DNA of 64,000 nucleotides from positions 147,684,001-147,748,000 of the forward strand of contig NC_091984.1 in the NCBI RefSeq assembly GCF_044704955.1, given 5' to 3'. Below, piece by piece: positions 1 to 64,000 of the stretch. The notes below the pieces were generated by a model. It had not been told where the DNA came from. It searched no databases and saw only the letters and a list, made by a program, of their open reading frames with translations. The DNA is from Pristiophorus japonicus (lineage: Eukaryota). Position 1 is the stretch's first letter; the number at the start of each line of letters is the position of its first letter. The position numbers were made by a program, and so were the translations under genes.

Positions 1-1320
1 TATCTAACTCCATCTTGAATATGTCCAATGAACTGGCATCAACAACTCTCTGCGGCAGGGAATTCCATAGGTTAACAACTCTCTGAGTGAAGAAGTTTCT
101 TCTCATCCAAGACCAAAATGGCCTACCCCGTATCCTAAGACTATGTCCCCTGGTTCTAGACTTCCCCAACATCGGGAACATTCTTCCAGCATCTAACCTG
201 TCCAGTCCCGTCAGAATCTTATACGTTTCTATGAGATCCCCTCTCATCCTTCTAAACTCCAGTGAATAAAGGCCCAGTTGATCCAGTCTCTCCTTATATG
301 ACAGTCCAGCCATCCTTGGAATCAGTCTGGTGAACCTTCGCTGCACTCCCTCAATAGCAATAACGTCCTTCCTCAGATTAGGAGATCAAAACTGAACACA
401 ATATTTCAGGTGTGGCCTCACTAAGGACCTGTACAACTGCAGTAAGACCTCCCTGCTCCTATACTCAAATCCCCTAGCTATGAAGGCCAACATACCATTT
501 GCCTTCTTCACCGCCTGCTGCACCTGCATGCCAACTTTCAATGACTGATGAACCATGACACCCAGGTCTCGTTGCACCTCCCTTTTTCATAATCTGCCAC
601 CATTCAGATAATACTCTGCCCTCGTGTTTTTGCCACCAAAGTGGATAACCTCACATATATCCACATTATACTGCATCGGGCATGCATTTGCCCACTCACC
701 CAACCTGTCCAAATCACCCTGCAGCCTCTTAGCATCATCCTCACAGCCCACACCACCATCCAGTTTAGTGTCATCTGCAAACTTGGAGGTATTGCACTCA
801 ATTTCTTCATCTAAATCGTTAATGTATATTGTAAAGAGCTGGGTCCCAGCACTGAACCCTGCAGCACTCCACTACTCACTGCATGCCATTCTGAAAAGGA
901 CCCGTTTATCCCGGCTCTCTGCTTCCTGTCCACCAACCAGTACTCTATCCACGTCAGTACATTATTCCCAATAGCATGCCCTTTGATTTTGCACACCAAT
1001 CTCTTGTGCGGAACCTTGTCAATAGCCTTTTGAATGTCCAAATACACCACATCTACTGGTTCTCCCTTGTCCACTCTGCTAGTTACATCCGCAAAAAATT
1101 TCAGAAGGTTTGTCAAGCATGATTTCCCTTTCACAAATCCATGCTGACTTGGTCTGATCCTGTCATTGTTTTCCAACTGCTTTACTATTTCATCCTTAAT
1201 AATTGATTCCAACATTTTCCCCACCACTGATGTCAGGCTAACCGGTCTATAATTAACCGTTTTCTCTCTCCCTCCTTTTGTAAAAAGTGGTGTTACATTA
1301 GCTACCCTCCAGTCCATAGG
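1..1320 (-). mobile_element. CR1 LINE ORF2 (RT) fragment running off the left window edge
   Basis: ORFs 811..1338 (NYRPVSLTSVVGKMLESII, PSQHGF) and 386..577 (QRDLGVMVHQSLK) are CR1 RT; frameshifted. Confidence 0.95.
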
Positions 1321-1362
1321 AATCTTGTGCAGTAACATTTTATGTGGCAGCTCATGGGCTCA

Positions 1363-2486
1363 CATCAAAGCACATGGTATTGGGGGTAATGTACTGACTT
1401 GGATAGAGAACTGGTTGGCAGACAGGAAGCAGAGTCGGGATTAACGGTCCTTTTCAGAAGAGCAAGCAGTGAGTAGTGGAGTGCCGCAGGGCTCAGTGCT
1501 GGGACCCCAGCTCTTTACAATATATATTAATGATTTAGATGATGAAATTGAGTGTAATATGTCCAAGTTTGCAGATGACACTAAACTGGGTGGCGGAATG
1601 AGCTGTGAGGAGAATGCTAAGAGTGATTTGGACAGGTTAGGCGTGTGGGCAAACACATGGCAGATGCAGTATAATGTGGATAAATGTAAGGTTATCCATT
1701 TTGGGGGCAAAAACACGAAGGCAGAATATTATCTGAATGGCGGCAGATTATGAAAAGGGGAGGTGCAGCGAGACCTGGGTGTCATGGTTCATCAGTCATT
1801 GACGGTTGGCATGTAGGTACAGCGGGCGGTGAAGAAGGCAAATGGTATGTTGGCCTTCATAGCAAGGGGATTTGAGTATAAGAGCAGGGAGGTCTTACTG
1901 CAGTTGTATGGGCCTTGGTGAGGCCTCACCTGGAATATTGTGTTCAGTTTTGGTCTCCTAATCTGAGGAAGGATGTTCTTGCTATTGAGGGAGTGCAGCG
2001 AAGGTTCACCAGACTGATTCCAGGGATGGCTGGACTGACATATGAGGAGAGATTGGATCAACTGGCCCTTTGTACACTGGAGTTTAGAAGGATGAAAGGA
2101 GATCTCATAGAAACATATAAGATTCTGACTGGACTGGACAGGTTAGATGCGGGAAGAATGTTTCCGCTGTTGGGGAAGTCCAGATCCAGCGGACACAGTC
2201 TTAGGATAAGGGGCAGGCCATTTCGGACTGAGGTGAGGAAAAACTTCTTCACTCAGAGAGTTGTTAACCTGTGGAATTCCATGCCGCAGAGAGTTGTTGT
2301 TCATTGGATATGTTCAAGAGGAAGTTAGACATGGCCCTTGCAGCTAAAGGGATCAAGGGGTATGGAGAGAAAGCAGGAAAGGGGTACTGAAAAAATGATC
2401 AGCCATGATCTTATTGAATGGTGGTGCAGGCTCCAAGGCCGGATGGCCTACTCCTGCTCCTATTTTCTATGTTTCTATGTTTCTAT
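1363..2486 (+). mobile_element. 5'-truncated CR1 LINE (RT, 3' UTR, TTTCTATG tail)
   Basis: SGVPQGSVLGP and FADDTKL motifs; ends in ttttctatgtttctatgtttctat. Confidence 0.95.
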
Positions 2487-3075
2487 CCTCATCCACCCTC
2501 TGTTACCTCATCAAAAAATGCAATCAAGTTAGTCACATGATTTGCCCGTAACCACTCGGTGCTGCCTCTCCGTTATTGGTCCGTGCTTATCCACATGGCT
2601 GCTCATTTTCTCGCGGATTATTGTCCTTGAAGCTCCCTCACCATAATGTTAAACTGCTCAGCCTGTCATTGGCAGCTTTATCCCTCTCCCCTTTTTTGAA
2701 CAAGGGTGTAATATTTACAATCCTCAGTCCCCTGGCACCTGTATCTAATGAGGATTGGACGATTGTGGTCCGCCACTCTGCACTTTCTACCTTTCCCTCA
2801 GTATCCGAGGATGGCTCCTGTCCGCACCGGGTTACTTATCCACTTTAATTATTTCCATCCTTTCCAGTACCTCCTCTTTATCTACTTTTATCATCCAGTA
2901 TCCCAACAGCCTCCTCGTTTACTGTAGTTTGGACAAAGTCCCCTTCCTTGGTAAACACTGGTGCACAGCGTCATTCAGTACCTCAGCGATACCTTCTGCC
3001 TCCACCAATCGATCTGTATTGTGCTCCCTAATCGGCCCCACTGCACCTCTGACAAACCTTTCACTGTTAATATGC
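2487..3075 (-). mobile_element. Old degraded CR1 ORF2 fragment
   Basis: Minus-strand GAVGPIREH...AEGIAEVLND and remnants of the PLFKKG/YRP region. Confidence 0.6.
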
Positions 3076-3089
3076 CGATCGCTGTCCCG

Positions 3090-4718
3090 TCCTTTGTTCT
3101 CCAAAAGGAACGCTGAGGTGCTGCCCCAGGGTAGTGGCAGGGGCTACATGGAGCAAGAACATGTGTCTTCTCTCAGGCTGTGAGCATTCGTCCTGCCCCC
3201 ACTCCCCTCCCCCCACTGCCACTCCCCTCCCCCCACTGCCACTCCCCCCACTGCCACTCTCCCCACTGCCACTCCCCCCATTGCCACTCCCCCTACTGCC
3301 ACTCCCCCCACTGCCACTCCCCCCACTGCGACTCCCCCTTCCCTACCGCCACTCCCCTCCCCCCACTGCCACTCCCCCCCCTCTACCGCCACACCCCCTC
3401 CCCCCGCTGTCACTCCCCCCTCAAACCACTCCCCCTCCCCCCACTGTCACTCCCCCTCCTCCCATTGCCACTCCCCCTCCCCCCACTGCCTCTCCCCCTC
3501 CCTTACCGCCACACCCCCTCCCCCTGCTGTCACTCCCCCCTCAACCCACTCCCCCTCCCCCCACTGTCACTCCCCCTCCTCCCATTGCCACTCCCCCTCC
3601 CCCCACTGCTACTCCCCCTCCCCTACCGCCACTCCCCCTCCCCCCGCTGTCACTCCCCCCTCACCCCACTCCCTCTCCCCCCACTGCCACTCCACTCCCA
3701 CACTTCCCCCACTCCCCTCCCCCCACTACTATTCCACCTCCCCCCACCGCCACTCCCCCTCCACCCACTGCCGCTCCCCCTCCCCCCACTGCCTTTCCCC
3801 CCTCCCCGCACTGCCACTCCACTGCCACCCCAGGCTGAGGTGGGGCAGTCTACAGCCGGGCCCTCTAGGCCCAGAGCTGCTCGAGATGGTCCGGCAAGGC
3901 CATCCGCAGCCTCCCCCACTAAAAGTCATCAGCCTTCCACCACCCATGCTGCAGCCCCTGGGGTAGCACTGTGCAGGAGCACTCACTGGGACAGCCAAAG
4001 ATACACGCAAGGCACCCACTGAGGGTATTCACAACGGGGTTAGTTGAGCTTGTGATGTAATATTGGATGGATTGTTATATAATGTTGGGTTGGAACGTTT
4101 GTGTTGGGGGGGCCTTTATTGTGGCTGTGGGGCCAAGTGCTGGGTGTGATGGTCAGTTAGAGAGGGACAGCAAAGTGTGGGACTATTGGTCAATGGGGAG
4201 TGGGGGTTGGGTTCACTGGTACCACACTCGGAGGATTCGATCACGGACAGCCCGGGCAGAAAGGGGCTTTCTGGGTCACTACTCCCTTCCACTTCATCCT
4301 CCTCTTCCTTTTCCTCCTCCCCAGCTGCTCACTGTACACCTGGTGACAAGGACAGTGCCCTCCTGATGGTCGAGGTTGTGGGGCACTCAGCAGGCCACGG
4401 CCAATCAGGACACATGTTCTGGTGAGTACAGCAGCACTCCTCCAGAGCGGCCCAGGCCGTGGAAGCATTGTTTCAGGACACCAATGTTCTGCTCCATCAG
4501 ATTGTGTGCGGCAGCATGGCTCTCATTGTCCTCATGCTGCCCACGTGTGGTTGGGTTGTGGAGCAGAGTCATGGAGCCCATGGTCAGTGGATAGCCCTTG
4601 TCGCCCAGTAGCCAGCCTCTGGTTTGTCTCGGTGACTCAAAGACTGAGGGGGCAGCGGCCTGGTGCAGAATAAAAGCATTGTGACTGCTGCCAGGATACC
4701 GGGCATTCAGCATCATGA
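3090..4718 (-). mobile_element. Harbinger/PIF DNA transposon remnant (C-terminal transposase fragment about 4290-4716)
   Basis: ORF 4405..4716: ARYPGSSHNAFIL, WLLGDKGYPL, EQNIGVLKQCF, followed by an acidic tail; HARBI1-like DDE nuclease; left boundary approximate. Confidence 0.85.
3196..3830. repeat. C-rich minisatellite (about 15-bp CCCCCCACTGCCACT unit with a 120-bp higher-order period)
   Basis: Direct inspection; sequence rows at 3361, 3481 and 3601 repeat with a 120-bp period. Confidence 0.95.
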
Positions 4719-5059
4719 TACGGATAGAATGGACCCATTTCCCTCAGCAGAGGGGTCAACAACCAGGGGGCATAGATTTAAAGTAATTGGTGGCAGGTTT
4801 AGAGGGGAGATGAGGAAACAATTCTTCACCCAGAGGGTGCTGGGGGTCTGGAACTCACTGCCTGAAAGGGTGAGAGAGGCAGAAACCCTCACCACATTTA
4901 AAAAGTATTTGGATGTGCCCTTAAAGTGCCGTAACCCACAGGGCTACGGACCCAGAGCTGGAAAGTGGGATTAGGCTGGGTAGCTCTTTGTTGGCCGGTG
5001 CGGACATGATGGGTCAAAATGGCCTCCTTCCGTGCTGTAATTTTCTGTGATTCTATGAT
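4719..5059 (+). mobile_element. CR1 3' end (second subfamily, GATTCTAT-type tail)
   Basis: TRGHRFKV...FFTQRVLGVWNSLP and a CR1 3' UTR. Confidence 0.9.
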
Positions 5060-5329
5060 CGTGCTGGTGGTGTTGACCACTTTAAAAGTCACAGCATACA
5101 TTTTATTGAAGCTATTCCCGTCCCCGGTTTCCTCGCTGCCAATAATTGGATCAATCGATGCTGTACGCTTCCTTGTGGTACATCGATATGGGCTCCACCC
5201 AAACCCCTGCTTTCAACCCTTGAACCCACATTGCCTATGCGAGCTGGAGCCCCGCTCCTTCGTCACAGCATCTCACAGCACAGACGGACGCCATTCGGAC
5301 AATCAAACCTGTGCTGGCTCTTTGAAAGA

Positions 5330-5492
5330 GCTATGGACTACTATGGTCTGGACCAATGATCCAGAGACACAAGTTTAAATCCCACCATGGCAGCTGGGGA
5401 ATTTAAATTCAGTTAATTAAATAAATCTAGAATAAAAAGCTAGTGTCAGTAATGGTGACCATGAAACTGCCGGATTGTCGTAAAAACCCATC
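5330..5492 (+). mobile_element. Fragment of a tRNA-derived shark SINE
   Basis: B-box-like gtttaaatcccaccatggcagctgg followed by body gtaatggtgaccatgaaact...gtaaaaacccatc. Confidence 0.6.
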
Positions 5493-5494
5493 AA

Positions 5495-8335
5495 CCTGGC
5501 CTGCTACCTTCAGGGATCTGTGGACATGCATACCCAGGTCCCTTTGTTCCTCTACACCTTTCAGTATCCTGCCATTTAATGTGTATTCCCTTGCCTTGTT
5601 AGCCCAAATGCATTACCTCACACTTCTCCGGATTAAATTCCATTTGCCATTGTTCTGCCCATTTGAACATTTCATTGATATATTCCTGCAGTCTACAGCA
5701 TTCTTCTTCATTATCAACCACACGGCCGATTTTAATATCATCTACAAAATTCTTAATCATATCCCCTACATTCAAGTCTAAATCCTCGATATACACCACA
5801 AAAAGCAAGGGACCTTGTACTCAGCCCTGCGGAATTCCAGGGGAAACAGCCTTCCAGTCACAAAAACACCCATCAACCATTACCCTTTGCTTCCTGCCTC
5901 TGAGACAATTTTGGATCCAACTTTCCACTTTGCCCTGGATCCCATGGGCTTTTACTTTCGATACCAGTCTGTAAAGTGGGACCTGATCAAAAGTCTTGCT
6001 AAAATCCATAGACACTACATCAAACGCACAGCCCTCATCGACCCTCCACACACAGATTATCTTTATGGTCTCAATTAGGCCAATCTCTTTCTTTAATTAT
6101 CCTCCTGCTCTTAATGTATTTATAAAACATCTTTGGGTTTTCCTTGATTTTACTTGCCAAAATGTTTTCATGCTCTCTCTTTCCTAATTTTCTTTTTAAT
6201 TGCACCCCTGCACTTTCTATACTCCTCTAAAGTTCCTGCAGTATTGAGCCCTCGGTATCTGTCATAAGCCTCCATTTTTTACTTTATCCTACACTGTATT
6301 TCCCTCGACATCCAGGGCCACTAGATTTGTTAGCCCCACCCTTTTTCTTTAAGGGAACAGACTTACTCTGAAACCACAGGATTTCCTCCTTGAATGCCTC
6401 CCACTGCTCTGACACTGATTTACCTTCAAGTAGCCGTTTCCAGTCCACTTTGGTCAAATCTCATCTCAGCTCAGCAAAATTGGCATTTCCCCAAATGAGA
6501 AATTTTATTCCTGGTCTATCTTTGTCCTTTTCCATAACTACCCTAAATCTAACTGAATTAGGATCACTAGCACCAAAATTCTCTCCCACTTATACCCCTT
6601 CCACCTGCCCCTCTTCATTCCCCAAAACCAAGTCCAGAACCGTCCCCTCCCTTGTTGGGCTTGTTACATACTGGCTAAAAAAGTTCTCCTGAATGCATTT
6701 TTAGGAATTCCGCACCCTCTATACATTTCACACTAATTTTATCCCAGTTAATATTAGGGTAGTTGAAATCCCCGACTATTACTGCCCTATAGTTTTTGCA
6801 ATTGTCAGAAATGTGCCTACTCTTCTCTCTCCCTCTGACTGTTTGGGGGTCTATAGTACACTCTCAGCAGTGTGATTACCCCTTTTTCGTTCTTCAATTT
6901 GACCTATATGGCCTCATTTGATGATCCTTCCGACATATCATCCCTCCTCACAGCTGTAATTGTTTCTTTCAATTGTTTCACAACTGCGAACTCCTCCTTT
7001 TTTATCCCCTCTCTATTCCATCTGAAAACCCTGTAACCAGGAATGTTGAGCTGCCTTACCTGCCCTTCTTTCAGCCATGTCTCAGTAATAACTATAATAT
7101 CGTACTCCCAAGTGTCTATCTGTGCTCTCAGCACATCTGCCTTATTCCCTATCCTCCATGCATTGAAGTATATACCATTTAGCACTGCCAAACTACCTTT
7201 TTGTCTATTTTCTAGGCTTTGTTTCCTCTGTATTCCAAATTCACTTTCTGCTTTTCTGCTTTCCAATTCCAGCTTTGCTTCTCTCCCCACTGAATCCATT
7301 CTCCGGTTCCCATCACCCTGCCAAGCTAGTTTAAACCCTCCCCAACAGCACTAGCAAACCTCCCGCGAGGATATTGGTCCCGGCTCTGTTGAGGTGTAAC
7401 CCGTCCGACTTGTACAGGTCCCACCTCCCCGAGAAATGGTCCCAATGCCTCAGGAAACTAAAGCCCTCCATCCTGCAACATCTCTCCAGCCACGCATTCA
7501 TCTGCTCTATCCTCATATTTCTGTACTCACTAGCTCGTGGCACCGGGAGTAATCCGGAGATGACTACCTTTGAGATCTTGCTTTTTAATCTCTCTCCAAG
7601 CTCCCAAAACACTGCCTGTAGGACCTCATCCCTCTTTCTGCCAATGTCATTGGTACCGATATGGACCACAACCTCTGGTTGTTCACCCTCCCCCCTCAGA
7701 ATGTACTGTTGCCACTCAGTGACATCCTTGACCCTGGCACCAGGCAGGCAACATACCATCCTGGAGTCACGTCTGCGGCCGCAGAAATGCCTGTCTGTTC
7801 CCCTAACTATCGAATCCCCTACCACTATTGCTCTTCCACTCTTCTTCCTCCCCCCTGTGCAGCTGAGCCACCCGTGGTGCCGTGGACTTGGCTCTGGCTG
7901 CACTTCCTAGAGGAACCATCGCCCCCACCAGTACTCAGAACACAATACTGGTTGGAGAGTGAGATGGACTCAGGGGACTCCTGCACTACCTGCCTGGACC
8001 TCCTCTTCTGTCTGGTGGTCACCCATTCCCTCTCTGCCTGCACACTCTTAAGCTGCGGGGTGGCCACCTCTAGAAACGTGCTATCCACGAAGTTCTCAGC
8101 CTCGCGGATGCACCGCAGTGACTCCAGCCGCCGCTCAATCTCCGAAACGCGGAGCTCGAGTTGCTGTAGCTGGTGACACTTCCTGCACATGTGGTCGTCC
8201 AGGCCACGAGAAGTGTCCAGGACTTCCCACATGCCACAGGATGTGCACTCCACGGGACAGAACTGCCCTGCCATGCCTCGATTTAAAAGACTGAGAACTA
8301 ACTTAGCAGAAATAAACTTAAAACTAAAAAAAAGC
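5495..8335 (-). mobile_element. CR1 LINE retaining its 5' end: ORF1 plus internally deleted ORF2 (EN/RT)
   Basis: EN motifs IYFNAWRI/ITETWL; RT FVDDIKI; ORF1 upstream. Confidence 0.93.
7326..8274 (-). pseudogene. CR1 ORF1p: Cys zinc finger, leucine zipper and SGNH/GDSL esterase domain (frameshifted)
   Basis: CTSCGMWEV...CRKCHQL; LELRVSEIERRLESL; VVGDSIVR, HIGTNDI and DGLHLN esterase blocks. Confidence 0.9.
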
Positions 8336-8437
8336 AAATAATGGCCTGACCTACATCATTCTGGCCATAATTTCTGGATTTGTTCACCCCACTGAGGGCG
8401 AACACCATCGATGGGCCATTAATGGGCCTTAAGTTTT

Positions 8438-9085
8438 CAGCTCAGTCAGCTGTGGCTCAATGGACAGCACACTCACCTCTGAGTCCGAAGGTTGTGGGTT
8501 CAAGTCACATTCTTGAGACTTGAAACGGATAGCGCCCAGTGAGTCGTGTCCGCCTCCTGTGAGCCGTGTCCATGACCATGAGCGGTGTACGTGAGCTGTG
8601 TCCGCGCTGGGCCTGCGGATCATTAACCGGGCCGCACTTCAATTGCGGGGTAAAATTTATCGGGAGGTGCGTGCTGTCGCACCCCGTCATTTGTTTTTGA
8701 CGACTTACCGGTTGGGTCTTTCTGTGCCGATATGGTGGGGTCGATGCCGCAAATGTGCAGCCCGAAACTCGCCCCCGAGCCCACCCCCAGGGGAAGTACA
8801 GAACACCACATTGTGCTCCCTTTCCTGTCAGGTGTCGTGACCCCAATTTTGCTTCCAGGGCGGGATTTCGGTGTGGGAAAAGTTACCGCCCCAAGTGGGG
8901 CAATACGCAATTTGGGCCCATTATCTGGTCATAGTCATATGTGGGAGCTTGCTGTGCACAAACTGTCTGTTGTGTCTCCTCCATTACCGCAGTGACTATA
9001 CTTCAAAAATACTTCATTGGCTGTAAAGCACTTTGGGACATCCTGAGGTGGTGAAAGGCGTTTTATAAATGCCAGTCTTTCTTTC
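8438..9085 (+). mobile_element. SacSINE1-like (Deu-domain) SINE interrupted by a MITE-like insert (about 8527-8920)
   Basis: tRNA-like head gctgtggctcaatgg...gggttcaagtc; tail gctgtaaagcactttgggacatcctgagg...gtctttctttc. Confidence 0.8.
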
Positions 9086-9109
9086 CAATTCAGCTCTACA
9101 TCTTTGAAA

Positions 9110-9415
9110 TCCAAACCCATGGAGAGTGAAGGACAGGTAAAGACCCTGTGGTCCATCCAGCCCGTGCCACACAATTGTGATACCTTGTGTATCACAGTAT
9201 AGACTCTCCACCGCACCCAAAACTACCTGATCTCCTGGGAGAGGAGATAAACCAGGTAAAAAACCCATGGGGGGGAAATAAATCTGGGCAACTCCTCTCC
9301 GACACCCCGCCCCTGCCCCCCACACGCAGGCGATTGAAACTAGTCCAGGAGATCACTGTGGCCCTGAATTCCCTGCAGTAACTACCTTCTGTAAGTGGTG
9401 ATCTCCGCACCGGCC
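9110..9415 (-). mobile_element. Probable CR1-type 3' UTR fragment
   Basis: gtaaagacc...gtccatccagccc and cctctccgac...aggcgattgaaactagtccaggagatcac resemble CR1 3' UTRs; duplicated at 47495-47790. Confidence 0.45.
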
Positions 9416-9507
9416 ACAATCAGGTCCTGCTCTCGCTTATGTCCAGCTCATGGATTTAAAATTACAAGTTTTCCCCACAGTGTCAAGTGCTGTAAATACT
9501 GTGTTAC

Positions 9508-12500
9508 ATAGAAACATAGAAAATAGGTGCAGGAGTAGGCCATTCGGCCCTTCGAGCCTGCACCGCCATTCAATATGATCATGGCTGATCATTCACTCAG
9601 TGCCCCTTTCCTGCTTTCTCGCCACACCCCTTGACACCTTAGCCGTAAGGGCCATATCTAACTCCCTCTTGAATATATCCAATGAACTGACATCAACAAC
9701 TCTCTGCGGTAGGGAATTCCACAGATTAACAACTCTCTGAGTGAAGAAGTTTCTTCTCATCTCAGGCCTAAATGGCCTACCCCTTATCCTAAGACTATGT
9801 CCCCTGGTTCTGGACTTCCCCAACATCGGGAACATTCTTCCCGCATCTAACATATCCCGTCCCGGCAGAATCTTATACGTTTCTATGAGATCCCCTCTGT
9901 TGGGGAGGGGATCAAACTGGAAAATAGGGCTGCATGTAATAAAGGTGCAGTAGTTATCATGGGTGAATTCAATATGCATATAGATTGGGCTAACCAAACT
10001 GGAAGCAATACGGTGGAGGAGGATTTCCTGGAGCGCATAAGGGATGGTTTTCTAGACGAATAAGTCGAGGAACCAACTAGGGGGGAGACCATCTTAGACT
10101 GGGTGTTGTGTAATGAGAGAGGATTAATTAGCAATCTTGTTGTGCGAGGCCCCTTGGGGAAGAGTGACCATAATATGATGGAATTCTACATTAGGATGGA
10201 GAATGAAACAGTTAATTCAGAGACCATGGTCCAGAACTTAAAGAAGGGTAACTTTGAAGGTATGAGGTGTGAATAGGCTAGGATAGATTGGCGAATGATA
10301 CTTAAGGGGTTGACAGTGGATGGGCACTGTCAGACATTTAGAGACCGCATAGATGAACTACAACAATTATACATCCATGTCTGGCGTAAAAATAAAAAAG
10401 GGAAGGTGGCTCAACCGTGGCTATCAAAAGAAAACAGGGATATTATTAAAGCCAAGGAAGTGACAGACACATTGGCCAGAAACAGCAGCGAACCCGGGGA
10501 CTGGGAGAAATTTAGAACTCAGCAGAGGAGGACAAAGGGTTTGATTAGGGCAGTGAAAATAGAGTACGAGAGGAAGCTTACAGGGATCATTAAGATGGAC
10601 TGCAAAAGCTTCTATAGATATGTAAAGAGAAAAAGATTAGTTAAGACAAACGTAGGTCCCCTGCAGTCAGAATCAGGGGAAGTCATAACTGGGAACAAAG
10701 AAATGGCAGACCAATTGAACAAGTACTTTGGTTCGTTATTCACTAAGGTGGACACAAACAACCTTCCGGATATAAAAGGGGTCAGAGGGTCTAGTAAGAA
10801 GGAGGAACTGAGGGAAATCCTTATTAGGTGGGAAATTGTGTTGGGGAAATTGATGGAATTGAAGGCCGATAAATCCCCAGGACCTGATGGTCTGCATCCC
10901 AGAGTACTTAAGGAGGTGGCCTTGGAAATAGCGGATGCATTGAAAGTCATTTTCCAACATTCCATAGAATCTGGATCAGTTCCTATGGAGTGGAGGGTAG
11001 CCAATGTAACCCTACTTTTTATAAAAGGAGGGAGAATGAAAACAGGGAATTATAGACCGGTCAGCCTGACATCGGTAGTGGATAAAATGATGGAATCAAT
11101 TATTAAGGATGTCATAGCAGCACATTTGGAAAGAGGTGACATGATAGGTCCAAGTCAGCAGGATTTGTCACAGGGAAATCATGCTTGACAAATCTTCTGG
11201 AATTTTTTGAGGATGTTTCCAGTAGAATGGACAAGGGGGAACCAGTTGATGTGGTGTATCTGGATTTTCAGAAGGCTTTTGACAAGGTCCCACACAAGAG
11301 ATTAATGTGCAAAGTTAAAGCACATGGGATTGGGGGTCGAGTGCTGTCATGGATTGAGAATTGGTTGGCAGACAGGAAGCAAAGAGTAGGAGTAAATTGG
11401 TACTTTTCAGAATGGCAGGCATTGACTAGTGGGGTACAACAAGGTTCTGTGCTGGGGCCCCAGCTGTTTACATTGTACATTAATGATTTAGATGAGGGGA
11501 TTAAATGTAGTATCTCCAAATTTGTGGTTGACACTAAGTTGGGTGGCAGTGTGAGCTGCGAGGAGAATGCTATGAGGCTGCAGAGTGACTTGGATAGGTT
11601 AGGTGAGTGGGCAAATGCATGGCAGATGAAGTATAATGTGGATAAATGTGAAGTTATCCACTTTGGTGGTAAAAACAGAGAGACAGACTATTATCTGAAT
11701 GGTGACAGATTAATGAAAGGGAAGGTGCAACGAGACCTGGGTTTTATGGTACATCAGTCATTGAAGGTTGGCATGCAGGTACAGCAGGCAGTTCAGAAAG
11801 CAAATGGCATGTTGGCCTTCATAGCGAGGGGATTTGAGTACAGGGGCAGGGAGGTGTTACTACAGTTGTACAGGGCCTTGGTGAAGCCACACCTGGAGTA
11901 TTGTGTACAGTTTTGGTCTCCTAACTTGAGGAAGGATCTTCTTGCTATTGAGGGAGTGCAGCGAATGTTCACCAGACTGATTCCCGGGATGGCGGGACTG
12001 ACCTATCAAGAAAGACTGGATCAACGGGGCTTGTATTCACTGGAGTTCAGAAGAATGAGAGGGGATCTCATAGAAGCATTCAAAATTCTGACGGGTTTAG
12101 ACAAGTTAGATGCAGGAAGAATGTTCCCAATGTTGGGGAAGTCCAGAACCAGGGGTCACAGTCTCAGGATAAGGGGTAAGCCATTTAGGACCGAGATGAG
12201 GAGAAACTTCTTCACTCAGAGAGTGGTGAACATGTGGAATTCCATACTACAGGAAGTTGTTGAGGCCAATTCACTAAATATATTCAAAAAGGAGTTAATG
12301 TAGTCCTTACTACTAGGGGGATCAAGGGGTATGGCGAGAAAGCAGGATTGGGGCACTGAAGTTGCATGTTCAGCCATGAACTCATTGAATGGCGGTGCAG
12401 GCTCGAAGGGCCGAATGGCCTACTCCTGCACCTATTTTCTATGTTTCTATGTTTCTATCCTTCTAAACTCCAGTGAATAAAGGCCCAGTTGATCTAGTCT

Positions 12501-13310
12501 ATCCTCATATAACAATCCAGCCATCCCTGGAATTAGTCTGGTGAACCTTCGCTGCACTCCCTCAATAGCAAGAACGTCCTTCCTCAGATTAGGACACCAA
12601 ACCTGAACACAATATTCCAGGTGAGGCCTCACTAAGGCCTTGTACAACTGAGGTAAGACCTCCCTGCTCCTATACTCAAATCCCCTAGCTATGAAGGCCA
12701 ACAAACCATTTGCCTTCTTCACCACCTGCTGTACCTGCATGCCGACCTTCAAAGACTGATGAACCGTGACACCTACGTCTCATGGCACCTCCCCTTTTCC
12801 TAATCTGCCGCCATTCAGATAATATTCTGCCTTAATTTTTTTGCCTCCAAAAAGAATAACCTCTCATTTATACACATTATACTGCATCTGACTTGCATTT
12901 GCCCACTCACCTAACCTGTCCAAGTCACCCTGCAGCCTCTTAGCGTCCCCCTCACAGCTCACACCGCCACCCAGTTTAGTGTCTTCTGCAAACTTGGAGA
13001 TATTACACTCAATTCCTTCATCAAAATCATTAATGTATATTGCAAAGAGCTGGAGTCCCAGCACTGAGCCCTGCGGCACTCTACTAGTGACTGACTGCCA
13101 TTCTGAAAAGGACCCGTTTATTCCGACACACTGCTTCCAACCAGTTCTCTATCCACGTCAGTACATTATCCCCAATACCATGTGCTTTAATTTTGCACAC
13201 CAATCTCTTGTGCGGGACCCTGTTAAAAAGCCTTTTGAAAGTCCAAATACACCACATCCACTGGTTCTCCCTTGTCCACTCTACGAGTTACATCCTCAAA
13301 AAATTCCAGA
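9508..13310 (-). mobile_element. CR1 (minus; 9508-9897 and 12457-13310) split by a younger plus-strand CR1; left arm only
   Basis: catagaaa tail at 9508; gagatcccctct rejoins atccttctaaactcc across the insert; right arm is uninterrupted (tgtgttacattatcagg). Confidence 0.9.
9898..12456 (+). mobile_element. Relatively young 5'-truncated CR1 (EN C-terminus plus RT)
   Basis: Long ORFs 10295..11188 and 11185..12303 separated by one frameshift; TTTCTATG tail at about 12435-12456. Confidence 0.96.
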
Positions 13311-13379
13311 ATTTTTTATTGTCAGGATTATATTATCAGGGTTATATTCTCACTGTCTGTCATTGTCACAACACTCGCT

Positions 13380-13665
13380 ATATAAATGCAAGTTGTTGTT
13401 GTGTTCAGGGGCCGCTGTATCTGGCTCAGGCTTCTTATCCATCCCCCCCTTCCCTTCCCCCTCCATTGGGGGCCTCCCTCAGCTGACTGGGCCCTAACTC
13501 CCTGCTCCCTAAACCTCTCTGCCACTCCACCCCTCTCCTCTTTTAAGACCTCCCTTCAAACCCAATCTGTGACTGAGCGTTTTGTTCAAACCTCCCAGCT
13601 CCTCCCTCTTTGGCTCAGCACCACTTTGATCAGATTACGCCTCTTTCAGCTGCCTTGGGATGTTG
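13380..13665 (+). mobile_element. Degraded L2 3'-end remnants
   Basis: tataaatgcaagttgttgtt tail and ctctcctcttttaagacctccctt motif shared with the L2 at 43119-43789. Confidence 0.55.
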
Positions 13666-13688
13666 TTCTAATGTTCCAGTTTCTATAG

Positions 13689-13937
13689 CAATGCCGGTTG
13701 TTGCTGTTGTACCTGGCAACAGAGCGTCTGTGTGTGGATATACCCCATGCACCGAGCTCCACGGTGAGGCCTCCCACAGTGGAATGGCCTGCCGATGCTC
13801 GCTGCAGTGCAGAGTGGCTGCTGACCTGCCAATCGGTCTGAGACACCGCCTCACGAGCGGACGAGGAGATACACGCTGAGATCCACCATCAAATGACACG
13901 TGGGGAACTGGAAATGATTCTGCAAACCTGACTGGAG
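13689..13937 (+). pseudogene. Candidate 249-bp phase 0/0 pseudo-exon of an unidentified host gene (left-arm copy)
   Basis: ctatag| acceptor and gag|gt donor; reads QCRLLLLYLATERLC...EEIHAEIHHQMTRGELEMILQT*LE with two TGA stops; paralogue at 46793-47041. Confidence 0.5.
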
Positions 13938-15258
13938 GTTTGGTACAAATGGGTTTTACAAACCAATCAACTGAGTGATACAGAAATTGTCAAAAAATGT
14001 GGTCTTTTCAGAACCAACATGGCCCTCTTTTGGTATGAAGACAGCACTGCCAATTTCCCTCACAATTTGACTGAGCTGCAATTTTCAATGTCTCCTTACG
14101 TGGCTCGCTGTCAATCTTTATTTTATAACTGTGATGCTCATAATAAATGTTCAGACCGAGTACTGTGTGTCATGAGCAAGTGTGACCTTAGCTCCTTTAT
14201 TGTAGTTCCAGAATGCAGGTACTTCGTGGGTGGCCTGCTTATAGACTGTAATCCCAAGGGATGCTGGGATCCCTTGGAACTCCAACAGGTCGGCACTCTG
14301 GTGACAGGTCTGATGCAGGTTACAAGGTTACAAGGGGTTAAATACATGACATCCCTCCCCCGTGAAGTCAACAATACACTTATTTACAAGGTGAGACGAT
14401 CTGGGGCTCTGCGCTCCCTTGTCGATCGTCTCGGTACAAATGTTGATATGATTGGGTTGATCAGTTCTTCATTGGACTGTTGGGCAGCCGGCCTTGCCGA
14501 GCTGCTGGTGATGACGAGTTCTGTTTCCTGGTCAACTGTGATGTCAGTTGCCACTTGTGTGTGTGTTGGAAGGTCAAAGTTGGTAGCGTCCTCTTGAGGT
14601 TGTCCGTAGCTGTTGGTGAACCGCAGTTTAATTTGGTCCAAGTGTTTTCTGTGCATTTGTCCATTGGTCACTTTGACCTCAAACACCCTACTCCCCTCTT
14701 TGGCTGTGATCGTGCCAGCAAGCCATTTGGGACCATGTCCAAAATTGAGCATAAACGCAGGATCATTGATCTCAATATCGCGTGACAAGTTTCCGAGGTC
14801 ATGATACACACTCTGTTGATGCCGCTTGTCCTCCATGTGATCATGTAGATCAGGGTGGACCAGAGAGAGCCTTGTTTTAAGCGCCCTTTTCATGAGCAGC
14901 TCGGCTGGGGGAATCCCTGTGAGTGAGTGGGGTCTGGTGCGGTAGCTGAGCAGTACTCGGACAACCGGTTCGGTAGGGAGCCTTCCGACACGTGTTTCAA
15001 GCTTTGCTTGATGGTCTGAACTGCCCGTTCTGCCTGGCCGTTGGATGCAGGCTTCAACGGCAGAGATGTGACATGTTTGATCCTGTTGCGGGTCATGAAT
15101 TCTTTGAATACGGCACGAGTGAAGCATGGCCCATTGTCGCTGACTAGGACATTGGGCAGGCTTTGCGTGGCAAACATAGCTCTTAGACTTTCAATGGTGG
15201 CCGTGGACGTGCTTCCAGACATTACTGCACAATCAATCCATTTTGTGTAAGCATCCAC

Positions 15259-18200
15259 TGTCATATATGTAACCTTCATGTAACTGTAACCTTCATGTAA
15301 TAACACTGCATACTATATATACCTAAGAAATGCACACCTTGACCACAGGGGGTGAACTTGTGGGAGACACTCCTCATCTGGTCCTCCAGGTATATAAAAG
15401 GAGGTCCCATGCAGGGTCATCACTTCTTGGTCCTGTGAATAAAGGTTCAGGTCACAGAGTGACCTTGTCTGCAGAATGTGCCTCATGTGAATTTATATTT
15501 GTGTGTAAGGACATTACATTTGGCGAAGAGAAACAGGAATCAACGACTCACGAGAATGGCCACCAGTAGCACAGAGAAACGGTACTGTGTTGGTGAGGAC
15601 TGGGACGATTTCATTAAGAGGCTCCAGCAGAGCTTTGTCACAAAGGTCTGGCTGGGAGATGCAGCGGCTGACAAGCAAAGTGCGCATCTACTGACCAGCT
15701 GTGGACCTAAGACTTACGCGCTGATGAAAGATATGCTCGCACCCGAGAAGCCGGCGGACAAAACCTTTGAAGAGCTCAGCAAACTGATCAGTGAGCACCT
15801 CAAACCGGCGAGCAGTATACACATGGCCCGACACCGATTCTATACACACCGACGTTGGGAAGGACAGAGCATACTTGACTTCGTTGCAGACTTTCGGTAC
15901 TCGGCCAGCCTCTGTAAGTTCACAGATGCCTACAGGAGGGAGATGTTAAGGGATTTCTTTATTGAGGGCATTGGTCATGTCGGGATTTTCAGAAAGCTAA
16001 TTGAGACCAAGGACTTGACCTTGGAAGCGGTGGCGTTCATGGCTCAGACCTTCATGGCAGGGGAAGAGGAAACCAAGACAATATACGCGCGCAACTCTGT
16101 TTCCAACGTGGCAATGGATCAGGGAGTTAACATTGTAAACGCGACTCAGAATCCCGCAGGCATGCAAGGGCAATTCGACACCACTCAGGCAGCAACAGAC
16201 TCGAGAGTGGGTCCTCAACCGAGATAATGGCAGGTTGAATGGACATTTACGCCATCACGGTGGACAATGGGTCGAGGGATGGGGCCATTGACACACACTA
16301 ACAGAGTGCTCAAGAGTAATCAAAGAGATAATCAGAGAGGAATGCCTGGCAACAGCCCTTTTGTTCACAACAATCTCAGCTCATAGAAACATAGAAACAT
16401 AGAAAATAGGTGCAAGAGTAGGCCATTCATCCCTTCTAGCCTGCACCGCCATTCAATGAGTTCATGGCTGAACATGTAACTTCAGTACCCCATTCCTGCT
16501 TTCTCGCCATACCCCTTGATCCCCCTAGTAGTAAGGACTTCATCAAACTCCTTTTTGAATATATTTAGTGAATTGGCCTCAACAACTTTCTGGGGTAGAG
16601 AATTCCACAGGTTCACCACTCTCTGGGTGAAGAAGTTTCTCCTCATCTCGGTCCTAAATGGCTTACCCCTTATCCTTAGACTGTGACCCCTGGTTCTGGA
16701 CTTCCCCAACATTGGGAACATTCTTCCTGCATCTAACCTGTCTAAACCCATCAGAATTTTAAACGTTCCTATGAGGTCCCCTCTCATTCTTCTGAACTCC
16801 AGTGAATACAAGCCCAGTTGATCCAGTCTTTCTTGATAGGTCAGTCCCGCCATCCTGGGAATCAGTCTGGCGAACCTTTGCTGCACTCCCTCAATAGCAA
16901 GAATGTCCTTCCTCAGATTGGGAGAACAAAACTGTACACAATACTCCAGGTGTGGCTTCACCAAGACCCTGTACAACTGTAACAACACCTCCCTGCCCCT
17001 GTACTCAAATCCCCTCGCTATGCAGGCCAACATGCCATTTGCTTTCTTAACCGCCTGCTGTACCTGCATGCCAACCTTCAATGACTGATGTACCATGACA
17101 CCCAGGTCTCGTTGCACCTCCCCTTTTCCTAATCTGTCACCTTTCAGATAATAGTCTGTCTCTCTGTTTTTACCACCAAAGTGGATAACCTCACATTTAT
17201 CAACATTATACTTCATCTGCCATGGATTTCCCCACTCACCTAACCTATCCAAGTCGCTCTGCATCCTCATAGTATCCTCCTCGCAGCTCACACTGCCACC
17301 CAACTTAGTGTCATCTGCAAATTTGGAGGTACTACATTTATTCCCCTCGTCTAAATCATTAATGTACAATATAAAAAGCTGGGGCCCCAGCACAGAACCT
17401 TGCGGTACCCGACTAGTCACTGGAGGTGCGGGGGCAGACATGCTGCAAAAACCTGTAGGTTTCAACAATTTATCTGTAGAAATTGTAACTTCAGTGGACA
17501 TTTAGCCAGAATGTGCAGGAAGCCTGCAGCGAGGCTAATTTACGAGGCAGATGAGCCAGAAGAGGGGTCTGCAAGACAGGTTGATGCTTGGGACAAAGCA
17601 ATGGACGCTGAAGTTCAGCGGGTTCATGTGGCAAACATCCACAGCTCATATACCAAAACGCCAGCCATGATGATCAAAGTCCTATTAAACAGCATCCCGG
17701 TACGCATGGAGCTGGACAAAGGGGCCAGCCAGCCACTTAGGAGTGTCCAACAATTCGAGAAGTTATGGCCACTCCGAGCTAGCAGACCCAAACTAGAACG
17801 CATTGACACGCAATTCCGGATGTACACCAAAGAGATCATCCCAGTGCGAGGCAGTGCAATGTTGCTGGTCACACATAATGGATCAGAGAACCGGCTGCCA
17901 CTCTGGATTGTCCCGGAAAATGGTCCCGCGCTTTTGGGGTGGAGCTGGCTAGCCGAGATGAACTGGAAATGGTGGGATGTGCACAACATTTCATCCGTGG
18001 AGCAAAGTTCACGCTCACAGGTCCGACAGAACTTTGAGTCACTATTTCAACCCGGTGTCGGGACTTTCAAGGGTACCAAAGTCGTGTTACGCATCACCCC
18101 AGACGCCAGACCAGTGCACCACAAAGCCAGAGCTGTGCCGGATGTGATGCGATAGAAAATTGAGAGTGAGTTGTACAGGTTGCTAAGACAGTGCTTAATT

Positions 18201-21020
18201 ACGCCCGTTGAATTCAGCGACTGGGCAAGCCCCAACGTCCCTGTCCTAAAAAAGGATGGCTCGGTCAGGATCTGTGGCGACTATAAGGCCACTATCAACC
18301 GAGTGGTTCTACAAGACCAATACCCGCTTCCGAAAGCAGAGGAACTTTTTGCCACGCTGGCAGGCAGCAAGCTGTTCACCAAGTTGGACCTCACTTCAGT
18401 CTACATACCTTGGAACTGGCCAAAGAATCCAAGCTACTGACAACCATCACCACGCACAAGGGGCTGTTTGTCTACAATAGGTGTCCATTTGGCATTCGAT
18501 CAGCAGCCGCTATCTTTCAAAGGAACATGGAAAGCCTGCTCAAATCCATCCCTGGAACAACCGTATTTCATGACGACATCCTTATCACGAGTGGAGACAC
18601 CGAGGAACACCTCCACAACCTGGAGGAGGTGCTACGCCAACTGGACCGAGTAGGCCTGTGACTAAAGAAGTCCAAGTGTGTGTTTTTGGTCCCAGAGGTC
18701 GAGTTTTTGGGCAGGATGGTTGTCGCAGACCGGATCCGGCCTACCGAAACCAAAGTGGAGGTGATTCGTCGTGCGCCCAGGCCCGGCAACACATCGGAGT
18801 TGCGTGCACTTCTGGGACTCTTGAACTATTTCGGGAACTTTCTGACGAACTTAAGCACATTGTTGGAGCCGCTACACATACTCCTGTGTAAGGGTTGCGA
18901 TTGGTTTTGGGGGTCTGTCAGGAATGGGCTTTCAATCGGGCGCGGAACCTGCTTTGTTCAAATAAGCTGTTGACCCTGTACAAACCCTGTAAGAAATTGG
19001 ATTTGACATGTGATGCACCATCCTATGGGGTTGGGTGCGTGTTGCAGCAGAGTAATGATGAGGGCCAACTCCAAGCTGTGGCTCATGCCACCAGGTCGCT
19101 CTCCCAAGCAGAACGGGGATATGGGATGGTTGAAAAGGAAGCACTCGCATGTGTCTACGGGATGAAAAAGATGCACAATACCTTTTTGGCAGAAGTTAGA
19201 AATGGACCACAAGCCATTAACATCCCTGTTGTCAGACAACAAAGCTGTCAATGCCAATGAGTCAGCTCGCATACAGCGATGGGCTCTCACGCTGGCTGAA
19301 TATGACTACACCATACGGCACCGGCCAGACACCGAAAATCGCACTGACGCGCTCAGCAGGCTTCCACTGGCCACCACAGAGGGGGCAGCAGAGCAAAGTG
19401 CTGAGATGGTCATGGCTGTCGATGCCTTTGACAGCGCAGGCTCCCCCATCAAAGCCCGCCAGATCAAAATCTGGACCAACAGAGATCCCCTCCTATCCTT
19501 GATTAAGAAATGTGTCCTGCCTGGGGATTTGTCGCCCGCACATGGAGCATGCCCCGAGGAGGTCAGACCGTTTCACAGACAGATGGATGAGCTCTCCATC
19601 CAAGCCGACTACCTACTATGGGGCAGCCGGGTAGTCATGCCCCAGAGGGGCAGGGAAGCATTCATCAGGGAACTGCACAGCCATTGCCCGGTCACACATA
19701 TGGTGGCCGGGAATTGACTCGGACCTGGAACACTGTGTTCACAGGTGCACGACGTATACCCAGCTGGGCAATGCCCCCAGCGAGGCCCCACTCAGCCCGT
19801 GGCCCTTGCCCACCAGGCCATGGTCACGTATTAACCTAGACTACGCGGGCTCATTCATGGAAAAAATGTTCCTCATTGTTGTTCCTCAATGGATCGAGTG
19901 CATCATATTGAATTTGTGTACGACATCCACCACTGTGGAGAGCCTGCATGCGGTCTTAGCGATCCACGGCTTGCCGGACATTCTGGTTAGCGACAATGGC
20001 CCGTGTTTCACTCGCTATGAATTCCGGGAGTTCATGTCGCGTAATGACATCAAACATGTCAGGACAGCACCGTTCAAGCCGGCTTCCAATGGCCAGGCAG
20101 AACGTGCGGTACAAATCATAAAACAAGGCATGCTCCAGATTCAAGGACCCTCCCTTCAATGCCACCTATCGTGCCTCCTGCTGGCCTATAAATCCCGACT
20201 ACATTCGCTCACGGGAGTCCCGCCCATGGAACTACTCATGAAACGTACACTTAAAACTCGGCTGTCCTTCATTCATCCAGTCCTGTCAGACATTGTTGAG
20301 GGCAAGCGCCAGTCCCAAAATGAGTGCCATGACCGTAACTCAAAGGGGAGATGTATAGAAATCGATGACCCTGTATTTGTTCTTAATCACGCTTTGGGGC
20401 CCAAGTAGCTTGAGGGTACTGTAATTGGCAAAGAGGGGAATAGGGCCATAGTGGTCAGACTTAAAAATGGACAGATATGCCGCAAGCATGTGGACCAAGT
20501 AAAAAAAAAGGTTCAGCATGGACACTGAGGAACCTGTGGAAGATCATGAGATGTTGCCCACACCACTGCCAGTGAACGAGCAACAAGAACATTCAGCAGC
20601 ATGCACAATTCCTGTGGCCAGCCCGGACAAGCCGGAGTCACCACAGGTGACAGAGACGCATACCAAGGCTCAACAACCAGAGCCCCAACTTCGGCGCTCC
20701 ACGAGAGAACGTCGGCCCTCTGAAATACTTAATCTTTAACCCCATAAGATGTTGGAGGGAGGTGATGTCATGTATGTAACCTTCATGTAACTGTAACCTT
20801 TATGTAATAACACTGCATACTATATATACCTAAGAAATGCATAGCTTGACCACAGCGGGTGAACTTGTGGGAGACATTCCTCACCTGGTCTTCCAGGTAT
20901 ATAAAGGGAGGTCCCCCACAGGGTCATCACTTCTTGGTCCTGTGAATAAAGGTTCAGGTCACAGAATGACCTTGTCTGCAGAATGTGCCTCATGTGAATA
21001 TATATTAGTGTGCAAGGACA
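15259..21020 (+). mobile_element. Gypsy (Mag-like) LTR retrotransposon B nested in the integrase of element A
   Basis: LTRs 15259-15518 and 20766-21020 (about 16 mismatches in 255 bp by eye); TSD TCCAC; PBS tggcgaagag at 15521; PPT ggagggaggtga; gag ATG 15556, CWRCG..H/CRNC knuckles, PR DKGAS, RT FHDDIL, IN; removing it restores FLVVVDAYTKW in A. Confidence 0.96.
16382..17420 (-). mobile_element. Young 5'-truncated CR1 inserted in gag of Gypsy B
   Basis: Uninterrupted RT ORF 16482..17501 (VPQGSVLGP, FADDTKL); catagaaa tail at 16382-16405. Confidence 0.96.
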
Positions 21021-21469
21021 TCCACGACAACCAAAAACATTTTGCCTAGGAATGTGCCTGCATAGTCTACATGGATCCTCGACCACAGTTTGGATGGCCA
21101 GGACCATAAACTTAGTGGTGCCTCTCTGGGTGCATTGCTCAATGGAGAGCAAGCACTGGCATACACATGACTCTAAATCTGAGTCGATGTCTCGCCACCA
21201 CACGTGGGATCTGGCTATGGCTTTCATCATTATGATGCCTGAGTGGGTGCTGTGTAGTTCCCCAATAAATGTGTCTCTGCTTTTCTTGGGCAATACCACA
21301 GGATTGCCCCACAAGAGACAGTCCGCCTGCAGGGACAGCTCATCTTTGCATCTATGGAATGGCTTAATCGCTTCCTGCATCTCCACTGGGACACTGGACC
21401 AGTTCCCATGGAGGACACAGTTTTTTTTACCAGTGCCAGTAAAGGATCCTGGCTGGTCCAGGTCCTGAC

Positions 21470-22329
21470 TAAGGTTTGGCTAAGGTTTGGCAGATGGAAT
21501 ACAATGTCGGAAAGTGTGAGGTCATCCACCTTGGGGAAAAAAACAGTAAAAGAGAATATTATTTGAATGGGGAGAAATTACAACATGCTGAGGTGCACTG
21601 GGACCTGGGGGTCCTTGTGCATGAATCCCAAAAAGTTAGTTTTCAGGTGCAGCAGGTAATCAGGAAGGCGAATGGAATGTTGGCCTTCATTGCGAGAGGG
21701 ATGGAGTACAATAGCAGGGAGGTCCTGCTGCAACTGTATAGGGTATTGGTGAGGCCGCACCTGGAGTACTGCATGCAGTTTTGGTCACCTTACTTAAGGA
21801 AGGATATACTAGCTTTGGAGGGTGTACAGAGACGATTCACTAGGCTGATTCCGGAGATGATGGGGTTACCTTATGATGATAGATTGAGTAGACTGGGTCT
21901 TTACTCGTTGGAGTTCAGAAGGATGAGGGGTGATCTTATAGAAACATTTAAAAGAATGAAAGGGATAGACAAGATAGAGGCAGAGAGGTTGTTTCCACTG
22001 GTCGGGGAGACTAGAACTAGGGGGCACAGCCTCAAAATACGGGCCAATTTAAAACCGAGTTGAGAAGGAATTTCTTCTCCCAGAGGGTTGTGAATCTGTG
22101 GAATTCTCTGCCCAAGGAAGCAGTTGAGGCTAGCTCATTGAATGTACTCAAGTCACAGATAGTTAGATTTTTAACCAATAAGGGAATTAAGGGTTATGGG
22201 GAGCGGGCGGGTAAGTGGAGCTGAGTCCACGGCCAGATCAGTCATGATCTTGTTGAATGGCGGAGCAGGCTCGAGGGGCTAGATGGCCTTCTCCTGTTCC
22301 TAATTCTTATGTTCTTATGTTCTTATGTT
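21470..22329 (+). mobile_element. 5'-truncated CR1 (TTCTTATG-tail subfamily) inserted in pol of Gypsy A
   Basis: ORF 21476..22063 is the RT C-terminus; tail ttcttatgttcttatgttcttatg. Confidence 0.95.
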
Positions 22330-25300
22330 CTGATCTGGCGGGCCGTAATGAGGGATTTCTTATTCTCAAATGCCTCCATGACCATAAGCAAGTCCGCTGG
22401 CTGTGCCATTTCCACCCCAGTGGTGGGCAATGGTAGCCGACTGAGTGCAGTTCTCTGTGCCCGGTCTGTGGCGAATTACATCGTTGTATGCCAACAGCAT
22501 GAGCGCCCATCTTTGGATGCGGGCAGAGGCATTGGTATTTATCGTTTGCTCTCTGAGAATAGCGAAATGAGCGGCTTGTGATCTGTTTCAAGTTCGAACG
22601 TCAGGCCAAGCAAGTACTGGTGCATTTTTTTTACCCTGTAAACACATGCCAGAGCCTCTTTTTCAATCATGCTGTAGGCCCCTTCGGCCTTGGACAAACT
22701 CCTAGATGCATATGCAACCGGTTGCAAAATCCCCAATTCATTAGCCTGTTGTTACACACACCCGACCTTGTATGACGACGCATCGCAAGCTAACACTAGT
22801 CATTTACATGGGTTATACAGGACAAGCAGTTTGTTAGAACACAGTAAATTTCTGGCTTTCTTAAAAGCAGCCTCTTGTGAATTCCCCCATACCCAATCGT
22901 CTCCCCTGCGCAGTAGCGCATGCAAGGGTTCTAGTAGGGTGCTTAACCCAGGTCGGAAATTACCGAAGTAGTTCAGGAGTCCCAGAAACGACGGCAGTTC
23001 TGTGGTCACAGCGTGTTCTTGATGGCCTCCGTCTTGGCGTCGGTCGGTCTGATGCCATCTGCTGCGATCCTTCTTCCGAAGAATTCAACCTCCTGTGCCA
23101 GGAATACACACTTTGAGCGTTTCAACCTGAGCCCCACGCGATCCAACCGACTAAGAACCTCATCCATAGTGCTCCATAGTGTCCCAACCTGTAACCAATA
23201 TGTTGTCCTGGAAGACCAGTGTACAAGGAACCGACTTTAGCAGGCTTTCCATGTTTTGCTGGAAGATTGCTGCAGCCGACCGAATCCCGAACGGGCACCG
23301 GTTCTAAATGAATAGACCTTTGTGCGAGTTGATGCAGGTGGGGCCTTTTGAAGACTCCTCCAGCTCCTGCGCCATGTAGGCCGAGGTCAGGTCCAGCTTG
23401 TGACCGTCTTCCCTCCAGCAAGGTCGCAAAAGGGCGTCTGCCTTGGGTAGCGAAAAACGGTTAATTGTTACTTTATAGTCACCGCAAATTCTAACTGTAC
23501 TGTCCTCCTTGAGTATGGGAACAATCAGGCCGGCCCAGTGTTGAATCCCACCGGCGCGATGATGCCCTCACGTTACAGGTCCAGCTCGATTTCCACTTTT
23601 TCACGCTTCACCTACGGTACCGCCTGAGCCTTGTGGTGGATCGGTCGCATACCAGGAACCAAATGGATCTGCACTTGCGTCCCCGAGAAACTTCCAATGC
23701 CTGGCTCGAATAATGATGAGAACTTGCTTAGAACCTGGGTACATGCGGTGTCATCAACTGACGAAAGCGCTCGGATGTCATCCCAGTTCCAGCGGATTTT
23801 CCCCAGCCAGCTTCTGTCAAATAACGTGGGGGCATCCCCTGGCACAATCCATAGCGGGAGTTCGTGTACTGCTCCATCATAGGAGACTTTGACTTCAGCA
23901 CTGCCAATTACCGAGATTAGTTCCTTTGTATAAGTTCTTAATTTCGTGTGAATGGGGCTGAGCTTGGGCCTGTGTGCAATGGCTGCAGAACAATGGGACA
24001 CTTCAAACGAATGTGCAGGTGAGCTACAAACCCTGCAAACCCTGCAAATTACCACGTTGCAGAGGAAGATCGGTGCACAGTGGAGCAGACGGATCTGGGT
24101 GCCTTTTTCCCCCACAGCCTGTCGAAGGCTGTTTTACTCATTATGGACTGACTTGCTCCCGTGTACCGCTTCATTGACACTGGAATACCATTCAGTTCAA
24201 CTTTCAACATTACTGGTGGGCATTGCGTCGTGAACGTGTGTACCCCATACACCTCTGCCTCCTCAGTATGAGTTTCCAAATCCATTTGATTCCATCTGAT
24301 CCATCTTCCTCTGCAACGTGGTGGTTTGCAGGGTTTGCAGCTCGCCTGCACATTCGTTGGAGGTGACCCATTGTTCTGCAACCATTGAATGCATAGTGCT
24401 TAAAGCGGCATTGATGGGGCCGATGATCACCTCCACAGCACCAACAGGGTGTTAACTGCCTCGCATTAACAGATGATGACGGATTCTGGGTCAATTGAGG
24501 TCAGGCCACAGCAGCCAGTGTGCACATTCTGCCATTTACATTTCTGCTCAAAACCGACGTTACTTTATGCACAGTACTGGCCAAAACTTCTTTGTTCTGC
24601 GAAATCTGCTTGGTGTTGTCGCTGGTGGACATAAATGCTTAGGCTATCGTTCTGGTTTTATTCAGATTCGCAGTTTCTACAGTCAACAAGCTTGAGAAGG
24701 ATTGTCTCATGTCCAATGCCCACCACAAAAAAGTCTCTGAGCATTTGTTCTCGGAATGCCTCAAACTCACAATGTTCTGCAAGGTGCCTTAGTTCGGTGA
24801 CGTAACTTGCCACTTCCTGGTCTGCCGATCGTTGACGCGTGTAGAACCGATATCTCACCATCAAAAGGCTTTCCTTAGGATTTTGGTGCTCCTGGACCAG
24901 CGTACACAGTTCTTCATAGGATTTATCTGTTGGTTTAGCCGGGGCCAGGATATTCTTCATGAGGCCATAGGTAGTGGCCCTACAGACGGTTAGGAGGATC
25001 GCCCTTCGTTTGGTCACGTTCTCGTCCCCTTCCAGCTTGTTGGCTAAGAAGTATTGGTCGAGTCTCTCCACATAGTCCTCCCTACCATCCCTCTCCGAGA
25101 ACTTCTCCAGGATGCCAACTGTTCTTTGCATTTGCGCGCGGTTCGTTATCTCGTCACCAATTGTTGTGCTCAGAATAAATGCTCAGACCGATTACTGTGT
25201 GTAATGAGCAAGTGTGGCCTTAGCTCCTTTATTGTAGTTCCAGAGTGCAGGTACCTCGTGGGTGGCCTGCTTATATACTGTACTGCCAAGGGATGCTGGG

Positions 25301-25483
25301 ATCCCTTGGGACTCCAACAAGCTGGCCCTCTGGTGGGCAGGTGTGAAGCAGGTTACAATGTTAAAAGGGGTTAAATACATAACAACAATGCTCCTGTGAA
25401 GCACTCGGGGAGTTTTACTGTGTTAAAGGTGCTGTATAAAAGTTGCTGTTGTTGTTTGTTCTGAGTTAGCTGTTCCAACTGAG

Positions 25484-26012
25484 GTCGGGATATGACTCAC
25501 AGCTCAGACTGTGCGGCATCCAGTGATGCAATGTTGTATCGTGGGTTCAAGCCCCACTCCAGGGACCTGAGTGCAAAATAAAGACATACACTACTGTGCA
25601 GTCCTGAGGGAGTGCTGCACTGTCAGAGGGGCAGTACTGAGGGAGTGCTGCTCTGTCGCAGGAGCAGTACTGAGGGAGTGCCGCACTGTCAGAGGGGCAG
25701 TTCTGAGGGAGTGCTGCACTGTCAGAGGGGCAGTACTGAGGGAGTGCTGCATTGTCAGAGAGGCAGTACTGAGGGAGTGCTGCACTGTCGCAGGAGCAGT
25801 ACCGAGGGAGTGCCGCACTGTCAGAGGGGCAGTTCTGAGGGAGTGCTGCACTGTCAGAGGGGCAGTGCTGAGGGAGTGCTGCATTGTCAGAGAGGCAGTA
25901 CTGAGGGAGTGCTGCACCGTTCGAGGGGCAGTCCTGAGGGAGTGCTGCACTGTCGGAAGAGCAGTACTGAGGAAGTGCTGCACTTTCGGAGGGGCAGTAC
26001 TGAGGGGTTGCC
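25484..26012 (+). repeat. SINE head followed by about 13 tandem copies of a 33-bp SINE-body unit (GCAGTACTGAGGGAGTGCTGCACTGTCAGAGGG)
   Basis: gggttcaagccccactccag B-box, then the 33-bp array; inverted copy at 46044-46520. Confidence 0.9.
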
Positions 26013-27917
26013 TGTAGGTGGTTCTCTCAGCCGTACCAAAAACGCACCTCCTTCTACAAGTTCTGGACGATAGGGATTATATGGACAGATGAGACTCAGA
26101 CACACGTTTTTCGTGTTCAACCGTATTGTGTTTAATAAGATTAACAACACCACTCATAAACAGTGCAAAACAGTACAACCCTGGCTTGTCCAATAAGCCC
26201 TGCCGTGCTAAGTTACCACGGCTTAATAAAAGGACCCTCCCATGAAATAAACTAACACAGGACCACCCCCCGCCCAGCACTAAACCCCTTGGGTTTGGTT
26301 GGGACTTACAATCAACCCCTCACACAGCTAAATGGTCTTGTGGATGTGTAGGCGCAGGCAATATGCTCACCCGGATTGCCCGTTGTCTTGCTTGCAGCTT
26401 CTTCCTGAACGTCTCGCTCCTGGGTTTATTCCTGGGCTTTTCTGGAGCTTTTACCGGAGCTTTTTCCTGGGCTTTTTCCTGAGCTTCTTCCACCTGAGCT
26501 GGAGTTTGTTGCAAAGTGGCTCCTTATATCCCCAAAACCCATCACTTTTCCTCCCGCCAATATTGACCGATGAATTGACTCCAGTGATCTGTCTGGACCC
26601 CTCCTCCTCCCCCTCTCCCCGTGGCCTGGAGTGGTTCGTAGCCTTTGAAATCTTTGTGAAAAATGATGTTTTATTTTCCCGCTCCCAGGCCTTGCATCTG
26701 GAGAGACAATGGGTGCTGATTACTGGATGTCTGTCATTTCCTGAGTTGATGGCCCCCATTTGCAGGTAATGGGTTTCGATCACAAACCAATCTTGCTGAA
26801 CCGGCTTATCTCCTGGAAGACAATGGCCTGGCCATTTCCTGCCTTGCACCAGTTTGGGTTGGGACTGAGTCGTGACTGTGCTTTAATAATGCGAGGGCAC
26901 AGTGTCTCTGAGTTACCTCTCGGGGTATTGTTCCCAGTAATCACTTTAGATGGTGATGACATCAATGGGCCTGGGTTCCCTATTACCCAGCCTGTCAGTG
27001 TGAAATGTCCGGTTGTATATGAATGCAGCTTAGTGCCACCCCACAACCTCGCCAACAGTACAGTTCTTTCTTGGGGATTTGGATTTATGGAATTAAAATA
27101 TTGTTGATAGAAATGGCCAGAAAGCTGGTGCTACAATCCCCCTGATCATATTTTGTCACCAAAACCAGAAATATCTCGAATTGCGTTGTCTTCTGCTGCG
27201 GGAGGTGCATTGTGGGTCCATAACTGATCAATTACACCCGGGCTCCCGTTTCTTCTGATTTCCTGATTAAGACAAACAGATACAGCAGCACCGTTCTCTG
27301 AGCGCTTTTTCCCTCCACAGGTCGGGCTTTCGTTATTTACATATATATGCAGTTCGTTCCGCATTATCGAGTGCCCCCAGTTAAAATCTCTCCTGTTGGG
27401 GCCTCTTGCGGCTTGCGGCCGGTGAATAAGGAGGCGTCCATGGCGCCCTAGGCCGTGGTATCCGACTGTTTCTCCTTACTACCCCGCCATCTGGGTCATC
27501 ATCATCATCCTACACCATGGGAGGAAGACCAGCGTCCACCAGGCTCATTATTGTGCCCTGGTTTCTCTTTGCCTTTGTCTTCCCCACCTCGGGGTTAAAC
27601 AACTTGCACTGGTTGATATGGTAGCATTTTGTATGTTTCGGGAGTCTGACTGCATATACCATGGGGCTGGCCTTATCTACGATGTTATAAGGCCCCATGT
27701 ACAGTGGCTCGAATGCCCCCACTCGGGCACAGTTCCTGAACATTACCTGGTCTCCCACCTTCCACTCGTGGCTTCTCCGGGGATCAAGTAGCAACCGATG
27801 TTTCCCGGTGCTGGTTCCCCACGTTACTGGCTGCCTGCCAGTGAATCTGTTTTAAAACATCAAACAGATTCTGGACCAACCAGTCCCGGTTTACCTCGCG
27901 GTCATGAGCTCATGTGC
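26013..27917 (-). mobile_element. 3' remnant of retrovirus-like provirus 1: integrase C-terminus (27500-27917), unknown 3' cargo (about 26320-27400), PPT and 3' LTR (26013-26310)
   Basis: ORF 27510..27794 (GDQVM...EPLYMGPY) is similar to provirus 2 IN; LTR TGTAAG...CCTACA preceded by a purine tract; LTR and cargo duplicated at 44942-46043. Confidence 0.85.
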
Positions 27918-28735
27918 TGCAAGGTGTTAAATTTTCCACTCTACTCTGATTCATAGACCTCGGGAATTACAGGAAGGACTCCACGTAATGCAAAGTTTAG
28001 GCTTAAACCCAACTGTTATTTTGTTACACAAAAAACAACAAAACATTACAGAACAAGACTTCTTAGAGATTGACCGAAGACATACAATCGCCCATCCAGC
28101 CAGTTGCTGCTGTTGTCCATTGTCGGCTCGTGGAGCGAGGGAAGGTGTTGTGGCCCTGCTGCTGCTTCGTGGCTGTAGTTCATTGACCTGCTGGTCTGAG
28201 ATGTTTCTTCGACCTGTTCTTCCTCTCTCTGAACCTTTGTTCTCAGCTCTTACAGATATATCCATTCGATTATACACATCTCCTGCTGGGCTGCCTTTCA
28301 GTTAATGCAGCTGGATGAGTCTCGATGGCTGTGGTGATGGGTCTGGATCTGTTCGGACGGCCACAATTCACACATGTAATCGACGGGGCAAAAGATAACT
28401 CCTTATCTTTTGTGCCCCGTTATCCAAGAATGCACGCCTTGTGGGATTCTTTGTTGTCCTGGGTTTTCGCAGACTTGGTGTCTCCAGAGGAAACTGGTTT
28501 TCCCCTCCGGCCAATGAATCAATGGGCTCCTCTGCTTGATTGTATCAAACCCTTTGTCTCGACATTAATCGGGTCTCACTCCTGACCCCAGAAATCACAT
28601 TAATCAGTGATCAGTCATCACCTGCCCCAGGCTGGTGCTCTTTCTCCTTCCCTGCAGTCCCAAAGGTTTTCTTTTAAGCAATTTTAGTCCATGGCCTCTT
28701 GCTGTGCCTCGATCATGAAACATATAACCCTTACA
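27918..28735 (-). repeat. 3' LTR of provirus 2
   Basis: On the minus strand starts TGTAAG after the PPT and ends ...TTGCA; shares blocks with the 5' LTR (cactctactctgattc, cagacttggtgtctcc, taagcaatttt). Confidence 0.85.
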
Positions 28736-28749
28736 CTTCCCCCTTTAAT

Positions 28750-30086
28750 ATCTCTTGTTATAAACTCAGAGACATTACTACAGGTGGCTTCTTCTTCTTT
28801 CCATTGAGCTCTTTTGGGTGTATTGCAGTCTTCAGTCAAATCTCCATTGACATACTTTTTACAACAAAACAATGTTTGGCCTTAATCCATCTGACTTCAG
28901 TTTATACTTTTACAAACACTTTCGCCTTGGTTGATTTTAATAACCCTTCAAGATTCCCTTCCCTCATCTTTTGCTTTAATTAACAGGACAAGACGAATAG
29001 ATACAACACTATTACCAACTGTATAATTACTAACAAGTATAATACAATTCGAAACCAGGATGGGATCTCAATATTGAGTCCCACATCCCACTGTGGAGGG
29101 GCAATCATTTCCTCAATTTCCTCCCTTACTTTTTCGTTCTTTTGGTGTGACGTGTAATAATGTTTGTGGGACAACTCAATGTTCTTTAACAGTTCAGTCA
29201 AATGTTCGAGGAACAGTGGGATATAGTATCCAACACGCGATATGTATCCCTCGAGGTTCGTAACGTATCATTGACTGTAATATGGATATGTTTGTGGTCT
29301 GAGATAGGAATTATTCTTTCTTGTGCTACCTGTGCCTCTACCTGGGGTTTGAAACAAAAGGAAGAATCTGTCAGCATTTTAGGGAGAGGTTTTAATCTGC
29401 TTGCGATCAGTTCGGTCGCATTTACTGCCTTTGGTCAAGGTCACACAGGAATCAAAACCCTGCGTCCAATTCATTCCTGACCCAAAATCCTGTCATTGTC
29501 ATTTAAAAACAACCCCCACACCTCCCCTGCATTTCTGGCTAGATCCAACCACACAGACATAAATCCCTTGTTCCTCCTTCCACCACTTTTCCCAACACAA
29601 TTTCACCCCTTCTCTTGTTCCTCTGCTCCGCCTGTTTGAGTTATTACCCAGTTTCTCCCATTCTGTGGATGCATTAACTTTTCCCCTGTCTTTTTCTGTA
29701 ACCACCACCACCCTCCCATGGGGGCAATCCCTTTACATTCCAGACAAACTCGTCTCCCCTCTCTCACCCGTACATTCCTGGTCATGTTGTTTAGCCTGGG
29801 GCAGGACACTGACACCTCCCCAAGTTTACCCTCGGTTTGTCTGGAGTACTTGGTCGAATTTGACCCTAACCACCCTGGCCAGCTCCCAGTGTGAGCATAG
29901 GTGTTTTTGCCCTTGTTGCTCCGTATGGCTCCCCCTTGAGTTACAGTGGGGCCGGTTCCTCCCATACACCCGTGTGTAAGGAATGTCTCGGTGTCTCCCC
30001 GATCTCCCAATCCTTTAATAATAATGGCCATCCACAGGCCTATCCACAACGTCCACCTCCTCTCGTACCCTTGGCTCGATTCGCTC
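28750..30086 (-). pseudogene. env: env-position ORF: signal peptide, Ig-like domain (about 29500-29776), short stalk, heptad region, TM (28983-29057) and cytoplasmic tail; frameshifted
   Basis: WTLWIGLWMAIIIKG; NVRVREGRRVCLEC...WWWLQKKTG...KLCWEKWWKEEQGIYVC; LTELLKNIELSHK...VREEIEEM; WFRIVLYLLVIIQLVIVLYLFVL; located between IN and the PPT. Confidence 0.75.
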
Positions 30087-30274
30087 CTATAAAGACAAAA
30101 ATGAAAGAAATACCTTTGCTCTGTGGGGCCTCCCCCTCACAGATCCTCCTTCAGTTTTTCACAAATGTACATAACTCCTTTTTACAATCACTGCTTCCTT
30201 CTCCTTTTATCCCGATGCTTGGGCTTACAGAGGCTCGGGGGTGGAGATGGAGGAGGTGTCCAGGGCACCCTAGG

Positions 30275-33200
30275 TCACAGTACCTGACCACTCCACCTTA
30301 CTGCTCCGTCCCTTACTTCTCCATCCTCATCATCCCACAGTATTGGTGGGAGGCTTACACTGATCAAACTCATTATTGTTCCTGGGGCCTTGGCCCGCTT
30401 TTTATTTTTCTCTCCGGGGTTGTACAGCTTACACTGGTTTATATGGAACCATTTTATATGTTTTGGCAGCTGGATTGCGTACACCATAGGGCTTGCCTTG
30501 TCTACAATGCTATATGGTCCTTTGTACAATGGTTCAAATGCCCCTATTCGGGCATAATTCCTGACCATTACCTGATCCCCTGCCCTCCATTCCTGTGTAA
30601 CCCAGAGTTCCAGCAGCAGTTTATTCTGCTGGTGCTGCCTGCCCATATTGTTAGCTGCTTCCCAATGCAGCCCCTTCAGAGTACCATACAGATCTCTGAC
30701 AAACCTGTCCCGTGTGATCTCTTTAACCTGCGTTTCAGTCAGGACTGGTGCTAGGATATAGGTCGGGGTCCTCATTAGTCTCCCTGTCATCATGGCATGT
30801 GGGGAGTGTCCCGTACTCTTAGAGAGACTGGCTCGGTGGTTCATCAGTATTCGGGGTAGGGTCTCATCCCATTTCTTCGGGGTATCTCCTATCTCCTTCC
30901 TAAGCCTCTCTTTTAATGTCCGATTTGTCCTCTACTGGATCTAACGATTAGGGGTTATACGCCACATGAAATTTCCCCTGTATCCCTAACAGCTTTAGGG
31001 TGGCCTGCATTACTGCTCCGGTGAAATGACTCCCTTGATCTGATTCCACTATCAGGGGCAGTCCCCATTGAGAAAATACTTCTCGCACCAGAATCTTTGC
31101 TGTGACTATCGCGGTGGCCCCGACATGGAAAAGCTTCAACCCATTTTGTAAAGAGATGTATTAACACCAAGCAATATTTATTGCCTCTGCCTGAGGTGGG
31201 CAGTGGCCCAATGAAATCTATCTGTATAGACTGCCATGGCCCCTCTACCCTCCTCGTGTGTCCCAACGGAGCCTTCCTCGGTGGGGGTCTGGATTGTTTG
31301 TGGCACATACCAGACAATTCTGGCAATAATCCCTGACATCACTTCTAAGCCCGTACACCATCCCACGGCTTCTACTTTATTCCACATTGTTTCTGGCCCT
31401 GGATGTCCAGCTCCTGGACCCACATGCACCAGCTGCAAGAATTCTTCCCTGCACTGCCCTGGCACGATCCAACTATGTCCCTTGAACAACATTCCTTGCT
31501 TTACTGCTATGTCTGCAGCTCCCAAAGATCCCACTGCAGACTTCCCGTCTATTTTGTCCCTAATCGCTGCTCTAAGGTCAGCATCCCGTAGCTGAGCCTG
31601 TTTTAAATCAGGCGACAATGCGACTTCTTTGGGCCTCTCTCTGCCTGTTACAGCCGTGATCTGTCCACAGTGACATGGGTCCCAAGGTGTCACTTCTCCT
31701 GCCCCTGTTTTAGCCAGTGTGTCTGCTTTCTCATTCCCTTCCCACTTGGGCTCTGTCTTAGCGTGTGCTTTGACCTTTTGGATGTAGTCACCCTTCTGGT
31801 CCGTACCCTTGACGTGCAAAATGACTTTTAACAATGGAACCATCACCAACCATTTTCCATCTGAGGACTTAAACCCTCGCCTCGCCAATATGGCTAAATA
31901 CTCTGTACAGGAGTTAGAAATGAACATGGAGTCTGAACATATCGTATAGGGAGTTGGGAATTCGTTCGGGTGTGTGACTACATACGCTACTGCTGCTAGC
32001 TCGGTCTGCTGCGTACTTAAAGTGTTGGGGATTTTATGGCTTTCTTCATCACTGCCTCTGGATCGTAAATCCCACAGCCTGTCTTTCTCTCTCTGTTTAT
32101 TACTGAACTAGACCCATCTACATAGACGTCCCTGCCTGTCAGGTGTTCTCCTGCTCAGAATCCCACATCTACATCCCACACTCCTTCCACTGAACACACA
32201 TGAGCTGCCCCCGGATAAACCAGGCTCGGGGCGAGCTTTGGTTCTCCTGGCCTCTCGACCTTCAGGTCTAACTGAGTAAGCAACAATGTCCAGCGGGCAA
32301 TCCTGTTACTGCTCACTGTCCCATCTTTCATTCTATCATCCAGTAACACTTGTGTCATGGTGTGACAGGTCAGTAAAGTTACTGTAGCTAACCCTGTGAG
32401 CGATCGAAAATGCTTCACTGCCCAAAATGTTGCTAACAGATGTCGTTCGCAATTCGAAAAGCTCTTTTCTATTTCGGTGAGAACTCGGGAGGCGTAGGCC
32501 ACCGGTCTCAGCTTGCTGTGTCGCTCCTGGAGTAACACTGCACTCAAACTGTCCCCAGTCATTGCTACCTCCAGACTAAAGTCCTGGTCCCCATTTACTG
32601 CTCCCGATGCTGATGCTGTCTGTAACACCTCTTTTAACCAAATGAAAGTTTCCTGACAAGTCTCACTCCATTCCCACTCTACTCCTTTCCTAAGAAGCCT
32701 CAACAAAGGAGCTGCCATGGTTATATATCCCTCTATGAATTCCCTGCAGTAACCCGTTATTCCCAGGAAAGACCTTACTCCAGACACGTCCTTAGGAACA
32801 GGCAGTTCCTGGACTGTCTTTCTCTTAGCTCTATCGATGGCCCTTTCTCCTGCCCTAATGGTCAAACCTAGAAACTGCACCTCCTCTTTGCCTATTTGAG
32901 CTTTCTTGGGACTGACTTTAAAACCTGCTTCTTTCAACAAATGCAGTAACTAACTCAATAATGGCCTGTGGTCCTCCGCACTTTCGGAGAATAACAACAG
33001 GTCATCCACGTATTGGACCAACCGGTCTGGCTGACTAAAACCGTTTAATGCCTCGGCCATACTTTGGTGAAAGATCGAGGGACTGTTGTGAAACCCTTGT
33101 GGAAGACATGTCCACGTATACTGCTGACCTTTAAAGGTAAAGGTAGATTTATACTGGTCCTCCCGTCTCAGGGGAATGGACCAAAACCCGTTTGAAATGT

Positions 33201-34078
33201 CCAGCACTGTGAAAGTTGTTGTGGCCGCAGGGATACTCCCGATCAAATCCGCTACCACTGCTACCGTGGGCGCACAGGCTGGAATATTTTTATTCAGGAT
33301 TTGGTCATCTACCGTGGCCCTCCATGAGTTATCGGGCTTCTTTACTGGCCATAGGGGTGAGTTTACATGTGTGGCTATGGTCCTCAACACACCTTGATCC
33401 ACCAGGGAATTTATAGCAGTTTCCAAATCCCTTTCTGCTTCCCGGGGAAAATTATACTGTTTCTAGGGTCGTGTCATCGAATCCCCATCTATCTTCACCT
33501 CTACCCCAGATACTCTCCCGCAATCGTGCTTGTGCATTGCAAACGCATCCATATTCTCCCGTACATACCTTGATACCGGGCCGGAGTGTTATCGACGAAT
33601 CGTTCTCAGTCATAACTCCCTTTCGGCTTCATCGTGCAGGTGCTGCCTTTGTCTGTACTGTCCCTGGGAATCACTACGATCTCTCCCATCTTATCTGCAT
33701 CAACTGCCCCCCATAGACAATTGTTTTCCATATCCACTATGGTGTGGTGTGTCAACATGCAGTCGGCCCCGAGAACTCCCGAACCGGGCTGTTCCCACTT
33801 CATTAAAATGCCCTCCCATTTCATTATGTTCGGTCCTAACTCTACGGTTAAGGGTTTCCACACTGCCCCAGCCTGCTCATTACCCGTAAAACCCACCAGT
33901 GTAAATGGACTCTGCTCGACCACGGGGAAGTGGTCAGATTCGGTGAGTGGACAACCGTGCTAGAGGCTCCTGTATCTACTAGATCCCTTCCCCTAACTGT
34001 TTCCACCTTCACATCCACACATGGCCTGCCCCACCCATCATATATGAACAGACACAGGTATTCTGGCTGGGCACACCG
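30275..34078 (-). pseudogene. pol: pol of provirus 2: protease, RT, degenerate RNase H (tether), second RNase H, integrase
   Basis: LVDTGAS; LDISNGF, LPQGFHNSP, QYVDDLL; RPVAYASRVL...CERHLLA; VYVDGSS...QQTELAAV...SDSMF...KAH...GNEKAD; IDFIGPLP, SDQGSHF, GPY. Confidence 0.93.
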
Positions 34079-37000
34079 TCACAGTGGGGGTGCCGACACA
34101 TTGGGTCCCTTTTCTCCCACTGCTGCGTCCAGCTTTCCTCCACCCGTGCCCATAACCTGCTGTAATGCGGCCACTAAAACCTGCACTGGGTCGTCGGCTA
34201 CCTTCTTCTGGCCTTTTCCTGCCTCAGCACCTCGTACCCTGGCTTCCCTCCTTTAGAGAGCCTACAATCCTTGCTCCAGTGTCCCAACTTCCCACAGTTA
34301 AAACATTCACCTTTAGATCGACCCGCATTACCTCCCTCTTGTCTCCATTCTTTCTATGGCCTAACCTCTCCTTTTACTTCGTGCACCTTCCCGTTTAGTT
34401 TCTCCTCCTCCCCTTGCCTAGACTTAAAGCTAGAGTTAATCTTCTCAGCACCCCTGCCTCTGTATTCTGGAGATGGTCTGGGTCAAACCATGCTTTGACC
34501 TTTGCTCTGAGCCGTGGCAAACTGTTACCATTACGGTTCTCAGCCAATGGTCCCTGGGTTCCCCTATTAAATCTGCCCGTACCAGATTTCCTACAGCAGC
34601 CCTAAAATAAATCGCCCACAGTCTGTCTGCAAACGTATCGGGTGATTCGTTTACTTGCTGCCTAGTCTGTTCTACCTGCCAGAACGGACTACCCTGACTG
34701 TACCCGAGCACTGCCATCATTTGCTCCTTTAAGCCCTGTGGGGTTCCTGCACCTAACTTGGTGGCTGTCGACAAGCTCTGATAAAGCTTCCCCTCCAGCG
34801 AGAGCAGTGTTAGCTGCACTTTCTCCTCCTCGCTGCAGTTATTGATACCCGCTATCTGCTCTATATTAGTAAAATGAACAGAGGCATCTCCTCCTTGCTT
34901 TAACTGTACTACACCCGTCAGCATCTCCTGCAGCTGAAGCGGTGTGTATGGGATCACTAGTCGCTCTGTAATGGTGCCGGACCACCATTTGGGGGGGTGG
35001 GCTGAATTTCTGCTGTCTCAAAGGACACATCGGTTTCAGGGGTCCCGGTGCCTCGGGAGCCGGCTGATTTTTTTTTTTTTATTTCAAAATATACTTTATT
35101 CATAAAAAGAATCTGTACAGTACATTCAATGGTATTTCATTACATTTCGCTGCGGTCAGCAATCCCTTACAATACATCTGGGTGCCGACGGCAGTTTCGT
35201 TCGTTACATTTCTCGTTTTTCTGTTCAACTGCGATTCAGTACAATAAACAGGGTACATTGTGGTACATTTACTCAAATTACATTTCATGTGTTACAATAC
35301 AGAGCCCGGAATGGGTGATGGTACATTTACATTTTTTCTTTTCAAACTTGCATTTCATAACACACCTTACATTGTACATGGCACGACATTGGTGTTTACA
35401 GGTTTGGTGCTCTATGTACACAAAGTGTAAATTACAAATACAAATACAAATACAGCCCGAGGGAGTTTGGTGCTGATTTCTGCCCCCGGGTTTTCCGTGG
35501 CGGAAGGGTTTTAGACTGTGGCCCTATCCCACCGTGCCTTTGCGGCGACTGCACCAATTTTCAGTGCGTCCCTCAGCACGTATTCCTGGATCTTGGATTG
35601 CGCCAGTCTGCAACATGCGGACGTGGTCATCTCCTTGTTCTGGAAGACCAGCAAGTTTCGGCAAGACCAAAGAGCGTCTTTGACCGAGTTGATGGCCCTC
35701 CAGCAGCAGGTGATGTCTGTCTCGGTGTGTGTCCCTGGGAACAGCCCGTAGAGCACAGAGTCCTGTGTTACGGAGCTGCTTGGGATGAACCTCGACAGCA
35801 ACCACTGCATCTCTTTCCAGACCTGCGTCGCAAAGGCACAATCCTGAAGGAGATGGGTGACAGTCTCGTCCGCCCCGCAGCCGGCCCGGGGGCACCGTGC
35901 CGTGCTGCTGAGGCGTCGGCTGTGCATGAACACTCTGACGGGTAGGGCCCCCCTCACCGCCAACCAAGCTACGTCTTGGTGCTTGTGTGTGAGCTTTGGC
36001 GATGAGACGTTCTGCCAAACAAGTTCGACAGTCCGCTCAGGGAACCACCCGACAGGGTCCACCGTCTCCTTCTTTCGGAGGGCGTCCAGGACCTTACGTG
36101 CTGACCACTGTTTGATGGCCTTGTGGTCAAAGGGGTTTCTTTTGAAGAACTTTTCCACGAAGGACAGGTGGACAGCATGGTCCAACTGGTGGGGGCGTTT
36201 CGCGGCAGCGTGGCCAGACCCATCCTTCTCAACAATGGGGACAGGTAGAACCTCAGCACGTAGTGACACTTGGTGTTTGCGTACTGGGGGGCTGTGCATA
36301 GCTTGATGCAGCCGCACACAAAGGTGGCCATCAGGATGAGGGCCACGTTCGGAACGTCCTTTCCTCCACTGTCCAGAGATTTGTACATCGTGTCTCTGCG
36401 GACACGGTCCATTTTGGATCTCCAGACAAAGTGGAAGACGGCCCGGGTGACTGCCGCAGCGCTGCAGCGTGAGATGGGCCAGACCTGCGCCACGTACAAC
36501 AACACCGAGAGCACCTCGCTCCTGATGACCAGGTTCTTGCCTGTGATGGAAAGGGAGCGCTGCTCCCAAAATGACAGTTTCTGTCTGACCTTGGCAATGC
36601 GCTCGTCCCAGTTTTTGGCGCACGCCCCGTCCGCTCCGAACCATATTCCCAGCACCTTCAGGAAATCTGGCTTGACGGTGAAGGGAATGGAGGCTCGGTC
36701 GGTCCAGTGACCAAAGAGCATGGCCTCGCTTTTGGTGCGGTTGACCTTTGCTCCCGAGGCCAGTTCAAACTGGTCGCAGATTGCGAGCAATCTGCGGACC
36801 GACTGCGTGTCCGAGCAAAAGACGGCGACGTCGTCCATGTACAGCGAGGTTTTGACCTGGGCGCCTCCGCTGCCTGGGATCGTCACCCCTCTGATGCCCG
36901 CGTCCTTCCTGATGGACTCGGCAAAGGGAGCCGGCTGATGCTCGTGATACTCGGGCCCATCGTCTGACTCTTTCCCCTCTGGATCCCAATCTTCCTCGCC

Positions 37001-37606
37001 TGTTCCAGGTGCCCTGAGACAAACCATCCCTTTGGTCCCGTCTAACTCTGCCGTTAATTGGTGGATCTTTTCCTTACAAGGTCCGTGTTCTGCTCTCGCG
37101 TAACCCTGTTTCTGGGCTACCTGATAGGCTATCGACTCTCCTGAGCTGGTCCTCTGCCTCTTTGGCTCTTTCTAAATGCCTTTCACTTTGTTCAATGTGG
37201 GTCTGCTGCTGCTTTTTGCACTCGGTCACCTGGCATTGTAAATACTCAAAGTGATTCCGTGCCGTTTCTTCCTTCCTACCCCGGTCCTGCCTTTCCTTCT
37301 CCAAACTGCCTACCTCGCCCTTTAACCCTTTATTCTCCTTCTCCAGCTTTCCTATCCTTTCTCTGAACAGTTGTGTCTGCTTCTGCAGGCACATGAGCCA
37401 AACCTCCTTTTTTGACCCTTTGTGGTTACTACTGACTGTCCACTCTGCTGTTTTTCCTGCGGATCCCCAGAGTGCAGCATTTCCCGTGCCCATAGCCCTG
37501 AAATGTTCAATTTGTTGCCTATATATCCAGCTACCTTAGCCTCCATGGACTTCCTACGATGGCTGTTAGCTGCGGGCTCTACCACGTTTTGCTGCGGTGA
37601 ACCCAT
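34079..37606 (-). pseudogene. gag: gag of provirus 2 (coiled-coil N-region, capsid, one CCHC knuckle), interrupted by Tx1
   Basis: IPYTPLQLQEM, QQVNESPDTFADRL, CFNCGKLGHWSKDC at about 34264-34305; ends NVSAPPL-TGA. Confidence 0.88.
35069..36925 (-). mobile_element. 5'-truncated Tx1-clade LINE with poly(A) tail and 14-bp TSD
   Basis: SLYMDDVAVF, KVLGIWF, CPRAGCGADETVTHLLQDC knuckle; AATAAA plus poly(A); GGGAGCCGGCTGAT at 35055-35068 and 36926-36939. Confidence 0.95.
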
Positions 37607-37619
37607 TTCCAGTGCCTCT

Positions 37620-38300
37620 GGCTGAGAAATTCTCCCTGACTACCTTGGTGTCCCCTGAGACCACCTCGCAGTGTCCTGCGGTTCCTGTTACTCTGGCTTC
37701 TCTCTGTGGCTACCCTAGTCGACCCGAGACTACTCCGGCCTGTCAGAGACTTTCTCTCCTGGTCCCCTAGTCACCCTTGAGATCACCTTTGGCCTCCCTG
37801 AGATGACCCCGTGACAATATTGGCTTTTCTCTGTGACTATCCCAGTCAACTGAGATTACTCCAGACTATCCGAGACTGTTTCTCTCCTCAGGCTGCCCTG
37901 GCCGCCCGTGAGATTATCCCTGGCCTCCCTGAGACCCCTGTGCAGACTACCTGCGATTACTTCTCCCGGTTGCTGCCCTCGTCAGCCGGAGCTCTTCTGC
38001 TACTCCTGGTCCCCCTTGAGATTCCCTTGGTCTCCCTGAGACCCCTTCGCAGACTACCTGCGGCTTTCTCAGTGGCTACACTTGTCAACCCGGGATTATT
38101 CTAGCCTACCCAAGACTGTTCCTTCCTCTGCTGGCTGCCCTAGCTGCCCTTGAGAGTACAATGGTCTCCCTCAGACCACTGAGCAACTACCTGAGACTTC
38201 TTTTCTCAGTGGCTACCCTAATCGACGGAGACGACTCAAGCCTATCAGACCCTGTTACTCTCCTGGTCGCCCTAGCCGCCCTTGAGAAGATCCTTTTCGA
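37620..38300. repeat. Imperfect tandem repeats (about 130 bp) in the provirus 2 leader
   Basis: gtggctaccctagtcgacccgagactactcc-like units at about 37702, 37830, 38068 and 38205. Confidence 0.75.
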
Positions 38301-38386
38301 TCACCTTAGCTGACCTTAGACATAACCAAGCCTCCCTCGGGATTTTTGCTCTGGTATGTGTCCGTGATACTATTCCCAAAGCCGAG

Positions 38387-38404
38387 GTCCTGCCGCGGTC
38401 ACCA
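38387..38404 (-). promoter_or_regulatory. Primer-binding site complementary to tRNA-Arg(UCG)
   Basis: Plus strand GTCCTGCCGCGGTCACCA vs the recalled vertebrate tRNA-Arg-TCG 3' end GTCCTGCCGCGGTCGCCA (17/18); 5 nt from the LTR end. Confidence 0.85.
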
Positions 38405-39068
38405 ATTTCTGTAGGTTGTTTTTCACTCTACTCTGATTCTTAGGCCTGGGAACTTGTAGTGGGAAAGGACAACACGTGGTACAACATTTAGGCTTCACCC
38501 AGTGTCAGTTTTATTATGCACAAAAACCGTCGAAAACTACAGGACTAGACTTCTGAGAGAAATCGACTGAAATCATACAATTGCCCTTCCTGGCTGTAGC
38601 TATTGTAGGTTCGTGGTCATTGGTTCCGTGACCGGTTGGTTCTTCTTCTGGCCGTTCTCTGCAGTGCTGTTACTTCTGTGTACGTTCCGTACAACATGTT
38701 CTTCCGTCCATTCATCTGTTCGTGCTTTCGACCTGTGTCCATCTGTACAGGTGTCCTTCTACTTCTTCTGTGTGCTTCTTCTTCCGTCTGTTCCTGTCCT
38801 TGTTCCATCTCCTGCTGAGCTGCTTCTAGCTCACATATTTATATCCAGGTTATGACAGATCTCCCGCCACTGCGGTTTCTGATAGTGTTTGCATCAATAC
38901 ATTGTTTTGTGGTCCCCTTGGTTGATTGATTACAATAATGAACTCGTCTGTTTTCCCATTTGCACACTGAGTCTGCAAGGCTCAAGTTGATTTCTCATCT
39001 TAACACCTCATCCTAAAAAATGTGCAACTGTTGTGGTTCCTTTGTTGTCAGGTCCTTTTACAGACTTG

Positions 39069-41939
39069 GGGCTAGAACCTCCTCTTTTATTGCCTGTTTA
39101 ATGCCCACTTAACACCCATTTTACCACTGAAATGACATATAACGCCCAGATATCACCCATTTTGGCACAAAATGGAAACTGACGGGCTTTTTTAGGAGAC
39201 TTGTCGCCGAGCGTTACTTTCCCAATGGGCTTAACGCAGAGAATAAATATTATCGCCCGCCTACTTTTTTGGGGCGAAATCAGCAGAATGGGCAAATTCA
39301 ACGCCCAGATTATCACTCAGCGTTACTTTCCTCATGGAATTAACGCCGAGATTCAACATTAACACCCGCCGACTGTTTTTTGTCATGAAGAGCATATTTA
39401 CCCAAAGTAACGGCCATGGAGATCACCCACCGTCAATTTCACCACCTCGTACACATATCGCCCACAATATCGCTCGCTCAAAAAACCACCCACAAAAAGT
39501 GGAACTAACCAGAACGAATCACAGCGTTATGGACGCCGTGATGTAGATCACATGTCGCGTCCTTTCACCTCGACAGAGTTCGGATGTACTCTGCAGGTCG
39601 TTGGAGTTGATTTGAACATCTCTGAAAACATCTTGACCACACTGTGACCGATTGGAATTGAAGAGGTGTGCTCGTCGGGACATTCTTTGATTGTGTGCAA
39701 TCGGTGACAGACAGAGAGCTACTGCAATGGGGCCTGTCCTTTCTCACCCTCTCTTGGTGACCAAATATATGCAGCAGACTCAACATCGCTGAAGGAACGC
39801 GACATTGCATTATGTGCCCAATGTACAAAATAACAGTCAGATGAGGAGGACCAGACGTTACACCCCCCGGATAGGAGAAGCATTCTTACCTCGACTTGCC
39901 TGACACCACCTGCCTTCGGAGACTGCGCTTCCACAAAGAGGTTATCACTGAGGTATGCCAGCTGATAAGGGCAGGCCTACAGTCTACCAGCACCATCAGA
40001 ACTGCACTGTCCATCGAGGTCAAAGTCACCACGCCACTATCGTTCTATGCTTCGGGTTCTTTTCAGGCCACAGCTGGCGACATTTGCAGACTTTCTCAGC
40101 ATGCCACACATTGCTGCATTAGACAGGTCACTGAAGCCCTGTACGCACGCAGGAGGGACTTGATTAGCTTCCCTATGACCAGGAAGGCACAGAGTGAGAG
40201 GGTTCGAGGTTTCTCCAGAATTGCAAACTTCCCCAAGATGCAGGGAGCAATAGACTACGCACATCGCGATGTGGGCACCTTTTCAGGATGCCGCAAGGGA
40301 TTCCACTACCTGAATGTCCAGCTGATTGTCGACCACCAGCAAATTATACTGGCAGTGAATGCTCAATTTCTGGGCAGCATCTATGCTGCACACATCCTGC
40401 ATGAGAGCATTGTATCTGACTTGTTTAACATTGAGCCACAAGGTTAATGCTGGAAACTTGGGGCCAAAGGATATGGCCTTGCCACCTGGCTGATGACCCC
40501 CTGCGTGACACCCACACTGAGGCCGAGAGGTGATACAACGAGAGCCACAGAGCAACTCGCAATATTGTGGAGAAAACCATTGGAGTGCTGAAGCAGCGCT
40601 TTCGATGCCTGGACCACTCAGGTGGTGAGCTCCAATACTACCCTGAGCAGGTAGCTCAATTCGTGGTGATGTGCTCCATGCTGCACAACTTGGCTATCAG
40701 GAGGGGACAAGAATTGTCTGATGAGCCTGACAGTCCACCTCACCAGAGAGAGGAAGAGGAGGACGAGGAGGCGGACGCCGACATCAGGTCAGACAATCAG
40801 GCTGATGCTGAAGCCATGCCCCCGCCCTTCTGTAGATCGCATGAAAGGGCCCATGGTGGCATGATAGCTGCAAGCGCCTTACGCCAGGAGCTCATCAATG
40901 ATCGCTTTGCCTGAAAGAACGTTGGTGTTATTTCCACAGCTGACACACTGCTGGGTGTGCAGGTCATAAATTAATTGTGGGCATCACCTTGGTGACTGTT
41001 AAAGTTTACTTTGATTATATCCTTTGATGTTAACAAATCACCAGCGTGTTACGGTACAGCTATCTGAGCCAATGTGCTGCAAGGTTTTGTTCAATAAAAA
41101 ACATTTAAACCGAACATTAGTCTGAAATCATCAGTATTTCTGTACAAACCAACCCTTCCCCCCACCCACCCCACTTCTCCTCCCCAACTCTACCCCTTCC
41201 CCTTCCCCTTCTGACTCCAAGCCGCCTGACCGCGGAGGTTCTCAGGCGATGCTTCATTGTGAGGTGGGTGGTGATGGACAAAGCACTGCTTGGACGGATA
41301 TGGGAGAAGATGGTCCCAAGGTGGGAACGTGCTTCGAGCCAGAAGCGAGATGTTGCTCCTGGCTCTCATGTGTGGTTGGCAATGGGGTTGCATCACCTTG
41401 GGGTGTAGTGCGGCACTCGGGATCACTGGGAGCCCTCTGCCACCAGTGTTCCTGGCTACCAGCTCCAGGGCCTCCTCCATCCCTTACATTTTATATGTTA
41501 CTTGTGGGACAAAAACTCGACGCCAACTATGTTCTTGGTGCTTAGTGCGCTTTTTGCTGCTGGTGAATCTCCCTCGTGCCTCCCACAACAGCCAGACAGG
41601 CACACACCACAGCCACACACGCTTTCAGTGCCTCTGAGCTCCCTCTCTCTCTGTCTCCTCTTCTGCGTATGTCATGGTTACCCTTGACCTCCAGAATCGA
41701 GGGAATGGACCATTGCCATGCTGTGGCTAAGGACGACCACACTTTACAACAGAAGGTCAGAAAAATTTAACGCTGCCGCCCATTTGAACTCGTTCGCGGT
41801 AACGCCCATTTTCAAAGATGTAAACTAAGTGTTTTGAGAATGGGCGAGAAGCCGGCGATCTGAAAATCCTTTTTTACCACCCACACTGGAAATCACGCCC
41901 ATTTTTGGGTGCTAAGCTCAAAAGTGGAGGTTCTAGCCC
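39069..41939 (+). mobile_element. Harbinger/PIF transposon with both ends intact, inserted in the 5' LTR
   Basis: 20-bp TIR GGGCTAGAACCTCC(T/A)CTTTT; 3-bp TSD TTG; removing it restores cagacttggtgtctcc as in the 3' LTR. Confidence 0.95.
39727..40914 (+). pseudogene. Harbinger transposase (HARBI1-like), frameshifted
   Basis: CLRRLRFHKE, FYASGSFQ, QGAIDYAH, KGFHYLNVQL, EKTIGVLKQRFRCL. Confidence 0.93.
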
Positions 41940-42279
41940 TTGGTGTCTCCGGTGAGCTTGTTTTCCGCACCCTGGTCAATCAAGTTCAGGGCCTCACGTA
42001 ACAACTCCATTCTTGTTATGCATGGAGTCAGTTTTAGTTCCTGACCACAGAATGTCCTTAATTGTCCAGCTTCTTTCCAAAAGCTGGTATTAAGCAATTT
42101 TTAGTTCAAGGTCTCCTTCTGTGATTTTCTGAAGATTGGTAACCTTACACACAACACCTCACCTCTCCCACCCCCCAAAACCGCCCCTCGCCCAACCACA
42201 ACACCGCCCCCAACTCCCACCCCCAACACAACTCCTCTCCATCCCCCAACACCGTCCCTCTCCCAACTCCAACACCCAC

Positions 42280-43938
42280 CTTAAACTGACACACACAGCA
42301 GGCAGGACTTATATGGGCACATGACCCCCCAGGGGACACATCACCACTGAGGGCTCATGTCCCCTGGCCTCACAATGGAAACCACGGCAACACAGAAACC
42401 ACAGGGGTGGACCAATCACAGCAAAGTGCTACAGACTGTGCATTTGTGCCTGAGAGAGCAACGAGGAGAGAGCTTCAATCTATTTAACCCTTCGATCCCT
42501 GGCTGCCGTCTGAAAACTAAGCCCGAGTTGGCAGAGGTGGTGACTACATTATTCCCGCTGTTATTCTGCCCCCTGCTCATTCATCTCAACCCCTGTGTTA
42601 ATGTTTCTCTGCTCAATGGTACTGCTCCCCACGGCAAATCCAACCAGAGAGATTTCTCAGCTGGGTATGAAACATGGAGAAGCAGAGATGGGCATGGACT
42701 GTGTGGGGGCACTAAAGGACCCACTGGCTCCGACCAATAATAAAACAGTCAGTAAGGACACGGTGAAAAGTGGGGGATGGGATCAGATGATGGACCTGGG
42801 CAAGTCCGACAAGGAGGCTGTCCTGCCGGCCAGAGCAATGGTGAAATACTCTGGCCTCAGCCTGCCTGGCATTGTGGAAGGGCAGTCAGCTCCGATCATT
42901 ACCAGCCCAGACTGTCAGCCAATCACCGTGGCTTCCTCCTTCGGAGAGTTGTTCAAATCTCCACGGGTTTCACAGCTGCAGCTCACAGACACGCTGGTGA
43001 GCAGATTGTTGGGGTGTTTGCTCTACACTTGTCCAGTTTCTGTGTGTCACGGGCCTGGGCAACTTTACAATTGGAGCCCATTACTGGTCTCATAAAGTGA
43101 TGGGCACATTGATTAGTCTGAGCTTTCGACCACACATCCGCAGCATAACTAAGACCATCTATTTCCATCTCCGTAACATCGCCCGTCACCAACCCTGCCT
43201 CAGCTCATCCGCTGCTGAAACCCTCATCCATGCCTTTGTTACCTCTAGACTCGACTATTCCAACGCTCTCCTGGCTGGTCTCCCAGATTCTACTCTACTT
43301 AAACTAGCGGTGATCCAAAACTCTGCTGCCCGTGTCCTAACTTGCACCAAGTCCCGCTCACCCATCACCCCTGTGCTCACTGACCTACATTGGCTCCTGG
43401 TTAAGTAATGCCTCAATTTCAAATTTCACATCCTTATTTTTGAATCGCTCCATGACCTCGCCCCTCCCTATCTCTGTAATCTCCTCCAGCCCCACAACCA
43501 CCTCGAGATGTCTGAGCTCCTCTAATTGTGCCCCCCTGATTATAATCGCTTAACCATTGGTGGCCATGCCTTCTGTTGCCTGGGTCCCAAGCTCTGGAAC
43601 TCCCTCCCTAAACCTCTCCGCCTCTCTACCTCTCTTTCCTCCTTCAAGATGCTCCTTAAACTCTATCTCCCTGCCCTAATTTCTACTTATGCGGCTCAGT
43701 TTCAAATTTATATCGCATAATACTCCTGTGAAGCACCATGGGATGTTTCACTACGTTAAAGGCGCTATATAAATACAAGTTGTTGTTGGGAAAAACAGAA
43801 CCACAACTGTTTGTCGATAAAACCCACGCAAGGATCCAACCACTCTGTGATGCCGTGTGATAAAGTGCGGGCTGAAGCTCTCAGTGTGCTGGGGAACTTG
43901 GCCATGGGGGGAATCGGAGGGTCCAGGTGTTGCTGCAC
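42280..43938 (-). pseudogene. Candidate large decayed exon of the unidentified host gene, split by an L2
   Basis: ctgtttccatccag| acceptor at 43939, phase 0 (VQQHLDPPIPPMAKFP...); tttaag|gtgggt donor at 42279; non-repetitive composition; many stops. Confidence 0.3.
43119..43789 (+). mobile_element. L2 LINE 3' end
   Basis: FHLRNIAR, LIHAFVTSRLDYSN, ITPVLTDLHWL; tail ggcgctatataaatacaagttgttgttg. Confidence 0.93.
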
Positions 43939-44020
43939 CTGGATGGAAACAGTGAGCAGGTCACCAGGTCCTGTTGTTCAACACTGCGCTCGGTATTCCC
44001 ACGTATTGGATCTGCCGAGG

Positions 44021-44528
44021 CTTCCTCAGTAACTGGGAATGATCCAGGGGAACCCCACAGGGACTACATGGACTTCCTCAGTAACTGAGAATGATCCAGG
44101 GGAACCCAACAGGGACTACATGGACTTCCTCAGTAACTGGGAATGATCCAGGGGAACTCAACAGGGACTACATGGACTTCCTCAGTAACTGGGAATGATC
44201 CAGGGGAACTCAACAGGGACTACATGGACTTCCTCAGTAACTGAGAATGATCCAGGGGAACCCAACAGGGACAACATGGACTTCCTCAGTAACTGAGAAT
44301 GATCCAGGGGAACCCAACAGGGGCTACATGGAATTCCTCAGTAACTGAGAATGATCCAGGGGAACCCAACAGGGGCTACATGGACTTCCTCAGTAACTGA
44401 GAATGATCCAGGGGAACCCCACAGGGGCTACATGGAATTCCTCAGTAACTGGGAATGATCCAGGGGAACCAACAGGGGCTACATGGACTGCCTCAGTAAC
44501 TGAGAATGATCCAGGGGAACCAACAGGA
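44021..44528. repeat. 52-bp minisatellite, about 10 copies
   Basis: CTTCCTCAGTAACTGAGAATGATCCAGGGGAACCCAACAGGGACTACATGGA repeated. Confidence 0.95.
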
Positions 44529-44529
44529 A

Positions 44530-44940
44530 CATACCATTATTGTCCCCGAGGGGGCAAGAGGAGAGGGAAAGGTGAGGAACATACCACTATTTTCCCCGGG
44601 GGGGAGAGGAGAAGGAGAGGTGAGGAACATACAATTGTTTTCATCGTGGGGGGAGAAGAGGTGAGTACATACCATTATTTTCCCCGGGGGAGGGAGCGAA
44701 TGGGGAGAGGTGAGGAACATACCATTATTGTCCCCGGGAGGGGGTGGGAGAGGAGAGGGAGAGGTGAGGAATAAACCATTATTGTCCCCGGGAGGGACAG
44801 GAGAGGGAGAGGTGATGAGCATACCATTATTGTCCCCGGTTGGGGGAGGGAGGGAGAGAGAGAGAAAGAGAGAGGGAGGGGAGCGTTGAAGAACATACGT
44901 TATTGTCCTGGGGGGCGGGGGGGTGAGTGGAGAGGTGAAG
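44530..44940. repeat. Purine-rich minisatellite (about 45-55 bp; GAGGTGAGGAACATACCATTATTGTCCCCG plus G/A run)
   Basis: About 8 imperfect copies directly abutting the right-arm breakpoint. Confidence 0.9.
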
Positions 44941-44941
44941 A

Positions 44942-46043
44942 ATTGTAGCTCCAGCTTTCTGGCCATTTCTATCAACAATACTTTAAATCCTTAAATCCAA
45001 ATCCCCAAGAAAGAACTGTACTGTTTAGGGTGCTTGTGGGGGTGGCACTGAGGTGCATTCATATACAACCGGACATTTCACACTGACAGGCTGGGTGGCA
45101 GGGAACCCAGGCCCATTGATGTCATCACCATCTAAAGTGATTCCTGGGAACAATATCCCGAGAGGTAACTCAGAGACACTGTGCCTTCGCATTGTTAAAG
45201 CACAGTCACCACTCAGTCCCAACCCAAACTGGTGCAGGACAGGAAATGGCCGGCCCATTGTCTTCCAGAAGATAAGCCGGTTAAGCAAGATCGGTTTGTG
45301 ATCGAAACCCATTACCTGCTAATGGGGGCCATCAACTCAGGAAACGACAGACATCCAGTAATCAGCACCCATTGTCTCTCCAGATGCAAGGCCTGGGAGC
45401 GGGAAAACAAAACACAATTTTTCACAAAGATTTCAAAGGCTACGAGCTGCTCCAGGACACGGGGAGGTGGGGGGTCCAAACAGATCACCGGAGTCAATCC
45501 ATCGGTCAGTATTGGCGGGAGGAAAGGTGATGGGTTTTGGGGATATAAGGAGCCGCTTTCCAAAAAGCTCCAGCTCAGGAGGAAGAACGCTACGGAAAAA
45601 GCTCAGGAAAAAGCCCAGGAAAAAGCTCAGAAAAAACCCAGGAGTGAGACGTTCAGGAAGAAGCTGCAAGCAAGACATCGGGCAATCAGGGTGAGCATAT
45701 TGCCTGCGCCTACACATCTGCAAGAACACTTAGCTGTGTGAGGGGGGGTTTGAAAGTCCCAACCAAACCCAAGGGGTTTAGTGCTGCGGGGGGGTCCTGT
45801 GTTAGTTTATTTCACGGGAGGGTTCTTTTATTAAGCCGTGGTAACTTAGCACGGCAGGGCTTATTGGACAAGCCAGGGTTGTACTGTTTTGCACTGTTTA
45901 TGAGTGGTGTTGTTAATCTTATTCAACATAATACAGTTGAGCCTGAAAAATATGTGTCCGAGTCTGATCTATCCATATAATCCTATCGTCCAGAACTTGT
46001 AGTAGGAGGTGCATTTACGTTACGCCCGAGAAACCCACCTACA
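44942..46043 (+). mobile_element. Second copy of provirus 1 3' cargo, PPT and LTR (45751-46043)
   Basis: agggggggtt PPT followed by TGAAAG...CCTACA; inverted match to 26013-27137. Confidence 0.85.
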
Positions 46044-46520
46044 GGCACCCCCTCAGTACTGCCTCTCCGATAGTGCGGCACTCCCTCAATACTGCCCCTC
46101 CGGCAGTGCGGCACCCCCTCAGTACTGCCAATCTGACAGTGCGGCACTCCCTCAGTCCCGTCACTCTGACAGTGTGGCACTCCCTCAGTACTGCCCCACC
46201 AACATTGCGGCACTCCCTCAGTACTGACGCTCCGACAGTGCGGCATTCCCTCAGTACTGCCCCACCAACATTGCGGCACTCCCTCAGTACTGCCCCCCTG
46301 ACAGTGCAGCACTCCCTCAGTACTGCCCCTCTGACAGTGCAGCACTCCCACAGTACTGCCCCTCTGACAGTGCAGCACTCCCTCAGGACTGCACAGTAGT
46401 GTATGTCTTTATTTTACACTCAGGTCCCTGGAGTGGGGCTTGAACCCACAATACAACATTGCATCACTGGATGCCGCACAGTCTGAGCTGTGAGTCATAT
46501 CCCGACCTCAGTTGGAACAG
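46044..46520 (-). repeat. 33-bp SINE-derived tandem array plus SINE head (right-arm copy)
   Basis: About 11 copies of gcactccctcagtactgcccctctgacagtgca. Confidence 0.9.
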
Positions 46521-46792
46521 CTAACTCAGAACAAACAACAACAGCAACTTTTATACAGCACCTTTAACACAGTAAAACTCCCCGAGCGCTTCACAGGAGC
46601 GTTATAGAATAAAGATTGACAGCGAGCCACGTAAGAAGACATTGAAAATTGCAGCTCAGTCAAATTGTGAGGGAAATTGGCAGTGCTGTCTTCATACCAA
46701 AAGGGGGCGATGTTGGTTCTGAAAAGACCACATTTTTTGACAATTTCTGTGTCACTCAATTGATTGGTTTGTAAAACCCGTTTGTACCTAAC

Positions 46793-47041
46793 CTCCTGTC
46801 AGGTTTGCAGAATCATTTCCAGTTCCCCATGTGTCATTTGATGGTGGATCTCAGCGTGTATCTCCTCGTCCACTCGTGAGGCGGTGTCTCAGACCGATTG
46901 GCGGGTCAGCAGCCACTCCGCACTGCAGCGAGCATCGGCAAGCCATTCCACTATGGAAGGCCTCACCGCGGAACTCTGTACACAGGGTATAACCACACAG
47001 AGACGCTCTGCCGCCAGGTACAGCAGCAACAACCTGCATTG
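46793..47041 (-). pseudogene. Candidate 249-bp pseudo-exon (right-arm copy)
   Basis: ctatag| ... gag|gttagg; QCRLLLLYLAAERLC...ELEMILQT*QE with the same two TGA stops as the left copy. Confidence 0.5.
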
Positions 47042-47811
47042 CTATAGCAACTGGAACATTAGAACAACATCCCGAGGCAGCTGACAGAGACGTAATCTGG
47101 TCAAAGTGGTGATGAGCCAAAGAGGGAGGGGCTGGGAGGGTGATCAAAACGCTCAGTCGCAGATTGGGTTTGAAGGGAGGTCTTAAAAGAGGAGAGGGGT
47201 GGAGTGGCAGAGAGGTTTAGGGAGCAGAGAGTTAGGGCCCAGGCAGCTGAAGGCACGGCCCCCAATGGAGGGGGAAGGGAAGGGGGGGATGGATAAGAAG
47301 CCTGAGCCAGATACAGCGGCCCCTGAATACAACAACAACTTGTATTTATATAGCGAGTGTTGTGACAATGACAGACAGTGAGAATATAACCCTGATAATG
47401 TAACACAGTATTTGCAGCACTTGACACTCTGGGGAAAGCTTGTAATTTTAAATCCATGAGCTGTACATAAGCGAGAGCAGGACCTGTTTGTGGCCGGTGC
47501 GGAGATCACCACTTACAGAAGGTCGTTACTGCAGGGAATTCAGGGCCACAGTGACCTCCTGGACTAGTTTCCATCGCCTGGTGGCAGGGGCGGGGGTCGG
47601 AGAGGAGTTTCCCAGATTTATTTCCCCCAATGGGTTTTTTCCCTGGTTTTTTGCCTCTCCCAGGAGATCAGGTAGTTTTGGGTGGGGTGGAGAGTCTATA
47701 CTGTGATACACAAGGTATCACAAATGTGTGGGACGGGCTGGATTGACCACAGGGTCTTTACCTGTCCGTCACTGTCCGCGGGTTTGGGTTTCAAAGATGT
47801 CGAGCTGAATT

Positions 47812-48762
47812 GGAAAGAAAGACTTGCATTTATATAGCGCCTTTCACTACCTCAGGACATCCCAAAGAGCTTTACAGCCAATGAAGTACTTTTGAAGTGT
47901 AGTCGCTGTGGTAATGGAGGACACACCACAGACAGTGTGTGCACAGCAAGCTCCCACAAGTTACTTTGGGCCCAAATTATAACTTTTCCATGCCGAATTC
48001 CCGCCCTGGAAGCAAAATTGGGGTCACATCCCCTGACAGGTAGTGGAGTGCAATGTGGTGTACAGCATTTCCCCTGGGGGCGGGCTCAGGGGCCAGTGTC
48101 AGGCTGCACCATCGCGGCACTGACCCCGTCACATCGGCATAGAAAGGCCCGACCGGTTAGTTGTCCAAAACAAATGTCGGGGCGCAGAGGCGGGCACCGC
48201 CTGTAACTTTCACCCCGTGAGTGAAATGCGGCCCAGTTCGTGACCCACAGGCCTGGTGCGGACACGGCTCACGGGGCACTCTCCGATTCGCGTCTCTGCT
48301 AAATCGCGCGGGTAGCTCCCCCCCGCAACCGCCACTCCATACCCTCGGGGAAAACACTGTTACACCCCATAAGCGCCCTCTGGAGGCACTAATGGCAGGC
48401 ACACAGCGGGGGAATTTCATCCCCAGTCTGTTTTTGTGATGTTGATTGAGGGATAAATATTGACCAGGACACTGGGGAGAACTCCCCTGCTCTTCTTCAA
48501 AACAGTGGCATGGGATCGTTAACACCAACCTGAGAGAGCAGATGGGGCCTTGGTTTAACCTCTCGCCTGAAAGACGGCACCTCCGACAGTGCGTTACTAC
48601 CTCAGTTCTGCACTGGGACTGTCAGTGTGGATTTCTGAGAGTCTCTGGAGTGGACCATCTCTCCAGCCACGCATTCATCTGTTCTATCCTCCTATTCTGG
48701 AGTGGACCTTCAGACTCAGAGGTGAGTGTGCTGCCCATTGAGCCACAGCTGACTGAGCTGGA
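47812..48762 (-). mobile_element. SacSINE1-like SINE with an internal MITE-like insert (about 47968-48424)
   Basis: Tail, Deu-like body (gagggataaatattgaccaggacactggggagaactcccctgctcttc) and tRNA-like head. Confidence 0.85.
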
Positions 48763-48864
48763 AACTTAAGGCTCATTAATGGCCCATCGACGGTGTTCGC
48801 CCTCAGTGGGGTGAACAAATCCAGAAATTATGGCCAGAATGATGTAGGTCAGGCCATTATTTGC

Positions 48865-51800
48865 TTTTTTTTAGTTTTAAATTTATTTCTGCTAAGTTAG
48901 TTCTCAGTCTGTTAAATATAGGCATGGCAGGGCAGTTCTGTCCCGTGGAGAGCACATCCTGTGGCATGTGGGAAGTCCTGGACACTTCTCGTGGCCTGGA
49001 CGACCACATGTGCAGGAAGTGTCACCAGCTACAGCAACTCGAGCTCCGCGTTTCGGAGATTGAGCGGCGGCTGGAGTCACTACGGTGCATCCGCGAGGCT
49101 GAGAACTTGGTGGATAGCACGTTTCGAGATGTGGCCACCACTCAGCTTAAGATTGTGCAGGCATGAGAGGGAATGGGTGACCACCAGACAGAAGAGGAGG
49201 TCCAGGCAGGTAGTGCAGGAGTCCCCTGTGTCCATCTCGCTCTCCAACCAATATTCTGTTCTGAGTACTGATGGGGGCGATGGTTCCTCCAGGAATTTCA
49301 GCCAGAGCCAAGTCCACGGCACCACGGGTGGCTCAGCTGCACAGGGGGGAGGAAGAAGAGTGGAAGAGCAATAGTGGTAGGGGATTCGATAGTTAGGGGA
49401 ACAGACAGACATTTCTGCGGCCACAGACGTGACTCCAGGATGGTATGTTGCCTGCCTGGTGCCAGGGTCAAGGATGTCACTGAGTGGCTGCAGTACATTC
49501 TGAGGGGGGAGGGTGAACAGCCAGAGATTGTGGTCCATATCAGTACCAATGACATAGGTAGAAAGAGGGATGAGGTCCTACAGGCAGAGTTTAGGGAGCA
49601 AGGAGAGAGATTAAACAGTAAGACCTCAAAGGTAGTAATCTCCGGATTACTCCCGGTGCCACGTGCTAGTGAGTACAGAAATAGGAGGATAGAGCAGATG
49701 AATGCGTGGCTGGAGAGATGGTGCAGGACAGAGGGCTTTAGTTTCCTGAGGCATTGGGACCATTTCTCGGGGAGGTGGGACCTGTCCAAGTCGGACGGGT
49801 TACACGTCAACAGAGCCGGGACCAATATCCTCGTGGGGGGGTTTGCTAGTGCTGTTGGGGAGGGTTTAAACTAGCTTGGCAGGGGAATGGGAACCGGAGA
49901 ATAGATTCAGTGGAGAGAGAAGCAAATCTGGAATTGGAAAGCAGAAAAGTAGTAAGTAAATTTGGAAGACAGAGGAAACAAAGCCCAGAAAATAGACAGC
50001 AAAGATGGTTGGCAGTGCTCAATGGCATATACTTCAATGCAAGGAGTATAGTGAATATTGCAGATGAGCTGAGAGCACAGATAGACAATTGAGAGAACGA
50101 TATTGGGATGGAAATTCTGACGTGTCCGGGCCCGTACGTAGTTTCTACGGACCCGGGAAGGCATCGGAAAAGTCGGTTTTCAACGTGCAATGCGCATGCA
50201 CTGAAAACCTGCTTTTCCGATCTGTCAAGCTGGAGCTGGAGAGATCGTAGCCAGATCATGAGCGAGGACATTTGTACGGGCAAGATGGGACTATTTATCC
50301 ATATCTTGCCCAGCAAATGTCCTCAAAAATCATAGCCTACTTTTACAGGCGTAAGTGCTTTAAAACATACAGAAACAATTGTAAAATAAAATTATAGACA
50401 TTTAGTTTATTGTTCAAAAACCTCCCCACTACAGTAAGTTTATTACCATAATTAAAAAAACTTTTTTAGCAATCGGGAACATATTTTATTTCTATAAGAC
50501 ATAATAACTTTAATTTCAAATAATTTTAAATATCTGTGGTCTGTTTTTTAGTTTTTATTATTTTGTGTGTTTGGTTTTGTCCCCATTAATAGCACTGAGA
50601 ACTGGTAGATACGCGAGTCTTAGTGCTATTAATGGGAACTTGTGAACTACCTACCTGATTGGCTGAGCAGCCACACATGACTGCATCTTCTGCGTGGGAA
50701 CCCTCTGGACTGGATCGTGCTTAAATGCATTCAGGAGAATTTTATCAGCGAGTATGTAACAAGTCCAACAAGGGAGGGGACGGATCTGGACTTGGTTTTG
50801 GGGAATGAAGAGGGGCAGGTGGAAGGGGTATCAGTGGGAGAGCATTTTGGCGCCAGTGATCATAATTCAGTTAGATTTAGTGTAGTTATGGAAAAGGACA
50901 AAGATAGACCAGGAATAAAAGTTCTCAATTGGGGAAAAGCCAATTTTGCTGAGCTGAGATGAGATTTGGCCAAAGCGGACTGGAAACAGCTACTTGATGG
51001 TAAATCAGTGTCAGAGCAGTGAGAGGCATTCAAGGAGGAAATCCTGTGGTTTCAGAGTAAGTCTGTTCCCTTAAAGAAAAATGGTGTGACTAAAAATCCT
51101 AGGGGCCCTGGATGTCAAGGGATATACAGTGTAGGATAAAGTAAAAAATGGAGGCTTATGACAGATACCGAGGGCTCAATACTGCAGGAACTTTAGAGGG
51201 GTATAGTAAGTGCAGGGTGCAATTAAAAAGTAAATTAGGAAAGCAAAGAGAGAGCATGAAAACATTTTGGCAAGTAAAATCAAGGAAAACCCAAAGATGT
51301 TTTATAAATACATTAAGAGCAGGAGGATAATTAAAGAAAGTGTAGAGCCTATTCGAGACCATAAAGGTAATCTGTGTGTGGAGGCGTAAGACGTGGGTAT
51401 GTTTCTGAATGAATACTTTCTGTCTGTTCTCACAAAAGAGAGAGGCAATGCAGACATTGCAATCAGGGAGGAGGAGTGTGAAATATTAGATGAAATAAAC
51501 ATAGTGAGAGAGAAAGTATTAAGAGGCATAGCAGCTTTGAAAGTGGATAAATCCCCTGGCCCTGATAAAATGTATCCCAAGCTGTTAAGTGAAGCAAAAG
51601 AAGAAATAGCACAGGCTCTGACCAACATTATCCAATCCTCTCTGACTACACGTGTGGTGCCAGAGGTCTGGAGGACTGGTAATGTTGTACCTTTGTTTAA
51701 AAAGGGAGAAAGGGATAGACCGAGTAATTGCAGGCCAGTCAGCCTAACCTCATGGTGGGAAAGTTATTGGAAAAAATTATGAGAGACAGGATAAATCTTC

Positions 51801-52445
51801 ATTTAGAAAGACATGGATTAATCCAGGACAGTCAGCATGGATTTGTAAAGGGAAGGTCGTGTCTGACTAACTTAATTGAATTCATCAAGGAAGTAATAAG
51901 GAGGGTTGATGAGGGCAGTGCGTATGATGTAGTGTAGATAGATTTTTGCAAGACTTTTGGTAAGGTCCTACATGGCAGACTGGTCATGAAAGTAAAACCC
52001 CTTGGATCCAGGGCAAAGTGGCAGGTTGGATCCAAAATTGGCTCAGAGGCAGGAAGCAAAGGGTAATGGTTGGTGATTTAATGACTGGAAGGCTGTTTCC
52101 AGTGGGGTTCCGCAGGGCTCAGTACAAGGTCATTGCTTTTTGTGGTATATATCAATGATTTAGACTTGAATGTAGGGGGCATGATAAAGAAGTTTGCAGA
52201 TGATACTAAAATCGGCCGTGTGGCTGATAATGAAGAAGAAAGCTGCAGACTGCAGGAAGATATCAATGAAATGGTCAGGTGGGCAGAACAGTGGCAAATA
52301 GAATTTAATCCAGAGAAGTGTGAGGTAATGCATTTGGGGTGGGCTACCAAGGCAAGGGAATACACATTAAATTGTAGGATACAGAGAAGTGTAGAGGAAC
52401 AAAGGGACATATCCACAGATACCTGAAGGTAGCAGGCCAGATAGA
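48865..52445 (+). mobile_element. CR1 with ORF1 (48924-49874, zinc finger plus esterase) and decayed ORF2; MITE-like insert at about 50105-50716
   Basis: ORFs 48861..49166, 49374..49874, 51393..51782 and 52133..52426. Confidence 0.93.
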
Positions 52446-53237
52446 TGTGAGGTTATCCACTTTGACAGAAAGAATAGAAAAGCAAATTATTTTTTAAATG
52501 GAGAATAATTGCAAACTGCTGCAGTACAGAGGGATTTGGGGATCCTTGTGCATGAAACACAAAAATTTAGAATGTAGCAAGTAATCAGGAAAGCAAATGG
52601 AATGTTGGCCGTTATTGCAAGGGGGGTGGAGTATAAAAGCAGGGAAGTCCTGCTACAATTGTACAGGGTATTTGGAGACCTGGAGTACTGTGTGCAGTTT
52701 TGTTCTCCAAATTTAAGAAAGCATATCCTTTCATTGAAGGCAGTTCAGAGGAGGCCCACTAGGTTGATTCCAGAGCTGAGGGGGTTGACTTATGAAGACT
52801 TGTTCAGTAGGTTGGGCCTATACTCATTGGAGTTCAGAAGAATGAGAGTTGATCTTCTCGAAACATATAATATAATGAGAGGGCTTGACAAGGTGGATGC
52901 AGAGAGGATATTTCCACTCATAAAGAAAACTAAAACTAGAGGGCATAGTTTCAGAATAAGGGGTCGCCTATTTAGAACTGAGATGAGGAGGAATTTCTTC
53001 TCTCAGAGGGTTGTAAATCTGTGGAATTCTCATGCCGCAGAGAGCTGTGGAGGCTGGGTCATTGAATATATTTAAGGCAGAGATAGACAGATTTTTGAAC
53101 AAGAAGTGGATAAAGAGTTATGGTGAGCAGGCAGGGAAGTGGAGCTGAGTCCACGATCAGATCAGCCAAGATCTCATTGAATGGTGGAGCAGGCTCGAGG
53201 GGCCAAATAGACTCCTGCTCCTATTTCTTATGTTCTT
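52446..53237 (+). mobile_element. CR1 3' fragment
   Basis: ORF 52602..53075; ttcttatgttctt tail. Confidence 0.9.
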
Positions 53238-53255
53238 AATCCGTAATACCCTTAC

Positions 53256-53327
53256 CCAACAGGGTGCTGATGGTGCCGGAGAACCAGCCTGAGCCTCAGA
53301 TCCTGAACTGTCCACTGCAACACTGGA
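53256..53327 (-). pseudogene. Candidate 72-bp exon of the unidentified host gene
   Basis: Strong acceptor ctgctccctctgtgtctcag| and donor |gtaagg; open in two frames (for example PVLQWTVQDLRLRLVLRHHQHPV). Confidence 0.4.
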
Positions 53328-53581
53328 CTGAGACACAGAGGGAGCAGAGTGTGTGCAAAGTGGTGACTGGCTGGTCCGCTGGTCCCCGAGACCCCTCCCC
53401 GACCCCACAGTCCCAACAGGATCCCCCCCCTCGATACCCAGCACCCAGTCCCACCCAGAACCCCTGACCTCCCCGTGAGCCCCATGATCCCCCCCACCCA
53501 CCGATCACGCTGCTCCCCCCCGTTCCACGCACAGTCCGCCCCCAATAAAGCCCACCCTCCCCCGGCCCGGTCTCCCCTCTC

Positions 53582-53765
53582 CTGGGTAACAGTCACACAC
53601 ATACACACACCTACAGACAGTGCTGGGTAACAGTCACACACACACACACACCTACAGGCGGTGCTGGGTAACAGTCACACACACACACACACACCTACAG
53701 GCGGTGCTGGGTAACAGTCACACACACACACACACACACACCTACAGGCGGTGCTGGGTAAGACA
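53582..53765. repeat. Minisatellite GTGCTGGGTAACAGT(CA)nCCTACAGGC
   Basis: About 4.5 copies with a variable CA run. Confidence 0.9.
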
Positions 53766-53887
53766 CACTAACATTCAGCGACATGTACACGGTGATACAC
53801 TGACTGCTCCTCTCCCTAAGCTGAGGCCTCACTTGGTACAGTTTTGTGCTGCTGCCATGAGCCACCCGTTAAGGAGAGAGAATGCAA

Positions 53888-53981
53888 CATTGTGACTGTG
53901 GCCTCCTGCCCCCAGATTTCCCCCAGCAGTCAGCACACAGTGCACAGTGCGATCCCACAATCGGGGGCAGCCCCAATAACC
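53888..53981 (-). other. 23-spacer recombination signal sequence with a degenerate J-like segment
   Basis: Minus strand: GGTTATTGG, 23 nt, CACTGTG CACTGTG, then TGG GGG CAG GAG GCC ACA GTC ACA ATG (WGQEATVTM); no donor at the usual J end. Confidence 0.45.
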
Positions 53982-53999
53982 CCAGTGTGCAGAGTGAGA

Positions 54000-55098
54000 G
54001 CCAACAAGCTCCCCGCTGGAGTGGAACTAAACTATAGAACCAGTGGGAACCTGTTCAACCTGCGCAGTCTCCAGGTCAGATCCAAGGCCACTCCAACCTC
54101 TGTCGTCGAGCTACAGTATGTGGACGATGTCCGCATCTGCGCACATACAGAGGCCGCACTCCAGGACATAGTCGACATATTTACTGAGGCGTACGAAAGC
54201 ATGGGCCTTACGCTAAACATCCGTAAGACAAAGGTCCTCCACCAGCCTGCCCTCATCACACAGCACTGCCCCCAGTCATCAAGATCCATGGCGCTGCCCT
54301 GGACACCGTGGACCACTTCCCATATCTCGGGAGCCACCAATCAACAAGAGCAGGTATTGACGACGAGATCCAACACTGCCTCCATGCGCCAGTGCAGCCT
54401 TCGGTCGCCTGAGGAAAAGAGTGTTTGAAGACCAGGCCCTCCAAACTGCCACCAAGCTCATGGTCTACAGGGCTGTAGTAATACCTGCCCTCCAATATGG
54501 CTCAGAGACATGGACCATGTACAGCAGACACCTCAAGTTGCTGGACAAATATCACCAACGATGTCTCTGCTAGATCCTACAAATACCCTGGGAGGACAGG
54601 CGCACCAACATCAGCGTCCTCAGTCAGGCTAACATCCCCAGCACACTCGATAGCTCCGCTAGGCAGGCCACATAGTCCGCATGCTAGACACGAGACTCCC
54701 AAAGCAAGTGCTCTACTCGGAGCTCCTTCATGGCAAACGAGCCAAAGGTGGGCAGCGGAAACGCTACAAGGACACCCTCAAAGCCTCTGATAAAGTGCAA
54801 CATCCCCACTGACACCTGGGAGTCCCTGGCCCAAGACCACCCTAAGTGGAGGAAGTGCATCCGACAGGGCGCTGAGCAACTCGAGTCTCGTCGCCAAGAG
54901 CATGCAGAAACCAAGTGCAGGCAGCGGAAAGAGCGTGCGGCGAATCTGTCCCCACCCACCCCTTCCCTCAATGACTGTCTGTCTCACCTGTGACAGAGTC
55001 TGTGGTTCTCGTATTGGACTGTTCAGCCACAAAAGAACTCACTTCAGGATGGAAGTAAGTCTTTCTTGATTCCGAGGGACTGCCGATGATATGATGAG
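54000..55098 (+). mobile_element. 5'-truncated RTE-clade LINE
   Basis: YRTSGNLFNL, LQYVDD, MGLTLNIRKTKV, C-terminal CLTCDRVC..RIGLFSH; (GAT)n-like tail. Confidence 0.93.
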
Positions 55099-55198
55099 AC
55101 TGGGATGGTTTAATCTCAGCAGCTTTTAGTGTCTCTGTATTTCATCTTGTGCACTCCAGGGGTTCGAGGTCAAATTGATCATTTTAAAATAATTGATA

Positions 55199-55310
55199 AT
55201 TGGCTTTGAATCAAATCTCCTGCCGACGTGCCATTGATTGACAGCCCACTCAGCCAATCAGGACAGAAACTTACTGAAATGCAGCCAATCCAGCTGAGGG
55301 GGAGGAGGGA
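55199..55310. promoter_or_regulatory. CCAAT-box cluster with an E-box and a G-rich box
   Basis: ATTGG at 55199; CAGCCAATC with CCAAT at 55254 and 55285 (31 bp apart); CAGCTG at 55291; GGGGGAGGAGGG. Confidence 0.35.
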
Positions 55311-55354
55311 CATTTCCAAAGCACTCGCCAGACACAGACTGAATATTAATCACG

Positions 55355-55360
55355 TTTATT
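55355..55360 (-). terminator. Probable poly(A) signal of the light-chain C exon
   Basis: AATAAA on the minus strand about 525 nt after the C-exon stop. Confidence 0.55.
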
Positions 55361-55885
55361 GCCTTTTACAGATTCACATTTAGAGAAACAAGATTTGAAT
55401 AAACAGCCCAGCGAGAGCGAGCTGGAGACATTCACAGGGAGAATGCAGCTTTAATAAAACAGTTGTGGGGATTTTCTCCACACCGTGAGAATCCTGTCCC
55501 TTTAAACGGGGACTAAACCTTGAATTGTAACAGCAGGGTGAGCAGGGAGGGGGTCTGCTCACTGAAGCGGCACTTCGCAGTTTAACATTAGTTTTACTCT
55601 GCTGACAGTCTTCAGCATTTTCAAGAGGTTTTACTTGGTAGCACGAGTCAACACTGTCCCATCAAACCCTCCCAGGGCAGGTACAGCACGGGTTAGATAC
55701 AGAGTAAAGCTTCCTCGACACTGCCCCAATAATGTGCCTTACCCCTTGACCCTCAGATGCTTTCCCTGACCAAGTCCCGAGAAGGGAGAGAGTAGAAATG
55801 CAGTGCTGACAATGACCTTTGCCCTCCCGGCTCACCCCCTGTTCTATTTAAAGTTGCGTCTCCCCCGCGGACTGTCCCTGACACA

Positions 55886-56213
55886 CTACGCACATTCTGC
55901 TCTCCTGACTCCCTTGCTGAGGGGAGAGGAGAGGCTCTCGTGGGTGAGGCTGCAGGAGAAGCTGGCGTTGGACTCCCAGTCGGAGCCAGAGAGGGTCAGC
56001 AGGCTGCTGACACTGTCGGTGTTGTCCGAAGCTCGCAGGTAGTCGCTGGTCTGGACCCCGGCCGAAATGGTCGCCCGTCCTTCTTCCACTCCATCTCCAC
56101 CGCATCGGGGTCGAAGTGATCGGCGAGGCACACCAGGGTGGCAGTGCCCTTGGTCGTGACCTCCTCCGGGGAGGGGGGCAGCAGGGTCAGCGTGGGCGGT
56201 GTCTTCCCTCGGC
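55886..56213 (-). pseudogene. Immunoglobulin light-chain constant exon, cartilaginous-fish type I (sigma-cart/NS5)-like, with a 1-bp frameshift
   Basis: Phase-1 acceptor ccttctcctccctttcag|; PTLTLLPPSPEEVTTKGTATLVCLADHFDPDAVEMEWKKDG / ATISAGVQTSDYLRASDNTDSVSSLLTLSGSDWESNASFSCSLTHESLSSPLSKGVRRAECA*; C1-set Cys/Trp/Cys and terminal Cys. Confidence 0.93.
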
Positions 56214-56444
56214 CTGAAAGGGAGGAGAAGGATCTTTAGTAGGTGTATATTAGTGTGTGTGTGTGTGTGTGTGTTTCCGTGTGGGGATAATTCACATCTG
56301 ATAACGGAGAGTTGGGTTAATGAACTCCTGGCTGGCGATTAACCATTCGAGGCGAGCAACACTAATTCTTAATCTTCTTTGCCTCGCTTGATAAGTTTAA
56401 TATAAATATAAATGCGTTTGAAGTTAAGGTTTTTCAAAAAAAAA

Positions 56445-56900
56445 TCTTTCATTTATATTATGCCTTTCACAACCACCGGACATCTCAAAGCACTTTTCAG
56501 CCAATTAAGTACTTTTGGAGTGTAGTCACTGTTGTAATGTGGGAAAAACGGCAGTCAATCTGCGCACAGCAAGCTCCCACAAACAGCGATGTGATAATGA
56601 CCTGATAATCTGTTCTTTTGTCATGTTGGTTGAGGGATAAATATTGACCAGGGCACCGGGGAGAACTCCCCTGCTCTTCTTCAAAATAGGGGCATTGGAT
56701 CTTTTACATCTACCTGAGAGGGCAGACGAGGCCTCAATTTAAAATTTCATCTGAAAGACGACACCTCCAACAGTGTTGCACTCCCTCAGCACTGCCCTGC
56801 AGTGTCAGCCTAGATCTTTGTGCTCAAGTGCCTGGTGTGGGACTTGAACCCACAACATTCTGAATAAGAGGCGAGAGTGCAATGCACTGAGCCACGGCTG
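56445..56900 (-). mobile_element. Near full-length SacSINE1-like SINE
   Basis: Head, Deu-like body and tail as at 47812-48762. Confidence 0.88.
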
Positions 56901-57064
56901 ATGCTCAAAATCATACTGGGGTGAGGTCAAGGGTGAGGCTACAATTTGCCTCAGTGTACCAGAGTCAGGCAGGGTCACTGCTCCCAATGATTCCGTGACC
57001 TCCTGGAAGGTCAGAGTGCGCGGACAATGGCCGAGGGTCAGGATCAGGGCCCTCCCACATCAAT

Positions 57065-57810
57065 GAAAGAAAGCCTTGAATTTATATAGCGCCTTTCACA
57101 ACCTCAGGATGTCCCAAGGTGCTTTACAACCAATTGTACACAGGGAGATTTACGAGGATGTTGCCTGGACTGGAAAATTTTAGCTATGAAGAAAGATTGG
57201 ATAGGCTGGGGTTGTTTTCTTTGGAATAGAGGAGTCTGAGGGGAGACCTTATTGAGTTGTATAATATTATGAGGGGCCGGGATAGAGTGGATAGGACGGA
57301 CCTATTTCCTTAAGCAGATTGGCCAACAACCAGGGCAAAGATTTTAAAGTAATTGCTCGGAGGTTTAGAGGGGATTTGAGGGGAAATGTCTTCACCCAGA
57401 GCGGGTGGGGGGCCTGGAAGTCACTGACTGAAAGGGTGGTAGAGGCAGAAACTCTCATCACTTTTAAAAATTACTTGGATATACACTTGAAGTGCTGTAA
57501 CCTACAGGGCTATGGACCAAGAGCTGAAAAGTGTGATTAGGCTGGATAGATCTTTGCCGGCCAGTGCAGACACGAATGGCCTCCTTTCATGCTGTAAATT
57601 TATCTGATTCTATGAAGCTCCCAGACTGCAATGAGATCATGACCAGATCCTCGGCTTTAACTATGTTAGTTGTGGGATAAATATTGGCCAGGACACTGGG
57701 AAGAACCCCCATGCCCTTCCAATAATGATTATGAGATCTTTCATGTTCACTTAAGAGGGCAGATGGGACTTCGGTTTAACGTCTCATCTGAAAGATGGCA
57801 CCTCTGACAG
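57065..57810. mobile_element. SacSINE1-like SINE (minus) split by a plus-strand CR1 3' end (about 57135-57615)
   Basis: SINE tail 57065-57134 and body 57617-57810; CR1 FTQSGWGAWKSL fragment between them. Confidence 0.8.
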
Positions 57811-60800
57811 AGGGAGGATATGTTTGAAGGATCATCAAATAAGGCCATATGGTTTAAACTGATGAATAGAAAAGGGACGATCACACTGCTGGGAGTGTAC
57901 TATCGACCCCTAAACAGTCAGAGGGAGATAGAAGAGAAAATATGTCGGCAAATTGCTGAGAAGTGCAAAAACAATCGGGCAGCAATAGTCAGGGATTTCA
58001 ACTCCCCTCACATTAACTGGGATGGAATCATGTCAAAGGTATAGAGGGTGGAGAATTCTTCAAATGCATTCAGGAGAACTTTTACAGCCAGTACGTAGCA
58101 AGCCCAGCAAGGGAGGCGCGGTTCTGGGCTTAGTTTTTGGGAATGAAGCTGGGCAGGTGGAAGGGAGATCAGTGAGAGAGCATTGTGGTGCTCATGATCA
58201 TAATTCAGTTAGATTTAGTGTAGTTATGGAAAAGGACAAAGGTAGAGCAGGAATAAAGGTTCTCAATTGGGGAATGGCCAATTTTACTAAGCTGAGAGGT
58301 GATTTAGCAAAAGTGGGCTGGAAACAGCTACTTGAAGGTAAATCAGTGTCAGAGCAGTGGGAGGCATTCAAGGGGGAGATAGTGAGGGTTCAGAGCAAGT
58401 ATGTTCCCTCAAAGGAAAAGGGTGGCACTCCCAAATCTAGAGCACCCTTGGATGTCAAAGGGCATACAGGATAGGTTATGGCAAAAAAAGGAAGCTTATG
58501 TCAGATACCCAGAGCTAAATACTGCAGAAAGCCCAGAGGTGTATAGAAAGTGCAGGGGTGAAATTAAAAAGGAAATTCGAAATGCAAAGAGAGGGCATGA
58601 AAAAATACTGGCAAGTAAAATCAAGGAATACTCAAAGATATTTTATAAATACATAAAGAGCAAGAGGATAACTAAAGAAAGAGTTGGGCCTATTGGAGAC
58701 CAAAAAGGTACCCTGTGTGTGGAGGCGGAAGACGGGGGAATGGTTCTTAATGAATATTTTGCATCTGTCTTCACAGAAGAGAGGGACGATGCAGACATTG
58801 TAATTAAGGAGGACAAGTGTGAAATATTAGATGAGATAAACATAGTGAGAGAAGAAGTATTAAGGAGCTTAGCATCTTTGATCGTAGAAAAATCACCAGG
58901 CCCGGATGAAATGTATCCCAGGCTTTTAAGAGAAGCAAGCGGGGATATAGCAGAGGCTCTGACCATCATTTTCCAATCTACTCTGGCTACATGTGTGGTG
59001 TCAGAGGACTGGAGGACTGCTAACGTGTACATTTGTTTGAAAAGTGAGAAAGGGATAGACCGAGTAATTACAGGCCAGTCAGCCGAACCTTGGTGGAGGA
59101 AAAATTATTGGAAACAATAATTGTCATATAGAAAGGGACATATTAATCAAGGACAGTCAGCATGGATTTATTCAGGGAGGTCGTGCCTCACTAACTTGAT
59201 TTAATTTATTGCGGAGATAACAAGGAGAGTCAATGAGTTTTGCATCTTTGATGTCGTACACATGGACTTTTGCAAGGTTTTTGGTGAGGTCTCACATGGC
59301 AGAAAAGTAAAAAGCCCAGGGATCCAAGGGAAAGTGGCAAGTTGGATCCAAAATTGGCTCAGTGGCAGGAAGCAAAGTGTAATGATCAACGGGTGTTTTT
59401 GTGACTGGAAGGCTGTTTCATGTGGGGTTTCAAGCCAGGTTTGCTGATAATACAAAGATGGGAGGAAAAGCAATGTGTGATGAGGATACAAAAAACCTGC
59501 AAAAAGACATAGACAGGCAAAGTGAGTGGGCAAAAATTTGGCAGATCGAGTATAATGTTGGAAAGTGTGAGGTTATGCACATTGGCAGAAAAAAATTAAA
59601 GAGCAAGTTATTATTCCAATGGAGAAAAATTGCAAAGTGCTGTAGTACAGCGGGACCTGGGGGTACTTGTGCATGAAACACAAAAGGATAGTATGCAGGT
59701 ACAGCAAGTGATCAGGAAGGTCAATGGAATCTTGGCCATTAATGCAATGGGGATGGAGTATAAAAGCAGGGAAGTCTAGCTACAGTTATACAGGGTATTG
59801 GTGAGGCCATAGCTGGAATACTGCGTGCAGTTTTGGCTTCAATATTTAAGAAAGGATTGACTTGCTTTGGAGGCAGTTCAGAGAAGGTTCACTAGGTTGA
59901 TTCCAGAGCTGAGGGAGGTTGTCTTTTGAAGAAAAATTGAGTAAGTTGGGCCTCGACTCATTGGAATTCAGAAGAATGAGAGGTGATCTTATCACATGTA
60001 AGATTATGAGGGGCCATGCAAGGTGGATGCAGAGAGGATGTTTCCACTGATAAGGGAGACTAGAACTAGGGGGCTTAATCTTAGAATAAGTGGCTGCCCA
60101 TTTAAAACTGAGATGAGGAGGAATTTCTTCTCTCAGAATCTTTAATCTCTAAGTATTCTCTAATCTCCAGATTACTCCCGGTGCCGCGAGCTAGTGAATA
60201 CAGAAATAGGAGGATAGAGCAGATGAATGCGTGACGGGAGAGATGGTGCAGGCGGGACGCTTTAGGTTCCTGAGGCATTGGGACCGCTTCTGGGGGAGGT
60301 GGGACCTGTACAAGCCGACCGGGTTGCTCCTCAACAGAGCGGGGACCAATAGCCACGAGTGGGGCATTTGCTCGTGCTGTTGGGGAGGGTTTAAACTAGC
60401 TTGGCAGGGGGATGGGAACCGGAGAATAGATTCAGTAGGGAGGGGAGTAAAGCTGGAATTAGAAAGCAAAAATAAGGAAAGTGAGTTTGAAGGAGAGAGG
60501 AAACAAGCAGATAAAAAGGGTAAAAAAACAAATTTAAAGGCTCTTTGCCTAAATCACAAAATAGCTGAGTTGATGGCACAAATAGATACAAATGAATATG
60601 ATCTGATAGCCATTACAGAGACGTGGTTGCAAGGTGACCAGGACTGAGAACTAAATACTCAGGAGTCCTTGACAATCCGGAAAGGACAGACAGAAAGGTA
60701 AAGTAGGTGGGGTAGCTCTGTTGACAAAGGATGGAATTACTGCAATAGTGAGAAATTATATTGGCTCAAATGATCAGGATGTTGAAACTGTTTGGGAGGA

Positions 60801-62085
60801 GATAAGGAATAATAAGGGGAAAAAGTCACTGGTGGGCATAGTCTATAGGTCCCCTAACAGTAGCAACTCTGTTGGTCGGAGTATAAACCAAGAAATAGTG
60901 GGGGCTTGTAAAAATGGAACAGCAATAATTATGGGTGATTTTAACCTCCGCATTGATTGGATGAATCAAATTGGTCAGGGTAGTCTTGAGGAAGAGTTGA
61001 TAGAGTGCATAAGGGACGGGTTCCTTGAGCAGTCTATAATGGAACCACCCAGGGGGCAGGCTATCATAGATCTGGTCCTGTGTAATGAGACAGGATAAAT
61101 AAACAATCTCCCAGTAAAGGATCCCCTTGGACTGAGTGATGATAACATGGTTCAATTTCAAATTCAGATGGAGGGTGAGAAAGATGGATCTCTAACCAGC
61201 GTACTAAGCTTAAATAAAGGAGACTACAAAGGTATAAGTGCAGAGTTGGCTAAAATGGACTGGGAAAATAGATTAAAGTGTAGGACGGCTGATGAACAGT
61301 GGCGTACATATGAAGGAGATATTTCACAACTCTCAAGAAAAATATATTCTAGTGGGGAGGAAAGAGTGCAAAAGAAAAGATAGCCATCCGTGGCTAACTA
61401 AAGAAATAAAGAACGGTATCCAATTAAAAACAAGGGCATACAAAGTGGCCAAAACTAGTGGAAGGACAGAAGATTGGGAAGCTTTTAAAAGCCAACAAAG
61501 AATGACTAAAAAAATGATTAAGAAGGGGAAGATAGACGATGAAAGTAAACGAGCACAAAATATAAAAACAGATAGCAAGAGTTTCTATCGATATATAAAA
61601 AGGAAAAGAGTGGCTAAAGTAAATGATGGTCCCTGAGAGGACAAAACCAGGGAATTAGTGATGAGGAACATGGAGATGGCAGAAACTCTGAACAAAGATT
61701 TTGTATCAGTCTTTACGGTAGAGGACACTGAGATGAGGAGGAATTTCTTCTCTCAGAGGTTTGTAAATCTGTGGAATTTGCTGCCTCAGAGAGCTGTGGA
61801 GGCTGGGTCATTGAATATATTTAAGACAGAGATAGACAGTTTCATAACCAATAAGGGAATAAGGGGTTATAGGGAGCGGGCAGGGAAGTTGACCTGAGTC
61901 CATGATCGGATTGGCCATGATCGTATTAAATGGTGGAGCAGGCTCGAGGGACTGTGTGGCCTACTCCTGCTCCTATTTTGTATGTTCTTAAAGTGAGGAG
62001 GAGTGGGACTAATTGGGTAATTCTTTCAAAGAGCCGGCACAGGCACGATGGGCCGAATGGCCTCCTTCTGTGTTATAAGATTCTA
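57811..62085 (+). mobile_element. Patchwork of decayed plus-strand CR1 fragments (EN/RT 57811-60140; ORF1 end plus EN 60165-61725; 3' ends 61725-62085)
   Basis: GVYYRP, KSPGPDEMYPR, FADNTK, ITETWLQ and MGDFN motifs; several tails. Confidence 0.88.
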
Positions 62086-62129
62086 GGCTGTGTGCGCGGT
62101 TCACAGTTTTCTCCCGTGTCATTAACAAA

Positions 62130-62240
62130 CGTACAGCTGTGACAACCTCCCTCTTTCACTTCCTCTGTGGGTGAAGTTTCATTCTTCTGATCTGACAATC
62201 TCTTCAGTTATTTTTTGCACGGGGGATTTCTGCTGTGGTC
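62130..62240. promoter_or_regulatory. Candidate lymphoid enhancer in the putative J-C intron
   Basis: CAGCTG at 62134, TTTCACTTCC (EICE) at 62154, AGTTTCATT, GGGGGATTTC at 62221 and TGTGGT at 62234, all in a unique island. Confidence 0.5.
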
Positions 62241-62309
62241 TGAGTCTCTAATAATAACTGTCCAATAAGGCAGAATAACAGCAGCTCGGACCGGCTCGGA
62301 CAGCGGACC

Positions 62310-62450
62310 CAGGCTCAGTGCTGACCCTGCAACGTCCTCCTCACCAACATCTGGGGACTTGTGTCAAAAGTGGGAGAGCTGCCCCACAGACTAGTCAAGC
62401 ACCAGTTTGACATAGTCCTACTCACAGAATCATACCTTTCAGCCAATGTC
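62310..62450 (+). mobile_element. Fragment of a LINE endonuclease N-terminus
   Basis: NIWGLVSKVGELPHRLVKHQFDIVLLTESYL reading. Confidence 0.6.
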
Positions 62451-62574
62451 CTACTGCACCCCCACCACTGACCTTCCTGCCTCCAAAATCCGTGAATCCT
62501 GAAACAGGAACCCGTTTGAAGAACAGTTTGTATTGAAGTTCTGGGTGTGAAAGAGTCTTTGCTGAGAAAACAAT

Positions 62575-64000
62575 CACGATCACGAGAGAAAAAGTTACTC
62601 GGTAAAATAATGGAACTAAAGGTGGACAAGTACCCTGTACCTGATAGCCTGCATCCTAGGCTCTTAAATGAAGTGGCTGCAGAGATAGTGGATGCATTGG
62701 TTGAAATGCATCAGAGGGTCTAGTGAGGAGGAGGAACTGAAGGATATCCTTGTTCGGCGGGAAATTGTGTAAGTGAAATTGATGGGATTGAAGGCCGGTA
62801 AATCCCCGGGGCCTGATAGTCTGCATCCCAGAGTACTTAAGGATGTGGCCCTAGAAATAGCGGATGCATTTGTGATAATTTTCCAACAGTCTACTGACTC
62901 TGGATCAGTTCCTTTGGACTGGAGGGTAGCTAATGTAACACCACTTTTTAAAAAGGGAGGGAGAGAGAAAGTGGGTAATTATGGACCGGTTAGCCTGACA
63001 TCAGTAGTGGGGAAAATGTTGGAATCAATTATTAAGGATGAAATAGCAGCGCAATTGGAAAGCAGTGACAGGATTGGTCCAAGTCAGCATGGATTTATAA
63101 AGGGGAAATCATGCTTGACAAATCTTCTGGAATTTTTTGAGGATATAACTGGGAGAGTAGACAAGGGAGAACCAGTGGATGTGGTGTATTTGGGCTTTCA
63201 AAAGGCTTTTGACTAGATCCCACACAGGAGATTGGTGTGCAAAATCAAAGCACTTGGTATTGGGGGTAATATACTGACGCGGATAGAGAACTGGTTGGCA
63301 GACAGGAAGCAGAGAGTCGGGATAAATTGGTCCTTTTCAGAATGGCAGGCAGTGACTAGTGGAGTGCCACAGGGCTCAGTGCTGGGACCCCAGCTCTTTA
63401 CAATATACATCAATGATTTGGATGAAGGAATTGAGTGTAATATCTCCAAGTTTGCAGATGACACTAAACTGGGTGGCAGTGTGAGCTGTGAGAGGGACGC
63501 TAGGAGGCTGCAGGGTGAATTGGACAGGTTAGGTGAGTGGGCAAATGCATGGCAGATGCAGTATAATGTGGATAAATGTAAGGTTATCCACTTTGAGGGT
63601 AAAAATGCGAAGACAGAATATTATCTGAATGGAGGCAGATTTGGAAAAGGGGAGGTGCAACGAGACCTGGGTGTCATGGTTCATCAGTCATTGAAAGTTG
63701 GCATACAGGTACAGCAGGCGGTGAGGAAGGCAAATGGTATGTTGGCCTTCATTGCTAGGCGATTTGAGTACAGGAGCAGGGAGGCCTTACTGCAGTTGTA
63801 CAGGGCCTTAGTGAGGCCTCACCTGGAATATTGTGTTCAGTTTTGGTCTCCTAATCTGAGGAAGGACGTTCTTGCTATTGAGGGAGTGCAGCGAAGGTTC
63901 ATCAGACTGATTCCCGGGATGGCTGGACTGACATATGAGGAGAGACTGGATCAACTGGGCCTGTATTCACTGGAGTTTAGAAGGATGAGATGGGATCTCA
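62575..64000 (+). mobile_element. CR1 ORF2 RT (two adjacent pieces) running off the right edge
   Basis: ORF 62773..63216, then the GVPQGSVLGP/FADDTKL region. Confidence 0.95.

Follow-up and report, generated by a model that had tools for sequence, protein, structure and literature searches.

A broken, chimeric endogenous retrovirus of Pristiophorus japonicus with a canonical retroviral reverse transcriptase and a predicted paramyxovirus-F-type family envelope

Organisation and state of the element

The window, by which we mean the whole stretch of 64,000 nucleotides that was analysed (Pristiophorus japonicus, contig NC_091984.1), harbours at 27918..42149 a broken and chimeric copy of an endogenous retrovirus (ERV), an ordinary dead ERV. 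Its parts follow the order LTR, tRNA-Arg primer-binding site (PBS), gag, protease, reverse transcriptase (RT), dead tether, second RNase H, integrase (IN), env, polypurine tract (PPT) and LTR, which is the full LTR-PBS-gag-pro-pol(RT, tether, RNase H, IN)-env-PPT-LTR layout of canonical Retroviridae. All the motifs quoted in the initial annotation are present as it described them and lie on the minus strand, which is the coding strand; the two ends that it gave, 42149 and 27918, are both LTR ends. The features are listed in the direction of transcription, followed by a neighbouring fragment.

41940..42149, minus: upstream piece of the 5' LTR, subfamily A, starting TGTAAG; 91% identity to the LTR of the full family copy L033
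39069..41939, plus: PIF/Harbinger DNA transposon inside the 5' LTR; DDE_Tnp_4 (E 3e-9), terminal inverted repeats, 3-bp CAA duplication
38410..39068, minus: downstream piece of the 5' LTR, ending CA; 91% to the L033 LTR, K2P 0.092
38387..38404, minus: PBS for tRNA-Arg(UCG); 17 of 18 bases identical to the 3' end of a host tRNA-Arg(tcg) gene plus CCA
34082..37606, minus: gag, broken and interrupted by a LINE, with a coiled-coil-rich N-terminal part and a CCHC knuckle; start position approximate; 31-52% to sister-family Gag
35069..36925, minus: LINE inside gag, 5'-truncated, with poly(A) tail and 14-bp duplication; RVT_1 and zf-RVT matches
34079..34081, minus: in-frame TGA at the gag/pro-pol junction, predicted readthrough site; context TGA CGG in the window
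33570..34078, minus: protease with DTG motif, frameshifted; 49-60% to the sister-family Pol N-terminus
32857..33345, minus: RT core with LPQG and YVDD, one in-frame stop; RVT_1 (Pfam, E 1e-32)
32275..32670, minus: tether, a degenerate RNase H without three of the catalytic carboxylates; RT_RNaseH_2 and RT_RNaseH (Pfam, 1e-19 and 3e-17)
31700..32124, minus: second RNase H, interrupted by a frameshift and carrying D-E-D-H-D residues; PF00075 (RNase_H), E 7e-10
30386..31465, minus: integrase with HHCC, core and GPY-type C-terminal part, frameshifted; weak Pfam integrase matches
28983..30136, minus: env remnant with a likely signal peptide, Ig-like region, internal deletion, then C-terminal helices and a transmembrane segment; matches sister-family Env
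28736..28746, minus: PPT, recognised by sequence
27918..28735, minus: 3' LTR of a different subfamily (B); 71-72% to family-A LTRs
27140..27912, minus: remnant resembling a PBS, then the integrase C-terminus as a second, deleted internal fragment that stems from a related subfamily; 69% to the integrase of the first element

Some 4.7 kb between the two LTR ends consist of the two unrelated insertions, the LINE and the Harbinger transposon, and the LINE is missing in three of the four sampled C8 duplicates. The reading frames are damaged, with three in-frame stops across RT and tether and the residues of the second RNase H divided between frames. A target-site duplication is absent at this element; four other copies have one of 4 bp. 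The 5' and 3' LTRs derive from different subfamilies (75% identity with 152 gap columns when aligned with each other, overall about 72-75%), and LTR-based dating of the window copy was rejected for this reason. The fragment at 27140..27912 gives weak Pfam matches to Integrase_p58_C and SH3_Tf2-1 and is interrupted at 27137 by another element.

Primer-binding site, Gag and the gag-pol stop

The PBS match to tRNA-Arg is complete in L033 (18/18 bases); like the window element, a sister-family type and the snakehead retrovirus (SnRV) each have a tRNA-Arg PBS. Sister-family Gag has zf-CCHC and weak coiled-coil matches, as does the Gag of SnRV. The TGA that separates gag from pro-pol is retained in all five family copies and in all five sister-family copies; in the younger sister family its context, UGA-CUA (TGA-CTA), is that of both lokiretrovirus (Loki) loci checked. 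The 120 nt that follow the gag stop showed no stable RNA structure, either in the sister family (z -0.83) or in the window (z +0.81, for a stretch beginning one base late).

Tether, second RNase H and integrase

The initial annotation described a Gypsy-type RNase H fold devoid of its first catalytic aspartate. This is borne out by alignment to Ty3, in which the first Asp is replaced by Ala, and the Glu and the next Asp are likewise lost (to His and Cys, respectively); three Gypsy controls retain all three carboxylate positions. The accompanying argument from the Gypsy-like appearance of the tether is weak by itself, as the tether matches Ty3 and MLV about equally well (E 0.033 and 0.048, respectively). 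The second RNase H does carry the announced D-E-D-H-D residues together with the PF00075 match, but the residues are not all in one frame. Its sole match in a PDB search is 2lsn, a 165-aa RNase H that we take to be the foamy virus enzyme, and in the RNase H tree the sister-family domain groups with the Loki and foamy type (98/94), not with SnRV. The combination of a tether with a new RNase H, read initially as retroviral or lokiretroviral architecture, is present; it is not diagnostic for Loki, however, because all retroviruses have it in common.

The integrase shares 38-39% identity with that of Loki, and for both tether and integrase the scores with Loki exceed those with SnRV. The integrase tree, computed from family and sister-family copies and without mammalian CGIN1, nevertheless places the shark sequences outside the Loki integrase clade.

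Phylogenetic position of the reverse transcriptase

That the element is a retrovirus rather than a Gypsy element was rightly recognised in the initial annotation: Loki, Retroviridae and the shark element form a clade with 100/100 support, the RT does not fall among Gypsy (Metaviridae) elements, and the element is not of the single-active-RNase-H type. Its proposed identity as a lokiretrovirus or as a sister to Retroviridae is not supported. Two RT trees, which lack class II, Odin and fish foamy-like references, place the shark RT within canonical Retroviridae (100/99 and 100/98) and outside the Loki (100/99), foamy (100/100) and gamma/epsilon (100/98) clades, so that the nesting inside Gypsy, spuma or epsilon envisaged as the alternative did not occur in these trees either; the SnRV-related grade was not among the placements that the initial annotation weighed. 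A shark+Loki clade is rejected in the AU test (p-AU 0.0023). The shark element has the RT motif LPQG, and all Loki rows examined in Dataset S3 of PMC7947760 have PFG. By sequence comparison, we conclude that the RT position is that of canonical Retroviridae, not of a lokiretrovirus.

Within this clade the nearest RTs are those of amphibian and coelacanth ERVs (94/95). A grouping with SnRV and ERV-L would mark clade Huo; one tree links the shark RT weakly to SnRV (80/87) and the other leaves an open polytomy. A clade of the shark element and SnRV alone is marginally rejected (p 0.042), a sister position to gamma/epsilon (class I) yields p 0.049 and one to foamy viruses is not rejected (p 0.18). 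A place nearest the amphibian and coelacanth ERVs in the SnRV-related (clade Huo) grade is weakly supported. Among viral contigs the sole related locus found is SnRV (L041). A scan for foamy motifs gave 28 loci, of which 12 were not foamy Pol and were dropped. The motifs of P0004, P0007 and P0008 were not found in the Loki supplement, consistent with these proteins not being published Loki sequences. The search of sequencing runs listed no RNA holder.

The envelope

The env of the window aligns to sister-family Env at residues 6-201 and 601-758 only; compared to the copy L034, about 1.1 kb (~400 aa) including the predicted F-type fusion core are deleted near 29370. All evidence for Env homology accordingly comes from other copies. 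Sister-family Env aligns to two Loki Envs with scores of 168 and 142 (z 8.6 and 7.8; none of 200 local shuffles reaches these values), also significantly with BLOSUM62. For three Env pieces from the family to which the window element itself belongs, all six comparisons with Loki Env yield z values of 4.9-11.1. In each shark-versus-Loki comparison the scores of reversed and locally shuffled controls are far lower, and the alignment is collinear over ~480 aa including the cleavage site and cysteine motifs. Against SnRV Env the sister-family protein scores 171, the highest value among 369 unrelated slices being 95, and the z values for SnRV Env are 10 and 5.6. The shark Env is about equally close to both, and SnRV and Loki Env compared directly are only weakly similar (z 1.4-3.8).

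Both Loki Envs match PF00523, and Pfam searches with shark and SnRV Env returned no Fusion_gly/PF00523 match. The ESM Atlas neighbours of Env are Baculo_F and Fusion_gly clusters (0.93-0.94), on a scale that is not calibrated for protein parts and on which 4-10 of 100 shuffled proteins attain at least 0.9. Two Baculo_F proteins are weakly similar to shark Env (one of four tests above shuffles). An hhalign profile of shark Envs alone gives 1% against Loki and 11% against SnRV, rising to 83% (E 9e-6) only when SnRV is added, and at a cutoff of E<=10 the shark-only HMM misses the Env of SnRV. Env has no meaningful match in PDB sequence searches, two AlphaFold2 models of sister-family Env (pLDDT 33.9 and 31.5) gave no usable fold, and neither CX6CC nor ISD motifs were found in Env. 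An Ig_3 match lies below the curated cutoff (E 0.002); the Ig-like tail of the frog protein P0003 does not align significantly to this region (49 versus a shuffle maximum of 68).

On the strength of the pairwise alignments and the language-model search the family Env is predicted to be a paramyxovirus-F-type fusogen, and the shark family and lokiretroviruses would then likely share an old paramyxovirus-like envelope. This alignment runs counter to the literature, in which the Envs of Loki and of canonical retroviruses have no detectable similarity and independent origins: according to Wang and Han (2021), Loki Env is not significantly similar to the Env of canonical retroviruses (PMC7947760), and independent env acquisition is preferred in PMC9040795.

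Origin of the element and alternative explanations

We regard it as probable that the locus is a dead chimeric copy of an ERV family, likely of sharks, with an RT in canonical Retroviridae, likely in a deep SnRV-related (clade Huo) grade, and an Env predicted to be of the paramyxovirus-F type and related to that of Loki. The parent virus would likely have operated like SnRV. Reverse transcription would be primed by tRNA-Arg, whose match is present in the PBS, and Gag-Pol would be produced by readthrough of the in-frame UGA; the second RNase H, with its catalytic residues, would remove RNA and the first would act as a structural tether. Integration would generate the 4-bp duplication seen in the four other copies, and cell entry would depend on a furin-cleaved class I fusion protein of the F type with an N-terminal Ig-like region. 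The copy itself was probably damaged by mutation, the Harbinger insertion, and recombination or deletion that joined a subfamily-B 3' end, followed by segmental duplication and a late LINE insertion.

The idea of a basal lineage holds in part: the RNase H tree (98/94 on the Loki/foamy side), the Env homology and the stop-codon context common to the sister family and both Loki loci checked speak for a deep lineage that carries Loki-like traits. The tether and integrase scores also point towards Loki; the RT position inside canonical Retroviridae contradicts a place among lokiretroviruses. A true lokiretrovirus, the first in cartilaginous fish, is hence very improbable: it is excluded by the RT and integrase trees and largely refuted by the AU test. 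The LPQG motif and the Arg PBS also speak against it, as both Loki loci checked have a different PBS (matching a Met tRNA gene in one of the two host loci checked), and a stricter first look at the shark genome with a Loki query, in which 53 matches were scored, yielded matches of just 34-36%. Nor is it at all likely that composition or convergence (coiled coils and cysteines), instead of homology, accounts for the likeness of Env to Loki and F proteins. The weak profile scores, the lack of a usable Env fold and the high Atlas values of shuffled proteins would allow it, but the control alignments and the collinearity argue otherwise, and among 368 background slices the lone high score (166) belongs to a Baculo_F-bearing protein, the next being 120 and 96.

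Somewhat more weight, though still little, falls to a separate deep canonical lineage of shark, amphibian and coelacanth ERVs outside the SnRV clade, with a possible branching point close to the base of Retroviridae or next to the foamy viruses. The nearest RTs, the basal polytomy, the p values for SnRV and foamy sisterhood, and an RNase H type and stop codon unlike those of SnRV favour this arrangement; the shark family and SnRV nonetheless have Arg priming in common, as well as a Gag rich in coiled coils and Envs that can be aligned, and clade Huo, comprising SnRV and its ERV kin (Xu et al. 2018), is described as a broad clade with members in every major vertebrate lineage (PMC6001957). A minority possibility to be taken more seriously, and compatible with the RT placement, is that a canonical backbone acquired its F-type env by lateral capture, with either a lokiretrovirus or an RNA virus as the donor, so that env is not ancestral. 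Domain swapping is frequent among retroviruses (PMC7947760), fish are infected by both groups and the shark Env is about as close to Loki as to SnRV. Such a capture must however predate the SnRV split or have occurred twice, foamy Env is F-like by structure too (PMC11468914), and the Loki-like RNase H type and readthrough context fit shared ancestry more simply.

Beyond the preferred reading of a canonical, SnRV-related family, it is conceivable, though less likely than not, that sharks keep a young env-bearing canonical lineage with an ancestral toolkit shared with Loki (F-type envelope, Loki/foamy-type RNase H, weakly degenerated tether and UGA-C readthrough), its Env bridging Loki and SnRV. 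If so, the ancestor from which both Loki and canonical retroviruses descend would already have possessed an F-type envelope, which was exchanged for another in the familiar orthoretroviruses at a later stage. A lineage with canonical RT and an Env alignable to both makes scenarios of env origin testable by sequence and structure, and it leads to the prediction of an F-type fusogen in SnRV, a virus counted among the orthoretroviruses; this statement was not found in the literature searched (whose scope excluded subscription journals and Hart et al. 1996). In PMC11468914 the F-like foamy Env is contrasted with orthoretroviral Env.

Comparison with known retroviruses

SnRV resembles the shark element in its canonical RT (42-44% identity), tRNA-Arg priming, stop codon in frame between gag and pol, Gag that is rich in coiled coils and has a single CCHC knuckle, and alignable Env without CX6CC or ISD. 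It differs in its stop (UAG-GGC, as opposed to UGA in the shark), RNase H group, more degenerate tether and Env length (1134 compared to ~800 aa); exclusive RT sisterhood is marginally rejected, and the stretch of the window from env to the PPT showed no 3' ORF. Cartilaginous fish, namely a chimaera, have already yielded SnRV-related ERVs (PMC4422223), and CmiERV lineage I of the elephant shark is presumably among the closest known relatives (PMC4422223).

Lokiretroviruses (PMC7947760) have in common with the shark element the tether and new RNase H, the RNase H type, the alignable Env and, through the sister family, the UGA-CUA context; RT and integrase clades, LPQG versus PFG, the PBS and an additional N-terminal Ig-like region of ~200 aa in shark Env set them apart. 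Odin likewise has a tether and a new RNase H but, unlike the shark element, no env (PMC9040795). Foamy viruses (Spumaretrovirinae) belong to the same RNase H group and have an Env of F-type fold by structure (PMC11468914). Their RTs are 33-36% identical to that of the shark element, which lies outside the foamy clade. Foamy Gag is not known to have a CCHC knuckle and foamy Pol is made separately, whereas the shark Gag possesses the knuckle and is in frame with pol. The closest sequences outside cartilaginous fish are the amphibian and coelacanth 'protein NYNRIN-like' Pol proteins (P0003-P0008), at 43-46% over RT and tether and joined to the shark element in the 94/95 RT clade.

Anatomy and decay of the provirus

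The locus itself is real, yet it is an ordinary dead copy and not a lokiretrovirus; its value lies in the family to which it belongs, whose Env links the Env of lokiretroviruses (Loki) with that of snakehead retrovirus (SnRV) and so opens the question of where retroviral env came from to testing. Translation of the minus strand of 27918..42149 recovered all of the motifs quoted in the initial annotation and gave the gene order gag, protease, RT, tether, RNase H, integrase and env. The proposed succession of RT, tether, second RNase H, integrase and env is borne out by translation, and Pfam confirmed RT, the RNase-H-like tether and the second RNase H. The tether does lack its first catalytic Asp, as had been claimed, but three catalytic carboxylates are lost compared to Ty3 rather than one. 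The features of the locus are as follows:

42149 to 27918, minus strand: provirus, both ends being LTR termini
39069-41939: Harbinger transposon splitting the 5' LTR, 3-bp duplication
35069-36925: truncated LINE splitting gag, 14-bp duplication

The RT-tether frame is interrupted by three in-frame stops, the protease, RNase H and integrase carry frameshifts, and about 1.1 kb of env is gone, so that of the Env of a relative only aa 6-201 and 601-758 find a match; because of these lesions this copy is dead. The leader between the primer-binding site (PBS) and gag (37694-38290) contains degenerate repeats of ~131 bp.

Phylogenetic placement

The best Pol homologues are one protein at 70% followed by amphibian and coelacanth proteins at 43-46%. 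RT was analysed in a 152-row FastTree and in ML trees of 64 and 46 rows (the latter with 23 rows removed and five foamy Pols added), the references for all three including neither class II nor Odin nor fish foamy-like sequences. The seven Loki references were labelled by motif (two have fish or frog source names), and the gamma, epsilon, ERV-L and Gypsy labels were assigned here from motifs, Pfam and source names. Locus L041 and protein P0241 are SnRV, since the motif is that of the SnRV row in Dataset S3 of PMC7947760 and the length of 10,688 nt is that given in PMC12193657.

The initial annotation had proposed a lokiretrovirus-like provirus, for which RT and RNase H phylogeny was named as the check. 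In all three trees the window RT falls inside canonical Retroviridae and outside Loki, and is thus neither sister to Retroviridae nor nested within Loki. Its nearest clade consists of ERVs from amphibians and coelacanth (94/95); once SnRV and ERV-L are added, the support of the group is only 80/87. AU tests of the P. japonicus ('shark') family gave p values of 0.0023 for shark+Loki, 0.042 for shark+SnRV, 0.049 for shark+gamma/epsilon and 0.18 for shark+foamy. The integrase tree of 47 rows, in which the family is represented by its copy L040 alongside the sister family, likewise excludes Loki. In the RNase H tree of 33 rows and 151 columns, the domain of the sister family falls with Loki and foamy viruses (98/94) and not with SnRV or gamma/epsilon. 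A Loki query against this genome yielded matches of only 34-36% among the 53 that were scored, and Wang and Han (PMC7947760) list Loki in none of six chondrichthyan genomes. On the strength of the RT trees, the integrase tree and the AU value for shark+Loki we reject lokiretrovirus identity; the element belongs to a deep-branching family of canonical retroviruses.

An envelope linking Loki and SnRV

Since the core of the window env is deleted, the Env of a younger sister family in the same genome serves as its stand-in. A weak Ig_3 match lies near its N-terminus and a transmembrane segment near its C-terminus, and it carries an RQKR site; CX6CC and ISD motifs were sought in it and not found. 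Database homologues occur in sawshark (92%, 71%) and skate (54%), in line with a shark host. Against SnRV Env it aligns at 26% over 374 columns with a score of 171. The reversed control scored 50, local shuffles did not exceed 103, and none of 369 unrelated slices scored above 95. Two loci from a metagenome collection combine the Loki RT motif with Envs matching PF00523, and the shark Env aligns with both over up to ~480 aa, with z values of 8.6 and 7.8 (BLOSUM45) and 7.8 and 7.2 (BLOSUM62); 0 of 200 shuffles scored as high. Env pieces from three window-family copies agreed with Loki Env in six out of six tests. These pairwise comparisons make homology of the shark Env to both Loki and SnRV Env well supported at the level of sequence.

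Other results speak against this: a shark-only HMM search missed SnRV Env, hhalign returned probabilities of 1% and 11% for profiles built from shark sequences alone and 83% once SnRV was included, and SnRV and Loki Env align only weakly when compared directly. In the Atlas, shark and SnRV Env lie near the Baculo_F and Fusion_gly clusters; neither has a direct Pfam fusion-protein or PDB match, and two structure predictions for the sister Env returned no usable fold. The F fold of the shark Env is accordingly a prediction. In the predicted protein of a frog relative (P0003), the integrase is followed immediately by a terminal tail (residues 1190-1291) made up of a stretch resembling a signal peptide and an Ig domain; its alignment with the shark Ig-like region is not significant, and the tail is possibly an Ig-bearing env start.

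Primer-binding sites and the gag-pol stop codon

Of the 18 bases of the window PBS, 17 match host tRNA-Arg(UCG), and one sister-family type matches tRNA-Arg(CCG). SnRV is also of the Arg type, matching tRNA-Arg(ACG), whereas the Loki PBS differs, with a Met tRNA match in one of two host loci checked. Downstream of the 5' LTR of L021, L023, L025, L029 and L033 at least three PBS sequences were found across the two families, two of them matching Arg tRNAs (UCG, CCG).

In all ten copies examined, pol follows gag in the same frame beyond a TGA. The window has the stop context TGA-CGG, its five relatives have TGA-TGT, TGA-CGT or TGA-TGG, and the two sister copies read have TGA-CTA; both Loki loci share TGA-CTA with the sister family, whereas SnRV has TAG-GGC. 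UGA-CUA and UGA-CGG are described as type II readthrough signals in PMC13517186, which also records UGA readthrough in SSSV and two ERVs.

Families in the genome and their age

An RT-tether query against the 5.9-Gb genome returned at least 145 scored matches, of which those listed comprise 90 of the window family (77-100%) and 55 of a sister family (67-71%), many of the latter with frames above 1000 aa; the sister Env query gave 98 scored matches at 96-100%. Ten of the at least 145 copies were examined, five from each family. Among the five sister copies, three carry 4-bp duplications and LTR pairs with a K2P of 0.002-0.004, the fourth has a pair at 95.7% (raw BLAST), and for the fifth, among satellite repeats, no pair could be made out. 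Just one of the five window-family copies has a clean LTR pair, at K2P 0.043. With substitution rates of 2.2e-9 and 2.2e-10 (PMC4422223), these values correspond to roughly 0.5-9 million years for the sister family and roughly 10-100 million years for the window-family copy.

Sister-family copies also lie 10.4 kb apart at C19:47412074/47422493 and C37:31878543/31888952 and are likely tandem proviruses with a common LTR. In the sister-family locus L024 (~2580-3138) the pol frame extends ~190 aa beyond the integrase as a low-complexity Pro/Arg-rich tail. Two sawshark gene models, P0124 and P0221 (Niban-1-like and zinc finger 419-like), include pieces of the provirus family's Env and integrase, and are likely mis-joined models rather than cases of co-option.

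Probable chimerism and duplication of the locus

The 5' LTR is 91% identical to the LTR of a full family copy and the 3' LTR 71-72%. No target-site duplication was found at the ends of the element, and downstream of the 3' LTR lie a PBS-like remnant and a second integrase fragment with 69% identity to the first. Because the LTRs differ in kinship, the target-site duplication is absent and the remnant and second integrase lie beyond the 3' LTR, the locus is probably chimeric, joined to a provirus from a different subfamily that lay in tandem or nearby.

Four copies sampled on contig C8 have both flanks and Harbinger in common, whereas the LINE is present in just one of them, which identifies them as segmental duplicates. 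Between ~143.4 and 148.1 Mb (L078-L085) C8 is a segmentally duplicated block that contains many repeats of the provirus with its flanks, at 95-99% identity; the LINE insertion marks a late branch. On either side of the provirus (25387-27137 and 44942-46603) lies a copy of another repeat, which includes a 33-bp tandem array; the two copies are inverted and 87% identical, and one of them cuts the second integrase fragment. Elsewhere in the window are ordinary Gypsy-like fragments (~18400-24000 and 24658-25182; 25-32% to the provirus family's Pol, with a weak Retrotrans_gag match), a 52-bp tandem array of ~10 copies with 95% matches at 44021-44527, and a C-rich minisatellite at 3196-3820.

Follow-up and report, generated by a model that had tools for sequence, protein, structure and literature searches.

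A dead sawshark env remnant reveals a retroviral Env family with a probable immunoglobulin-like head and a predicted F-like core

What kind of gene stands in the env position of a decayed retroviral element on the minus strand of a 64,000-nucleotide stretch of the sawshark (Pristiophorus japonicus) genome, hereafter the window, and does it still make a protein? A preliminary description of the letters had recognized an immunoglobulin (Ig)-like domain followed by a stalk, a heptad helix and a transmembrane (TM) segment, and had left two readings, either an env whose fusion core was deleted or an Ig protein that the virus carries and anchors in the membrane. By comparing the window with copies elsewhere in the genome, and with relatives in other species, we found that the locus is a dead, internally deleted remnant of a shark endogenous retrovirus env, and that there is a real family architecture behind it, in which an F-fold Env bears a probable Ig-like head. 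The window's parts are as follows.

27925..35068, minus strand: defective provirus, running from a gag remnant through pro, pol and env to the 3' LTR, without its 5' end and 5' LTR
34445..35017, minus strand: gag remnant, placed by its position in the gene order; no Pfam match
33606..33959, minus strand: protease remnant, without a Pfam match, placed by its position and by its resemblance to the protease region of the sister family
32670..33462, minus strand: reverse transcriptase with the motifs LPQGF and YVDD (Pfam RVT_1, E 2e-23)
32392..32670, minus strand: tether, the first, degenerate RNase H (Pfam RT_RNaseH_2, E 4e-20)
31700..32047, minus strand: second RNase H of a dual RNase H layout (Pfam RNase_H, E 7e-10)
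30275..31465, minus strand: integrase, broken; its Pfam matches, to Integrase_H2C2 and to a C-terminal SH3-like domain, lie below cut-off
29996..30086, minus strand: env 5' end, with a splice acceptor at 30087/30086 predicted from a polypyrimidine-AG motif, the site of the lost family Met codon (30061) and a signal-like stretch
29807..29995, minus strand: N-terminal segment of about 60 residues preceding the Ig-like domain, without a confident fold (pLDDT below 50 in both models)
29502..29806, minus strand: probable Ig-like domain (Cys 29740, Trp 29710, Cys 29555), with a frameshift near 29691
29374..29501, minus strand: linker, interrupted by two stops (29501 and 29495) as well as by a frameshift near 29434
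29364..29373, minus strand: deletion junction, about 1.15 kb gone by comparison with dispersed copies
29049..29363, minus strand: end of the F-like core (its final strands) and the HRB helix, with a frameshift near 29260
28980..29048, minus strand: transmembrane helix (TM 29048-28992, KD 3.1)
28736..28746, minus strand: polypurine tract
27925..28735, minus strand: 3' LTR, TG...CA, 811 nt

The order gag-pol-env between LTRs is seen in the window's gene order together with its 3' LTR, and in another locus (L057) that keeps both LTRs, the one clear pair, 85% identical to each other; the 5' side of the window's provirus abuts the poly-A tail of a LINE (about 35069-35083). Every env feature named in the preliminary description, i.e., the signal, the Ig Cys-Trp-Cys triad with its spacing of about 60 residues, GxYxC, the stalk SFCFKPQ, the heptad helix and the TM, was located on this strand, with the B-strand Cys at 29740, the C-strand Trp at 29710, the E-strand Cys at 29597 and the F-strand Cys (in GIYVC) at 29555; additional Cys residues of the domain lie at 29806, 29749 and 29531. 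The signal-like hydrophobic stretch (30052-29996) is weak (mean KD 0.9), and a stop at 28982-28980 truncates the cytoplasmic tail. A single frameshift had been assumed, between the C and E strands, and one is not sufficient: besides that near 29691, which the window shares with L002 alone (2/21 deletion-bearing copies), the copy has two more, near 29434 and near 29260, together with the stops at 29501 and 29495, the loss of the Met codon at 30061, and the deletion. Most likely, no product is made from this env copy.

The deletion is defined by copies of the family dispersed through the genome, which align to the window through 29364 and resume at 29373 with intervening sequence present. Among 51 dispersed loci examined, both flanks are present in 36, and all 36 carry extra sequence at the junction (925-2863 nt; 1097-1261 nt in 32 of them; median 1152), against none of the 21 near copies. 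The stretch that they retain encodes F2-like strands, an RxKR furin site, a fusion peptide and HRA, along with a Cys-rich region, and its loss took away most of domains I-III, so that the fusion peptide missing from view in the window lies in what was lost. About 1.15 kb of fusion core has been removed from the window env and its near copies, and the first of the two original readings stands, with the longer copies that it called for found outside the window; the gap had been expected between IASR and LKPLP, and it actually lies just past LKPLPKML. Of 40 loci chosen by the core alone, 31 are preceded by 69% or more of the Ig stretch, and one dispersed copy (L047) holds a natural frame of 476 codons that runs from the Ig region through RWKR and the fusion peptide to HRA. 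The family is large, with 150 loci scored out of 14,889 first-look candidates in the 5.9-Gb genome; a word-seeded search with one member (L035) returned no longer homologues among 1242 candidates.

A second Env family in the same genome, 52% identical to the window's over 444 residues, provides examples of the whole protein. Of 15 loci (L077-L091), selected for long frames out of 124 listed, 5 have the same Ig-plus-F layout in a natural frame of 706-748 codons. This family is less decayed than the window's, with 124 loci scored of 19,443 first-look candidates. Full-length copies present F2, furin site, fusion peptide, HRA, domains I-III, HRB and TM in that order, and the predicted model of a natural frame, which is the Env of the sister family and not of the window's own, reaches a pLDDT of 70-90 across much of the core. 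With Foldseek this core matched the F protein of hPIV3 at E 8.5e-11, among 223 matches at E<=0.001 that also included RSV and NDV F, and with VIA (Z 10.6, rmsd 16.6, 300 aligned) the top seven rows were all paramyxovirus or pneumovirus F, followed by foamy virus Env (8rm0, Z 7.8). These fold matches back the earlier guess of an F-like core, and the core is predicted, with near certainty, to fold like paramyxovirus F. At the sequence level, Pfam Fusion_gly matched none of the scanned frames, PDB searches with single frames gave nothing below E 0.17, and PDB profile searches gave no significant Ig or F match. In the viral library, the best match of one model (md6a9e387d858) was the Env of walleye epidermal hyperplasia virus (E 4e-12, TM 0.25, rmsd 31), a lead which hints that the Env of walleye epsilonretroviruses (WEHV1, WDSV) may also have an F-type core.

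Relatives of the sawshark Env were found in a skate, bamboo sharks, a catshark, a whale shark, a horn shark, a smooth-hound and two frogs, and its Ig-like head is found also in the second sawshark family, in a skate and, weakly, in frogs. Searched with a profile of the Ig region, the heads of Pelodytes and a bamboo shark beat 200 of 200 shuffles, yet with scores of just 6.0 and 4.3 bits. The head of Mantella is 33% identical to that of Pelodytes but was undetected by this profile (122 of 200 shuffles reach its score). Three of these relatives, from the bamboo shark (P0014) and the frogs (P0019 and P0026), are annotated as complete Env-like genes; the cluster from Mantella, with 16 members, looks like a young family, and P0014, a single-member cluster, could be co-opted. 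Two relatives (P0009, P0011) combine the same F-like core with a different, Cys-rich head. Together with P0016, these are shark Env relatives in which that Cys-rich N-terminal domain, to which no fold was assigned, sits on the F-like core. Since other lineages carry a different head or none, sequence comparison suggests that the head may be a swappable receptor-binding domain.

The head also diverges faster than the core: between the two sawshark families 43 of 99 head residues are identical, compared with 144 of 249 in the core, and the N-terminal segment of about 60 residues ahead of the Ig-like domain is kept between them. Within the window's family (49/50 loci, CpG removed), singleton variants are neutral (omega 0.91 in the Ig stretch, 1.03 in the core) and shared variants mildly constrained (0.77 vs 0.58), which points to weak purifying selection on the Ig stretch; raw pN/pS values of 0.28-0.40 were dismissed as inflated by CpG decay, and the CpG-free omega was used instead. 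The Ig arm is Trp-rich and bears N-glycan sequons, and a Cys in the linker is kept in 16 of 16 rows. A host IgSF donor, proposed earlier as a thing to look for, did not emerge: HMMER gave 28 hits among 1.84 billion representatives, with no host IgSF protein among the 20 named. Two of the hits (P0025, P0029) were set aside as repeat-protein noise. Some host gene models (Niban, zinc finger, pentraxin; P0005, P0008, P0050, P0051, P0057) include spliced-in pieces of these elements, which may reflect exonisation or errors of annotation.

Retroviruses have a single surface protein, so that receptor binding would fall to an F-type Env itself, and the fast-evolving, swappable, linker-tethered N-terminal Ig-like domain appears to be the likeliest binder. 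We regard the full-length Env as a probable Ig head, a linker and an F-like core, and consider it fairly likely that the head is a built-in receptor-binding domain. Furin cleavage at RxKR would leave the Ig arm on the F2-like subunit, where it would bind a cell-surface receptor and help to trigger HRA/HRB refolding; given the fold, such an arrangement seems reasonably probable. The arm would then do the job of the separate attachment protein of paramyxoviruses or of the receptor-binding domain inserted in foamy virus Env. Paramyxoviruses have a separate attachment protein, and neither paramyxovirus nor pneumovirus F is known to have an N-terminal arm.

Captured Ig domains frequently serve viruses as decoys, and the arm could instead be an immune shield or decoy that masks the fusion core or mimics a host IgSF ligand, as its Trp-rich sequence with N-glycan sequons and the spread of a headless lineage (Loki-Pyo) would allow. 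This is unlikely, as a single retroviral glycoprotein requires an attachment site, and a mimic would usually stay near its model, whereas the donor search described above brought up no host IgSF protein among its 20 named hits. Quite unlikely, too, is a purely structural role, in which the arm would cap the prefusion trimer and clamp it, or aid its folding, while the F core binds the receptor, as in pneumovirus F. The extra Cys pairs and the conserved linker Cys could tether the arm to the core, and a headless Loki Env is known, but an unrelated domain replaces the arm in some lineages, and the arm's faster divergence is that of receptor-binding domains.

Ig domains share a B-strand Cys, a C-strand Trp and an F-strand G-x-Y-x-Cys, with 55-75 residues between the two Cys, and the env head follows this rule, with Cys-x9-Trp ... 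G-x-Y-x-Cys and 60 residues between the Cys (positions 88, 98 and 149 in alignment A1). The B Cys is kept in 17 of 19 rows, the Trp in 18 of 19 and the F Cys in 16 of 17, and the extra Cys of the E strand, which the window has at 29597, is kept in all 17; this conservation spans the two families, a skate and a whale shark and is above chance. The preliminary description could have failed if the two Cys motifs had belonged to different proteins, and in 10 of 21 deletion-bearing copies a single natural frame is open from the signal across both. Although confidence in the model of the Ig region is low (pLDDT 41.7 on average and about 55 within the domain), all of its Foldseek matches listed are Ig domains (best E 2.5e-3); VIA placed it near Ig-like sandwiches (rmsd 3.5, 106 aligned) at Z 6.5, in a range below 8 that commonly arises by chance. 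The Atlas readings, taken from homologues standing in for the window's family sequence, were 0.92-0.93 for the skate domain, all 10 of its family hits belonging to the Ig clan, and 0.89 for a frog head. Pfam Ig_3 reached E 0.008-0.15, below cut-off throughout, in 11 natural frames from a scan of 24 that included several not spanning the Ig region. None of the curated Ig profiles (V-set, I-set, Ig_3) passed, the best scoring 17.1 bits against a cut-off of 30, which weakens the assignment to a set and not the call of the fold; in PDB, the A1 profile found no Ig chain and the A2 profile reached a best E of only 0.1. The bamboo-shark homologue P0014 is named 'Ig-like domain-containing' in UniRef.

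A viral-origin beta-sandwich that merely resembles an Ig domain would suit the fact that every sequence match is under cut-off, as well as the transglutaminase and reovirus domains among the top VIA rows. That reading is distinctly improbable, given the Cys and Trp spacing and the independent indications of the Ig clan by Foldseek, Pfam and Atlas, and the models and motifs make an Ig fold of the N-terminal head probable.

The deleted copies raise the further question of why they are so numerous at one place. They are concentrated at 143-149 Mb of the window's contig (C8) and on contig C1231. The window itself contains an Ig light-chain constant exon with a frameshift (56214-55886, minus strand), and at least 40 scored copies of this exon, 98-100% identical, lie on C8:143.5-148.5 Mb and on small contigs, which places the window within a shark light-chain multicluster. 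Because the light-chain exon copies occupy the same region, the deleted proviruses were most likely amplified passively, along with the multicluster. The light-chain cluster as donor of the Env head is unsupported, because the window's C exon, the part of the cluster that was compared, fails to match the Env Ig profile (score -3.5).

A frame survey spanned 22 of 25 loci, the remaining three being undeleted copies. The family Met codon is lost in 21 of 21 deletion copies, the frameshifts near 29434 and 29260 are common to all of them, and an open frame from signal to TM occurs in none. In the Ig stretch of these copies (L001-L020 and L036), 17 shared variants are non-synonymous and 1 synonymous, in small numbers; small as they are, this skew exceeds the neutral expectation. 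It is hardly credible that the gene still makes, after its deletion, a functional Ig protein, whether anchored in the membrane or secreted and perhaps co-opted within the light-chain cluster, since the points in its favour (a window junction read through in one frame, an Ig domain frame open in 10 of 21 copies and a location among the light-chain C exons) are set against a junction that would be in frame by chance one time in three, a commonest post-Ig stop that seems to lie at an Arg codon prone to CpG decay and recurs in a dispersed copy (L051), the breaks shared by all copies and a variant ratio with no purifying signal. The anchored-Ig protein of the preliminary description is accordingly not supported, and we regard this reading as an artefact and largely refuted.

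As to the virus itself, the dual RNase H (tether plus new RNase H) is common to all retroviruses, and affiliation was sought in the reverse transcriptase (RT). In a core of 47 residues, picked after the match was seen and counted by hand against references from the supplement of Wang and Han (PMC7947760), identities are 35 with snakehead retrovirus (SnRV), 26 with WDSV, 23 with SFV, 21 with Loki-Xla and 18 with Loki-Str. The RT thumb region is about tied by eye, the PDB ranking for RT is MLV, then foamy, then Ty3, and the tether and integrase resemble those of Loki-Pyo by eye; the two best integrase relatives are named NYNRIN-like, the names being automatic ones for shark ERV proteins. The element probably belongs to the SnRV clade (class III-related Orthoretrovirinae), judging from the RT core (35/47, the best of five references) and the shark host, which it shares with a clade that includes the elephant-shark CmiERV lineage I (PMC4422223, PMC12193657). 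The accessible parts of these two papers describe no F-like or Ig feature for SnRV Env, and the likeness is one of the RT core.

The lokiretroviral label suggested earlier suits the Env, which is Loki-like with a core predicted to be F-like, and is doubtful as to the virus, because the RT core is nearer to snakehead retrovirus by hand count; on sequence grounds we describe the element as resembling a lokiretrovirus at the level of Env without filing it as one. In so far as lokiretroviruses are described in the available text of PMC7947760, the two share in Env the signal, RxKR, fusion peptide, coiled coil, Cys-rich core, TM and F-like fold, and beyond Env the dual RNase H and the NYNRIN-like integrase relatives. 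The sawshark Env differs in about 210 extra residues (Ig-like domain and linker) ahead of the core, absent from the published Loki-Pyo Env, where the core begins directly after the signal with no head, and its RT has LPQGF where Loki has a PFGY motif (PMC7947760). Six cartilaginous fish genomes are listed there without the asterisk that we take to mark a Loki-positive genome (PMC7947760), and four of the six hold relatives of the sawshark Env.

Two other systems are instructive. Foamy virus Env likewise combines a paramyxovirus/pneumovirus F core with a receptor-binding domain of its own, which is a novel fold inserted in the core after HRC (PMC11468914), whereas the extra domain of the shark Env is N-terminal and Ig-like. 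Env-Dbi (Hotzel 2024, 10.1101/2024.03.17.585361) has an N-terminal Ig domain (SIRP-like IgV) proposed to be a captured receptor-binding domain; it is alpharetrovirus-like, gamma-type and mammalian with a clear donor, in contrast to the F-like core and lack of a detectable donor in the shark. With paramyxovirus and pneumovirus F, what is alike is the fold predicted for the core. The combination of an Ig domain with an F-like Env seems to be undescribed in print: no description was found in the literature searched, and the word 'immunoglobulin' does not occur in the available main texts of PMC7947760, PMC9040795, PMC13524379, PMC13709493, PMC12440569 and PMC10435555 or of two preprints, including 10.1101/2021.11.23.469661.

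The locus itself is an ordinary dead copy, and it is the family it reveals that bears on the origin of retroviral Env, for which four scenarios are laid out in the available text of Wang and Han (PMC7947760). If an F-fold Env indeed sits on a pol with an SnRV-like RT core, the F-type Env is not restricted to lokiretroviruses and foamy viruses. A tentative wider reading, to which we give less than even weight, is that SnRV-clade retroviruses of sharks, skates and frogs carry an F-type Env with an anciently captured, V-like and swappable Ig head, and that the F-type core is an ancestral retroviral Env to which receptor-binding domains were added independently at differing places, in foamy viruses, Loki and possibly the walleye epsilonretrovirus as well. 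Being present, replaced or absent by lineage, the Ig-like head offers a small, separable domain for asking how an F protein attaches itself, and the family suggests an abundant class of shark ERVs overlooked by screens baited with gamma-type Env or Loki RT.

Around the provirus, no tRNA was found in the 64-kb window. Just past the 3' LTR (27410-27900, minus strand) lies a second integrase C-terminal fragment, from a related element, with about 65-77% identity to dispersed copies. GDSL-esterase frames typical of LINE ORF1 occur with 33-nt tandem arrays in opposite orientations (7334-7906, 49272-49871, 25499-26092 and 46000-46428), and the remaining window, in a Pfam scan that covered 78 of its 118 frames, is mostly LINE, Gypsy and Harbinger-type debris.
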